From Peribolospora baueri (Eukaryota): 64,000 bases of DNA. The first letter of the stretch is position 1. Every line of letters begins with the position of its first letter. Both the position numbers and the translations under genes were made by a program. Location of the stretch: positions 1 through 64,000 of the forward strand of contig JAMDHS010000042.1 of NCBI GenBank assembly GCA_029717555.1. The letters run 5' to 3'. The notes under the pieces were generated by a model. It saw nothing but the letters and a program-made list of their open reading frames with translations, made no database searches and was not told where the DNA came from. Of the stretch, positions 1 through 64,000 are shown one piece after another.

Positions 1-4
1 AGGG

Positions 5-5
5 A

Positions 6-32
<27 letters not shown>
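5..32. repeat. poly(A) homopolymer, 28 nt
   Basis: Directly visible A-run at the window start. Confidence 0.95.
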
Positions 33-36
<4 letters not shown>

Positions 37-665
37 GCTCGCCCGCCCGTACCAGTCTGTCTGATCACCGATGGATCCGATTCCATGCGACCCGCGCACC
101 CTCATCACATCATCCCCCCTTTCATCCCTCGCACCCCACTTGCTCGCTCGTCTCAGGCAGCTCCCGTGGCTTTACCATTATTTTCACGTGCATGTCTTTT
201 CCACGATTCTATGTCAAAGAACGAAAGCGTCCCCGACAGGCCCCGACAGACCCGACCCGACGGAGGGGTCGCGTCGATCATCCACATGAGAACCAAACCA
301 GAAAACGAAGGAAAACAGAAACAGAGAGACAAAAGCGAGCTGAGGACAAAGGATAGATGCGTGGATGGGATGGGATAGGGATGGGGCAGGGATGAATGAC
401 GACGGGCAGACGGATGTGATCCGCGGTCATACGAGGAGGTCGGTCGACGGTGGGAGAAAGGAGCGGAGAAGCGGAGTGGTGGCTGATACGAGAGAAGGAT
501 GCTGTCTATGATAGGAAGGGGAGCCCAAAGGGAAGGAAGACATACCGTCCGACGCTGTCCTGCCTGTCGTCCACGGTCCAAAGCGAGCGGCGCCTCGCTC
601 GGCTTTTTCTTCGAGGCGAACGTTGCCGAAGGAGACGCGAAGGACCGGAATCCGTCGAGCGACGC

Positions 666-2629
666 TCACTCGCTCAAGGCGACGCCAGAGTCGCTGGCCT
701 CGGCCGAAGCTGGGGGAGCGACGCGTCGGAACTGCTGGCCTTTCATGTTCTTGAAGAAGACGATGTCGCCCTCCTAATATTGGCAAAGGACAAAAGAAAA
801 GGAAAAAAAAATGTCAGAACGTGCCGTCGTAGATGGCCCACGACGACAGAGCAACTCACATCCTCGATAAACTTGCAGTTAGAGAACACGTTCCACATCG
901 CCTGGACAAAGTTCTCGCGGGAGCAGTGGTAGTGCTGTCCGAGGACGCCCTTGAGCGCCTCGGTGGCCTCCCAAGCGTGGTAGTGAGGAATCTTGGACGC
1001 GACGTGGTGGGCGACGTGCGTCTCGCAGATGCCGTGCCAGAAGAAGGCGGAGATGGGTCCGAAAAAGGTGCGGTCGATGGTCGCGAGCGCGCCGCGGGGG
1101 AAGGTCCAGAGGCCGGCGCGGTAGTGGGGCAACATGGGGTCGGTGTGCTGGAGGAAAGTGATCATGACAAGCCAGTTGTTGACCCTGGGCGGATGGGAGG
1201 GAAGAAGAGAAGAAAGGGAAGGGGCGAGTGAGCGAGGAACGAGAGCGAGCGCGTGTGTACACCGGGCAGGCGTGGACGAGACGCTCACCACAAGTACGGC
1301 ACGCCATAGTACTTGATGACCTCGACAAAGCCGCCGGGCGAGCAGCGAGCCCAGGTGATGAGGGCTCCGAGAACGATGGCGAGACCGACGTCGGAGAAGA
1401 TGATCTGGCCGCGGTGACGAGACTCGAAGATGACGCTCTTGGGGTCAAAGTGGTTCGTGCCCTTGGGGTAAGATCGTTGACCGGAGGCGTTGGTCAGGAG
1501 ATAGAGGGGCCAGCCAAAGATCTGTGGGCGAGCGAGGAGGAAGGGTGAGTCGTCCGTCCGTCCGTCTACTCGGTTATCTCAGGACGACCGAAGACGTATG
1601 AGAGAGACGGGGAAGGAGGGAACCAGGCATGGAGACGCACCTGCTGAAGGAGGATGTTGAGGAGGGTGTAGATCGGCGCGTCCTCGACGGCCTCCTGGAG
1701 GGCGCTTCCCACCGTCTCAGGCTGAGCATGTCCGTTGTCGCCTTTGGGCTTACCGGGGACGTGGTCAAGGCCAAGGTCTCCGCGGGTGCGGGGAACGAAG
1801 ACCTGATCGCGGGTAATGTGGCCCGTGGCGGCGTGGTGTTGGGCGTGCTGAGCGGAGGGGACCGAGGGTGGTGGTGGTGGTCAGAACGTGGACGACGGGT
1901 TTTGCACGTGCCAAAAAGACCAGCCACCGGAAAACGTAGGAAGCGGCAGCGGCAGCGTCACCCCATCGCCGTTTCGCTTTTTTCTTTTTCTTCACGGTGA
2001 CTCCAGACAGCTCGCTCTGGGCGCGATGAAGTAGGGCAAGGAAAAAGACTCACGGAGATCCTCCAAGAGTGGTAAGGGACGAGGAGGAGGGAGTGAAGGG
2101 CCCATCCGACGGCGTTGTTGATTGTCTTGCTCGAGCTGTAAGCCTGGTGGCCGCACTCGTGTGCGATGACCCAGACGCCGGTGCCGACCATGCCCTGCCA
2201 GAACCAGTAGACGTTCCACGCGGCCCACTTGGCGGCCCAGAGGAGGGCGGGGGCGGCGCGGTCGGCCCAAGGGCGAGCGGGGTGGGAGGCGTCGAGAGGG
2301 AGACGGTCGAGGAGGGCGTCGGCGCGGAGGGAGGCGAAGAAGGGGTCTATGAAGGAGGCGAGGTAGGCGAGGGCGGCGATGAAGGCAAAGTCCATCACGA
2401 CGTAGAGCGAGCTATGGAAGGTGGAGCGATTGTAGCAGTGCTTGGGGATGGCGGAGAGGAGGTCCTTGACGGTGAAGTTGGGGATCTCGAACGTGGGCAG
2501 GCTCTCGAACTTGTCCTCCTCGTCCTCCCTCGCGCCGGCGGGCAGCTGGAGGTCGAAGGGCTTTTTGGCGTCGTCGACCGGCGACGGAGAGGCGGCGGCG
2601 TGGGGCCGACGGTGGGTGAGATTGGCCAT
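666..2629 (-). CDS. FAD2: Delta-12 (omega-6) fatty acid desaturase, 5 exons (2629-2054, 1847-1641, 1521-1289, 1184-860, 773-666)
   Basis: Three His boxes HECGH, HAQHH and HVAHH. N-terminal PNFTVKDLLSAIPKHCY, TFLQHTDP and LATIDR motifs. GT-AG introns join in frame to stop ...VALSE*. Additional delta-15 activity cannot be excluded. Confidence 0.93.
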
Positions 2630-4385
2630 GGCGAAGGGAGAAGGGGGGGTGAAAGGAGGGGCGGAGGGGACGGGTGGCGTAGAGGATGGGGTGGAGGTGG
2701 CGGAAGGGAGGTGGCGGCGGAGGAAGGGGAAGGTATTTGAAGAGCAAGATCGAGTCGAGTCGGGTCGAAAGTCGAGCCGAGTCGAATCGATTCGTCCGAG
2801 GGGGAGGATGGTGAGGGAAGGGAGGTGAGGGAGGGCGGAAGAGGAGGAAGAAACGAGGGCCGCAGTCAGTCGTGGTTCGACGAGTCGGTGACGGGTCGGT
2901 TTGGTTTGGTCTGGTCTGGTCTGGTCTTGTCCGTCTGTCCTTTTCTGTCCTGTCCTGCCCTGTCTGTGGTCAGTTTGCTGTCAGGCTATCCGTGGTTCTG
3001 CGGGTGAGAGCGTAGGTACGGCCTCCTTTCCCTCCCTCCCAACTGAGCAGAGCTGGTCGGGCGACGGACGGACGAATGGAGTGGGCCGACCGAGTTGCAT
3101 GGACGGCGCGATATTAAACGATATAATGTACTCTATCCAGACGGACAGACAGGCAGACACGGAAGGCAAGGGGCTCGTTCCAAGTTGATATAGGGCACTA
3201 ATAATGAATCGCGCGTTCGCGCGTACGGACATTGCACCTTGACGCAGCGAGCAGGACAGCGGGCGAGATAGGCAAGGAAGGAAGAAAGGGGGAAAGAAGG
3301 GAGGAAGCAAAGGAAGCGAGTTGGGAGGGAGAAAGGAAGCAAGCAGGCAAGTAATCAAAGCAGGCCAGCAGGCAAGCAAGTCAAAAGTCGCCCAGCAAGG
3401 CTTTCACGGATCGCTCCGGCTCTGGCTCCGCCTCCGCTCCGATTTGCCCCAACACGGACGAACAACAACCAAAGAAAAGGCGCCCACCGTCCACAGTCCA
3501 GGCCCGACCGTGCCGCAGTCCATCCATCCATCCGCCCGTCCTTCCCAAGTTAAATATTCTAGTCCACGTAGGCGAACCCAAAACGAGCAACCCCGGGCAT
3601 GCAGTCAGTCAGTCAGTCAGTCGCTTCGCCCCTGAACGAACGAGTGCAAGCACGTCGCTATTCCGCTCTAGACCGGTGGCCAGTCTCGTCAAGGCATCGA
3701 ACCCTATAATACAACAATAATAACGGCGCGCGCGCTCCCTTTTCATCTCTTGAGCCTTTCCAACCCCCTTGCAGCCGAGATGACCTAACCGACTCGGCTC
3801 CTCAGCGTTCGCCAGGCGTCATCTAATCTAAATCGAGGCGGGCCTACGTCAAGGTCTCTCCCTCTCCCTCTCTTTCTGCCACACACGCTGCGCCTTCTCG
3901 CTGTCGTCTCACAGGTAGATAGATAGATGGAGAGATAGCAATCCGGCGCGTCGAGACGGACGGTGGAACTACCTTTACGACGGAAAGACAAAAAAGGAAA
4001 AAAGACGGTCATGTGCATGGGCATGTATGTGTGTCTCTCCCGTCGGACATGTCGTCGTCCCAGGCCGCTCAGGTAGAGTAGAGCGTAGCATCGGCTTCCC
4101 AGAGTAGAGCGTACATGGGCTTCCCAGAGTCGATCTACAACACAGGGTATTGCTGCTCCGAAAGGAGGCAGGATAGATGGGAGTGGGCGGATCGCATCGC
4201 ATCGCATAGCATCGCATCGACGAAGAGAGATGCACTAGGAGCGAGGCGGGCGACCAAGGTAGATCGGGAGCGGCGGCGGGGATGCTCGCATTGCGAACGA
4301 GGACGAAAAGGGAGAAAGAAGGTGAGGATCGCCGACGGAGCGAGCCCGCCTCGGTGGCCCGCCTCGCTCGCTCCGTCGTCGAGGA

Positions 4386-6168
4386 TCAGGAGAGCAGCCG
4401 CTGGCGCTCGCCTTCCTCGACGCTCGCAGGGGCCGAAGCCGAAGCCGAAGCCGAAGCCGAGTCCGAGTCCAAGTCTGGAAAATCCGCGGCCGTATCTTCG
4501 ACATGCCCAGTGGCATGGTGCAACGTTCGACGCTTCCCGCCCGTCCGCTCACGTTCGCCAGAATGGCGAAAGAGGACGTAATCTGATGAACGGGGGGAGG
4601 AGAAAGAAAAGCCGGTGCACGCCTCGAAGGATAAGCGAGCGGACAGACGAAAAAAGGCACGAGGGACGGGGGGCGAGAAGGAGAACGCACGCTGGAGAAT
4701 GAAGAGGAGGTCGAAGGAGATGGAAAAGACCGCGAGACCGCTGTTCGACGCGTTCACCGGATGGATGGATGGAGACGGTAAGCCATCGCGATCGCGTCCA
4801 CGGACACGGAGACGCGCGTGCGAAACCCACATCTTGGCAGCGTCGCCTCTCACGGCGCCCCAATCGTCCGCAAGCGCGGCGTCCAGCAACAGCTGTCCCA
4901 CGCTGAGCACGCCGCCGGTAAAGTCGAGGAGGATGTTGTGGATGCTCCAGCCGACCGTCGATCTCCGGCGGAAATTGAGGCGCGCTTGCGGCTGAATGTA
5001 AAAGAACAACAAGGCCGTCGAGGAACAGACGGAGGGATGGGATGTCAACCTGCTTTGGTTCCTGCCCTCCGGTGCCCACTGCAATGCGGATTGACCGCCA
5101 TCGAGGAAACGCTCGTCGGACTCACGATGTACTTGACCAGGGTGATATAGAGCTTGACGTAGCTCAGGAGATACACTACATCGATCCACTCCACGCCGCC
5201 CGGTCGGTCGGAAGAAGACGACGACGAAAATTTGGCCGCGCTGACGGTGGTGACGAGGACGAGCAAGGTGATGACGCAGATCGTTAGACCGGTCAGTTTT
5301 GACAGTCGTTCAGACGGTCGCCCTCCTGCCCGGTCTGTGTTCTACGGAACGGGGAGGGAGACGGTGAAGCAGATGAGGAGGAGGGACGTGAGCTGGCGTT
5401 CCGCTCGGAGCCTGTGAGCCTCTGAGGTCATCGGCGACGGAAAGAAGGCAAGCGACCGCCTCACCCGCCGATACCAAAACGCCTGGACGAGGGTGAACGC
5501 GCTGACGAGCAAGGCGTGGAACGCAAAAGCGAGGTCGTTGAGCTGGACCTGATTGTCATTGCCTCCGTGGCGGTCGCGGTACTGTCGCCGGACGGTCGGG
5601 GAGTAGAGGAAGGTGGCGTTGAAGGCCTTTGCGTGTCGAGATGGAGGGTTAGGGTTGTGAGCAGGCTCAAGGGTGGGCGAACGAGGGTGGATGCTCACGG
5701 TGTAGCAGAGAAAGCCGATGACGTTGAGTGTCAAGAAGTCGAGAGAAAGGCCGTCGACGCTGCGAGACGGGCGCACCCAACCAACCTTATCAACGCGCGA
5801 AGACGTCACCGCGTCCTCCTTCTACGGCAAGAACGCACGCGCACGCTCTCCCTCTCTCGTTCTTTGCTGCCTCTCTCTCACTCTCTCTCACAGTGCTGCA
5901 CTCACCGCTTCCGCTTGGCGTTCAACAACAGCTGAGGCCAAAAGCTAAAGCTCCAGGCGAAAAAGTATGCCCAGCCGATGAGGCGAGAGAGGGCGTGTCC
6001 GAGGACGAGTGTCTGGTCGTTCCGTGGATCGTCCATAGCTGCATCTGTGTCCGAGATAGACGAAGAAGACAGGGACGAGGGTGAAGCCAAGCCGAGGCTC
6101 ACGCCGAGTGTCCCAAACGGGAGCGCGAGCAACGCTGCTGGCGAGCGCGAAGAAGCCAGGCTGGGCAT
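4386..6168 (-). CDS. ERS1: Cystinosin/ERS1-family PQ-loop vacuolar cystine transporter (multi-exon; alternative start 6036)
   Basis: GWAYFFAWSFSFWPQLLLN, VDGLSLDFLTLNVIGF, VQLNDLAFAFHA, second PQ loop PQARLNFRRRSTVGWSIHNILLDFTGG. C-terminal acidic dileucine-like ERQRLLS*. Confidence 0.88.
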
Positions 6169-7048
6169 CCGCTTGCACGTACTGCCTGGGTGGAGGCCTC
6201 GCCTAGGCAACGAGGCGTTGGAAAGAGGGAAGCGAGGGCCGTCGGCGGCACCGGACGATAACGACCTTGGACACTGTGTGCTAGCGAACGCGCTAATCGT
6301 AGTCGGACGGCCGACAAGTCCAATCTGTCCGATCTTCCATTCCAGGTCGCCGGCCGGCCCTGATCGGAAGTGCTGCGGTAAGCATGTCTGCGGAGGGACG
6401 AGGCACAACGACGACGAGACATCGGACGTCTGTCTACCTCGAGAGAGTTCTCTCCGCCCTCCTCGGCGTCGGAGTGCTCATCTCTCTCTCTCTCTCCCCC
6501 GCGCTCGGCGCTGCGTGTCCTTGCTTGTCTGGCCGGTACTGCCGAGCACTGAGCAGAGACAGGAAGCCCTGAGCCGCGCATCCGAGCCAACAACGTCGCG
6601 GCAGAACCGATCTGCCCCTGCCCGCGCCGTCGACGATGCGGGGCCGCGAAAGGCGAAGCGAAGAATGAGTTCGCGCACCCGTGACCTCTCCTCCGTCTTT
6701 TCCATGCACACCGAGCTTTAGCCAGCCTGGCCTCTCTTTCGTCGCTACTGTGCGTGCCAGCTGCTGCCCCCCAGGAAGGAAACCAGGAGCTACCAAGATC
6801 CGCCCGGAACCCGAAGCCGGGACTGAGCGAGGAAAGGGACTGATCAGTCGGTCGCTCCTCGCTTAAACCCACCCCCCAACGACGACGACACCCGGAGCCC
6901 CAGCCAGCGCCGAGCGTTACCCGCATATGTATCTACAAATATTACAAATACCCCAAGTCCACCCCGCTGAGGCGATCTCCACATCAACCCCCACGCCGCC
7001 GTATCAATCCATCCCCTCTTCTTCCCCTTTCCCCTCTCCTCTCTCGTC

Positions 7049-9203
7049 ATGGCCTCCTCCGTCTCCAGCGGCGCACTCCCTCTGCCCACGCCAGACGCCG
7101 CGTACGTCGTGCCTCTGACGCTCAACAACGAGCGCGTCCCCTCCAAGTCCGGTAAGACATTCGACGTCGTTTCCCCGCTCAACAGCCAGAAGGTCTGGTC
7201 CGCGGCTGCAGCGAACGTCGAAGACGCCAGAGCCGCCGTCCAAGCAGCCCAGGACGCCTTCCCCGCGTGGAGCAAGACCAAGTCGTCCGAACGCAGGAAA
7301 CTCTTCAACGCCGCCGCCGACCTCCTGGAGGAGAGGAGGAGTTATTTCGAGCAGCTTCAGGTGTTTGAAACCGGTGCCGGAAGGGGTTTCGCCGGAGGAT
7401 TCAACATCGATAACGGAGCATGGCTGTGAGTAGGGTGTTCGTGCCTCCTGGTCCGCCTGCACGGGCGCGATCCTGACCATTCACCTTCTGTCCATCCCCA
7501 TATCCAGGCTTCGAGAGACCGCTGGGCGCTGCTCTACGATCGAAGGATCCATTCCCGAGTCGAGCGAGGATGGTGAGTGAAATGGGCGAGAGCCCAAGGG
7601 CCGAGGCGGTCTACCATCTTGAGACAAACATCCCAAACAGCTCCGCTCACCCTGGCACCGTCACGCCGCCCGTGTCTGCCTTTGCAGGTACCATCACTCT
7701 TGTCACTCGAGAGCCCTATGGCGTGGTCGTCGGCATGGCAGCGTGGAACGCGGCCGTTCTCCTTGGTCTGTGAGTACTCCGTCCAGCTGGACCCTGTCCA
7801 CACCTTTTGACCCCACTGCGTTTTCTTCCTTCCAGTCGCGCCTTCGTCGCCGCCGTGGGTGCCGGAAACACTGTTGTGTGAGTGTCCTGTCTCTGTCAGC
7901 GCCAGTGTTACTGTGCTCGCCCCTCCTCACCCGTCATTCTTTTTCTTGTCATCGCATGTGCTTACTCTTTCGCAGTTTCAAAGCCTCTGAGTACTGCCCC
8001 CGAACGCACGAAGCCCTTGGTCAACTCTTCATCGACGCCGGCTTCCCTCCCGGCGTGCTTAATGTGATCCAGCACACGCGCGAGGATGCTCCCGCGGTGG
8101 TGGAAGCGCTGGTCGCCCACCCGGCCGTGCAAAAGGTGAACTTCACCGGCTCGACCGTCGTCGGCTCGATCATCGGCAAGCTCTGCGGGCAATACATCAA
8201 GCCCGTTCTGCTCGAGCTTGGAGGAAAGTCGCCTTGTGTCGTGCTTGAGGACGCCGATCTCGACAAGGCAGCTGAAAGTGCGCTGCTCGGCTCTTGGCTG
8301 CATGTGCGTCGCCTTCGCCGTCCTCCCTGTCCGTCCTCCCTCCGTCGTGCGCTACCCTTAAGCTTTTCTGATTCTCTCCCTTCCCCCATTTCTGACCCTC
8401 CTCTCATTGATGGAGACAGCAAGGGCAAATTTGCATGTCCACCGACCGCATCATCGTCGTCTCCTCCGTCGCCTCCGAGTTTAAGCAAAAGCTCGCCCAA
8501 GCCGCCAAGCGCCTATCCCTGCCTGCCGGACCACTGTGCATGCCCAACGGGGTGACCAAGGTGCAGGCCTTGGTGGAGGACGCGGTGAGCAAGGGAGCCA
8601 TGATCGACCTCGAGCAGGAATCCCCTCTGCCCCGCTCAGACGCCCACAACACCGCTCAGAGACTCGTATGGGGCGTTCGGCCCGACATGGACCTCTACCA
8701 CAACGAGACTTTCGGCCCCATCGCCTCCGTCGTGGTGGCCAAGGACGAGGAGGACGCGGTTCGGATTGCGAACGACACCGAGTATGGCCTCACGAGCAGC
8801 GTGTGGAGCAAGGACTTGTCCAAGGCGCTTGGCGTGGCAAAGAAGATCCAGGCCGGTGCGGTGCACATCAACAGCATGACGGTGCATGACGAGATGGTAC
8901 ACCCGCACGGAGGTGAGTCCCTGAGTCGCGGGATTGGCCGGCGCGGAGAGAAGCTGACGGCGTGCGTGAACGGCACCTACGTCTGCTGTTGGTACAAACT
9001 CGGGGTGCAGGATGGAAAAAGTCGGGCTTCGGACGTTTCGGCCCTCCTGCGTTGGTAGAATTTACGTGAGTCTTTTGTTTGCTGCTTTATAGAGTGTGGT
9101 TACCTAGGATGAGATGGATGCTCACTCTTGGTGATTTCTTTTTTGTCGTTCTCATCTTCTCTCCAGGCAAACGAAGACGATTACGTTCAAGTATCAGACG
9201 TGA
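7049..9203 (+). CDS. NAD-dependent aldehyde dehydrogenase, salicylaldehyde/vanillin dehydrogenase-like, 8 exons
   Basis: REPYGVV, FKASE, FTGSTVVG, catalytic Glu in LELGGK, catalytic Cys in GQICMST, ETFGP, ANDTEYGL, GWKKSGFGRFG. Exons splice in frame. Substrate class is inferred. Confidence 0.9.
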
Positions 9204-9736
9204 ACCGACGTCTCGTTCGCTCTATTGCTCGGTCCGGTCATGAACACGGTCTTGTCTCCCTTCCTTCCTTCCCTAGAGTCCTGTTCATACCCTCCGCTGG
9301 AGGTTGCTGTCGTCTTTTGCGGCAAGGACACGCCACACGCGCCATCCTTCTCATGTTCTTGGCATCTGGCAATCTAAACGGGAACTTCCATTTTAAGGAG
9401 CGTTGAGCGAGGATGAGAAAGCGTGAATGAGGAGCGCGCGTCTGGCGAAGACGTGGTGCGAAGGGTCGAGCACAGCCAGTCATTCATCCGACGATTGTCC
9501 TCCATGCTGTTCTCGTTTTCGTCGTTGACACGAGGTCGACCTCGAGTCGCGTCCGTCAGGGCGTCGCCGCAGTATTAGAGTGATCGGGCGATCCGCGACG
9601 TCGTCCGTCTCGTCTTGTCTGCGTTTGTCCAGGTCGGACCCCGCGCGGCGATCCCACATTCACCCCCCGCCTTCCTTCATTCACGACCCACGTCTCCCGC
9701 TCGCTTCCTTGTTCCATCTGATCCAAACGAGAGGAC

Positions 9737-11171
9737 ATGTCGTTCTCAAAGGCCTTGGGCGACGCGCTGAGGCGCTCCGCCGACGTGATGAAGCAAGAGA
9801 CGAGCAAAGGTGAGCCAGTCGCTTTTCCTGCGCATTGCCCTCTGAACCGGCGCTGTCGGAAAAAGGCCACCTCCGTTGGAAGGGCGAGGGCGTCATCTGA
9901 ATTGGTTGGCTTTTTTTTCTCCCCCCCTTTCTTTTGCCAGTCCTCCGCATGGATGTCAACCGCCCAGTGCCAAGCACGCACATGACGCTCCTTCAGTTCC
10001 GCTCCCCCGACGACCTCCAACAGTTCGCCACGGGCTCCGACAAGGACATCGGCGGCTACTCGACCGTCAACCTCAGTCTCGACAAGGAGGAGGGCAAGGG
10101 CAGATTTTGGGGCACCGTCAGCTCCGAATTGCCTAGGGACGCTAGGATCGAGAGGTCCGGCTATGCCGGTTTTCGCAGCAAGGTCCGTGCTCGGTGGGAC
10201 GGAGGGCGAGGGGGTCATTCCTGGGAAGCCGGAAGGAAAGCTGACGTGTCCTTCTCGAACGACGGTTCGCTGATACTGTTTGTCCTTGAATTCCTCTCTT
10301 ATTCCCCTCAGTCCCGTCCGACGCTCTTCGGCACCCAGACCTGGGACACTTCCCCGTACCGCTACCTCGCCCTCCGCGTGCGCGATCGATCGGCCACCGG
10401 CGGCTCTGGCGGCAGGACCGGCTCCGTGTCTTCTTTCGCTTCACCGTACCCGACAGCTCCGGCTTCATCGAGCGTTGCCGCCGCCGCCAGGGCGAAGTTT
10501 AAGGGAGGGGAGGAGGGGCCAAAGTTCTTCGTCAATATCCAGACTGACGGTCCGGTGACGAGCGACTTGTATCAGCATCGCCTGCATCTGCGGGGGACGG
10601 GCGATTGGGAGACGGTGCTGGTGAGTCGTCGTCGGTGTGGAGGACGGGAGGTCGCCTTGGAGTGGTATCTGTTTTCATCATTTATCACACTCGCGCTGAC
10701 TCTCTCATATGTTCCTTCCTCTTCTGCTCCACTCCGTCCGTCCGGACCGCTCAGCTGCCCTTCTCGGATTTCGTCCTGACGAACACCGGCCAAGTTTCTC
10801 CCACCCAGCCGGAGATGATGCGCGACAAGGTCCGCACCGTCGGCGTTTCCGTCGTCGTCGACTCTCCCTTCTCCGACGTCGGCGGTGCCCGTGGAGGACC
10901 AGGTGCATCAGTCGACCGTGAGCTGAGGGGACCAGAGTCTGGCTCGATGGGCTCCGAGGGCGTCCCGGAAACGGGCGACGGCGGGCGGGCGAGTGTCTAC
11001 GAGGAGGAGGACGATTGGGCGAAAGACGGCGACCTGCGGTCGGGCGCGGGTCAGACGGAGTCGGCTACGCGGGCGGGTGCGGGAAGCAGGAGGGGCAAGA
11101 CTTTCAAGTATGACCTCGGGATCGAGTGGGTGAGGGCCGTTAGGGGCATGGAGGAGGTTGAGGGGTCGTGA
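9737..11171 (+). CDS. CIA30: Complex I intermediate-associated protein 30 (CIA30/NDUFAF1), 4 exons
   Basis: SDKDIGGYS, RSGYAGFRSK, WDTSPYRYLALRV, FFVNIQTD, DLYQHRL, LPFSDFVLTN, VRTVGVS, YDLGIEWVRA. Confidence 0.88.
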
Positions 11172-12450
11172 CCGGCCGGTCCCGCGTGGAGCCGGCCGCA
11201 TGGTTGCATGTCGTGTAGCGCGGTACTTACATGACCCAGTCAATCAGCTATGTGCCAAGAAGTCCGTCGTCGCCGTGGAAGCGGTGCTGAGCAAAGTAGC
11301 CTTTCACTCGAGTCACACTGCGCAGCGCGCAGCTGCGTGGACGGATTGGTTGGGGTGGAAGGCGAAGAGTTGTGGAGTCGAACGAAACGGAGCGTTTCTC
11401 GCCTCACCTGATAACGGCCCACATGGCGTGAACTTCTTCGATCGTCCTGTCCTGATCGCTCTGAGGGCGGATCTGTTTTCATCTCTCTTTCTCTCCCCCT
11501 CGATCCCGGAGAAACAAAAATGCCGGAAGGGCGCCGGAGTCGTTTGCGGATCGGGAGGCCCATTGGTCAGATCCAAGATATCCAGATCCTAGCCGTCACT
11601 CAGTCCGTCAGTCATTCAGTGAGTAACTACAAATTGCATTTCGTTATTTCTTTTTGATATTACAAAAGAACTCAGTCGCTTGCACAGCCTTGCCGGGTCT
11701 TGGCCCTCGAATGTCTGTCTGTCTATCTATGACACAGCGAGGTCGTACTTAGCAAGTGTTCCCCAGACTAGTTTGCGTCCCCACCCTTGGTTGCATCTGT
11801 CCACGTGTGCGTGCAAGAACGTGAAAGGGGTGCGATTGCGTCCGTGCCACTCAGAGCGTGTGTCCGACTCGTTCGATTGTTCGTTCGTTCGTTCGTATGT
11901 CATTCGTCCGACGGAACAAGGACAACGAAGCACACACCTGTCGTTGCTACCCGCCGTTGCCGAACGCCGTCCCCACATCACCATGCGCCCGGCCCTCGGC
12001 GACCGACCGCAAGCCCGATTCTATCGGGCGAACGCAAGTCCGGGATCGGACGTCACAGCCCCGTTACGCCCGGTTGCAAGTCCGTGCGGTTAACCAACCC
12101 AACGAACCAGACGGAGTCGCCGCCGGGTTCAGTCTGCCGTCGATCATCCACCGCCACCACCGTCCCTCGAATTGGCAAGCGACGCGGAAAACAGGAAACA
12201 GGATGACGTTAGAGACAGAGGGACAGAGGGAATCTCCCCTCCCTCCTCGCTTCCGACGAGGGCGCGCGTGGAAATGAGGGAGAGACATCGAAATCGACCT
12301 GCCCACGCCACGCCCGCCCTCTCTTCTCCCGCCCCTAATCACGATCGACTGACCTCATCGTAGCTGTGTGGGGGAGATCAGAGCAGGGCAGATCAGATCA
12401 GAGCAGAGGGGAAGGTCGACAGCAGAGCGTCCCGACAGCATAAAAACCCC

Positions 12451-12515
12451 GGCAGACACGCCGAATGCGTTCCCTCCTCCTCGCACACTGGAGCCCGTCT
12501 TCACACAGGTAATAC
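12451..12515 (+). repeat. 65-bp dispersed direct repeat, copy 1 (between a TATA-like CATAAAAA and the EGT1 ATG)
   Basis: GGCAGACACG...CACACAGGTAATAC is identical to 28451-28515. Confidence 0.97.
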
Positions 12516-12735
12516 CCACAGTAATCCCAGCAGCTTCCCGCCGCCATCGAGTCCCCCGCTCCGCCGTCGACAGACTCGTAGACGACGCACAGATTGACAG
12601 GGCAGAAGAAACAAGAAACAAGCACAGTGAACCCGCTCGTCGGTGACCCTGCTTGCTGGTGAACGACAGCCCCCCTCCACGCGTCCCGTCTCCCGCACAG
12701 CCGAGCCAAATCTGATCTTATCGCCGCCGATAACG

Positions 12736-15700
12736 ATGGCCCCCGTTCGCATCCACTCGCCCTCGCCTACGCCCTCGCCCGTGGCCATCTTCGACACCCG
12801 CGTCATCGACCTCCCCGTCGACCACCGCCCCGCTCAGCGCTCCCTGCGCTCCCAGATCATCGACGGCCTCCGTGGTCTCTTTCCCCCCGAAGCGCTCCCC
12901 GACGCGAATGTCACCACCTCCTCCGTCGAGTCCAAGTGGAGGTGCGCCCGTAGCCTGCCGACGCTGCTTCTCTACGACAATAAGGGACTCCAGATCTACG
13001 ATCGCATTCTCTCCGATCCCATCTCAAGGGCCGACTACTATCTCTTCGACGCCGAGCTCGGCATCCTCAAGGCCCACGGAGCCGACATCATCCAGCGCAT
13101 CTCCCCCCCCACCTGGGACCAGCTCTCCTTTGCAGACGGGCAACGTCAAGGCGGCGGCGGCGGCGGTGGCGGCGGCGGTGGCGGCGGCGTGCCCTTCGTG
13201 AACCAGCTACCCCAGGGACATACCAAGCCGGCGGAGAAGGACCGGTGGGGCAACTTTAGCGGCGGCGTCAATAATGACGGCGTCAATGGCGAACACCGCC
13301 TCGGTCTGTCCGTTTCCCATCTCACCGCCTGCAACGGGCCCGGTAGCAAGGTGCACGCCGGCTGTGAGGAAGGGGCGGAGGGGCAGGGAACGAGTGCCGC
13401 CGGTGGGGAGAGGCGGGGAGAAGGACAGAAAGCAGGCAATGAAACCGATGATCAATTCGCGAGCGCCCACCATGACACCGCTAAGAAAGGCTATCTCGTC
13501 GAGCTCGGCGCCGGAAGCCTGAGAAAGACGAGCCATCTCCTCAAGGCTCTCGCCGATCACGCCGTCCACGCCGCTGCCACCGTCGACGACGACGTGGCTC
13601 CCTACACCTACTACGCCCTCGACCTCGACAAGGGAGAGCTTGAGCGCACGCTCTTCGACTTGTCTGCCGGTGCGATCAACAACAGCCAGAGCGCCGGCGC
13701 CGGCGCCGCTGATGGTCGCGAGAACGCGGCGTCCGACCAGGGCTTCGAGGAAGATGGAGTGGTGAACCTCGAGTTGGGAGGAAGGGTCGAGCTCCTGGGC
13801 CTCTGTGGCACCTACGAGCAGGGCATCCAATTCATCCGTCGCGGCGGACTCGATGCCGCCGGCGGCGGCGGTGTCCAAAACCAAGGCCCTCCCAGATGTC
13901 TTATCTGGCTTGGCTCGTCCGTCGGCAACTTCCCCCGTCCGGCCGCCTCCGCCTTCCTGCAGCGTCTCGCCATCGCCTGTCTCCGCCCACCCCGCCCGGC
14001 CGCACCTCACTACCGTCACGAAGCTGCCCAGCAGGGCTCGGCCGTCGTCGTCGATCGCCAAATCGTGGGCGATACGTTGCTCATCGGCATCGACCGTCGC
14101 AACGACCCGGACGTCGTAGAGAGGGCCTACGACGACCGCGCGGGCTGGACGAGAGAATTTGAGATGAACGGCCTCGACGTCGCCGATAGGGTCTTGAAGG
14201 GACTCGGCGTGGAGGAGACGAACGCGAACGTGGAGGAAGAAGAGGGCGACCATAAGGTGCTCGATAGGGCCAAGTGGGAGTATGCCCACAGATACAACGT
14301 CGAGGAAGGTTAGATCGCGCTAACCCATCCGCATCTCCCCCCGCATTCGGCTGCTGACTAAGTCATTCCCCTCTCTTTCATGCACGCCAACTATCATGGG
14401 CAACCCTTCCTATCTGGCGTCCGCATCCCACTCTCGATAGGCCGTCACGAGGCGTACTACCGATCTCTTGAGGACCAGGTGATCGTCGTCCCACCCCTGG
14501 ACGGCGAAGAAGGGGTCAAGATCCCCATCAAGATGGGCGAATTGGTGAGTCCCTCTTGACCGTTCCTCTCCTGTTCGCGGTCGGTCAACTCGCCGTCTGA
14601 GACCGACTCCTAACTAATCATGATCGACGTGACCACCCCCACTTTTCTCCGTCAGGTGTCGATCGAATGCTCGTACAAGTACTCCGACACCGAGGTGGCC
14701 ACCCTCTTCGCCTCTGCCGGACTGCGCGTCATCCAGAACTGGATCGACGATAGCGGCAGGTACGGTCTGTGGCTCGTCGAGCGACCCGCGTTCTCCTTCT
14801 CCGCTGGCGAGGTCAACCGCGCCGTCCAAGAGGAGGTGGAGGAGGCCAAAGGGCAGGGCGAGACGCTGCAAAGGAAGGAGAAGGGCGACCGGACGCTTGG
14901 AGAGCTCCGTCGCGATGCGGCTGCCTCCTCCTCTCCGGACAGAGGCGAACACGAGCACGAGCACGGCGGCGGCTCTCCGGCAGGCTCTCCGGCGGCCGAG
15001 GGCAGGCCGTTTGGCGTGCCGAGCCTGTCGGAGTGGCGCGAGCTGTGGAAGTGCTGGGACACCATCACCCTCGGCATGATCCCTCCGTCCATGCTCATGG
15101 ACAAGCCCATCGACCTGCGCCACAACTGCCTCTTCTACACCGGCCACATCCCCGTCTTCCAGTCCATCCACCTTCGTCGCGCCCTCGATCTCGCACCCGT
15201 CGAGCCAGCGTGGTTCGAACAAGTGTTCGAGAGGGGCATCGATCCGAACATGGAGGACCCGAGCAAGTGCCACGACCACTCGGAGGTGCCGGAGAAGGAC
15301 GATGACTGGCCGAGCTTGGACGAGGTGCTCAAGTACAGGGACGAGGTGAGGCAGAGAGTGACCAAGGTGTACGAGGAGGTAAGGAACGGGGAGAGGAAAT
15401 GGACGAGGCGGCTCGGTAGGGTCATGTTTATGGTGAGCGGCTCTTTCTCTCGCGTGCTGCTGCTGCTACTACCGTATTCCGCATTCGCTCATCTTCCCCG
15501 TTTCTCCCTGAAAAGACCTTCGAGCACGAAATCATGCACGCAGAGACGCTTCTTTACATGCTCGTTCAGCGCGCCGACGTCGCGCTTCCGTTCTGGGACG
15601 GCAAGCACACTCTCCCTCCCCCAGGCTTCGCCGTACCCGACTTTGCCACTCTCGCCTCGCACTGGGACGCCGAGGTGGCTCGTATGGGCGGTGAGGCTGC

Positions 15701-16842
15701 GCTCCATGATCGGACGGTCACCTTTGAGGGCGAGACGACGTTCAACGTCGGCCACGACGACTTCGAGGCGGAGGACTGGGACAATGACGGCGACGAGAGG
15801 ATCATGACCGGCGGTGAGGAATTCGGGTGGGACAATGAGTCGCCTAAGAGGACTGTCACCGTCGGACCGTTCAAGATCGCCGAGGCGCCCGTCACGAATG
15901 GACAATGTGAGCGAACGGCTGTCGTATCGGGAGTCGCGAGCGAGGAGCGCAGGGGTTCAAGCCTTTTTCCGGTTTTCCTTTTTCCTTTTTCCTTTCTCTC
16001 CTCGTGCAGATTACGATTTCCTCAAGTCCACCTCTGCCCTCTCCGACGATTCCCTCTTCCCGGCCTCCTGGGTGCGATCTTCGAACGCCGGCACGGGCAC
16101 GGGCGAGGAGGTGGCTCTGGTGCGCACGCTGTACGGGCCCATCCCGCTGTCTCAAGCCCATCACTGGCCTCTGCAAGCGTCGGCGAAGCTGCTCGAGGCA
16201 TACGCGGCTTCGCGCGGTGGTAGGTTGCCGACGGAGGACGAGCTGAGGCTGTTCATGGACCGTCAGGAGGAGCAAGGCGGGAGCGTCAAGGTGACGGGCA
16301 GGAACGTTGGCTTCGAGAGGTGGCATCCCGTTCCGTGAGTGTACTTGACGCTCCTTCCCTTGTCGCGCCCCAAGTCGAAGAAGATCGACTGACGGTCCCC
16401 GAGCGTCTCTATATCCTATGACACCCGCCGCCTTCTCACGGCCACGACAGTCCCCGTCTGCCGTCGAGAGACGCCAACACTGGGATCGCCACTCCAGGCC
16501 ACAACGGCGGTGTGTGGGAGTGGACTTCGACGGCGTTCGTAGCTCACGACGGCTTTATCCCGTCCAAGCTATACCCGGGCTACAGGTGAGTTGTCGTCAC
16601 TCAGCTACTCTGGCCGCGGGGCCCATCCGCCTCTCACGCCTGACCTTTTTATTTTTTTGTCGTCCTCCTTTCTTGTCCTCTGACCGACCAGCGCCGACTT
16701 CCACGACGGATCGCACCTCGTCGTCCTCGGCGGATCCTATGTCACCCACTCGCGCGTGGCAGGCAGACGCACGTTCCGAAACTGGTACCAGGCCGGCTAC
16801 CCCTATGTCTTTGCCGGAGGTAGAGTCGCTTGGGACGTGTGA
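12736..16842 (+). CDS. EGT1: Ergothioneine biosynthesis protein 1 (histidine trimethyltransferase fused to sulfoxide synthase), 7 exons, ~1151 aa
   Basis: EgtD-like domain: RSLPTLLLYDNKGLQIY, VELGAGSLRKT, YYALDL, LGSSVGNF, AYDDRAGWT, IECSYKY. DinB-like domain: PIDLRHNCLFYTGHIP, FERGIDP, CHDHSEVP, metal-binding EHEIMHAETLLYM. FGE-type C-terminus: FGWDNESP, GGVWEWT, FRNWYQ. Exons 12736-14308, 14441-14544, 14656-15432, 15516-15906, 16010-16334, 16451-16585, 16692-16842 sum to an open frame. Confidence 0.95.
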
Positions 16843-16955
16843 TCGGTTTTTTCGAGGCGGTGGCGGCTCAGAAAAGTCAGAAGTAGGGCCTCTGGGCGGA
16901 CCATTGGAACCTTAGGTTCTCTGCCTCTGTCTGTGTCTCTGTCTTTATCTATTTC

Positions 16956-16977
16956 TGTGTGTGTGTGTGTGTGTGTG
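16956..16977. repeat. (TG)11 microsatellite downstream of EGT1
   Basis: Directly visible. Confidence 0.9.
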
Positions 16978-18640
16978 CGTCGCCTATTTTGGTAATCTCT
17001 CCAGTCCTGTCAAGACGCCGTCCGAATTGGGTGATCCCCGCAGCAGCGTCCTGTTCTCGCTCGCTTTGCCCCCTTGTCCCTTACGCTTCGCTTCGGATGG
17101 GGGGACGGACGATCCGATCCGGAAAAAGATTTCTTCACGACGCCTTGGGGTTGCCTCCACATTCTCCCGGGGACGCCCGCGAAAGGGGGAGAGAAGAGAG
17201 AGAGAAGAGAGCATGGCAAGGAGTCTTTCTTTCTTTGTGACAGACAGACAGACAGACGGACAGACGGGGCTGGGCTTAAGGGAGCACGGGCGGGGCTATC
17301 CGACCAAGGGGGGGAACAGGTACAGGGGTTGCGGGGACAAGAGTTCGCGCGTTCGTTGGTTGGTGATCGGGATCCCGTTTCGTTTCGTTCGTTGAGGGGA
17401 AAGCCGCGGGCGGGTAGGCAAGTGGGAACGGGGCAGCTGGATGAGAACGGACAGACGGAGGGTGAGTGACCACGCGATCACGATCCGAATCGGCTCGGCT
17501 GTGGCTCGGCTGTGGCTCGGCTGGATTCGTCTTGGCGGGGAAGTCGTGGAGGGCGGAGAAGGAAGGCAAGACGATGGGGAAAGAGTCGAGTTGGGTGGAT
17601 TGTACATCCTACTGCTGCTTGTTCAGCTCCTCCTCGTCGTACGCGAAGCGGCCGGCGACCCCAAGTTGGGGGAGCGTAGTCGTGCGACCACGACCACGAC
17701 CACGTCTGTCTGTCTCCCTCCTCGCTTCGATGGACTCGATCGCCCTGCAGCGGCGAGAGTGGCGTGGCCAGCGACGGGCGACGGGCGACGGGCGTTGTTA
17801 CGTGCTTGCCGGACATACATACACCTACATTCTACATCTGCATGTGGTGGGTGCTGCATGCGCACGCAAGTTATTGCGAGGAGCGGACAAGCGCCCATGT
17901 GCTTGGCTGCGGCAAGCCACGCGGGCAACGGCGAGCGAAATCGATGAGGGGCAAAGTAGGGTTAGCGGAGCGAAGCCAGTCGAGGACGGCCGGGCGGGCA
18001 GAAGCGATAGGCTGACGTCGTAGGTGAGCAAGAAAAAGGAAGAAAAAGGCGCCGCCTTGGCCGACGACTTGGCGTTCGCTCACAGTGCAGGGCTCGACGG
18101 GGCTAACAGGAACGGCCGGCTGCCGGCGAAGTGGCGGGGCGCTCGCGTGCATCTGGAGTAGGGGTGGAGCGGTGGAGGGGGGCGTTCGAGTTCCCCCTCC
18201 GCGGACGCCACATGGAGGCAGGCCGGCGTCGAGGTCGCCTCTAGATGGCTACGGACCTCGCTTAATGTACGTACGCACTTGGATGCTCAACTCACACGCT
18301 CGCTCGCCCTAGTCTTTGCTCCGGGCCCGTTCCGAGCGGCCAGGTAGGTAAACAAGGCGAGTGCGTAAGAAGGCCTCGGGGTCAACGCCATGTGGACTTG
18401 CACTAGGACGCGGTCGTCCACAGCGAAGACACCGCTCCCCCGGGCTCCCCTCCTGGATGGATGAAATCCAGCCTGGCTGGCGCGGCGTTTGCTCGAAAAA
18501 AAAAAACGAGGCCGACGACCGTCCGTCCGTCGTTGGCGGTCAAGGCGAGGGCGGCATGTGGCGCACTCGGGGAATGCACAGCCAGACGGGGTGGGGTGGG
18601 GCGAGCGAACGAGGGACACGTCGTTACGCGGAACGATGTA

Positions 18641-19715
18641 CTTATCTCGCTCTCTCATCTCCACCCCCTCCCCTCATCCTGCGCGGGAAGAACGGTGGGC
18701 GGCACCAGACGCCCACGGGTTCAGTGAGACTCCTCATGCCGCGGAGTAGAAAGAGCTGGGGGATAAGCCGGCCAAGCCAGCTGGCCGCTCGTCCCGCCGC
18801 CTTGTCCGTCCGTCCGTCGTCTTGTCGTCTTGTCATATCATCATCTCGTCGCCTGCTCTTTGAGTTGAGCGGACGGGGTGGGAGCCGGAGAGTTGCGAGG
18901 CGAGGCAAGACACACGACCGACCGACCGCCTTGGCGACCATCCATGGCCGAGGCCCCGGGCGAGTCGAGACGAGTCGAGAAGGAAACAAGTGAGACATAT
19001 TGTGGAACGGTGCGGTGCGCCCAGGTCCACCGCGCTCTCCAAGCTTGCTTGCGCTTGGACTGACCTGACCGACTGCTGGGCCGGTTCGGTTCGGTTCGGT
19101 TCGACTGGAAATTCTTTTTTTATGCCGGGACAAGCCCATGCGATCTTGCATCCGCTCCCGCCGTATGGACCGGGCTGGACAGGATAGGACAAGGACGGGG
19201 CAGGTCAGGTCAGGCCAGGACAGGACAGGACAGGACAGGAACCAAAGACGAACGCCGACGCGGCAGTCCGTCCGTCCGTCTGTCGTCCCCTACCATCGCT
19301 GTCACAAAGTCCCCCTGGTCCTCGTCCTCGTCCTTCGTGCTCGAAAGCGCTCTACGTAGGACGACGATGCTGCAAGGATGTTCCTTCATGCTCCTTATCG
19401 TGCCGCCAGTCTCTTCCTCGCCCCCATTGGCCGAGGATCGAAAGTATCTTGTGCGCGGTTCGCTACGCCGTGGAGGAGGGGAGTATGTTCTTTCCCACCG
19501 CGGCTCCAATCGCACGCCCACGGCTCCACTTTGCGATCCCCGCCCGCCCGCTCACAGCCGCCGGCCGTCCTCCGCCGCATAAGGCAAGGCAAGGCAAGGT
19601 CTGCTCGCGCGACGTCGTCGCCCAGAGATAAGCCCAGGCGCAGCGCAGGCGGAGGCGGACAATCAATCAGTCGGGCGACAGACAGACAGACACCGCCAGT
19701 CCCCGCCTTATATAA
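18641..19715 (+). promoter_or_regulatory. Putative promoter of the amino acid permease: four GATAAG sites and a TATA box
   Basis: CTTATC 18641-18646, GATAAG 18762-18767, CTTATC 19394-19399, GATAAG 19627-19632, TATATAA 19709-19715 followed by a pyrimidine-rich leader. Confidence 0.5.
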
Positions 19716-19906
19716 CCCCAATCCCCCTCCACTCGATCCCGTCCCCCTCCTCCTCACCATCCCTCCCCTTTCCCCTCCTCCTCCGTCGCACTCGCCACCG
19801 TCCTTACCCCTCCCTCTCCTTCTCCTCCCTTACCCCCCCGCTTCCCATCCAGGGCCTTCCCACAGCCCTCCCTCGCCCGCTCCCTCCCCTCCCCTTCTTC
19901 ACCGCC

Positions 19907-21725
19907 ATGTCGGACTACGACAAGGAAAAGCTAGAGTCAGGCGACGTCATTGGGGCCACTGTCCCCGTCGGCGACCTCGAGTCGAACAGCTACAATGACC
20001 CCAACGCCGTCCACGTCGGCGGTCTCGACCCCAACTCGCCCGATGGCACCGTCAAAAGGAACCTCAAGCAGCGACAGTGAGTATCTTCGTTCCCTCGCTG
20101 TTCCTCGCGTTGCATTTTCCCTCTGCTCTTTCCATTCATCACCATCGCCTTTGCTTCCCGTTTTCCCCAGTTTGTCCATGATTGCCCTCGGTGGTACGAT
20201 CGGTACGGGTCTCTTCGTCGGTTCCGGCGCCGCCCTCGCCAGCGCCGGCCCCCTCAGCACTCTGCTCGGATACTCCATCATGGGCATCATCGTCTGGTCG
20301 ATGATGATCGCCCTCGGCGAGATGGCGACGCTCTTCCCCGTCTCCGGTGGTTTCACTCATTATGCCACCCGCTTCCTCGACCCTTCTATCGGTTTCGCCC
20401 TCGGCTGGAACTACTGGTACTCGTACGCCATCACCCTGCCCACCGAAATCACCGCCGCCGCCCTCGTCATCCAGTACTGGGACTCCCAAGTCAAGATCAA
20501 CCCGGCCGTCTGGATCACGGTCATGCTTGCCCTCGTCTACCTCATCAACTTCTTCGGCGTCCGCTGGTACGGTGAGGCCGAGTTCTGGTTCTCCAGCATC
20601 AAGATCATCACCATCATCGGCCTGATCCTCCTCGGTCTCATCATCGACCTCGGCGGAGGACCGACCCACGACCGTATCGGCTTCCGTTACTGGAAACACC
20701 CGGGCGCCATGGCTCAGCTCTTCCACCAGGTCGACGGCGCGGGCAACATCATCGACGAGGGCATTCCCGGCTCCAAGGGTCGCTTCCTCGCCTTCTGGAA
20801 CGTCTTCGTCCAGGCCGCCTTCTCCTTCCTCGGTACCGAGATCGTCGCCGTGACCGTGGCCGAAGCCGAGAACCCGCGCAAGACGGTGCCCAAGGCGATC
20901 AAGCGCGTCTTCTGGCGTATCCTCCTCTTCTACGTCCTTGGCATCTTCATCATCGGCATCTGCGTCCCCTACACCGACCCACACTTGCTCTCCCCCGTCC
21001 ACAACGCTTCCGCCTCGCCCTTCGTCATCGCCATCCAGAACGCGGGCATCAAGGTGCTCCCCCACATCGTCAACGCCGTCCTCCTCATTTCCGCCTGGTC
21101 CGCCGGCAACTCGGACATGTACGCCTCTAGCAGGACGCTCTACGCCCTCGCCCTCGACGGCAAGGCTCCCCGCTTCATTCGCCGCTGCACCAAGGCCGGT
21201 CTTCCTGTCTTTGCACTCATCTGCACCGGCGCCGTCGGCGTACTCAGCTACATGCAGTGCGGCTCCACCGGCGCCGCCACGGCATTCGGCTACCTGAGCT
21301 CCATCTCCTCCATCACCGGCATCATCACCTGGGCTTGCATCCTCGGCTCGTACATTCGTTTCTACCACGGTCTCAAGCGCCACGGCATCGACCGCGACAC
21401 GCTTCCGTACAAGGCCCCCTTCCAGCCGTACATGTCCTACTTTGGCTTCTTCTTCCTCATCTTGGTCCTTATCTTCTGCGGCTTCACCGTCTTCCTCAAG
21501 GGCCAATGGGACACGCCGACGTTTGTCACCACCTACTTCACCATACCCCTCTTTGTCGTCATGTGGATCGGCTGGAAGTTGGTCAAGAGGACAAGATGGG
21601 TGTCCTATGAGGACATGGACTTTGTCACTGGCCGGCGCGAGCTGGACGAGATGGATGAGGACGCGGCCGCGAACGAAAAGGTGCCCACCACGGCGGTCGG
21701 CAAGTTCTTCGACTGGCTCCTCTGA
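19907..21725 (+). CDS. Amino acid permease (APC superfamily, yeast amino acid transporter family), 2 exons (intron 20077-20170)
   Basis: [87 protein letters not shown]; about 12 hydrophobic segments. Confidence 0.95.
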
Positions 21726-22701
21726 GCCCGCCATTGTCTTTCCTCCTTCCTCTCCTTCCCCTCTCTCTCTGTCTTTCCTTCGTCTTCATCTCTCCTCTCC
21801 GTCCCGTCGCCATCTCTTGGCTCCGCCCCCCCTCCTCTTCCTCATACTGTCTTGTCTGTAGTCATCTTGGAAGATTTCCGCTTTGCTTCGCTCGCCCTCC
21901 GCGTTCTCCTACTACATTCGGTGGTGCTCGCAATTCGAAATCCTCTTTCGCATACCCAACAAAACACGCCCGTCTGTGTTTGCTTGCAAAAGGTTTCTGC
22001 TTTTGGTCCCTGGAGGTGGTGGGGGTGGGGGTGTTTTGTGATGATTCCAAGGGCGAGAGGGCGGGGGGGCGCCGCCCTCTGAACACGCGCTTGTGGGCTT
22101 TACCTTGGCATTCTCATCTTCCGGTGAGGGATCGATCGAATTGGAAGTTCAAGTTTGTGAGTAGGGTGGTGTCGTCCGTTCCGTTTCTTTTATTTATGCC
22201 TCGTGCAGCAAGCAAGCAAGAAAGAAGCAGATATACCACGCCGGGATTTCTCTCCCTCTTTCCCTCCCACTCACTCACCGCATGCCCGGCGCCGCATGAT
22301 CGAACGGTCGGGATCGGGATCGAGGGAGGCTGCGTGGGACGGACGGACGGACGGCATGAGCGGCTTGGCTTGGTCCTCGGGCTGGCAGGCGGTCGGTCGC
22401 AGAATGGACCTGGCAGATAAAGGGCATCAATCATCATCGACGAGACGAGGATGGAAGGGTTGTCCGAAGATCGACAGACAGATAGATAGACAGACAGTAG
22501 TCAGTCCGTGCGCATGTCATGTGATTGAGAGGTGGCGGCGGGCTGCGGCATGTCCATAGGAGCCCTTATTAGCGACCATCTTCGCCTCGCCGCCAACGTC
22601 GCTCAACCCCCCACGACCGCACGCTCGACTTGAGAGAGAGAGCCCTCTCTTCCCCCCCTCCCCCCTTCTTCCCCCCTCGCCCCCCACCGGCGCAGTGACA
22701 C

Positions 22702-24432
22702 ATGTCGGCCAATTCTGACGTTGGCGCCGGTCGCTCGCGTAGGCTTTGGTCGTCCTGGTTCCGTAGCTCCGGCGCGCCTGATGATGAGCAGCTCGTGGAC
22801 GATGACGAGCTCGAAGGCACGCCCGTTTGGGTGGGTACCAACGCTCCTACTCTGCCTTCCCTCGCCTCGCCCGGCTCGAGACGGACGGAATAGGCTGACA
22901 TCTTTTGTGCCTCTTCTTGCCCAGCTCACCCTGTGGGACTTGCTTCCCCCAGGCAAACTCTCCACCGCAGGCTTCTTCTTGGGCATAGGCATCTTTCACA
23001 GTCAAGTGCGCTCCTGGTTGCCGTTTTGTTCCCGGCTCGTAACTTTATCTCGCGCGCAACACCCGCCTATTGACCTCGCGGTGGGCCATCTTTTCCTTTT
23101 CGTTTAACTGCTCCCCATCTTCGTCCTGCCCATATAATCCTCTACCAGGTTTTCCTCCCTGACCTCTCCCTCGAATACGGCTTTGGCGCACACGCATACC
23201 CCGGCGTCACCGGCGTCTTCGCGCTGCCGCGGCAACCCGGACCGGCTTCGGAGTCGCAGCCACCGCCTCTTCCGGGAGCACGATACATCGGTAGCTACTT
23301 TATCGGAGAGGCGTGGCCGGAGGGGGATCCCCGGCGCGGAAGGGTGATCAAGAAGAGAGAAAACAATAATAAGGCGACGAGGGAAGGCGGCTCTGGACCT
23401 ATGGGATGGTTCGACCAGGGGGACGGCGGGGCGTGCGGTCCGTCCTGGTGGGCCTGGGGCTCGTCCATGTCGGCCCTGTCGACGTCTCCGTCTGCGTCGC
23501 GCGCAAGTCTCGTGCCTGGAGAGGCGGACGCACCTGGGCGACGGCCGTCGGCAGACACGCTCAGGTGCCCGTCGTCGCCAGACCTCTCCGATGCGGCGCG
23601 ACCGTCCTTCACGTCGTCGTCCCCTCCCCCTGCTCGCCCGATGTCCGTTTCGTCAACGTCGGCGATCGCACACGGAGGAGAAGAACAGGACATCGTCCCA
23701 AGGAGCCCAATGGTAGGCTCCCTGGCCGGGTCAACCTATATCCGACATCCCCGTCACGGCCGCGATCGGGCACGCAGCTTGGCTTTCGCCCTTCAAGTCG
23801 TGCAAAAGGCGAGTTTGCTAGTTCACTGCTCCTTTGGCCAGATCGCGCCTCGAGACATGGCGCCTCTAGATCTCGCACGAACGGCTGATCCGAAAACATC
23901 CTCTCGTCCACTTTGCTTGCGCGGCGCAGATGAAGAAGGACGAAGCGTGGAACGGTACAAGCTACGATCTCTTAGACCGTAACTGCTCCCATTTCAGCGA
24001 GGTGCGCGTCCGCCACAACTGTTTTTCACGTCTCCGATGTCCATTTCCCATGCCCTCGCGCGAATACGAGCTGAGCGATCGTCACGGGGCGGGCGACGAC
24101 GTGGCAAATCGCGCATGTCTCCTCGTTCGCCTCCCTCCCTTCTCTACCTCGCCGTTCAGGAACTCGTCCGCAGACTCACCGGCCGCTCCATTCCATCCTT
24201 CGTCAACCGTGCCGCCTGGCTCGGCTCCAGCCTTCGGTGTATCGTTCCTTCTAGCTTGATAGGTGAGACGTCCGAAGCGGCGCCGTCTGGAGATGCTCCT
24301 CTCGGCCGCTACGCGGACGATGTGCCACCATCGGAGCGAGCTCCCCTTCAGAGACGAACCGATCGTCCGCCCCGGCCGAAGCCGTCGCCAAGGACGAGTG
24401 CCAGTCCAAGTCAGTCGCCCCTGTTGCGGTGA
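22702..24432 (+). CDS. PPPDE/DESI-family cysteine isopeptidase (deSUMOylase/deubiquitinase-like), multi-exon
   Basis: GIGIFHS (catalytic His), EYGFGAH, GVTGVF, WNGTSYDLLDRNCSHFS (catalytic Cys), IPSFVNRAAWLG. Confidence 0.85.
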
Positions 24433-24854
24433 CGGAGGCGTTCCCTTCCCGGTTCTCCTGAATACCTTTTGTTGCTCTGCTAGATTCTCTCGCTCCTCTA
24501 GAGTAGAGCAGTGTAGTGTAGAATAACTCGTGCTTGTTAGTTATGGACGAGGGTGTGCGGACGACGGGGCCAGACGGCCAGGGGACATGATCGTCTTTAC
24601 GCGCGAGTCTACGCCCGTCACCGTGTCTGTCTATGACTACTTTGGCCCGTGCGACTAGAGGCGCACTGAGCGACTGCGGAGGGATCGATCTGGTGTGGAT
24701 GGCCCGCTTGGAGCTCTGCCAACGTTGGAGGGTTCGAGCTTCCATGTTTCCGACTCACCCATTCGCCTTTGCCTTCCCCAGCTGAGAGCCGAGATAGACG
24801 TAGAGGTCGGAAGAGAAAACCGGCTCCACGTCGAACGAGCGGCATAGAATCACC

Positions 24855-27449
24855 ATGGCCGTTCGCCGCGTGCCTGACGCGGGCCGCTCCGACGAGCGCG
24901 AGCCGCTCTTACCTTCTCCGGCGGTGGCCGCTTCCACCGATGCCAGCAGCAGCAGCTCTGCCGGCCCTTCTCATCGTCACGGTGACGGTAAAGGCGATGG
25001 CCGACAAGGGACGAAACGCCGACGTCAAGGACGGAGCGGCGGAGCTGTGGACGGCGGCACGAGGACGGCCACAACGCCGCTTCCCAGGTTTCAGCTGTTC
25101 GTCCTCGGACTGATGAGGTTCGGCGAGCCCATCTCGTTCACCTTCATCTTCCCTTTCATCAACGAGGTGAACTCTTTCGTTTGCGAGTGAACTGTTTTGG
25201 GAGCCGCGCGGAAGAGAGAGAACCTGGCTCGTCGCGCTTGGACCTTCCCGTCTTTGGTGCTTGAGCGGAGACGCGTGCTGACGTTCCTTGGCATCGCCTT
25301 GAATTCTTCAGATGGTCGTCGAGGTCGGCGTGACTCGAGACAAGGAGCAGGTTGGCTACTATGCCGGGATGATCGTGAGCCTCCTCGTTTTCTTCCCATG
25401 CCATGACCCCCCAAGAGCGGCCGGGGAACCAACTTTGACCCTTCGCACGTTCTCCTGTTCCAATTGTGCGCGCACCTTCGACCCTCGTAGGAGTCCATTT
25501 TTTCGCTCTGCCAGTTTGCCACCGTTCTCTTCTGGGGCCGCCTCTCGGATCGAGTGGGCCGTAAGCCGGTGCTGATCTCTGGTCTCTGCGGAGTCAGCGT
25601 ATCCGCGCTTCTGTTCGGTCTCAGCACCACGTTTTGGCAGATGGTGGTTGCGAGGTGTTTAGCTGGAGCGCTCAATGGAAACGTGGCGTGCGTAGATTTA
25701 GTTCGTTCCATCCAGGCACCTAGGGAAGCGCTCCTGTTTCTTTGATTTTGACATGAACCCTTTTGTCGATTTTTTTCCTGGCAAGGATAGCATCATCAAG
25801 AGCGTGGTCGGAGAGATTTGTGACAAGACCAACCGAGCCCGCAGTTTCGCTCTCTTGCCACTCTTCTTTGCTCTTGGCAGTACCATCGGGTGAGAGGTTT
25901 CAGTAGACCCTGGTTTTCGTTGCTGTACTTGCTGATAAAATTCGTTCGCAACTTTCCCCATGTGCTTTGCCTCATAGACCCATTATTGGAGGTTATTTGT
26001 CCCACCCCGTAGAACGGTATCCTGACATATTCGGTGGAATTTCGCTTTTTAAGAAATATCCTTATTTATTCCCCTGTCTGGTCTGTGCGGGCATCACTTG
26101 GATCTCCATCATCGTCGGCACTCTCTTCTTGGAGGAGGTGAGTGGAGAGAGGATATGCGCACGCAGGATGTTGGCTAGGCGACAACCTCCTCGTTGACTC
26201 TTGCGTGATGGCGCTACTTGTCCACTTTGTATCAAGTCCCTGGAACGGAAGAAGGTCAAAAAGCGGTTGGCGGCTCTCCCAGAGGAGCAGAGAGCGGAAG
26301 AAGCCGCTCAGGAAGGCTCAGCTTCTCAATCGCAACCTGGAACAACGTATGGCTCTGTGGCATCTCAGTATGGCGACCTCAACCTCGGCAAACGTCGACC
26401 GGCAATCCCGACTTCGAATAACGCGGATCCGGACTCCAGACCCCTTTTGACGAACGGGGTGGCGTCCAGCTCCACGCTGGCGACGGAAGCTGAGGAGATG
26501 ACCGGGGAAGTCTCTGCTCCGACGCCTGTCCCTTCGGCTCCGCCCTCGTTCGTCGAGATCCTTTCGGACCCTTTAACGCTGCGTGTCCTGCTCACTTATG
26601 CCCTTCTGGCTCTCAAGGCGGTCGCGCTCGAGGCAACGCTCGTGCTCTTCCTCTTCACCCCCATTCACTCCGGCGGACTCTCGTTCTCCGAATCGCAAAT
26701 CGGAACAGCTCTCGCCGTGTCGGGAGCTAGCACGATGCTCGTTCAGCTTTTCCTTTTTCCCCCTGCCCAGCAACTGCTCGGAACGGTGAGGTTGTATCGC
26801 CTCAGTCTGGGGCTGTACCCTCTCATCTGCTGTCTCTTGCCGTTCGCCAATGTCCTCGCGAAGAGGGGGAAGTTGGAGGAGGCCGAGTCAGTAAGCGGAC
26901 CTAGCGTTACGGTGATCGTGCTCGTGGGGTTGGTTCTTTTGCTTAAGACGATAGCGAACATGGCTTTCGGTGAGTTGGCACGAGCACACTGAGGTCTGGG
27001 GAGGCTCAAAAGGTCCTGTTAATGGACTGATTGACTGAGCGTTTCTTTTTCTTCATCGCCTCAGCTTGTAACATGATCGTGGTGAACCAGTGCGCACGGA
27101 CGGGCTCGAGCTTGGGCGCTATCAACGTATGCATCCTTGTTGTTATCGTAGTCTGCTCACCTACGCTCTTCCGCGCTCACCACCACTGCCCCTGTCGTTG
27201 TCCTTATCTGTCGACCATTCCATCGGCGAACAGGGCATAGCTCAAATGGTCGCCTCCGCAATGCGCTTCATTGGCCCAGGCGCAGCGTCCACGCTGTTCG
27301 CTCTGTCTGCGTCTCGACAGCTGCTCGGCGGTTACCTCATTTGGGTGTGCATGGTCCTCCTCGGTTTGGCTGCTACAGGCGTCAGCTGTACCTTGAGAGA
27401 AAGGGATGGGGACGACGAGGAAGAGGAGCGTGAGCAGGAGCGGATGTAA
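24855..27449 (+). CDS. Major facilitator superfamily transporter (12-TM, DHA1/ZIF1-like), about 8 exons
   Basis: EPISFTFIFPFINEMV, VGYYAGMIES, WGRLSDRVGRKPV (MFS motif A), RCLAGALNGNV, GPIIGGYL, YPYLFPC, SLGAINGIAQ. Confidence 0.88.
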
Positions 27450-27774
27450 GGCGAGCACGAAAGCGAACGCTCAACGCGAGGCATGGCGAACGACGCGTAC
27501 GCAGAGGCTGGAATCCAGATAGTCCCTGTATCATCTTTGCACCTCCTGTCGCCTTCTAGGCGCGAGTCGTAAGGACTGGATCCTTTCATTCCTGGTGCAG
27601 CAGAATTTCTCGTACGGCGAAGCCCATTTTGATTTGACAACTATTCACAAATCACTACGAAGCTAATCCCCAAATGGAAAGGTAATTGCGCGAGTCCACA
27701 GGAGAGATACGGTCGAGTGCCTCCAGGGGCCAAGAAAGAAAAATTGTTGAACCTCCGGGAAGGATAGAATTCCC

Positions 27775-29798
27775 CTATTCAGTCTTCTTTCGAGCCCAGC
27801 AATACACCAAACGAAAAACGACAGGAGACGCGAGATTCTCCAGCTCTCCATGCACACGATGAAGGAAGTCCGTAATGCTGTTGAAAGAGACTACAGCGTT
27901 AAGTGCCACTTCATGGACTAACATTGTATATCGCGGAGGTGACACTCACTATGCTTCATCATGTCCCTTGTCCACAAGGTCAGGCCTAGAGAAGGAGATG
28001 AGCGTGCCATTCCTCCTTCTGCTTTCATGGACACATGAGCCCCACTCGCCTGGCCAAGTCGATGATCATCCCAAAGTCCTTGGCAAACTGCATGCGCCCA
28101 TCTCCTTCAACACAGGGTCTTGGGGGCAAGCAAAAAAGGCTTGGCAGTGATCAACGGCTTTTTTCCCGATGGAAAGCTGCGGGAGACGTTATGGCACTTA
28201 CCTGTCGACCACGCTCCCACAGGGACATCGAGAAAGTCAAAGCCGACGTCGGCCAAATCTGCATGGTCCCGTAGAAGCTGAACGAGCTGGTTTCCCTGTA
28301 CGTTAATAGAACGACGCGCCCGACGGCGGGCACATACAGACAGAGTGAGTAGATCTACCTCTTTCCTTCACAAGGCGCAGCTGGAGCAAAGCTTACTCCA
28401 TAGAAGCGAGCGCCCTTTGCTTCGGCGCGACGCTGGAAGATGTCCCACCAGGCAGACACGCCGAATGCGTTCCCTCCTCCTCGCACACTGGAGCCCGTCT
28501 TCACACAGGTAATACTAAGCTTTATCTTCTTGCTCTTTAGGGTCGAACTGCAGCGAACAGGGTTCAAAGGCGAGCAACAAACCACCGGGCGCCAAGGCGC
28601 CGATGACGCCATCGACGTACTGGGACCAGTCGCTGACCCCGAGACTGTCCTTCCCGCCAGAGAGACAGTGTGAGTTTCTGCTTCGTCGAACGCGAACATG
28701 AAATCTTTTCGTGCGCGGTTTGAAACGCTCACGTTACAGCTCGTGAGTGGATCAGGTCATAGCGATCGCGTCTGTGCCGCTTGAAAATGAAGAAGGGGAG
28801 GGGGGAGAGCAGCGAATAGAGACGTCAGCGTGACAATGAGAACGGCGCGTACAGGTTTCGATAAGGAAACTGAGAAGGCATTATATGGCTTACCCAAGAC
28901 TTGTTCAGATCATCCATCTCGAACGTCACGTTGGGGGAATGCCAGGGGGGTGTACAGGGCCGAGGTCAATGCCGGTGACCTCGGCGTGTGGAAACTCGCG
29001 TCCCTGGCCGACGAGAAGCAAGTGGTGGTGTTATGTCCACGTACGACACACGAGACGACGGGAGGAACAGCACTTGCCATTTCGGTCGCCCAGATGCCGG
29101 ATCCGGTCCCTACGTCGAGGACTGCATGGGAGCAACCCGCCCGGAGATCAACGTCAGCGTCTCGAGAGCTGTTCATGTTTCGAATAATAAGAGAAACGAT
29201 GGACAGACTCTTCCTGCGCCGGTCAGGCACGTCCGTCAGCACGTCATGAACAGGTGCCTTGACATGATAGTTGCGACCGCCGAGCACCTTCTATATGAGT
29301 TGGAAGGAGGAAAAAAAAACGAAGGCGACTTGTGTTCATCACGAGAAGGCGTGCCAGCCAAGGTTAGATGGCCGACGGCGACGTACTTGCAAGAGCTTGA
29401 CGTTCCGGAGGGGCAAGGTAAGCACGCAACTGCGGTCAGAGCGAAGGCCGCCGCTCTCCCGCTCGGGTCAGATCCGTTGACGTATCTGGTGCTGCAAACC
29501 AAGCCGTGTGTTTTCCCGTTCGTCAGGGCAAAGGCCAGCAGAGGTCCTGTCTTGCGGCACACCTAGCGGAGGCTCGCCAAGAGGAGTCGGCCAGCGCAGG
29601 AACCAGGGCAGAGAGAGAGGAGACGAAGAGGGATACGCTTCTAGTTGTGGCGGCCCAGGTTGGGGTGATGAAGACGACCGATTGCATTGCTCCCATCCGG
29701 CCTCGCAAGGGCAGCAAAGACGACACATACGTAGCTCGTCTGACTTAGCGACGCACAACTGGGCTGCTGGCTCCACCTTGTTCGCTCGCAAGGTTCAT
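27775..29798 (-). pseudogene. Class I SAM-dependent methyltransferase (LaeA-like/Methyltransf_23 type) with several disabling lesions; 5' end uncertain
   Basis: Reconstructed motifs LP-DERENTRLGLQHQ, ILDVGTGSGIWATEMGREFPHAEVTGIDL, NVTFEMDDL, YDLIHSR, LAPGGLLLAFE, VPVGAWS, YCWARKKTE*. Joining them needs frameshifts at ~29525, 28933-28937 and ~28095, and an ATACGT in place of a GTACGT donor at 29485. Confidence 0.8.
28451..28515 (+). repeat. 65-bp dispersed direct repeat, copy 2 (inside the methyltransferase pseudogene)
   Basis: Identical to 12451-12515; flanks differ on both sides. Confidence 0.97.
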
Positions 29799-30292
29799 AT
29801 CGACCGGGCAAACGTAATCAGTATCAGTACGGCGCTGCGGTAGACGTGCTGCGGCGCCGATACCGACTCATAAGGTGATTTTAAATGGTTGTATGTGGAT
29901 TTGCGCGATCGCCTTCGCAATCGGCCGCCCGGCGTCGCCGGCTTAACTAAGGATCCCGCACGACCACCAACGCCCGCCATTGCGCCGCCCAGCCCAGCAA
30001 AGCAGCAGCTGAGCAAGGGGGACCAGCAAACAAGGACGGCAGACAGACAGAAGGTAGACGGTAGACCGAAGGCGACGCCAGAGAACTTGGACGGGCCACT
30101 GGCATGTCAGGCCGCACCAGGACGTCGCTCGAGGAGGTGAGTCGCACGCTGATGAGGTCGGTGTTATTAGGGTAGCTCGACTCCACGCGCCTCGTGCGTC
30201 CGTCGCTCTTCGTCCTGGAGAACCACGTCGGTCCCTCTTCCCCCTCCCACCACTCCTCCTCCCCTCCTCGCCCTTCACCGCCACCACCACGT

Positions 30293-33126
30293 ATGCGCTC
30301 CAAGGCGAGAAAGCTGCGCAAATCCTTCGTCCGATCCCTGCGAGCGTCCGACGGGCACACCGACGCCCTGCCGTCCGCCGACGCTAGTGCCGGGGCGGCG
30401 GAGGAGGGCCATTCCTCGATCGCCTCCGACGACACGGGCAGCGTCGATGGGGGGTCGAGCAGCGGGCACGGCAGTAGGATGAGTGCGGACGACGAGGTGG
30501 ACGGAGGCGGGGATGATGCAAGTGGCAGCGATCGCAGCAGCCTCACTGTCGGCGTCGGTCGTCGAGGAGACGGCGGCGGAGCGCACGGGAAAGGAGTTGC
30601 GCCGGGAGGGGAGCAAGGCGATGGTCGTGACCGGACTTGGAAAGTGGTTCGAAAGCTCGGCGCTCGGTCCCCTCCTGACTCTCCTTCTTCTCCCCGCTCT
30701 TCCCGCAATTCCACCACCACCGCCCCCCTCTCTTCCCCTCGCCCCTTCTCCCCTTCCTCACTCCCCTTTTCCGATCCCACCGATAACGTGGCCGTCGCCG
30801 AATTCCTCAACCAGCAAGCAAACGCGCTTGTCGCCAGCGCCCTCGGCATCAAGCAGTCCGAGCTCGGCAGGGACAAGGAGCTCGCCTCCGCTTCCGCTTC
30901 CACTTCCACTTCCACTTCCACCTCTGCCTCCGCCGGCGCGTCGGGCAGTGGCGGTGGTGGTGGAGGATGGCGTAGCCGCTCCGGCCATCGCAAGACGCCG
31001 AGCATCACCTTCAACGGCCAGGATGCGAATTCTGGAGACGAGGGTCAAGGAGGCGGCGGCGGGGCGATGAAGGTGCTCTCGTCGCTGAAGAGGAGCGAGT
31101 CCAAGGACAAGGACAAGGAGGATACCCCGCAGCAGAGGGGCAGGGCTCGAGGTAGCAGCTTCGGGCGCGCGCGCAGTCTCTCACCCTGGGGTCGTCTCCG
31201 CAAGGCGGGCAGCGTCGAGGCACTCCGCAAGACGGACGCCGAGAGCGACGCCGAGTCGGACGTGGACGGCGGCGCGGGCTCCAAGTCTGCGCGCATTCGT
31301 CCCAAGAACAATGCGTTCGACGAGGTGACCAGCGACCTAGACTCGTCTGAGAACGGCTCGGACAGCGACGTGGACGAGGACGAAGAGGAGGAGGATCTGT
31401 CCTCGGACGATTCCCTGCTCCTGCTCAACACCGACCTCAACGCCTCTTCCACGCCTCTTGAGCTCATCGACGAGCCGATCGACTACAACCTGGACGAGGA
31501 GGCGCCCAACGTCGTAGTCGCCGATGAGGGGCCCTTTCCCGGCAGCACTATGGCACAGTCCAGCCGCGTCGGGAGCGCCGGAGGAGTGAGCACGGTGGGC
31601 GGAGACGCACCGCCCGCGGGTTCTCTCGCCGCTTCGCCGGCTGGCACGGCGCAGAGAAGGGGCAAGAAGCAGACGATGGGCGACGGCCTGACGCTCCACA
31701 CCGAACGCCCCGTCTTTGAGCGCAATCGATGTACCGTCACGCTCATACACGGCGATTACAACAAGGCCGTGGAGGAGAGCAAACGACCGAGGAGGTATAT
31801 TGTTGCCAGCGACGGATCTGAGTGAGTGCTTTCTGCCCCTCCTCCGTCTCCCTGTCTTTCTTTTTCTTCACGTTCCAATGGCTTGCTCGTGTTGACGTAC
31901 GACTTCTGCGCCCGTGATCGTCATCTACCTTGTCTCCTATCGTCATGTACCCGCACCTCCCCTTGCGCTCGCCCAGAGAATCGTCCTATGCCGTGGAGTG
32001 GTGCATCGGCACCGTGTTGCGGGACGGGGATGAGACGTTGATCGTTTCAGTTATCGAGACGGACACCAAGCGTGCGTTCTGCCCTTCTCTATCGTCCGTG
32101 CCTGCTCTTCCGACAAGTGATGGACCTCTCTTCGTTCTGACATACACACTTGGTTCGCTCTTTTTTGTCTTCTTTGCCCGCTCTCTTTGGCCAACAGTGG
32201 ACGTCTCTGACCCGTCCTCCGAGGACAAGAGCCAACGGTTGCGGAATCAGAAAGATGTGAGTGTCGGACGATCTCTTTTGCAGACGTGCTCATCATGTCT
32301 CATGGTCCAATCGTCCTCATCCACCTCTATGGCCTCGTTACGCCTCCACAGCGCCAAGCCAAAGCCCTCATTCTGGCGCGCCAAGCGACCGGACTGCTTC
32401 AGCGGACTAAGCTGCATGTCAAGATCATCTGTCAAGCCTTGCACGCCAAGAACGCGAGGCATATGCTTCTCGACATGATCGACTTTCTCGAGCCTACCAT
32501 GGTGCGTATCCTTTCTCGTCTCTCTCTCCCGCGTCGAAGGGCAACGGGGGCGGAAAGGACGACTCATCGCGCACTCTTTGTTTTGCTCGCACCGTTCAGG
32601 TCATCGTCGGCTCGCGAGGCCTGGGCGCGCTCAAAGGCATCTTGTTGGGTAGCACGAGTCACTACTTGGTGCAGAAGAGCAGCGTGCGTGGCCGTCCATC
32701 CATCCGCGTCTATCTTTACCATCGGCTCGGTTTCTCGAGCGGACGAAACACACGCTGGAGTTGACACTGACGACCCGCCCTCCCGAACTGCTTCTTCTGT
32801 TCCAGTGCCCCGTCATGGTCGCTCGTCGTCGCCTCAAACGTCCCCAGAAGATCCGCGGCCGAGCTGAGGTGGTGCGAGCGGTGCGCCAGAGCCAGACGAC
32901 GCTCGCCCAGGCGGGGATCGAGAAGGTGAGCGCGTCGGGCGACGGCGAGACGGTGGAGATTGACGATTCGGAGGACCCGGAGCTCAAGATGGCGAAGGCG
33001 AGGAAGGATAAGGAGGAGAAGGAGACGGGGAAGATAGACAGGGCGGCCGACGTTGGTGAGGCGGGTGAGAAGAAGGCGAAGGCTCAAGAGAAAGGAAAGG
33101 ACGTAGAGGAGGAGGCCAAGAGGTAG
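30293..33126 (+). CDS. Universal stress protein (USP)-domain protein with long Ser/Gly/Asp-rich disordered N-terminus, about 6 exons
   Basis: RYIVASDGSEESSYAVEWCIGTVLRDGD, HMLLDMIDFLEPTMVIVGSRGLGALKGILLGSTSHYLVQKSSCPVMV. Confidence 0.87.
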
Positions 33127-33489
33127 AAGGAAGGATGACCTAAGGAGGAGGTGGAAGTGTCTTTCTTTTGGTCGTCACCTGTCTAGACGAGTCGAGTGCC
33201 CAAGCGTGGCGTCCGCCGCTGCCGGCGTGCCGTCTGCGTTGGCCCTCCCTCTGCTTTTACCCTCCTGCCACCTGTCCTCCACTTCTCTTTGTCAGCCCCT
33301 AGGGCGCACCATTGCCGTCACCATCGATCCTGTCTGTACATTTATCTGCCCTGGCTGCTCGAAGGACTTATCTGCGCCGGACGCCGACGCCGTCATGGCG
33401 GTCATCAATCACCGCAGCCCCGATCATCGCAATCGATAATGATATATGAGGGGCGCAGGCAATCTTCCCCTAGGGTCGATCGCCCAACC

Positions 33490-35817
33490 ATGTCCCAGCT
33501 ACAGAAAGATTTTCTCAAAGCCAAGTTATCTAAGCTCCCTCACTTGCCACCTCTCCCCGCCGGCGCGGACGACGACGCGGACGAAGAGGTGGACGAGGAA
33601 GAGGAGGCGAGGGACAGCTTCCCCGGTGTCGGAGAAGTCGGTGCGTCGAGCGCTCGACCCCCGAGGAATGGTGGGATGGGCCCGCCAACGTCGCGGTGAG
33701 TGGCATGAGTCTCTCTTCCTCATCGAGACATTGATGTGTGGAGAGGATATCGACTCTGATCAGCAGCATAGTGCTGATCAGCAGCATAGTGCTGAGCGAG
33801 ACCACCCCTCCACTCATCGCTTTCGTCCGATCCTCCCCATCTTCGTCTCATCTCGTGCACTGCCAGCCCGCCGCGGCAGAGGAAGACAAGGGATTACAGC
33901 CCGCTGTCGGCAGACGGCTACTTTGAACAAGCTCTCGAGCTCGTCATCGGACCCCCGTCCCCCGCTTCCGCCTCGGTCTCCGCGGGACTTGACTCCCCGA
34001 CCTCTTCGTCGGCCGCGCCCACCTTTCGCGTCTACTACACGCCTCCCCTGGTCCCAGACGACGCCTCAGACACCGCCTCGGACGACGACGACGGCAGCGG
34101 GCCGAACCGAGGCACCGTGTTTGTCTTACACCACGGCGCCGGGTATTCTGGTCTAAGCTTCGCCTGCGCCGCTAAAGAGATCACTCAACAGAGCAAGGGA
34201 GAGGTTGGCGTGATGAGCTTTGACGCCCGAGGTCATGGTGAGTCTAGTCTGTCTGCCTCCTTCGCCCGTGCCACGTTCGCTCGTCCGTCCCGTACGTGTG
34301 CAGCCGGAAAGTTGAACGCCCAGAAGCCTTCTTTTTTTCTTTTCTTTTTTTTTTGTGCGACGAACCACGTAGGTAAAACTCGCCTCCCCCCAGATTCCTC
34401 CTCCTCAGAGTCAGGTGCCCCAGACATGTCCCTCTCGACGCTTGCTGGCGACCTCGTCTCCGTTCTTTCCACCATGTACCCCAACCGCTCTCAATGTCCC
34501 GACCTGGTGCTTATCGGACACAGCATGGGTGGTGCGGTGGTAGCTGAGGCGGTGGGAGAGGTGCAGAGGAGGGTGGGCAATGTGGTCGGCCTGGCAGTTT
34601 TGGATGTCGTGGAGGGTTAGTTGGTCGCGGGCGTTTCAAGGTCTTCGCTGGGGGGGCGGAAGGGCGGGTGTTATTTCAAAGCCGTCGAGGATGACTGAGA
34701 ACCCTTGGTATTGGACTATCTCACAGGCTCGGCGATGGATGCGCTGCAAGGCATGATCGGTCTCGTCAACAGCCAGCCGAAAGGATTTGACTCGCTGGAG
34801 GAGGCTATCGAGTGGCAGTGAGCATCCAGCTGCGCCGGTTCTGGATTACTCTCCTCCTTCTCTTGCACGAGCACCACCACAGAGTCGTGGAGCTCACGTT
34901 ACCACCCTCCGTCTTTTCTCAAGTATCCGGACGGGCACGCTGCGCAACCTCGAATCGGCACGCATCTCCGTTCCCCCCCTCCTCACCCATCGAGATCTGT
35001 CGACCGAAGACGCAGCAAAGGGCGAAGAGGCGCGGCGACAAAAAGAGGACGAGGAGGAGATGGAGATGCTAGAAGGCGAAGACTCCCGGGGCGATGCGCC
35101 GACGAGAAGGTTCGAGTGGGAGTGGACGGCCGATTTGGCGGCGACAGAGCCGTATTGGACGGGTGAGCGGATCGTTTGTGGAAGGCGGTCAATTCCAACC
35201 TCCAACCGTCGTGCAGCGCTCACCCCTAGCTTCTCTCTTTCGAACGGACACGTTTCAGGATGGTTCTCTGGCCTCTCCTCCAAATTCTTGGCGGCAAAGA
35301 CGGCCAGGCTGCTGTTGCTGGCAGGGACAGATCGGCTGGACCGGGAGCTGACGATAGCTCAAATGCAAGGTAAGCTGAACCCCGTTCGAGTTTCGCGTGT
35401 GGGTCTCACTTTTCGGACACGGCATGGTTTTCTAACGAAATGCGTGTCTGCGATCCTCTGCCTTTCGGATCCCGTCTCTTTTAATAACGTCCGATCGGCG
35501 ACTGGCTTTAAGGCAAATACCAGCTCGTCGTCTTCCCAGAGGTCGGACATTGCCTCCAAGAGGTGAGCGCCGCGTCGCTATTCCATCATGGTCGCCCTTC
35601 AAGCGCCTTCCGCGGCATTTCGGGCGGCGTGATGAACAGGCGTCGACGATGCGGGTCGCCCACGTCCGATCCGATCTCTTACATTCCCCCCCTCTCTTCA
35701 CGGCGACTCCAGGATGCACCTGACAAGACGGCCGAGACGCTACTTGCCTTCTGGCGACGCAACGAGCGCCTGTACGTCAAGGGCATCAAAAACCTACGCA
35801 AGGTTGGGCAGATGTGA
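33490..35817 (+). CDS. PPE1: Protein phosphatase 2A methylesterase 1 (PME-1), about 8 exons
   Basis: [17 protein letters not shown], nucleophile [75 protein letters not shown]. Confidence 0.93.
33756..33791. repeat. 18-bp tandem duplication (CTGATCAGCAGCATAGTG x2) in PPE1 intron 1
   Basis: Two perfect adjacent copies. Confidence 0.9.
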
Positions 35818-36842
35818 GGGTTCTTCCGACGAAAGGCACGGTTTACAAGGTCCTAGAGGCGCCGGTGCGCATAGCACAGCGATCGGATGTTGAGTCGAGC
35901 ACGACTGCGCGGCCTCCTTCCCCCCACCCCAGCCCAGCCCATTGTCTAGCTTGCCAAAAGGTCGCTTCCATCGGTGAGCGTGAGCCCCGCCCGGGCCTGC
36001 CTCGCTCGGCCTTCTGGGTCGCCCGCCTGGGGGCGGTGCGGTGCGGTGCGTGCGGAAGAAACGGGACTGGGAATTCCTCCAAAGTCAAAGAGAGGCAAAG
36101 CGGCGGAACGGCACGTTGTGGGCGAATATAGATTACCTCACAAAAGCCCCTGGGGGACGGCCGAGCAAAAATAAGCATGTAGCTGGCAAGAAAAGCGTAG
36201 ATAGATAGAACGGAAATGAACGGACGGAGGAGCTAGCAGGTTTTTTCGAGACTGCTGGTGCTACGTAGAACCACGAATGAGAATGAGAAAAGTGCAAGTG
36301 AAAAAAAAATAAGACGTCGTTCATCTTGCAAACAAAAAAAAAAGAAAAAGGCGAGTCCGTGTGCGGTCGGCAGCAGGTATCGATCGGCCCGTCAAACGAA
36401 GACAAGGCAAAGCCCAAAAAAGGTGAGTGAAGGGCAAAAAAGTGCTATCGGAACGTTGAAAGTCACCGCGGATGGAAAGAAGAGCGAGCGCAGCGGCGGC
36501 AGAGGTGCGAGCGAGGTATACGCCTGCTATTTGGGGCCAAGACAGGGCGGGGCGAACGGAAGTGACGAGGTGACCGTGGAGAAGGGAGCGAGATTGAAAA
36601 GGATCGATGATGGTGAAGCGAGTAAATCATCCGGAAAAGTGCAAATCCAAGCCATGCATTGGACACAGGTGACGAGCTGACCCATTGGACGATGAAGCTC
36701 AGCCGTGAAGGGCGGATGGCGATGAACGGGGGCAGGAGGGGGGGGGATCACGTCGAGTAGGGAAGGGAAGCGGGCAGATCGGCGCACGGGGGCCGTAGCG
36801 TAGCGTAGCGAAAGGGGGCGACGTAGGGCAGGCAGGTCGTGT

Positions 36843-39800
36843 CTAGCGCAAGTCGTCCTCATCGTCGTCTTCGTCTTGGTCTTCGACGGCCAGGTCCATG
36901 AGCACCGTCATCCTCCTGGCCGCCCAGCGGTCCCTCTCCGCCTGGGCTTGACTTCGTTCATATCTGCCGGCGTCATGGCCGCGACCGTAGTTGTAACTCT
37001 CCTCCTCCTCCTTCTCCTCCTCCTTCTGTCTCCTGTGGCTGGCCAACCTCGCCAACGTGCGCTCGCCGTGCTTCTCGCAGAGACGCTTTCCGTCTATCTC
37101 GTAAAAGTTCTCCAAAATCTGTCCGCAGGGGATATCGTTGGGCGGGGCGGAGGGCGACATGTACTCGCAGCGGAGACAGGCGGGGTGGAAGCGCTGCTGG
37201 AGCGGCCCTTTCGTCCTCGCCCTCCGGTCGTCCGAGCCGGCGTTGGAGGACACTTGTCGGCAGACGCCCTCGATGCCCTCACCGCAGGCGGCGCACTCGC
37301 TCCCGTTGCGACGGTGGTAGCACCGCTTGCAGAGCGCCTCCTCGCCGTTCCAGATGTAGAAGCTGCCGTCGGCAGGAAAGCTGTCGCCGCACTCGAAACA
37401 GCAAAAGCAGGCCTTGTGGAAGATGCCCTTGAGCTGTCCGTCCGACGACCGCACCGCCTGGTTCGAGATCGGCTTCTTGCACCTCCGGCACTTGGGCAGG
37501 TACAGTCTGGCGTAGTCGGCGGCGCACAGCAGCTGGCCGTCGCGCTCGACAAACGGCTCCCTCTTGTCGTCGAGCCTGGTGCGGCAGATGAAGCACCTCA
37601 GCGTCGTCGAAGAGTCGAAGGCCTGGTGGCTGCGGCTGCGCGAAGACGACGATTCGGTGGCCGAGGTGGGCGACCGGAGCGAGGACGAGGCGCTGGCGCC
37701 AGAGTCCTTGCGCTCCCTCCTCTGCGTCGGGGCCTGCAAGTGCTTCGGGCTCGTGGGCGTGTCCTTCCTGCCCCTGTTGGGCGAGCGGACGGCGTCCAAG
37801 ACGTCGTCGCCGAAACGGTCGTAGCTGGAGCTCGGCGTCAGGGCGGCGCTGGCGTTGGAGCTGCTACCGCCACTGCCCTTGGACCCGCCGCCGCCACCAC
37901 CGTGACGGCGGCCGAGGGAGTGTCGCCGATCGCGAGAGACAGAGCGATCGCGGGATCGGTGGTCCCTGTCCGCGTCCCGATCACCATAGTACCTGTCGTT
38001 GCGATCCCGACCCTGAGCGATCCTCTGCCGCTCCTGCTCCCGCTCCCTTCGCTCGCGTTCCTTGTCTCGCATCTTCTTCTCCGGATGAGGCTCAAGCAAG
38101 CTCTGGGCGCTGTAATCGGATGAGACGGACGAGGAGGGTGAGTGCCTCGACTTGGACGACGTGGTGCGGTCCGTATCCTGTCGACGCGGCCGACTGCCGT
38201 GCGAGCCGCCGCGGGCGCGGACGCGTACGGCGTTCTTTACGGAAGCGGCGTAGGCGAGAGAGGTGACGCTCATGTTTCGATCGTGATACGACGAGTCCTC
38301 GTCTCTCCCGCTGGGGCTCGAAGGCGTGGAGGGCGAGGGCGAAGGACTGTAAGTCTTGGACCTGATGCCCGCGTCCGACTTCGAGCGCTCCCTCTCCTTC
38401 CGACTGTCCATTCTCTCCGGCGCCCGCAGCCCCGAGTCCTTCCTCGTGCGCTCACCGAGCGGCGGTGGCGAAGCCGGACCGGTCTTGTCGCCGTGAAGCT
38501 GGCGGTACTTCTCGAAGAAGGGCATGCTGGGCGAGCTGGGCAAGGGCGAGGTGGGACTGCGCGGGGAAAGCGTGGTGGGAGAGGCGGTGTAGGACGGGAT
38601 GTTGAGCTGTGGGGTTTTCGCGTCGAAGGAGACGTCGACGTGAAGGTTTGGCTTGGCTGGGAGGGGGAGGAAAAAAAGAACAAAGATGGCGAAGGCGTCG
38701 AAAACAAGGGGAAAATTTGCAAGGCGTGCGAGGCGACAAGGTCAGCAACGGAACCGTGCGCGTCTGTGATAGCCACGCGTCTCGACGAACGGAAAGGAAA
38801 CCAATGTTGCGACGACGACGACGACGAGTCACTCACCCTTCCGTCCGTCACCATACTCCTCCTCGTCGCCTTCAGTGTGCACCTTGAATTGGAGCGTCTC
38901 CCTCGTCGCCTTGCCCACCGTGCTCTGGCTCTCCCTCTCCCTCATCCGAGTCGATGACGACGAGTCGCCGTCGTCGGACCTGATCCTCATCCCGCTCGTC
39001 TTGCTTGGCACCGGCGGCACTTTTGCCATCGTCGTCGCCTGCGCCTGCGCCGGACAGACGTGGCCCTCGAGCGCCTCGACGGCCAGCTGGGCGCCGCAGC
39101 CGGTACAGCGGACGAGGGGAACGATGGTACCGTTAGGCTGACGGTGCATGATGCGATGGCCTCCTTCTGCGCCTGCGCCTGCGCCTGCACCGTCACCGCC
39201 GCCGCCGCCGCCTGGCCCATCGTACGCATCAACACCTGCCCCGCCGTACTTCGCAGACCCACCGGCCTCCTCGTCGGTCCACACTTTGCCGCCGAAGCCG
39301 TCGGCGCGAGGGTCGTCGTCGTCAAGGTACTCGGACGCGCGGAAGCCGGTGCCGGCGATCGGCGCCAGCAGTCGGGGCGGGTTAGGAGGGCCGAGGTTGT
39401 GTTGTCGTGAGCCAGGGCCGGAGCCAGAGCCGAAGCCGTAGCCAGAGCCAGAGCCAGAGCCGTCGCCTTGGTGACGACCGGAAGCGTCAGGGCTCCTGCC
39501 GTCATCGTCGAAAAATCCACGCCGGTGCGGGCCAGGGGAAGGCGGGTGAGACCTGTTATCGACCGGGGAAGGATGAAAGCTCGATCCGCCTCCTCGGTCC
39601 GAATCGAAGCCATGCCCGGGGCCGTTTGGACGAGGAGAAGGAGGAGGGGCGGAGCCGGGGTACGGACCGTCGTGGCCGGCACCACTACCGCCGCGATAGC
39701 CGTCGTAGGCGTCATAGCCGCGCCCCGTCCCCATCCCGGCGCCCCCGCTATCGCCGCGGACCTGTATCTCAGGCGCACTAGGTCTCCTGCCGTCGTGGTC

Positions 39801-40814
39801 AGCACCACCGCCATAGGCACCGTAGGCGTCGTGGCCGTACGCGGATCCGCCGTCGACGTCGCCGTCCCCGCTGACATGAATTTCCGGAGCGCCAGGCCTC
39901 CGTCCCGAAGGGCCGTTGTGGCCAGCATCACCGGCGTACGGTCCATAGCCATGGCGGTCGTACCCTGTCCCCGCCGCCTCGCCGCTCTCGCCGTGGACGT
40001 GAATCTCCGGACCGCTGGGTATCCGTCCGGAAGGATGTTGATCGTACGTGGGCGCCGGCGCGTGGTCTCCGGGAGAGAAGGAGGGCTGGAAGGCGGCGGC
40101 GGCGCCGCGGCCCGCAAAGTTGGCACCTGATGCGGGCCTGGAGGGCTCAGCGGCGCGACCGGAATGGGGTGGCGGCGGGTAGCCGAGGTCGTTGTGGTCG
40201 TAGCCATAAGCGTTGTCGTGGCCCGCACCTTCGAAAGCGTGATCCTGACCGTGGCCATTACCGTGGCCGTGGTCGTATTGATCGTGACCGTGGCCGTATT
40301 GATCATGACCGTGGTCATATTGATCTTGACCGTGGCCGTGGCCGTGGTCATATTGATCCTGACCGTGACCATGGTCATACCCATCCTGACCGTACCCGTC
40401 TTGACTATGACCGTACCCGTCCTGACCCTGACCATACCCGTCCTGACCCTGACCGTGCCCATACCCTTTGCCTTCCCCGTGAGTTTGACCATAGCCAGCA
40501 TGGACCTGGGCCTGGTCATCATATCCCGCGGGCCCATAGCTGCGTGGGGAATGGGTGAACGTTCCCCGTCCGGCGAAGCCGCCGCCGTCATCCTCATGAT
40601 GGCCGTCCTGTCCCCCTCCCCCTTCCACGCCTCCTCCCCCTCCCCATCCTCCTCCTCCTCCTCCTCCTCCGTGCCAGGACGATCCCCCGGCGTCGTGTTC
40701 GCCGGGGTAGTGATGGGGATGGTCGTAGGCTCCGTAGGGGTTGCGTGGGTCAGCGCTTCCAGGGCCGGGGCCGTGACCGTGAGAGGGTGGGAAGTAGTGG
40801 CCTACGGACGCCAT
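36843..40814 (-). CDS. LIM-domain (paxillin/Pxl1-like) protein, 2 exons (40814-38837, 38656-36843), ~1263 aa
   Basis: C-terminal half LIM (CFIC...CAAD) plus two LIM domains (CRRC...HKAC.CC..C...CKRC; CAAC...HPAC.RC...C...CEKH). A phase-1 GT-AG intron joins the two long ORFs in frame. Confidence 0.85.
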
Positions 40815-42088
40815 GTCGCCGGGGTCGGGCGACTGGAGTGCTGGGGCGATCTGATCGGATCAAGAATGCGGCAGGGGCGGAGCAACGAGAAGGACGAGGA
40901 GAGAAGCGAGGTCAAGGCGAGAGCAGCGGGGGATCCAGTTCAGAGACCCATAAGTTAGAAGGAAGGAGAGAGGGATGGCGAAGGGGATGAACGGCGAGAG
41001 ATGGCCGGCAGTGGGTAGAGGAGTCAGGGGGAGCGAGCGTTGCGGGCAGGATGAGGGTGGAAGGGAACCAAGAGGCGGTGAGGGTGAAGGCGACGGTCGA
41101 CGAATAGGGAGGGTTCAGGAGCAGAGAATGGAAGGACGGCGAGCGTGGAAGGTAGGTGTGAGCTGTGAATGACAAGGGGGAGGAAGGAAGGACGGAAGAG
41201 TCGAGTGAGATGAAGTGCCAATGTCGGGTCCGTCCAGTACCTTGAATGAACGGCGATCAAACATGGCGGCGGCGCCCGCCGTCGTCGACCGCCCTGCCCT
41301 CGTCGATCCCACCCAGCCCGTTCAGCCGGCTGGTCCTGGACCGGCCCTGGCACGCGAACCGCCAGCGAGCCAGCGCCCACCCTTGATATCCAGGCGAGCC
41401 AAGTGGCCCGCTCGCCCGCCTCCGCGCCCGCCGACAGGGACGACGAAGCGCGCAAGTTCCGATGCGGCGAAGAAGACGAGAAAAGAACATGCATGCTCGG
41501 CTCGTCGTCACTCACCGAGGACGGGAGCAGAAAGGACGATCTGCCCGTCAGCCAAGGTATTCCAGCAGTCCTGATGACGCCGGCGGAAGCGATAAGGGGT
41601 ACGGGCGGCGATAGAGAGGAAGAGATAGCTAGCGAGCCAAATAGATGGGGCAGATAAAGCGAGCGAAGCGAACGAACGAATGTTTTTGCTTGCGGGGAGC
41701 GTGAGGGAGGGGCTTCGTCGCTGCGCGTTTGTCGAGGCACGGGGGGCAAGGGACGGGAGAGACGAGGGGGAAAGGGGGGGGAAGGTGAACGCGGAACGCG
41801 AGGCTGGCAGGCACGACGAGGCACGGAAGGGGACGGGACGGGCACGGCGAGGCGAACGAGGCGAGCGAGGCAGAGGAGACAGACGAGGTGGACGAGGCCA
41901 ACGAGGGACGACGGGTGGGCAGGAAGGAGAGTGGGGAGAGAAGGAAGAGAGCAAAGGAGGAGGGGTATCGGCGAGGAAAGGCGGATAGGAGAACGAGGGG
42001 GAGGTGGTGAGAGAGGAGACGACGGTGTTCGGAGAGAGGGCGAGGGCAGCCGGGCGGATTGATGGGAGCAAGGAAGAGGGAGGCGAAG

Positions 42089-42154
42089 GATATTATCCTT
42101 TCCAGCAAGTGATATTATCCTTTCCGGCAAGTGATATTATCCTATCCGGCTTGT
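42089..42154. repeat. Three tandem copies of a 22-bp unit GATATTATCCTTTCCRGCAAGT
   Basis: Copies at 42089, 42111 and 42133; the third has three mismatches to the second. Confidence 0.92.
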
Positions 42155-44816
42155 AATACTCTTGTACACCGCGCGCTATTCCTGTTAGTCTTGTCCTGTG
42201 CAACGTGCAACGCTGCCCCTCGCACAGACAGCCGCGTCGCGTGATGCCGACCGACGATCGCCGCTGCGCTGCGCTAAGGCAGCCGAACGCGGACGTGCAA
42301 AAGGAGAAAAAATACGAATACGAATACGAATAAGAAACAAGGAAAGCAAAGAAAAAAAAAGAGACGGACAGAGAAAGGAAAAGGAAGCCCAAGCCGAAGC
42401 CCAATCGGCCACGGGCATCGCACTCGCCTCGACGTTCCGCTCCCTCGCCTCGTCCCGTGCCGTCCTCGCCCGCTCGCTCCACCCTGAGAGCCCGAGCCAG
42501 AGGTGGGTTGGTTGGGTTTGGATACACGTGAGCTCCGCTCCGCCGGCGACGGCACCGTGCGAGCGAATATGGGTCGATCGACGGGAGTGATGAATGGCTG
42601 AGACAAGTCGTTCCAGATTTTCGCTCGCTGATCCCGCGCGCGGATCGACTGGTACCGGAGAGCGGGTCCGGTACATTCCCGCCGCCGCGGCGCAGCCATG
42701 GATCGTATCCTGGAGGGACCTTGGGGACGACAAATTTCATCATATACAAGTCCTCAGTACTCTCGCTCCCATTCCGTCTGCCTCTTCTCCCACCACAGAC
42801 CCACCGCTCCCTGCGCCTAGCCCACACGGTCACTTGCGGCCACGTTCGCCCGCTCCGAGCACCGATCGACACGACCTGCGACCTGCGACCGACCGCCTGC
42901 CCACCGGCGTCTTGCACCCGCGCGTCCCTCGCCTGCACATGGAGCCATCAAAGGATGGAGTCGCCCTTGATCTGTCCCGAACGCATTCGCTGATCACCCC
43001 CATCCCATCGCTCTAGGTACCTCTTTCTCTCCAGCCCGACCTGTGTCGCTCAACGCCCCCAACCTCGGGAACGTCGTCATCAACGGACGGGGCGCAATCA
43101 CGACATTGAGCCGGAAGAGCATTCATTATCTGCTCTGCTCTCGGCTGGGAAAGGGCCCATAAAGATAGATTTTATTTTTTATTTTTTATTTTTTTTATAC
43201 ATAGCAGATGCAGCACCCATTTTGACTGCGACTCGCTACCCTCTCTACGTCCACTCTTTTGGTCGATGAGGGCGACAAGACCGAAGAGGAAGAAGAGAAC
43301 AGGAAGACTTGGAGGACGAGGGGAAAAGGAAAGAGGACTGTTTCTTCTCCTTTGCACAGGCTACAGGTGGAGGCCTGTGCAAGGAGCGAAGGCAGAGAGC
43401 CAGGAGGTGAGTCTAGTCCGTGCAAGTAGGAGCAGGCCAAGATGCCCGAGGTGGAAGGGCCGTCTCGCCTCGTCTTCGCCTTTTCGGGCACGTTTGCTCG
43501 ACAGAACCCGCAACCTGTGTGACACACAGACAGGTCTCACCGCCGGCGATCACCGCCGTCGCTGTGCTGCTCCTCGGCGTCGCCTGCCATCGTCTGTCTC
43601 GTCGATCTTACGAAGCCGTCACACGTACAACCGTCGTACTATTCGCGAGATATGCCACGCGAAAACCCCATGTGAGAAACGGCGTCGTAGCCTGACGTGA
43701 TGTGATGCACGCAATATCGAAATGCCACAGACAGAAGTTCACAAACCTTTTCGCACGATCGCATGATAGAGATCGCCGAGGCGCGCGTTTGCGTGTCGCT
43801 CGCCGCCGACCGAGCACGGTGGCTACGCGGGGTTAGTAGTGCGCCAGGACGACGGACGATGTTAAACACCTGATCTGACTGAGCAAGGGGATGAGATGAG
43901 GCTCGTGCTTTTTTGAGAACGTCGTCGATCGATTGATGCCATCATCGCCTCGCCTCTCGTCCGACGCGGTCTGACGCAGACGCACTCCCCTGCATGTCAT
44001 GTCCCAGTGCCAACGGCGGCGGGCCCGTTCCATCGTCAGGTTTACACACACACAGAGAGAGAGAATTCCCATCCTCACTCACATGACGACGACACGCCCC
44101 ACGCTCCGCGCCCTCATCTTCATTTCCGTCCGCGTCGACCGGCCCCGGCCCGGTGACAGGGGCGATTTGTGGGCGAGCGAGCCAGTGCCCGCCCGTCGGC
44201 CGATTTGCCCCGTGGTGACGGGAAGCGCTCCCTCCCCGTTGATTTTTCCCTTTTTTTTTTTTTTTTTTGCTGGTGATGAACTACGGGTTGACGAGGGGAC
44301 CGATGAAGTGGACGCCGAGGAGCAAATACGTCACGATGCACCTCGAGCCAACGGTCCAGCGTGCGCCTTGGGGGGCCACCCGCCTAGGGGGGCCTGGCAG
44401 GCCAGGGTTTGTGGGCGTCGTGCAGGACATGGCAAGTCAAGTAAAGAGCATAGGACAGCGCAAGCCGGAATGAAAGTCGGAGACGGGAGAATCGTAAGCG
44501 AGCCACAAGGCGTCTCCGTTCCGTCCATCCACGCACACGTCTTGACCGAGCCAGTTTTCACAAAACAAGGGACCATGTGCGCTTTCGCTCCAAAAAATAA
44601 TTTATGTGAACGTCATCGCTTTTTCATGTCGTCATAAAGACAAGATCCGCTGCCAGAGCTGGCCCGCCGCGCCGGAACGAAATCGTGTCCTCTCCGCATT
44701 TTCTCCAAGAAGGGAAGGGGTAGATTGAGGAGAAAAAAGGTATCCAAGAAGGGCCGTGTCGAGAAGAAAAGATATCAAAGGAGATCGCCGTCCGCCACCG
44801 CGTTCTATTCGTCAGC

Positions 44817-47800
44817 TCAGATCGACCCGTCCCGGTGCCAAAAGTCGACCCATCGCTTGACGTCCCCGTCGGTCAAGCCCGAAGCGGATCGGAGCGACCG
44901 CGAGAGCTCCTGCGCTCTTTCCGTCGCGAGCATGGGCATGTGCAAGTCCGGACGGTGGCGGAAGAAGCCGAGGAGCCCCTCGGTGGGATCGCTGGCGTCG
45001 GCCGCCACGCTCTTTTCGACGCGCCCGAGCCACTCGCGGAAGGAGACGAGCGGCAGGCCGAGCGCGTCGCTGAGCGCGCCGAAGACGGTTGACCAAGGCG
45101 TCGGCTGAGGCGACACGACGTGGTAGACGGTGGAAGGAGAACTGAGATGCGGCGCAGTGAGCGCGATGTCTGCTAGAGTATGCGCAGCCACGTCCAGGGG
45201 CAGCCACGATACCGTCTGCTTGGGGGAGAGGTCATCGGCAGCGAGATCACCAGCAGTGAGTGAGTGGACACGAAAGGCGAAACATCCAGCAAGTCAGCGT
45301 CTGCGATGGGCAAGAGGGGAGGGCGCATCTGGGAATGCGAGGCGAGGCTTTGCTCACCGAGTCAGAATTGGGCAGGCAGCCGACTTGCTTGGATGCCCGG
45401 AGGAGGACTGGGACCCAGTCCGTGGGCGCCCACGCGCCCGACGGGGTCGCGCCAGACAGTTGTCCGACGCGCACCGAGTTGGCGACGAGCGCGCCGCCAC
45501 TGGCCTCCCTCGCTGCCTCAACGATGCGCTCGCTCACGTATTTGGATTCGCCGTAGCCGGTGCCGAGGCAAAGTTCCTCTTTCGAGAGCATCGCCTCCGG
45601 AACCGGTCCGTCCTCTATTTTCCAACTACCGACGGCCGCGACGGAGGAGACGAAGACGAACCGAGGCGGCGCGGCAAGCGTCGAGCGGAGCGCCAGGTCC
45701 AGCAGATGGCGGACGGAAGCGATGAGAGGTTCAAAGGAGCGAACCGACATGCGGAAGTTGAGACGCCAGGCGTTGTGCACGATGCTCGTTACGCTGTTAG
45801 TCAGCTGGGGGACAAAACCAAGGTGCGAAAAAGAAAACGGCGAGGGAAGCGTGAGCGAGATGAAAACGGCGAGGAAAGTGTGGGTGTGCCTCACTTCTGC
45901 ATACATGTCGTCCTGCAGACCCAGCCCTGGAGCCAAAATATCTCCCTCGAGCACGACCGTCTTGGAGAGGATGGACTGCACCAGGGAATCATCATCGCAG
46001 CCAATTCGCTTCAAAGCGGCGACCTGCCGCTCCGTCGACGACTTTGTACCCGGAGATGGCGACGGGCGTATGAGAGCATAGACTTTGGCGACCGAAGAAA
46101 GCGAGGACATGTGAGCGAGCAAGTTGGCGCCAAGGAATCCCGTCGTGCCGGTGATCAAGACCACTTCGAAGGCCTCCGACGACGGTCGGTGGTGCGCGCT
46201 GGCGGGATGGCGAACGGGGAAGTTGTGGGTATACTTGTCGACGAGGGACCGAAGGACCTCCACTTTGGTCTCGGAAGGAGAGCGTGCGGCGCCGACTTGG
46301 ACGACATCGACGGTCGCTGCCGCGAGCGAGGCCGGCGTGGGATGCTGGTAGACAAAGTCGGGGGGGAAGACGACGGGGCTTTCGTTCTCGGCCCGGCGGA
46401 CGCTGAAGACGATGCTGTTGCGGATATAAGTCGCGGTGAGGCTGTCGCAGCCGTGAGCGAAGACGTCCTCGTCCGGTCCAATGTCGGCGCGCATGATCGA
46501 GTTGACAGTTTCCGAGACGAAGCGCAAGACCTGTTGATGATCGCGCCAATCGTCGGGCGGCCCGACGTTGTGGGAAGGCGTTTGGGCTTCGACCAGGTCG
46601 TAGCACTGTTGAATCTCGTCAGCATACGACGTGAGAGCGTAGCCGCGTCGGACCGTCATCTTGGCGGTGCGCGGAAGCGGCTTATCTGGCGCGGCCACGA
46701 GGATCATCTGCATGGCGAGCAAATACAAAAGTGTCCAGACACAAAGCCCGGACGTCAGGCGAAGGAGGTGAAGAAGGAAACGGTCGACGCCAGTCCACTC
46801 GCCTCCTTGTACAGCCTCGAGTGACCCGGCGCCTCTGCGTTCGCGACTTCTACTTGATGCCTTGAGGGACCCAACCGGAACAAGGGCAGGCGGGACGTGG
46901 GACGTCAGTCTTCGTATTCCGGAGCCCGCTTTTCAAGGCTCGCCCAGGGCTCACTCACCAGATGCGGTTTCTAAACTCAGCCAGCGCCCTTTCGTCTCCC
47001 GGCTGCACCTCGTTGCCCGGCGTAGGCTCGATGATGATACCGGTCTGAGCACGCTCGCGGCCAAACATGACTGACGCGGCGACGAGGGGGCTCTCCTGGA
47101 TGGTGTGCTCGATCGGACCTGGGTTGGTCTAAGAAGGGGAGGGCAAGACCGAGCAGAGGGAGGCCGGCAGGTGCTTAGAAAGGGGCGAAGAGAGTCCCTC
47201 TAGGAGCGTGTGGGACGATAGCCACTCACCTTTTCGCCAGAGCTGAGCGTGATCGTGTCGTCCTTGCGACCGACGACGCGCCATAGGCCAGGCCTAGTCG
47301 GATGAGGTTGGAAGAGATCGTTGGAATGGAAGATCGGCCTACCTTCAGGGTCGTTGAAAACGGCTGGCCTGAGAGTCTCGCATTCCTTGAGAGCGGTGTC
47401 GATGAGAGAGGGGGAGGGGAGCGGTAGAATGCACGATGAGCTGACGTGTACAGGCACCAAGCTTCGCCTGGCCGCGCACAGACAGACAGAAAGCGGGATC
47501 AGTGGATGCTCACCTCGACGAGAAGCTCACACGTTCCGTCACCGTCGTTCTGGGGATCCCAGATGGCCTTGTATTGGGGTGTGATGGTGATGTACTGCCA
47601 GTCCAGGCCGTACGGCTCTTTTGAAACGATGGGCATAATGAGGCCCAGTTCGGTCCTTTGATGGGGGACAAAGAGAAGCGCGGAGAAAGAGGTCAGTAGG
47701 GAAGAAGGCGCCGTGGCAGCGGCCGCTTGAGACAGACTTACGCTCCGTATCCATTCCGGAGTTTCGCTCCGCCTTCGACCAGACGGTCGCCAGCTTCCTT

Positions 47801-49124
47801 GGAGAGAGGGCCGCCTCCATAGAACTATTTGAGAAGCACAAGCAAGCGAGGACAAGGGTTGAGGCCCCCTGGCGCCACGCAAAGACAAGAGACGGACGGC
47901 AGGGAAACGAGGCTGACCAAGTACTCCACGTGGGTCGCCAGCTTCTTCACAGCTTCCGGGTCTCTGGACCAGACCTGAAACGGCGGGGAAGATAAGAGGC
48001 GGCGATGGGACGTGAGTCGTTTCGTCGTCGGCATATTATTTTTTTCTTCTGACTCACCTCGAGGTAGAGGGGAACAGCGGAGGCGAGATCGGTTCGAGTC
48101 TTTATGAAGGCGTCCAAAAGCTCGTCGGCTGTCGGAGGCGGCCGAAGCGGGCCGCCGGGCTTGAAGCAGGCGGTGAGGCAGCCGACGGTGGGGCCCATGA
48201 GGAGGATGGAGTGGACGCCCATGAAATGGAAGAGGGGATGGGAATGCGTGCCAAAGGTGACGCCGCAGAGGTCGACGTCACCGAAGTAGGGGAACATGCA
48301 CATCTGCATCGTCCGGGAAAGCGGGCTGTCCGGAGTGAGCGAGAAGAGGGTGAGAAGTAGAAAAAGAAAGACGCGGGGCGCACCTGAATGAGGATGCGAT
48401 GGGAAAGTGAGATGGGCTTGGGGAAGGCGGAGGTGGTGCCGCTGGAAGGGAGGATCATGGCGGTGGTGTCCATGTCGTCCACCTTTCGGGCCGGTGGAGG
48501 GTCGACGTCAGCGGGGCCGGCCGAAGGATAGAGGTGGGCGAAGGTGGGCAGGGGGAGGAGGGCAGGGGGAGTGTAGGTAGCATCGGCGGCGCCTTGGTCG
48601 TCGTTGGCGAGCGATTGGAGGGCGGCGTGGGCGAGCTGCTCGACGGGGGTGCCGACGGAGACGACGACGTGGGACACCGCGGTTCGTCGGAGCAGATGAG
48701 CGAGCGCCGCGGGCGAGTTGCGGGGCGACATGGGGAAGACGGTAAAGCCCTGGCGAAGGAGGCCGACGACGACGGCGGCGCCGGTGGGAAGATCGGCGGC
48801 GAGCAGGAGGCCGACGACGCCGCGGGACCCGTTTGGCGAGGCGCCTACCGTGTCCGCCAGCGCGGCGGGCGCGATCTGGGACTCGACCCAGGCGGCAGCG
48901 CGATGGACGGCGCGGCCGACATCGCCGCGAGTGATATAGTGGAGGGCATCTCCGTCGTCGGCGTCGTAGTAAACGAAAGCAGGGTGGTTAGGCGAGTTGT
49001 GGAGGTTGAAGTCGTAGATGGCGGCGATGTCGAGGGAAAAGTCGAGGGGCGGGGTCACGAAGGTGTTGGAGCCGACGGCCTGGGGCGTCTTGGGGACGAC
49101 GCCTTTGGGGAGCGGGGACGCCAT
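44817..49124 (-). CDS. NRPS-like A-T-R enzyme (carboxylic acid reductase type), about 12 exons
   Basis: A domain: SPRNS, SSGTTSAFPKPI, PLFHFMG, YGGGPL, GYGATE, DLFQPHP, GRKDDTITLSSGEKTNPGPIE. T domain: DVFAHGCDSLTA. R domain: LITGTTGFLG, IVHNAW, GYGESKYVSE, RVGQLSG. Confidence 0.92.
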
Positions 49125-49911
49125 AGGGTTGATGAGACGGGAAGGTGTGAGCGGGCGACGGACGGACGGTGAAGGAGGCGACAATGATATATGTGTGTGG
49201 AGTGGTGCACCGTTCGGGATGTGTGCGAGCCGACCCGACTGACCTTCGCAGCCGGCGTCTCTCCGTCTCTCTTGCGCTTCCCCATTTTCTCTTGCCTTGC
49301 CGTGACGCCGATGATCACTGGCAAGTACACTCGCGCCGACCCGGGCCATCTATGCGGAGACGCCGAAGCCAAGGCGGGCGGGCACAGACTGACTGGCTGA
49401 CGTAAGCCACATAAGGTGCGTACACTGTACTCCGGTCGCGGCGTCCGCTTGTGGGGGAGTGCGTGCGGTAACGACCGCTCTACGTGCCGTCGCACTCGGG
49501 TTCGTCGTTCGTGGCTTTTTGTCTGTCTGGGATTTGGCCGACATGGAGGGGTGAGAGGAAGGACGAGCGCATGGCGTCAGGGTGCTACTACCGGCAGCCC
49601 CGGCAGAGTCTGGAGATCTCCATACGGCGATGGCTAGTTGAGCGAGCGACTCGGGCACAACGCCGCCCTCGAGTGTCGCCACGTCCTGTCTTCTCCGCCG
49701 GCATCTAGTGTCACCCCCGTTGCGTTTGGTCCACCGCGCGCGCCGGTCTGGTCTGGCTAGATAGATGCTAACTAGATCCGTCACGCTACGCCTGCGCTAC
49801 GTCCGAGCAAAGGGGGATCAGACACGCAGCATGAGTCGCCTCGTCAACCCATCCCCGAAATCCATCTACGCAGTCCGTCCACCGCGCTTTGGCCCCTGTG
49901 ATCGCCGGCAT

Positions 49912-50422
49912 GCTCCAGTCACCGAGCAGAGAGCATATGTCGCGTAGACGAAGGACATAGCCTGTGTATCCAGGGTGACACGACCCGGAGATCGCATGGT
50001 TGAGCGAGCCACGAACGGCCTTGGAAGGAGAAAAAAAAACGCGCCGGACAGCGACGGAGGAGCACTTACGACCTGGCAATTCGAAGGGCTTCCGTAGAGC
50101 AAGATTATACCACTGATGGCGCCGGCAACGGTAGCGTAGCGCGAGAAGTGCGGATGGAGAGGGGAACGACGAAGAGTCAGCGCAGGACAAGGACGATGGG
50201 TTATGATCTCCAGGGAGTCATGGAGGGCGTGAAGGGAGCCAAGGTGAGCGCATGGCATGGCAGGGTACTCACGAACCAAATTATATACTCCCACAAGAAG
50301 AGAGAGATGGCGACCCACTCCGCGTTGTCGATCTTGATCAGAGATCGCACGGCCGTCTCGAGCTCGGGCCCCAGTACGGCGAGCGGGTCGGGCTCTGCTA
50401 CTCGGGGAGAGAGGATAGGCAT
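49912..50422 (-). pseudogene. 5' part (exons 1-3) of a DUF6533-like multipass membrane protein gene, inverted relative to its 3' part
   Basis: Exon 1 50422-50273 (WVAISLFLWEYIIWF), exon 2 remnant ~50148-50070 (FSRYATVAGAISGIILLYGSPSNCQV), exon 3 from 49961 (AMSFVYATYALCSVTG), with canonical donors. Coding signal stops at ~49912. Confidence 0.72.
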
Positions 50423-51011
50423 GGCGTAGAAAGGCGGTTTGTTCGGAGGCGAGCCCCGCCTGCCCGCCCGCCCGCTCTCCAGCCAGCGACAGCACTGCTT
50501 TACGTGACAATCCTGACCGTTGTGGGCGAGCGGGTGGAAGTGACAAGCGTGGAGCTGAGCGTCTTAACAGCCCACCCGGACGGCTCGCGTTACGGACGGC
50601 GACCCATCTGCAATATTTTCTTTTGACTCGGTAATTGCGCTCTGGTCGCTTGCCTACGCGAGACGAGGAGCCTGGTCAGCGCCACTCGTGCAGTGCAACA
50701 CACGTCTCTGCCTGCTTTGCCGCCGTACGACGGTCTAACACAGCCTTGTGTGCGCCGGCCAGCTAAACCCAAGCCGTGGCTGACGCTCTCGGGGGCTTGC
50801 TCGTTCTGCCGGCCGGCATCGGGCATGAGGGCGCGACGCGAGCAGAGGGTCGCTCTGGTGGCTCAGCGGCTTGGCGCTCGCTCACCATCGTCATGTGCCG
50901 ATCGACTTCAGATTGCGACTCGGAGACTCGGTCCGTCCCGCGGCATGCGGAGGTTGATTGAGATGAGGCGTGGTTGGACGGCGCCGTTGGACGAGGTTAC
51001 GACTAGACAAG

Positions 51012-52369
51012 AGTGCTTGTTCAGCGTACCATCGCCATTTATCACAACAACGGAAGGGTCGGCGTGTTCCTATACACCATATGGGTCACCACCGTCTGCG
51101 CTTGTTGGATTTCATCGCTCACGGGCTGTGAGTCGAGCGAGCGAACGGTATGGCATGCCTGCTGCTACTCTTTTCTTCTTCCGGCAGTCCGATCCACGCC
51201 GCTCGGTTTCACTCTCCTCGGTGCCAGGTGTGTGCACTCTTTCCTCGCTCCATCGTTGCTTCGCCCGTACGACGACGCTCACCCTTCTCTCCGCCCCTCG
51301 CGCACGTCCAGCTGCACGAATCAAACCATCGGCAAATGGCGCGTGATGGGTTGAGTCAGCTCCAAGTGAGTCGTCCGCCCGAGAAGGGCAAGGCAAGGCG
51401 AGCGGGCTGCGTGGCTCACACAAAGCTGCGAACTCGACGCTCATCGACTCACCGATCCGATCTGCGCCCATGCTTCCTTTCAGATTCTTTGACTTTTGCA
51501 TTCTTGTCCTGTGAGTCCTCGTCGCAGATGCTCAGTCGGCAACCCCCCCCGGTGCGCTACTGAACCTTCTTCTTTAACCAACGACGACCACCGTTACCCA
51601 TCTTGGCCTAGAACGGTGGCGCAGTTGAACAAGTTGAAAGTACAAGGCAAGGTGGTCAACGCTCGGAACAACGACATTCAAGGCTTCATTCGCGAGTCGT
51701 CCATCTCTATTTCCTCGCCGTCTTCTCCTCCAACCTTGCGATGATGGTGGTAGATCTGGTCAAGGAGGGAGAATACGTAAGTATCGGCCGAGTCAGCGGG
51801 TTCGGCCGGAATCGCTGACGATGGTCGTCGTCCTCCTTCTTCTTCAGGACCCCGTCATCCCGGTGCCCATCACGTTCTGTCTCCAGCATATCATTTGCGC
51901 TCGGCTGGTTTTTAACCTTCGCCGACTCGGAAGGTCGGGTGTCTCGACGGGAGGGAGCAGCGGCGAGAACGGCGTATCCTTGGGACCCATCGGTACCATA
52001 CGCTCCATCAAGGACGGCGGCCGTCGGACATTGAGCCAGCCGTCCCTCTCTCAGCAAGCCATCGCCACTACCGACGACGATCGGAGTTTCTACGAACGCT
52101 CGAGCCAGGACATTTTCTCCGCCGCTCCTCTCGCTTCGTTCTCCCAAACGCGCGTGGCCGCCGCTGCTGGCGGCGGCAGCGGTCCTGGGAGACACGTCGA
52201 CGGACGCGAACGCGATCGGGACGCGTGGGAGCAAGAACAAGAACACTTGCAAAAGACGGAGACGTTGGCGCACTCCCAACCCTATGTCATCGGTTTTCGT
52301 TCTTCTTCTTCTACTTCGCGAGGCCGACTTTCCCCATCTCAGAAGATCTATAACCCGGACTGCAGTTAA
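51012..52369 (+). pseudogene. 3' part of the same DUF6533-like membrane protein gene
   Basis: Exons ~51012-51127 (VLVQRTIAIYHNN), 51188-51227, 51312-51365, 51484-51510 (FFDFCILVL), 51612-51776 (YFLAVFSSN), 51848-52369 (HIICARLVFNLR). No start codon or N-terminal exons on this strand; in-frame TGA at 51352-51354 and a frameshift at ~51705. Confidence 0.78.
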
Positions 52370-53233
52370 TTATCCTTTGATACCCTGTTCATTTTGCTAT
52401 TCCGTCTGTCCATTCGTCCGGAGAAAGGGTGTGTGTGAGATGACCATGGCGCGATGCGATGATACGATGCGCCTTCGTCGGCGAGTTCGGACCGGTCCGT
52501 CCGCCGAGGGCAGCCCGTGAGACGGCGATGAAAGGCCGGAGGAAGAGAGGAGAAGGGGACATTGTCATAAGAACAGTCATCGTCATGAGTCGGTCGCTCG
52601 CTTCCCATCGCCTCGTGTCATCCTCGTGTCGTCATCGTAGCGGCGATAGGGGATAGGACTGGTATGGGGCGGGTGCAGGCACTATGGGTGGGAGCATGGG
52701 AAGGAGGTGGTGTGTGTACGAGCGCGAGGGGGTGTGGTCGGTACGCCGCCGACGGACGAGGGCCGAACGAATCGGTGCCGTTGGAGGGGCCGCTCGGACG
52801 TTGCGGACGATGAGGAGCGAGGAGGAGGAGGGTGCACACGAAGGATGCGCTTGCGCTGCTACTGCACGCAGAGCGCCACCCTAGAGCTCAACAATACGCA
52901 TCGCGCTTCGCACTTGCACTTGCACTTGCACTCGGGCAGTGGGTGGGAACCATGTCGAGCCAGGTGATCGATCTCTACCTGGGCCTCGTTCGCCGTGGAC
53001 GACGGGGATTTGACAAGCCCGCACGCGCGCAAGCCGCTGTTGCTGCGGCACACGTGGCGCATCTCAATCTTGGGGCGGATGTAGATAGGGTAGAGCCCCG
53101 GCCTACGTGGGCCGACGCTGGCTGGCTGGCGATGGTGGATGGCCGATGTAGACCGACGCTAGCTGGCCCACTGGCCGACCGACGCTTGGTCCTGACAGCT
53201 TCTCACACTTGTCGACGCCGACATGCATAGTCC

Positions 53234-53455
53234 GCGGACTCCGATCGTCGTCATCGCGTAATTCTTTTTACTTTTACTTTGCGCGTCGGCGACGGCGACC
53301 CACACGTGTGGTTTAGTTGGTGCGCGGACCCTGATCGTCGTCATCGCCGTCTGAGCGTAATTTTTTTCCTTTTTTACTTTGCGGCACGTCCACGTCGACG
53401 ACGACGGCGACCCACGCCCACCGGAGACGGCCCGCATTATCTGCGGACCCTGATC
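53234..53455. repeat. Imperfect ~90-bp tandem duplication plus a third partial copy upstream of the P450
   Basis: GCGGACYCYGATC at 53234, 53324 and 53443. The first two continue GTCGTCATCGC...GCGTAATT-T-rich-TACTTTGCG...CGACGGCGACCCAC. Confidence 0.8.
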
Positions 53456-54226
53456 TTTCGACAGCGCGAGAAATTGCGCACACAACCGAGCCATCGCATG
53501 AAGCCTTCCGAGCCAGCGCATGAAGCCATCCGTCGCCGTCCGAGCGCACCTCCGTCCGAGCGCGTCAGTTTTTCGCCGTCCGAGTGCGGCCAGCCAGCCG
53601 GCGACCAATGGTCCGCGACCTCCGGATACTTTTCATCCGATCACGCGCAATCGTAGCGCTATGTTCGGCGCAGGTGCGAACGCAGCCGCCGGCCCGGCGA
53701 GCGGCCATGACGACGGGGCTTCGGTACGTGCACCGGTACCAACATAGCCCGACTGCCCGGGGGTCCGGGCTCGGGCTCGTCGGTGGATCTCTCCCCCCTT
53801 TGTCGGTCCTTTCTGTTCCATGACACGGCCCAGCCCGATGGACCAGTTGCCGGGTTTTTTTTTCCTTCCACCGTCCTCGCCCCGGTGCTTATGACCCTAC
53901 CTTATCGGTGGTTCCTGTCTTAGCCGCCGGCGTGCCTTCATAATAACGACGTATGTAAGGGTGCGCTCGTACCACCCCCTCGTCCCCTCCCTCCACCTTT
54001 GCCACCCCGCCTCCCTTCCCCTCCACACCCGGAGCGCTTCATTCCTGTCCCCTGAGGAGAGCGTTTCCGCTACGTCTCCTTGCATCTAATAAATTCTCCT
54101 CAGTCCTGCCCGGAGAAGCAGAGAGAAGGACACTCCGCCCTCCATTTAACCTCGCCCCGGCCGCGCCGCTTTCCTTCTTCCCCCTCCCCCCTTACCCCGT
54201 CCCTTGTTTCAAAGTTCGAAGCGGTC

Positions 54227-57051
54227 ATGCCGTCCTTCATGCCGGACATCGCGGCGGCGCCGTCGATCGGCTCGCTCCTGGCCTGGACGCCAAGGCTCTC
54301 TTTTCTGCCGCTGCTGGTCGCCCCCGTCTTCGTCCTCGCGTATGTGGTCTACTACCTCGTTTTGCAACCACTACGGAGCCCGTTGCGCGTCCTCCCCGGC
54401 CCGCGACCGCGCAGCCTCGTCTTCGGAAGCCACTTTTGGGCCCTCCGCCGTGGTCCTCACCTCGCCATCCGCGAATGGCGCGCCCAGTACGGCGACACGT
54501 TCAAGCTGCGCGGCACCCTCGGCGCGACCCGCTTGGTGACCCTCGACGCGCGCGCGCTGTACCACGTCGCCGTGGCATCCGCGTACAAGTATCCCAAGCC
54601 CCGGCGCGTGCGGGAGAGCATCGCGGACAAAGTGGGCCGAGGACTTGTATTTCTCGAGGGTGAGTTTCCCTCCGCGACTCGCTTGTGGCCCGTGCGCAAC
54701 GTGGATCGCTCGCGTGGCCGTGCTTGTCGCTCACGTGTTGTGGTGGAGCGGATGAAAAGACGCCGGGCTGTCTCATATCGGCCAGGCTAGGATGGATGCG
54801 ACCGACGTCGGCCGTCCGCCCGCGCGTGGTCCTGCATAAGCCTAACTCTAATGCCCACCTTGGCTCAGTCCTCGCTTCTCGCTTCGGCCACGCTGACGCC
54901 GCCACCGCTTCCACTCCTTCCCTATGTCCCTTTTCTCCTTTTCTCCGCGCCGCACCCACGTGCGCACGCCCTTGCACCACCGATCACCATCATGCAGGCG
55001 ATCAACACAAACAGCGCCGCCGCCTTGTCCAGCCAGCGTTCAAGGGCAGCGAGGTCGAAGCGTTCGGACCGTTGTTCTGCTCAGAAGCTGTAAAGGTGCG
55101 TCGCCGGTCCTAGGCTAGGGCTTAGCAGCTTGCTGACCCGACCTCTTCGCCCATTTGCAGATGACGGCCCAATGGGACCAGCTGATCACAGCCGCCCAAT
55201 GGTCCGGCGTCGGCGCTGGCGAAAAACATGGCGAGGCTGCCAGCGCGACGGTGGACATTTATGATTGCTGCAGCAAGGTTGCCTGTGGGTACATCCGCTC
55301 TCTGCACCCTTTTCACCATGCCTCAGCGGAACGGCGACGTTCGTCATCGGCTGGGGACGTGCTGACAGATTCGCGTTCTTGCCTCCCTTTGCGTTCCTTC
55401 CCGGATAGTCGACGCTATCTCCAAGGCGTCGTTCAGCCACGAATTTGGCCGGCTCAGTTCTGCCGCTGAAAAGGGAGCGCCCGCCCTCGTCGACGGGGAA
55501 GACCTCAGCTCAGTGGCGGAGAGCGTGCGCGCCTACTTTGAGCTCACCTCCACCGGCTTCCTCGCCCAGCTCGAGCTCGCCATCCCGAGTCTGCGCATGC
55601 TCCCTACCGCGCGCCGCCGTCGCCTGCGCGAGCACCGCGACGTGCTGTACAACGCCATTCATTCCCTCCTCCGCGCAAAGCGTGCCGCCATGGAGGGGAA
55701 ATCGCGCGTACGGGACGGCGAGGTGTACGACAAGAGCCTCCTAGGCCTCTTGTGTGAGTCTTCTTTGTCTGCACGATAACGTGAAATCCCCCTAGCTCAC
55801 AACAAACGCAACGCCCCGCGTGGCCTGTAACAGTGAAGGCCAACCTCGGGACGGACGGCGTTACCGACGATGAGCTGGCGGAGGAATGCGCAACCTTTTT
55901 AGTGGCTGGGCATGACACCGTCGGTGAGCTGCGCTTCCCGTAGGCCGCGCTCCGGCCTGCCACGTCTTCTCTGCATGTCGTTTCGCGCAATCGCTCTTTC
56001 GTCACCATCACGCTCACCTCAAACGCCGTCTCCTTCTTTGGGTCCGGACACGCACAGCGACCGCTCTGTCGTGGGCACTCTACCTCCTTGCGGCGCAACC
56101 TGCGGTGCAGGACCGGCTGCGGGCGGAGCTCTACTCGTGTGCAGCCCTGGCCGACATGCACTCGATGGATTCCACCCATCTGGCAGAGGTGCTCTCGGCG
56201 GAAAACCTGCCTTACCTCGACGGAGTCATACGTGAGACGTTGCGGCTATACGCCCCAGTCAGCGTAACCGAGCGCACCTGTACGGCGCCGGGAGGCGACG
56301 TCATACCCTTGGGTCGCCCCATCAAGCTCGCGGATGGGAGCACGGCGGATCGAATCCGCATCTCCGAAGGCGACGGCGTCACCCTCGCCCTCTCCGAGCT
56401 CAACCGCGCCGAGACTCTCTGGGGTCCCGACGCGGACGAGTTCAGGCCCGAGCGATGGCTGGAACCCCTGCCGGAACCCGTGCAGCGCATGCTCGGCTGG
56501 GGTCATCTCTCCTCATTTCTCTTCGGCCCGCGCCAGTGCATCGGCTATAGGTGAGCGCCGCCCCGTCGATCACGCTCGCCGCTCCCTGCTCACCACCCCT
56601 TTCCCGGTCTTCCGCTCCAGGTTTGCCCTCCTAGAGTGAGTTTAATTGATCTGGGTGACTTGCATGCCGGGCTCCGCTCATCATCGTCTCAATTTTACTC
56701 CTCGTTCTGTCCGGTTCCCCTCCTTTCTGAAGAGTTCGCGCCATCCTCGCCACGACGATACGCCAGTACGTGTTCGCACCAGCCGCCGAGACCGATCAGG
56801 TCTCTTGCGCCTTCGACATCGCTCTGCGACCCGTCGTCGATCACGAGGCCCCGGCCGTGCATGACGACGCCGAGGACGCCGACGATGGCGATGACACCTG
56901 TAGCATCCTCGCTGGCGTCGACGCAGTCAATAGGCCGTTCTGTGGCGGCCCCCGAGGGGATGCCGGCGGGGGGGCGACCAAGAGCGTCGCATTGCCTCTT
57001 TCCGTCAGCCGCTTCGACCCTGCCAAGCTGACCTCCAGCATTTCCGCCTAA
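54227..57051 (+). CDS. Cytochrome P450 monooxygenase, 8 exons
   Basis: N-terminal TM followed by LPGP, I-helix FLVAGHDT, K-helix ETLR, PERW, heme motif FLFGPRQCIG. All exons splice in frame. Confidence 0.93.
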
Positions 57052-58255
57052 ACGCAAGCAAGCACCAAGCGGACAAGAGGTCCCGCATTACCTACCACCA
57101 CCATTCCGTCTCTCACGCGACGATGATGATGCCCTCTCCCACGAATTCTAACGTGTCACGTCTTGATCAACGAACGCCAGGTGGCGGAGAGGATTCCCCA
57201 TACCACTCTCCCCATCTATCTCTCTTCACTCCGCCGCCCTCTCTCCAACGACTCTTAACGCGTGTTTACGTCTTCCTCTTCTGGGTGCCACCAATCTGGT
57301 TGCAATCGATCGATCTCGGCTTTGAATCCTCCATCTCTCTCTTCTTCCTCTTCGTTCACCAACTTCGGGGGTATATAGATAGATGCCGCACAGACGCTTC
57401 CGCGCAGGAACGTTTTTTCATAAACGACCGGGTTTTGATCTTCTCCGCGCGTCCACGACTTCCGGCCTTTCCCGAAGGGAAGGAAGGGCAGCGGCGGGCG
57501 ATAGTGCCCTTTATTAGCGTTTGTTCGACGCGGTTCGAAAAGAGAAGAGATGCGAGTGAAACGACGCATGCAATTCGTACGGGACGTACTGCCGACCGAC
57601 CGCGGGGCATGCTCCTCAAGGGCGCTCGCTGACGCTGTCATCGTCCGGCGCCGTCATCGCTTACGTGCTAAAGGTATAAGGCGAGTCAGTCCCGCGTTCC
57701 GCTGGCCCCACGACATCTATCCGTCCGTCGCCGCAACGTCACCTTTCACTAAGCGTGCAGAAAGCCGCGACAATGACGACGACGGCTGTCGACTATGGAA
57801 GTCGGTGTACTTGACATCCTTTGAACGCAGACTTTCCCTCTTGCCGACTCCTCATAAAACGTTCCCGTCGACCTCCATTCAACAAACAGCATGCCTTTCC
57901 GCGCTTCGTCCCTGCGCCATTCTCTTCGGTGAACGTTCGCGCAAGTGCATTCCTTCCTATGCCCCCACCTTGAGTATCGCTCGACGCCGGCTCGAGCCGC
58001 TAACAAGCTCAGGAAATGGTGGGAAAATCCGTTATATATTCAGAATGGAGTCATCCAAAGTCGTCTCGACATGCGCATCGTATCTCGTTAAACACCTCCG
58101 CCAGCAGAGCGACCGGCGGTCCGCCAAGTATTCCAAAAGAAGAAAGAACATTTCCGAGTGGCCTGATTGAGAGGTTGCGCTCAGTCGACCCATGTCGCCA
58201 CGTTTCCCAGTAGAGGCGCAAATCCATCGCCAATACCTTGATCCGGTAAAAGGTA

Positions 58256-60717
58256 TCAGAGCTTGCTGGTCCTTGTCACATTGCTGATGAGGAAACCAGC
58301 CACGAGGTGTCCTTCATATGGACGACAGAACCCCGCGGGTGGAGCGAAAGGGTGTGAAGACGCACCAATTCAGCATGCACATCGAGCCTCATGACGGAAC
58401 ATAGCCATCGCCAAAGAATCACTCACCAACTTCGGCTGGCTTCTCGTATATGATCTACTCGCAGAGATCGTCCGTGAAAAGTGAACGCGGTTTGGGAGCC
58501 CCAGCGGTTGCGACCTCAGCATTCACGCAACAGGGATAGCGAGCGTGCCCGGACATGTTCGCCCGGGCCGTGCACGTTGACGCAGACAAAGAGGAGACAT
58601 TCCCTTCTTCAAAACTCACTGGGTGCGTCGTCTCATCGAGAACGGCGACGTTGCTAGCACGGATGGAGCCCATGAGCTGCTTGAGCCCCTTGAGCTTGCT
58701 GCGAATGGGGAAAGAACGTGCGCCTGGTGAGTACAAGCACAGTGCAGAGTGCTTGTCGAATGCCTTACATGAACATGGGTCGCGGAGGGGTTATCCAAAG
58801 CAGGGGTCCGGGGATGTCACGGAGGCGGTCGTAAAGGTGAACCGGTGATTCTTGGTCGTGATAGGTCAGCTACAGCCCAAAAGCACGACGCGAGATGGTC
58901 AGAAACGTGTGGGCGAGACTTGAGAGAAAGAGAGAGGTGACCCGGACAACGCACAAGTTCCAACGCTGCACGGCCCTTCAGCCGCACACCTTTACCGTCT
59001 GGAAGATCGATGGCTGCGTCTCTCTGTTGGACGAGGTGTGCCAATGTGGAGCGGAGCATGAGGTCGTGGAGCGAGGAAGCGGCCATGGTACCTCGCACTA
59101 ATCCATATCACGTATATGGTTCCGATGCGTCTAGACGATCACCCACCGCGAAGACGTCTTTGACGCGAGGCGCCCAAGCCGAGCTGCGCGAGCTCTTGTC
59201 GAGATACGCGCGCAGTTTGCCCCTAGTTTCGAGGTAAAACAAGCGACGATCAGGGACACGCCTACGCACACTTTTTTGGTTGGGACCCGAGATCGGGCAC
59301 GTGACCTCGCGCATTTAGGCTGGCTACGGCCAATGCGGGGATGCCTGGCGGAGCGTTGCATAAGGGCCTGACCACCAGCGTGCTGCGGTGCTACTATGGA
59401 CGTACCTGTCCTGAAAGTTCTCTTTGAGACCTATGGCCAGCTTTTCGAACGGGATCTTCGTTGCGATCGGCAATACCTCGGCAGGGAAGATAGGAGGGTC
59501 GAGAACAACCAAACCGCTGAGCAGATTCGGGGCGTGTGCGGCCGCCAGCATGCTGGACAAGTGAGATGATGAAACATGCACGCGGGCAAAAACCACGTAA
59601 GCAAAAGGCGTGGTGTCCTGGGAAGGAAAGCAAACGACCCCTAGTTCACAGTCCAAGAGCTCCAAGGCTGTGACCGACGCCATAGACGTTTTGCCTGCGC
59701 TGAGTAATGGCGCCCGTTGCGTTCGGCGAGATCTCTAGGCGGGAAGGTGGTTGATTCCCGGCAGACCTCGGGTAACGGGGCAAATACAGACTGAGGAAGG
59801 AAAGAGCGTCGCGTGCTATATCCTTCTCGTCCGCTGGGGCAAAGTCAGAAGATTGCCCAGGCAGGGAATGAGGAGGGAAAAGCGAAACAACACCGATGTA
59901 CAAAGGCAAATCAGTTCACTAGCCTGGCGCCTACCGGTGCGGATGGGTGCACGGACCGCTGCATGCATCGCACGGACTATGGAACGCCCGGTTGTGGTGC
60001 GAAAGTTTAACTCACCGACAGTGAGCCCAGGGCGGTTTACGAGGGCCGTGTCACCGCAAGCGACCTGGTCCCATGCCCAAATCTCATTTATGCGGACCGG
60101 CCAGCCCGCGCCTGCAAGTCGATCTAAGAGCGACTCTAGCATGGGTTCGAGCATCTGAATTGCGCGCGCACAAGGCACATGCGAGGACAGAAGGGCAGCA
60201 TACGATCAGCGTTGCGCAGCGACGGCGAGGTTGCATGGCGGGCTTTGGCCAACGCGCTCGGACTTGCACTCACCTCCTTGCACGCCCCCATTCCGGGGGC
60301 GCAAACGAGAGTGATGCCGTCGGTGGGGCGACTCCCAGTTGGAACATACCTCTTGGCCACGATCGTCGGGGGAGGGTCGAGCAGCTGTGCCTCCTCGTCT
60401 CCGCTCGTCGGTTCAGCGATCAGACGGAACACGGCCGCGTCACCAGACTTCGGTACGCTTGTCTGCGAATCAAAGTCGTGCGTGCAGGTGCGCGAAAAGT
60501 CAGGCGGCTCGCCATGAGCAGATGGTGGGTGACCGGTGTTGTGCCGCCGCGGGGTTGCGCCAAGGAAGGTGTGCACGCTGCATGTCCAGCGCGGGTTTGG
60601 CACCGTCGGTCGTGAGGTCGCTGGGGGCTCGCGCTGGGAAGCGATAGCCGCAGAGGTAGGAGGGGCGAGCGAGGGAAGGATATTGAGGGGATATACGCGA
60701 GAACTTTGGTAAGCCAT
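58256..60717 (-). CDS. Peroxisomal alpha/beta hydrolase (Abhydrolase_6, Lpx1/MpaH-like), about 10 exons
   Basis: GITLVCAPGMGACKE, EIWAWDQVACGDTA, nucleophile GVGHSLG, LVVLDP, candidate catalytic His in TTHPIIYEKP. The last exon, traced by hand, reads GHLVAGFLISNVTRTSKL*. Confidence 0.82.
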
Positions 60718-60894
60718 GGTGGGGAGTTGTACAGGCGGGGGGGTCAGCAGGGAGGATCGCGGCCAGGATGGGGTGGCTGCTGATAAGGTGATGCCATCCA
60801 TGCTCGAGAGTCCGAGCGTTTCCCAACGTCCGCGCATATACCCGAGTAGCGTCGCACTAAGTTAAGCGCCATGCGTAGGCCAAACCCTGATTCG

Positions 60895-60960
60895 GGTGGA
60901 CGCCGGTCCCGAATCTGCCGGCGGCAAGGTAGACGCCGGTCCCGAATCTGCCTGCGGCAG
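60895..60960. repeat. 33-bp tandem duplication in the divergent intergenic region between the hydrolase and WBP2-like genes
   Basis: GGTRGACGCCGGTCCCGAATCTGCCKGCGGCAR x2, three mismatches. Confidence 0.9.
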
Positions 60961-61328
60961 GGTGCGGGGCCATCGCGACTGCGCTGCGGCTGCGGCTGTG
61001 GCTGCGGCTGTGGGAGGAGTAGCCCAGCTAAGGGTCGCACTAGGTCTTGCCGCAGCGGCGAGGCGACGGGCTGGCTCGACTGCCGCTGCTCACCGCCAAC
61101 CTCCTCAGGCAGTGGTGAACGACGGATTGTTACCGGGTTGGACAGGTGAGTATGCTTGACGAAAAGTCGCGACTATCATAGCTTTGCCTGAGAGGAGACT
61201 CCGTTGTTTTTGGAGAACGGAAGGCGGCGGTCACGGCGTATACAGCAGCTCAGCAACTGACCCCGATCGTGTTTGCATCTCCCCGACCAAATTCTAGCAA
61301 GCGAACATAACTTGAAAAGCGCGACGGA

Positions 61329-62479
61329 ATGTCTCTCAATTGGACCATGATTGCCGCGGACGGGACGAATCCCGTGCCGTTACCCAAGGAAAAGGTCTTC
61401 CTGTCCCAGGACGCGTGCCAGGTCTCCATCACATTCGGCAACCCTGCGGGCTACCCCGGCCGGGCTGGTGCCAAGTGGGAGGCTCCTGCGACTGTGTTCG
61501 TCACGAACCAGAGGGTAAGTTTGGTCAGCAGCGACGGTCCATTTCTGCCACAGGATCCGCTCTTTCGTCCTTCTGTCTGATACCGTCCACTCTGTGACTC
61601 CGTCGCAGGTCATCGCCATTCGCCAACCCGCCCTGCCGCCGGCCCAAGTCCAACCGAGCACTCTGAACACCCTCTCTGTCCCTCTCTCCAACCTGCATGA
61701 CACTCGCCTCAACATTCCTATCTTTTCTGCTTCCAACTTTGAGGCCTCCGTTATCACCGTCCGAGGCGGAGGCTTCCCCGAAGCGCCGCCGGGTCAGGCC
61801 TCCGTGGGCGCGTTGAAGATAGTGTTCAGAGAGGGCGGAGGCGCGACGTTTAGGGACGCGGTGGAGGAGGTGAAGACGAGGTTGGAGCATAGTGAATCGG
61901 GCACGGTCGAGCACATGGACGACCTTCGTGAGTAAATTCATGTCGCTCCATTTCGCTCGCCCCGTGGCCGTCCCTCCATCGAGGAACAAAAGGTGGGACG
62001 GCGTTGTGTGCGCATCCTTAACGCTGACCGTCTTCTTCTATGTGCAAATAGCCATGTATACTCCCCCCGCCGACGGCGCCTCTACATCAATGTTAAGCTC
62101 AACTGCAGCACGGGCGCAACCTTCCGCGGACGCGGGTGTTCCCTTGCCCACCCCACTCGTCCGACGAGACTCGACCTGCCCACCTTCTGCGGATCTCGAA
62201 GCAGCACAGGTGGCGGGGGCGCAGGAGGAGCAAGAGGAAGCGGACGAACAGGCAAGGCATGGAGGCGGGGTGGGTATGGGGCCACCTGCGATGGACCCCT
62301 CTTCCACTACCGGTCTCAGTCCGGGTCTGGGATCGATGACGGAGTCTACACCGGCGCCGGAGTCAGCGCCAGTGTCTGCGCTTCCGCCTTGGTCGAGAGT
62401 CCCTAACGAAGGGCAGGCGCCGACGAGTCCAGACGACGCACCGCCCGGGTACGAAGAGGCGACTCGGGGATCGTCCTGA
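61329..62479 (+). CDS. WBP2/GRAM (PH-like) domain protein with C-terminal PPxY motif, 3 exons
   Basis: MSLNWTM...PVPLPKE, VFVTNQRVI, LNIPIFSASNF, KIVFREGGGATF; Pro-rich tail ending PPGYEE. Confidence 0.8.
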
Positions 62480-63487
62480 GGCGCCGCGATCTGAAAGGGC
62501 TCGAGTCTGCGAAGACCTCGTCCTTCCCGTCAACAGATCTCGCTCACCGACCCCGTGCGCATGCGTAGATATACCCTGTCCCCCTTCCAGTTCCTTTCTT
62601 CACCGTTCGTCTTCTGTCGTCCTTGTACTTCCGCACTTGTACCCTCCGTGTGCGCTGTCCTCCATGCAATGTCTACTCGTGTTGCACACCCGAAGTGTGG
62701 ACACAATCCATCCGGTCCTTGTGTTGTAAGGCTGGTGCGGGGTTGCTCGGTAGACCTGAAAGCTGGCGTAGGGTCCTCGGTCGGCCGAATTATTAGCCGG
62801 CTGCAAACGTACGTACATTGCCGAGCACGCACGTCGTCCGTCCACATCCGCTCCCCGTTCTCTTGTTTATGTAAACTCAGGTCCCTGTTTCCATCCGCCC
62901 CACCACCCTCCCTTCCATCCCTCCGTTCCTCATCTTCTCCGGCCTCCTCGCTCTCACCTCTCCAGTGCTTGCGTGGCGTGCGGCTCCAGACGATCGCAAT
63001 CGGTCGTCGACGGGGTGGAGGGATTAGTGCTTCGTGCCCTCCGCGAGCCTGTGCGTACGTGTCTTGGACGTCCCTGATCGCCTCTCCATCTTCCTCGCCT
63101 CGCGTCGCGCGACCTTTGGACGATACCAGCCCACCATTGGCGACGCCGCCACGACTACGGCAGAACAAGAGCGTCTTACTTACGCTTCGGCGATCACCAC
63201 CACCGGGCACGACACAACCGGGACACACCCTACTGCAGTGGCCGTCGCCATCAGATCGCCGCTCCCGCAAGTGCATCCGCCCCACCTGGTCGGCAGCAGT
63301 CCTCCGCTCCACGATCACGACCTTGGCTACACTTCACCCTCCCTCCGACAAGGCATATTGGCCTCCCCTCCTATGGTTTCAGGAGCTATCGCTAACTACG
63401 ATCCCACCCACCTCGCACCCCTTCACCTCCTCCACGCCGGCGCGAGGCTCCCCATCAGCCCATCCCGCTCACGACGGCTCTGCAACC

Positions 63488-63822
63488 ATGTCGGCCGCGC
63501 CATCGGCTGTCCCCAGGCGGGGAAGCCGCGCTCCTTTGGTCTCTGACACCGGTTCACCAGGGTGCGCAAAAGGCAAAGAGGAGCCGGTGGAAGTGAATAT
63601 GGGCGAGGATGCGGCGGGGCGAGAGAGACGAGTCAGCGAGAAGGGCGGAGGGCGGGGAAGGCTTGGGTCTTCGGAAGGGCGGAGTGGGGAGCGGGGGAAG
63701 GAGAAAGAAGAGCAGCATGTGGGTATGGCCGACGGCGTGGCGAAGAAGAACGACCCCGAGGCTGCTAATGGGAGCGGAGCGGATGGGACGGATGGGACAC
63801 AGAAGAGGCCGAAGAAGAGGAG
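63488..63822 (+). CDS. First exon of a gene truncated by the window end; probable nuclear protein, possibly a Zn2Cys6 transcription factor
   Basis: ACCATGT start context, charged low-complexity sequence ending in NLS-like KRPKKRR, then an AG|GTGAGT donor, a CTGAT branch-like site and a pyrimidine tract at the window end. No domain is visible in the window. Confidence 0.5.
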
Positions 63823-64000
63823 GTGAGTTGGCGTTCACGCGGTTCTACTACGTCCAGACGGCAGGGGGAGACACTTTGGAGCTGAGATGGGAGGCGTCCG
63901 GAGCTGGAAACTCCGTGACTGGCAGAACGGGGCCAAGGTTGAGTTAGTAGCTGTCGCGGGGAACACCTTGACTGATGTGACCCTCTCTGTATTTCCTCTC

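What the first reader, a model, noticed from the sequence alone, without database searches (positions are those of the whole stretch)
12451..28515. Perfect 65-bp sequence shared by the EGT1 leader region and the methyltransferase pseudogene, exactly 16,000 bp apart
Seen: 12451-12515 equals 28451-28515, same strand, non-repetitive sequence, with no terminal inverted repeats or target-site duplication. Identity is 100% although the pseudogene has several lesions, so the copy is recent. Direction is ambiguous. (a) Removing copy 1 leaves CATAAAAACCCC|CCACAGTAATCC, its 3' end (CACAGGTAATAC) resembles that flank, and copy 2 reads as plausible coding sequence (ITCVKTGSSVRGGGNAFGVSA-WWDIF). (b) Removing 64 bp of copy 2 restores an open frame (QEDKA-Y-WWDIF). 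Inference: a templated insertion from template-switch break repair. The exactly round spacing is a warning sign for an assembly or processing artefact.
Basis: partly seen in the sequence, partly recalled or inferred. Interest (0 to 1): 0.8.

Follow-up and report, generated by a model that had tools for sequence, protein, structure and literature searches.

The report
DNA-break repair patch in fungal pseudogene
A 62-base piece of the DNA in front of a fungal antioxidant-synthesis gene was copied into a decaying gene 16,000 bases away, most likely as a patch over a chromosome break; it is real, not an assembly error, and is an ordinary example of a known kind of repair scar.

Summary
The 65-bp repeat is exact (12451-12515 = 28451-28515), and only these two copies were found in the genome. 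It is not an assembly artefact. In two runs of this fungus, contigs built from the reads break 30 bases into the repeat at all four junctions, at depth 83-116; either run may be the source of the assembly. A relative about 2.7% diverged has copy 1 but lacks copy 2 and holds five other letters there. So the piece was copied from upstream of EGT1 into a methyltransferase exon. The scar has 3-bp microhomology, 62 templated bases, one extra base, a 5-bp deletion, and no target-site duplication or poly(A). This is the known signature of a templated insertion at a double-strand break. The gene has four other lesions and was probably already dead. A 52-bp mitochondrial insert 780 bp from the donor looks like a second capture. 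The round spacing is best read as chance. No Pol theta was found. Verdict: a real, polarised, ordinary event.

The parts
12451..12515 (+). Copy 1 = donor; intergenic DNA 221-285 bp upstream of the first EGT1 ATG; left intact
   Evidence: Exact match. The relative's contigs cross 12435-12779 unbroken and miss at most 5 window letters (record lengths and gap counts). Distance.
28451..28453 (+). 3-bp microhomology (GGC) shared by donor and target; 5 of the last 6 bases match
   Evidence: The joint in the relative starts after 28453; junction comparison.
28454..28515 (+). 62 templated bases inserted into the methyltransferase exon (with the microhomology = copy 2, 28451-28515)
   Evidence: Joint 28453->28517 in X3 skips 63 with 5 letters between; X4 has the same 5 letters.
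28516..28516 (+). One base found in neither the donor nor the relative's site (filler, or a substitution); with its neighbours it forms a TAG stop on the minus strand
   Evidence: translation.
27779..29560 (-). Multi-exon SAM-methyltransferase pseudogene (5' end not defined), member of a family of at least 7 loci in this genome
   Evidence: Paralog matches; Pfam hit only at E 0.013.
29525..29550 (-). Probable 10-nt frameshifting deletion (26 nt where paralogs have 36)
   Evidence: Read by eye; rests on a 6-nt anchor present in 4 of 5 paralogs shown, so probable only.
29484..29485 (-). 5' splice site reads AT where 5 of 5 paralogs shown have GT
28933..28937 (-). 1-nt frameshift in a C run
   Evidence: DNA alignments to 5 paralogs show the 1-nt gap; X1 and X2 contigs match the window here with 0 differences.
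28085..28118 (-). +2 frameshift (35 nt where 3 of 3 paralogs checked have 33)
12736..16900 (+). EGT1 (ergothioneine synthesis; histidine methyltransferase plus sulfoxide synthase); the 3' end is approximate
   Evidence: PF10017 and DinB_2; 46 homologs with PF10017 and PF03781.
11620..11671 (+). 52-bp mitochondrial insert (NUMT), one mismatch at 11627; a second capture event 780 bp from the donor
   Evidence: Matches G000:C68:15891-15942, a 32% G+C contig with cox1-like exons and intron ORFs. An X2 contig ends at the predicted 11642; the relative's contigs run through unbroken.

Best explanation
Copy 2 is a templated insertion that patched a double-strand break. After this lineage split from organism B, a break fell inside an exon of an already decaying methyltransferase gene and 5 bp were lost. 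Most likely the left end (ending CCAGGC) paired through 3 exact bases, 5 of 6 in all, with DNA upstream of EGT1 16 kb away on the same chromosome. It was extended by 62 bases, came off, gained one base and was joined to the right end without homology. The donor stayed intact (copy-paste). The net change is +58 bp, a frameshift with a stop at the junction. SHOWN: both copies are real; the direction; the junction anatomy; the other lesions. INFERRED: that a break was the trigger; priming at the microhomology; the enzymes (Ku and Pol X-type end joining with a replicative polymerase, no Pol theta); that the gene was already dead. About 0.85 for a DNA-templated break patch overall; within it about 0.5 for end-primed copying and about 0.35 for capture of a loose fragment. 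The insert has no function that I can show.
For:: X1 and X2 contigs end at 12480 and 28480 and start at 12486 and 28486, 30 bases into the repeat on all four sides, depth 83-116, 0 other letters. X3 and X4 lack copy 2 and keep copy 1; four paralog exons without a break here have 18-20 codons between the conserved E and W positions; the window's flanks plus the relative's five letters give 18, and copy 2 adds 58 nt; junction anatomy; microhomology + deletion + filler was the commonest class (10 of 39) among proximal repair-mediated duplications in primates; yeast insertions are mostly 50-300 bp and copy-paste, depend on Lig4 and Pol4 in stationary cells, and fragments of 60-150 bp insert best. 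Pol X palm (3 matches) and Ku (3 matches, 2 contigs) are in the genome. A nearby NUMT shows break capture happens here.
Against: The microhomology is short: 3 or more matching bases at either of two junctions arise by chance about 11% of the time, so priming is not proven. The break itself is not observable. All four runs come from one study, and X1 or X2 may be the source of the assembly. Tables were cut (470 substitutions, 187 indels, 254 pieces not shown), so the state of copy 1 in B is deduced from lengths and not read letter by letter. X4 is 2 letters short near 28539-28540, so B's exon is probably not open either and B is an imperfect stand-in for the ancestor. In yeast stationary cells such insertions did not need Pol32 or Rad51, which favours capture over copying.
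Confidence: 0.85

Rival explanations
1. Sub-mechanism rival inside the best explanation: a loose 62-65 bp fragment (replication flap or over-replicated piece) from the EGT1 upstream region was captured at the break by Ku/Lig4/Pol X end joining, with no invasion of the donor.
For: The size fits the 60-150 bp optimum, and 0-4 bp microhomology is typical of end joining in yeast. One extra base fits Pol4-type addition. The NUMT nearby can only have come by capture. The donor's right end lies between two imperfect tandem copies; 0.6% of 3000 random positions score as high, a post hoc test.
Against: A free fragment does not need a donor 16 kb away on the same contig in a 22.7-Mb genome.
Confidence: 0.35
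2. Replication-fork template switch (out and back) without a two-ended break.
For: Same orientation, same chromosome, short microhomology at one end. Unchecked earlier notes report fold-back scars elsewhere in this genome.
Against: The return junction has no microhomology and has an extra base, which looks like end joining.
Confidence: 0.07
3. RNA- or cDNA-templated patch from an EGT1 leader or promoter transcript, made by a LINE reverse transcriptase in trans.
For: The donor lies 221-285 bp upstream of the EGT1 ATG. Class 2 TSIPs in humans were proposed to be RNA-derived. An unchecked note reports a LINE chimera in this genome.
Against: There is no poly(A), no target-site duplication and no splice junction in the insert. 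The donor begins about 5 bp behind a TATA-like CATAAAA, so probably upstream of a start site (TATA spacing recalled, not from a call).
Confidence: 0.05
4. Assembly or processing artefact that copied 65 bases across a 16,000-base offset.
For: The spacing is exactly 16,000.
Against: All four junctions are in read-derived contigs of two samples. The changed site has biological anatomy against the relative (63 letters replacing 5), not an equal-length overwrite. A multiple of 1,000 arises once in 1,000 pairs, and the scan covers about 250,000 windows.
Confidence: 0.01
5. Reverse direction (methyltransferase exon to EGT1 leader), or a small mobile element with few copies.
For: Copy 2 is stop-free in one frame, and the flank of copy 1 resembles its end.
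Against: The relative has copy 1 and lacks copy 2. Paralog exon lengths exclude copy 2. Only 2 copies were found, with no inverted ends and no target-site duplication.
Confidence: 0.02

Closest known systems
Repair-mediated duplications of vertebrates (Pace et al. 2009, PMC2671141; abstract, outline and 12 passages seen)
   Same: An insertion of 50 bp or more with one donor on the same chromosome; an empty site in a relative; microhomology (2-9 nt), deletion (1-15 nt) and filler together; no poly(A).
   Different: The donor is 16 kb away, beyond the paper's ad hoc 5-kb 'proximal' group (58 of 1,136 were same-chromosome and over 5 kb). The host is a basidiomycete fungus, not a vertebrate.
Class 2 templated sequence insertion polymorphisms (PMC5110952; abstract and 11 passages seen)
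   Same: No target-site duplication or poly(A); microdeletion, microhomology and non-templated addition; donor intact.
   Different: Their donors are mostly distant and proposed to be RNA-derived. Here the donor is a chromosomal neighbour, and polymorphism within organism A is not shown (both A samples carry it).
Templated insertions at HO breaks in budding yeast (PMC11724301, PMC11372161, PMC12214859; 12 passages each seen)
   Same: Size 50-300 bp, copy-paste, short microhomology, nuclear and mitochondrial donors, in a fungus.
   Different: Those are induced breaks in laboratory strains, rare in growing wild type. This is a spontaneous inherited event; genetic requirements cannot be read from it.
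Polymerase theta-mediated end joining (review PMC9779921; section 7 part 1 and 12 passages seen)
   Same: A templated insertion with short microhomology at a deletion.
   Different: The review says Basidiomycota and Ascomycota lack a clear Pol theta. The one family-A polymerase found here is Pol gamma. The donor is 16 kb away.

Membership tests
Templated insertion at a DNA break (class 2 TSI type) | Insert is a copy of sequence elsewhere in the genome; donor intact | tested here: met
   donor also present in the relative.
Templated insertion at a DNA break (class 2 TSI type) | Empty site in a relative | tested here: met
   Joints at 28453 in X3 and X4.
Templated insertion at a DNA break (class 2 TSI type) | Microdeletion, microhomology, non-templated base | tested here: met
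   5 bp, 3 bp and 1 nt.
Templated insertion at a DNA break (class 2 TSI type) | No target-site duplication, no poly(A) | tested here: met
   Flanks and empty site.
Templated insertion at a DNA break (class 2 TSI type) | Arises at a double-strand break and depends on end-joining proteins | not testable with these tools
   Only gene presence was checked: Ku and Pol X palm matches.
Proximal repair-mediated duplication (Pace 2009) | Donor within 5 kb of acceptor | tested here: not met
   16,000 bp. It works like one but is not filed in that group.
Proximal repair-mediated duplication (Pace 2009) | At least 50 bp, a single other location, repair-type breakpoints | tested here: met
Pol theta-mediated end joining | POLQ gene in the genome | tested here: inconclusive
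   PF00476 gave 1 match, which is Pol gamma (PF18136 E 1e-94). PF21099 gave 0 matches, but the control did not ring either. The assembly may be incomplete.
Retroposed insertion (class 1 TSIP) | Target-site duplication of 5 bp or more and a poly(A) tail | tested here: not met
   definition.
Small transposon or MITE | Terminal inverted repeats, target-site duplication, many copies | tested here: not met
   2 copies found (lower bound); ends not inverted; no significant fold, z +0.3 to +1.5.
Assembly artefact | Junctions absent from reads | tested here: not met
   All four junctions are in X1 and X2 contigs.

The most novel reading that the evidence does not exclude
This basidiomycete lineage, with no Pol theta found, often patches spontaneous breaks with short copies taken from chromatin neighbours tens of kb away. 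Two lineage-specific captures (this insert and a NUMT) lie within 17 kb. If that density is general, organisms A and B, about 2.7% apart, form a natural mutation-accumulation pair. That pair would give a genome-wide spectrum of donor distance and junction types for theta-independent templated insertion in wild fungi.
Probability: 0.2. Interest if true: 0.5.

Novelty: new member of a known kind. Interest (0 to 1): 0.25.

Why it matters
As a single event it matters little: it is a neutral scar in a gene that was probably already dead. It is a clean, polarised natural example of a templated insertion in a phylum said to lack Pol theta, where most mechanistic data come from induced breaks in budding yeast. 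It also shows that a round spacing is not by itself a sign of an artefact. One search that named basidiomycetes (2 papers listed) and one on fungal short dispersed duplications (15 of 21 listed) showed no title on natural events of this kind in basidiomycetes. These were listings only, and most subscription journals are not held. The value would rise if an A-versus-B survey showed many such events with a donor-distance bias.

Tried and rejected
Artefact: rejected. Reverse direction: rejected. Mobile element or structured RNA: there are no inverted ends; the donor folds no better than shuffles (4 folds, z +0.3 to +1.5); Rfam on 11200-12800 gave 2 matches at E about 0.5, far below gathering scores. 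Idea that the insertion killed the gene: not supported. There are four other lesions, and X4 also seems frameshifted in the same exon. Idea that the junction AG lets a 34-nt cryptic intron hide the stop: seen and set aside; it is shorter than usual fungal introns (recalled), one search found no consensus branch site there, and other lesions remain. Dating by identity: uninformative beyond 'after the split'. Search of protein representatives with the 41-aa exon: 2 hits, both repetitive and unrelated. No RNA holder was listed, so expression was not examined. Genome-wide rate: the whole genome could not be examined in scripts. Window 100-40000 was searched (42 matches; by length and identity only this pair and the NUMT were 50 bp or more at 98% or more). 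The searches of 40001-60000 and 40001-50000 were not scored, and 60001-64000 was not searched. PMC12214859 and PMC7407515 passages added little. No supplementary files were read; Table S1 of PMC2671141 may bear on donor distances.
Full report
Observation. The stretches 12451-12515 and 28451-28515 are identical over exactly 65 bp, on the same strand, 16,000 bp apart; BLAST gives 68 bp at 98.5%, E 9e-27. No other non-tandem exact repeat of 18 bp or more at a spacing over 33 bp exists in the window. The window is G000:C362:1-64000 of a 22.7-Mb assembly in 668 contigs. Searches with 401 bp around each copy found 2 places each, the two copies; the tool warns that counts are lower bounds. The nearest named homologs of the gene beside copy 1 are smut-group basidiomycetes at about 35% identity (46 hits among 7,993 candidates). 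Its domains are those of Egt1.

Artefact test. Four runs hold the region, all from one study: X1 and X2 (organism A, 0.99 of words, each flagged as a possible source of the assembly) and X3 and X4 (organism B, 0.26-0.27). All four were laid on 12000-29000. In both X1 and X2, contigs end at 12480 and 28480 and begin at 12486 and 28486. That is 30 bases into the repeat on each of the four sides, at depth 83-116 with 0 other letters, and one record fits two places. A graph of 31-letter words gives this pattern when both copies and all four junctions are in the reads (inference from how such graphs break at repeats). The listed X1 contigs cover the spacer with 0 gaps except 8 bases. These runs are not independent samples of the population, but they are independent of how the window was assembled. 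The round spacing is therefore best read as chance: one pair in 1,000 has a spacing that is a multiple of 1,000.

Direction. B differs from A at 454 places in the 17,001 bases laid (X3; about 2.7%, slightly inflated by paralog contigs). At locus 2, X3 joins 28453 to 28517, skipping 63 letters with five letters (CTTGA) between; X4 shows the same five letters. At locus 1, B's contigs cross 12435-12779 without a joint. Record lengths (373 and 380 against 345) and gap counts (38 and 45) mean at most 5 window letters are missing, so copy 1 is in B. The indel positions were among 187 rows not shown, so this is a deduction. Paralogs agree. A search with the exon in front of copy 2 found 6 other loci. 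The four with no break in this exon have 18-20 codons between the conserved E and the W position; the window's flanks with B's five letters give 18, while copy 2 adds 58 nt and a stop. So copy 1 is the donor and copy 2 the insertion.

Anatomy. Left junction: 3 bp of exact microhomology, with 5 of the last 6 bases alike. Insert: 62 bases. Right junction: no homology and one extra base. Target: 5 bp lost. There is no duplication and no poly(A). Three or more matching bases at one of two junctions would occur by chance in about 11% of cases, so priming at the microhomology is likely but not shown. The donor has no notable fold and no Rfam match near threshold.

The target gene. Against paralogs it carries four more lesions: a probable 10-nt deletion at 29525-29550; AT for GT at the splice site at 29485 (5 of 5 paralogs shown have GT); a 1-nt loss at 28933-28937; and +2 at 28085-28118 (3 of 3 checked). 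X4 has one extra letter somewhere in 28541-29000, which may be the C-run, but it is 2 letters short near 28539-28540, so B's exon is probably frameshifted as well. X3 has +2/-7 letters, not located. Two of the 6 paralogs are visibly broken in the same exon. Perfect identity adds little to the date: a copy made at the split would still be identical with probability about 0.19.

A second capture. Window 11620-11671 matches contig C68 (52 bp, 1 mismatch), a 32% G+C contig with cox1-like exons and intron ORFs, i.e. mitochondrial (the gene names are my reading of the translation, not a family search). An X2 contig ends at 11642, the position predicted for a break at this repeat (X1 ends at 11654). 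B's contigs run from about 9170 through it unbroken, which suggests B lacks it. Among the 42 matches of window 100-40000 elsewhere in the genome, only this NUMT and the 65-bp pair were 50 bp or longer at 98% or more. The rest of the window could not be scored or was not searched.

Mechanism. The best reading is a patch at a double-strand break. Either the left end primed on the donor, copied 62 bases and was end-joined to the right end (about 0.5), or a loose donor fragment was captured by end joining (about 0.35). The genome has Ku and Pol X palm matches. Its single family-A polymerase match is Pol gamma. The POLQ helical domain was not found, but that search had no ringing control. A review states that Basidiomycota lack a clear Pol theta (PMC9779921). 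Against my preferred sub-mechanism, yeast stationary-phase insertions needed Lig4 and Pol4 but not Pol32 or Rad51 (PMC11372161); a hybrid priming-plus-end-joining model is described in PMC11724301. Fork switching (0.07) and an RNA template (0.05) are not excluded.

Comparison and novelty. The scar matches the commonest breakpoint class (microhomology + deletion + filler, 10 of 39) of vertebrate repair-mediated duplications, but lies beyond that paper's 5-kb proximal limit (PMC2671141). It meets the junction features of class 2 templated sequence insertions (PMC5110952). It works like these and belongs to the broad class of templated insertions; it is not filed as a proximal RD or as theta-mediated joining. 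Six paper searches were run; from listings alone none reported natural events in basidiomycetes, which is weak evidence. This scan's notes held nothing near this place and nothing with these words. Verdict: real, direction resolved, a new member of a known kind, interest 0.25.

Noticed in passing
window 11620-11671; G000:C68:15891-15942: 52-bp NUMT from a cox1 intron ORF, 780 bp left of the donor; probably specific to organism A.
   Followed up: partly
window 28539-28540: Organism B (X4) seems to lack 2 letters in the same methyltransferase exon, so its copy may be broken too; X3 and X4 differ from each other in indel totals.
   Followed up: partly
L010 (C317:93444) and L011 (C494:53200): Two paralogs of the methyltransferase have frameshifts or a stop in the same exon; the family looks like a birth-and-death family with at least 7 loci.
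   Followed up: no
window 16113-16843; G000:C662:68039-68710: The 3' part of EGT1 has a 78% identical paralogous stretch on another contig, also seen as doubled depth.
   Followed up: no
window 12504-12527: Imperfect tandem pair straddling the donor's right end; 0.6% of random positions score as high.
   Followed up: partly
window 12400-12434: A 35-bp stretch of short purine-rich repeats just left of the donor is replaced by 4 letters in organism B.
   Followed up: no
window 5-31: The contig starts with a 27-nt A run, probably the cause of the contig break.
   Followed up: no
window 39409-39467: A ~55-bp motif with many 78-90% matches on other contigs, arrayed on C88.
   Followed up: no
window 40001-60000: Holds sequence with so many genome candidates that searches were not scored, so probably a high-copy repeat.
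   Followed up: no

Follow-up and report, generated by a model that had tools for sequence, protein, structure and literature searches.

A gene split between the two DNA strands within a 1.56-kb cluster of inversions in a contig of Peribolospora baueri

In Lachancea yeasts, small balanced inversions are favoured and their breakpoints disrupt genes and leave relics, with up to 14% of gene losses ascribed to balanced rearrangements in the available text of the study (PMC4937564). For MMBIR, the accessible portion of PMC2621351 describes complex products with 2-5 bp of microhomology. The DUF6533 family of proteins is common in basidiomycetes, as stated in the available parts of PMC8955403 and PMC13563720, and its members are described as structural relatives of Gpe1, a GPCR of the smut Ustilago maydis. 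According to the available part of that report (PMC13652807), the DUF6533/Gpe1 proteins conserve a glutamate in TM1, K/Y in TM2, an arginine in TM3 (R3.50), DG in TM6 (NN in Gpe1) and a glutamine in TM7, with a second TM1 glutamate placed 8 residues before the first in the family. The gene considered here, which may belong near this family, lies in a window of 64,000 nucleotides (positions 1 to 64,000 of contig JAMDHS010000042.1 of Peribolospora baueri); the window DNA is fungal and rich in introns. The gene is split between the two strands, an inversion having separated the halves of one gene.

The start codon at 50422 and three exons (exon 1, 50422-50273; the remainder of exon 2, 50148-50070; exon 3, 49961-49923) lie on the minus strand, while six more exons lie on the plus strand between 51013 and 52369, with GT..AG borders in most. 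Hydropathy of the unjoined exon pieces assigned about 2.5 hydrophobic helices to the minus strand and about 4.5 to the plus strand, the halves being complementary and helix 3 being shared out between both strands. The seven hydrophobic stretches gave values, per exon piece, of 1.63, 1.78, 1.21, 1.83, 2.49 (over 8 amino acids only), 1.79 and 1.83. The stretch is carried by four public runs, all as contigs and all from one study; two of them (X1 and X2) represent organism A, possibly that of the window, and the other two (X3 and X4) represent organism B, a relative about 97% identical. The two gene halves are co-oriented and joined in organism B, on one 9-kb contig in X3 and X4. The exons on opposite strands, the complementary helices and the co-oriented halves of the sister organism bear out the proposal of the initial annotation that an inversion split one gene over two strands, for which it had called for a comparison of this kind.

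The initial annotation had also allowed for an assembly or construction artefact. Both X1 and X2 hold positions 48700-53200 in one contig each, with 0 differences from the window and a mean word depth over this interval of 109 and 90, respectively, and a contig in the other orientation was absent from both, at a level of analysis where contigs drop rare variants. The same contig-level view showed one orientation per run in all four runs. Two contigs with 0 differences and no alternative orientation make an assembly artefact unlikely. X1 and X2 are possibly the source of the window DNA, the four runs come from one study and the evidence consists of contigs rather than raw reads; however, the two contigs were assembled separately (26.2 and 32.5 kb), they span every junction, the window is longer than either of them, and the gene bears other lesions that an artefact would not make. 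An artefact in the window is thus regarded as very improbable. A candidate joint 48798/52534 in X1 and X2 was dropped, as it came from an unrelated 1894-nt contig that matched over 34 and 21 letters only.

On the minus strand, exon 1 comprises 50 codons, starting with the ATG at 50422, and encodes the first hydrophobic helix, ending in WEYIIWF before a GTGAGT donor. Intron 1 (50150-50272) retains a branch site and a pyrimidine tract in the sequence itself, with the acceptor AG missing. Directly after these elements, at 50149, the window has one base where organism B (X3 and X4) has 80 letters, and this deletion scar probably marks the loss of the intron 1 acceptor and of the front of exon 2. 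The segment 50207-50148 was considered as exon 2, being in frame and of the right length, and was rejected since it holds the branch site and pyrimidine tract and organism B carries the 80 additional letters there. The remainder of exon 2 begins with FSRY and encodes the second helix, and exon 3 provides 13 codons and the first half of helix 3. Intron 3 (49797-49922), 126 nt here and 37 nt longer in organism B, ends in a TAG acceptor at 49797; its donor is non-canonical in the window and canonical in organism B, the difference lying at 49918. Position 49797 ends the sole strict branch-pyrimidine-YAG signal on the minus strand within 49400-51100, a signal with a background of about 0.3 per kb.

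On the plus strand, exon 4 (51013-51127) has no acceptor and encodes the end of helix 3 and helix 4 (VLVQRTIAIY...). It is followed by exon 5 (51188-51227), in which one base at 51214 is absent from organism B, and by exon 6 (51312-51365, with a predicted end), in which an in-frame TGA at 51352-51354, or else a defective donor there, is predicted. Exon 7 (51484-51510) encodes FFDFCILV of helix 5, and exon 8 (51612-51776) encodes a loop and helix 6, with a putative frameshift near 51697. This change of frame was deduced from hydropathy and from the pattern of the family; a 61-nt GC-AG intron within exon 8 would keep the frame but delete helix 6, and the frameshift appears preferable. The last exon (51848-52369) contributes helix 7 and a polar tail, with a stop codon at 52367-52369.

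Organism B carries 131 substitutions relative to the window over 4101 aligned nucleotides (3.2%). X3 and X4 are slightly unlike each other and present the same block order, in a 9-kb contig: where the window reads a,b,c,d,e,f,g,h, organism B reads a,-b,-g,+d,-e,+f,-c,h, with outer blocks a (to 49454) and h (from 51013). Block b (49456-49797), which is intergenic, is reversed in organism B and shares the 49797 breakpoint, its joints in B being 49454/49797 and 51013/49456. Block c (49797-50404) contains the gene body and is joined in B at 49797/51013 and 50404/50944. The start codon and leader form block d (about 50408-50440, minus strand), which has a 36-letter homologue in organism B, away from the gene body and facing the opposite way; it was identified by a paired 9-mer and 8-mer that has a single occurrence in the window and none in 100 shuffles. 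Block e (50470-50508) spans 39 nt and is micro-inverted with respect to the adjacent block f, with joints 50470/50509 and 50508/50980 in B. Block f (50509-50944), the upstream region, has in B the opposite orientation relative to the gene body, to which it is connected at the joint 50404/50944, and block g (50980-51013), the far end of the upstream region, adjoins block b in B, its joints there being 50508/50980 and 51013/49456. The inverted block that splits the gene in the window extends over 49797-51013 (about 1.22 kb), and at the corresponding joint 49797/51013 organism B has 15 extra letters, which amount to whole codons. The joint gaps of organism B measure 32 letters between f and -c and 15 letters between -c and h, lengths that were computed with the letters themselves unread, and a third joint has 7 unread letters.

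The flanks (48700-49454 and 51013-53200) are collinear between the window and organism B, and each of the six multi-ORF Pfam genes found in the window keeps its ORFs in one orientation and in order, in a scan of 80 selected ORFs of the 931 (at least 45 aa) in the window, 21 of which had hits. The scrambling is therefore local: all 8 breakpoints fall inside 1.56 kb (49455-51013), with 49797 used twice. A and B lie at a signed reversal distance of 4, which is unchanged without block d and falls to 3 with only the three blocks longer than 300 nt, so that at least four inversions separate A from B within 49455-51013. The presence of a hidden paralogue in block b or f was rejected, as nucleotide and protein similarity were not above noise.

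This architecture differs from the one initially annotated, in which a single event of about 1.1 kb, with its left breakpoint at 49911-49917, would have cut the gene within an exon. Organism B joins the gene body to 51013 at 49797 and is unbroken through 49912, which lies in one piece (49847-50148) with 6 mismatches, so the strand change is located at 49797/51013. As 49922-49797 is an intron, the cut sits at an intron acceptor and not within an exon, which contradicts a fusion inside a single exon. Flipping 49912-51011 does restore the reading frame arithmetically, an outcome that is worth little as evidence given its 1-in-3 chance, and the CTC/GAG match put forward as microhomology is present, but a 65x65 grid around the proposed ends contains 56 inverted matches of at least 3 nt, and this one is attributed to chance. 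With at least four inversions parting A from B and a splitting block of about 1.22 kb, a single clean inversion of 49912-51011 within an exon would survive only if both contigs of organism B shared one misassembly, and it is held to be extremely improbable.

The breakpoints were also searched for signals of recombination. There was no long inverted repeat at the segment ends, no 4-7-mer common to the 8 breakpoints (P 0.77-1.0), no inverted similarity at the ends beyond background (best score 7), no inverted repeat flanking block e, and no match to a recombinase or transposase family among the 80 ORFs scanned of the 931 in the window. A direct repeat of 11 nt, with copies near 50406 and 50508, scored above 596 of 596 random pairs; it was left unused, being the product of 1 of 46 tests and lying off the breakpoints. 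The joints show letters lost or gained, and the 11 joint letters read in organism B suggest that CTA/TAG was common to both sides at 49797-49799. The lack of repeats, motif or recombinase, together with the altered joint letters, fits end-joining or microhomology template switching, which is probably the type of repair involved and agrees with the type of origin given in the initial annotation. A reversible, recombinase-driven switch (shufflon-like) controlling a receptor gene, which that annotation had mentioned as "much less likely", could draw on the adjacent and nested invertible blocks with a common breakpoint and on the one break located exactly at a splice acceptor. However, a repeated site at the breakpoints and a recombinase match among the 80 of 931 ORFs are both missing, X1 and X2 show a single orientation in contigs (which drop rare variants), the joints have lost letters and other parts of the gene are broken as well, so that such a switch is hardly credible.

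The gene is best read as a pseudogene here, probably dead whatever the orientation of its parts. Beyond the inversion, comparison with organism B revealed disabling lesions in the loss of about 80 nt from the front of exon 2 and in the altered donor of intron 3, and the TGA or defective donor of exon 6 and the frame change of exon 8 would be further lesions; several other inactivating lesions would make it a pseudogene regardless of orientation. That both halves still work, through trans-splicing or as two proteins, could be entertained from the position of the break at an intron end and from the promoter side retained by the 5' half. The missing acceptor of exon 4, the altered donor of intron 3, the truncation of exon 2 and the loss of frame in exons 6 and 8 speak against working halves, which are therefore thought most improbable. 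Among the differences listed between A and B, two fall in exons, at 50303 (exon 1) and 50106 (exon 2), and both are synonymous, compared with 4 of 7 in the neighbouring adenylation-domain exon; with n=2, this hints that the gene may have been functional until recently. The gene of organism B may be damaged too, with the start-codon block away from the body and one base fewer in exon 5, an apparent damage for which the unread joint letters or further differences in B could compensate.

Regarding the polarity of the events, an ancestor with the start codon, the body and the 3' half joined is a stage of four histories, all of the same minimal length. In all four, the gene-splitting flip of c-g falls on the branch to A and the flip of f-e-d on the branch to B, with the flips of b and e on either branch. 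From this we infer an ancestral order and an assignment of the inversions to lineages. The 11 joint letters of organism B correspond to the end of block a repeated in inverted form, which weakly suggests that block b was flipped in B. The leader in the window is the most G-rich of the 10 genes compared, whose start codons were picked mechanically (skew -0.38), whereas in the orientation found in B block e is C-rich like most leaders, a faint hint that block e may have been flipped in A. The polarity rests on a comparison of two organisms, which weighs against the main explanation given below.

The explanation that we favour, with moderate confidence, is that the window holds a fixed dead allele, produced by several error-prone repair events over both lineages in a dispensable DUF6533-like gene of a basidiomycete. 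The ancestor would have carried an intact gene on a single strand. On the branch to A, the 1.22-kb block 49797-51013, with the upstream region and exons 1-3, would have been severed where intron 3 ends and put back in reverse; end-joining or template switching would have made the new joints, using 1-3 nt of microhomology and losing about 15-20 nt. Three further small inversions (about 340, 540 and 39 nt) would have occurred in the same 1.56 kb, probably over both lineages, and deletions and point lesions would have piled up alongside them. It is proposed that the loss of selection on the gene and its promoter allowed inversions and lesions to accumulate. Set against several neutral events, four inversions per 3.2% substitutions would be very many if each were an independent neutral change, and the failure of the searches described below to retrieve a homologue of the gene also counts against this explanation.

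A single complex accident on the branch to A is a tentative alternative, possible though doubtful, in which multiple MMBIR/FoSTeS-type template switches, or a local shattering of the DNA followed by its re-ligation, would have shuffled six fragments and deleted pieces in one go; organism B would then be ancestral and perhaps working, with its start in the 32 unread letters. As organism B is known only in part, it may be intact and all the events may lie on the A branch. The concentration of 8 breakpoints in 1.56 kb with 49797 used twice, the 80- and 37-nt deletions inside the same block, and the G-rich leader facing a C-rich block e in B would all agree with one accident, as would the complex, microhomology-bearing products of MMBIR cited above. 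However, the ATG block d is in frame with exon 1 in the window and has a synonymous change relative to B, which would be chance if B were ancestral; the inverted copy of the block a end at the joint resembles a scar derived in B, and exon 5 of B is one base short. It is rather unlikely that the pattern reflects either a lineage with an exceptional rate of inversions below gene size or a receptor-like locus lost independently, by different inversions, in two sister organisms. If it did, four inversions in 1.56 kb at 3% divergence would represent an unusual regime of breakage and repair, possibly tied to transcription or splicing, with two of the lesions beginning at intron 3' ends, and this regime would be visible wherever selection is relaxed.

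The identity of the gene was approached through domain and homologue searches. Pfam PF20151 matched 0 of 5 and 0 of 2 gene pieces, which were scanned unjoined; intron 1 interrupts the region that the model covers, and part of that region is deleted. The Atlas search with 51013-51351 returned unnamed eukaryote clusters at the top (0.94-0.95), with a DUF6533 cluster as the nearest named one at 0.85, a lead only; all ten of the ten named hits share one family, and the 5' piece gave nothing above 0.77. By eye, WEY (E, helix 1), SRY (RY, helix 2) and VLVQR (R, end of helix 3) stand at plausible places as candidate motif residues, and a Q was noted in helix 7. The DG expected at the start of TM6 was not seen by eye, at a position that coincides with the putative frameshift, and two TM1 glutamates stand 10 residues apart by eye, compared with 8 in the family pattern. 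The label DUF6533-like of the initial annotation thus rests on the 0.85 Atlas lead and on motifs seen by eye, and got no Pfam match on any unjoined exon piece. The gene is consequently described as DUF6533-like, encoding a probable seven-helix protein of GPCR type, as a lead only, and is not filed as a member of the family.

Further searches with parts of the gene gave no homologues. With phmmer, 51013-51351 against 1.84 billion representatives gave two hits, which were rejected as both are repetitive and unrelated-looking proteins; exon 1 and the last exon gave 0 hits against longer proteins, PDB gave 0 hits, metagenome contigs yielded no locus for either the last exon or the adjacent adenylation-domain exon, and no look-alike stretches were detected in the other scanned genomes. 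A permease encoded in the window had its best hits in basidiomycetes, at 67% identity or less, and in a tree made by a quick method from 33 of its 120 hits and the window protein it was placed among basidiomycetes on a long branch, with the class not resolved.

As a single locus, this is an ordinary new example of a pseudogene broken by inversion, and it is unusual only in the density of inversions. If an alignment of the A and B genomes shows many such clusters, the pair would offer a natural system for the rates of fungal micro-inversions and their junction signatures, and the repeated loss of a GPCR-like gene could mark a shift in what the fungus senses. A partial literature search found no report of a comparably dense inversion cluster in a fungal gene. 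Compared with the DUF6533/Gpe1 proteins, the gene likewise has seven hydrophobic stretches and, by eye, candidate E, RY, R and Q residues; it differs in having no HMM match and no TM6 DG and in being broken, and nothing ties it to Pit2 sensing. The microinversions between human and chimpanzee (PMC8755829, available part), considered here beside short template switches (PMC5453318) as a close known kind, measure 17-33 nt, similar to the 39-nt block e, but they are flanked by perfect or near-perfect inverted repeats, which were not found at the ends of block e, and the other blocks here are 10-40 times longer. With the MMBIR/FoSTeS rearrangements, as presented in the accessible portion of PMC2621351, the locus shares several junctions, the combination of inversions and deletions and a putative microhomology of a few bases; those concern human copy-number changes near low-copy repeats, whereas the changes here are nearly copy-neutral, of kilobase scale, with no repeat and possibly made in several events. 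The Lachancea inversions resemble this case in having ends inside genes, of which relics persist. However, in the available text that work resolves 136 inversions over the genus at the level of genes, while the present locus gathers at least four inversions of less than gene size in 1.56 kb between genomes about 3% apart.

The dead gene, a DUF6533-like seven-helix pseudogene split across both strands, is flanked in the Pfam scan of selected ORFs of the window by an NRPS-like adenylation-carrier-reductase gene (44800-49124, minus strand; AMP-binding, PP-binding and NAD_binding_4 domains) on one side and a cytochrome P450 gene (54227-56551, plus strand) on the other. This neighbourhood may be a secondary-metabolite cluster of small size. 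The intergenic stretch before the P450 gene (53230-53400) contains imperfect direct repeats, each about 28-32 nt long and spaced 90-100 nt apart. A C/A-rich leader with a terminal ATG (50944-50979, minus strand) is similar to that of the NRPS-like gene; its ATG opens a frame of 12 codons only, and contig comparison found no counterpart of this piece in organism B, a relative about 97% identical to the window.

Both the 80-nt loss (50149) and the gene-splitting break (49797) start at an intron 3' end. These are two independent lesions, and their shared coincidence with intron 3' ends may be due to chance, at a few per cent. Across 48700-53200, the difference tables for organism B, pooled over two runs, contain 127 rows for substitutions and as many as 50 for indels, a large number for that substitution count; the indels include 14-15-nt insertions and two intron length differences of 37 nt. 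This high indel share may reflect indel-prone repair.

Elsewhere in the window, the permease gene (19935-21722, plus strand) reaches at most 67% identity to any protein among the matches listed, so the organism seems to lack a close annotated relative in the protein database searched. The Pfam scan identified genes for a fatty acid desaturase, a PQ-loop protein, an aldehyde dehydrogenase, CIA30, an amino-acid permease, Usp, a hydrolase and LIM. The gene at 12736-16839 (plus strand), carrying Methyltransf_33, DinB_2 and FGE-sulfatase domains, is presumably Egt1-like, acting in ergothioneine biosynthesis.
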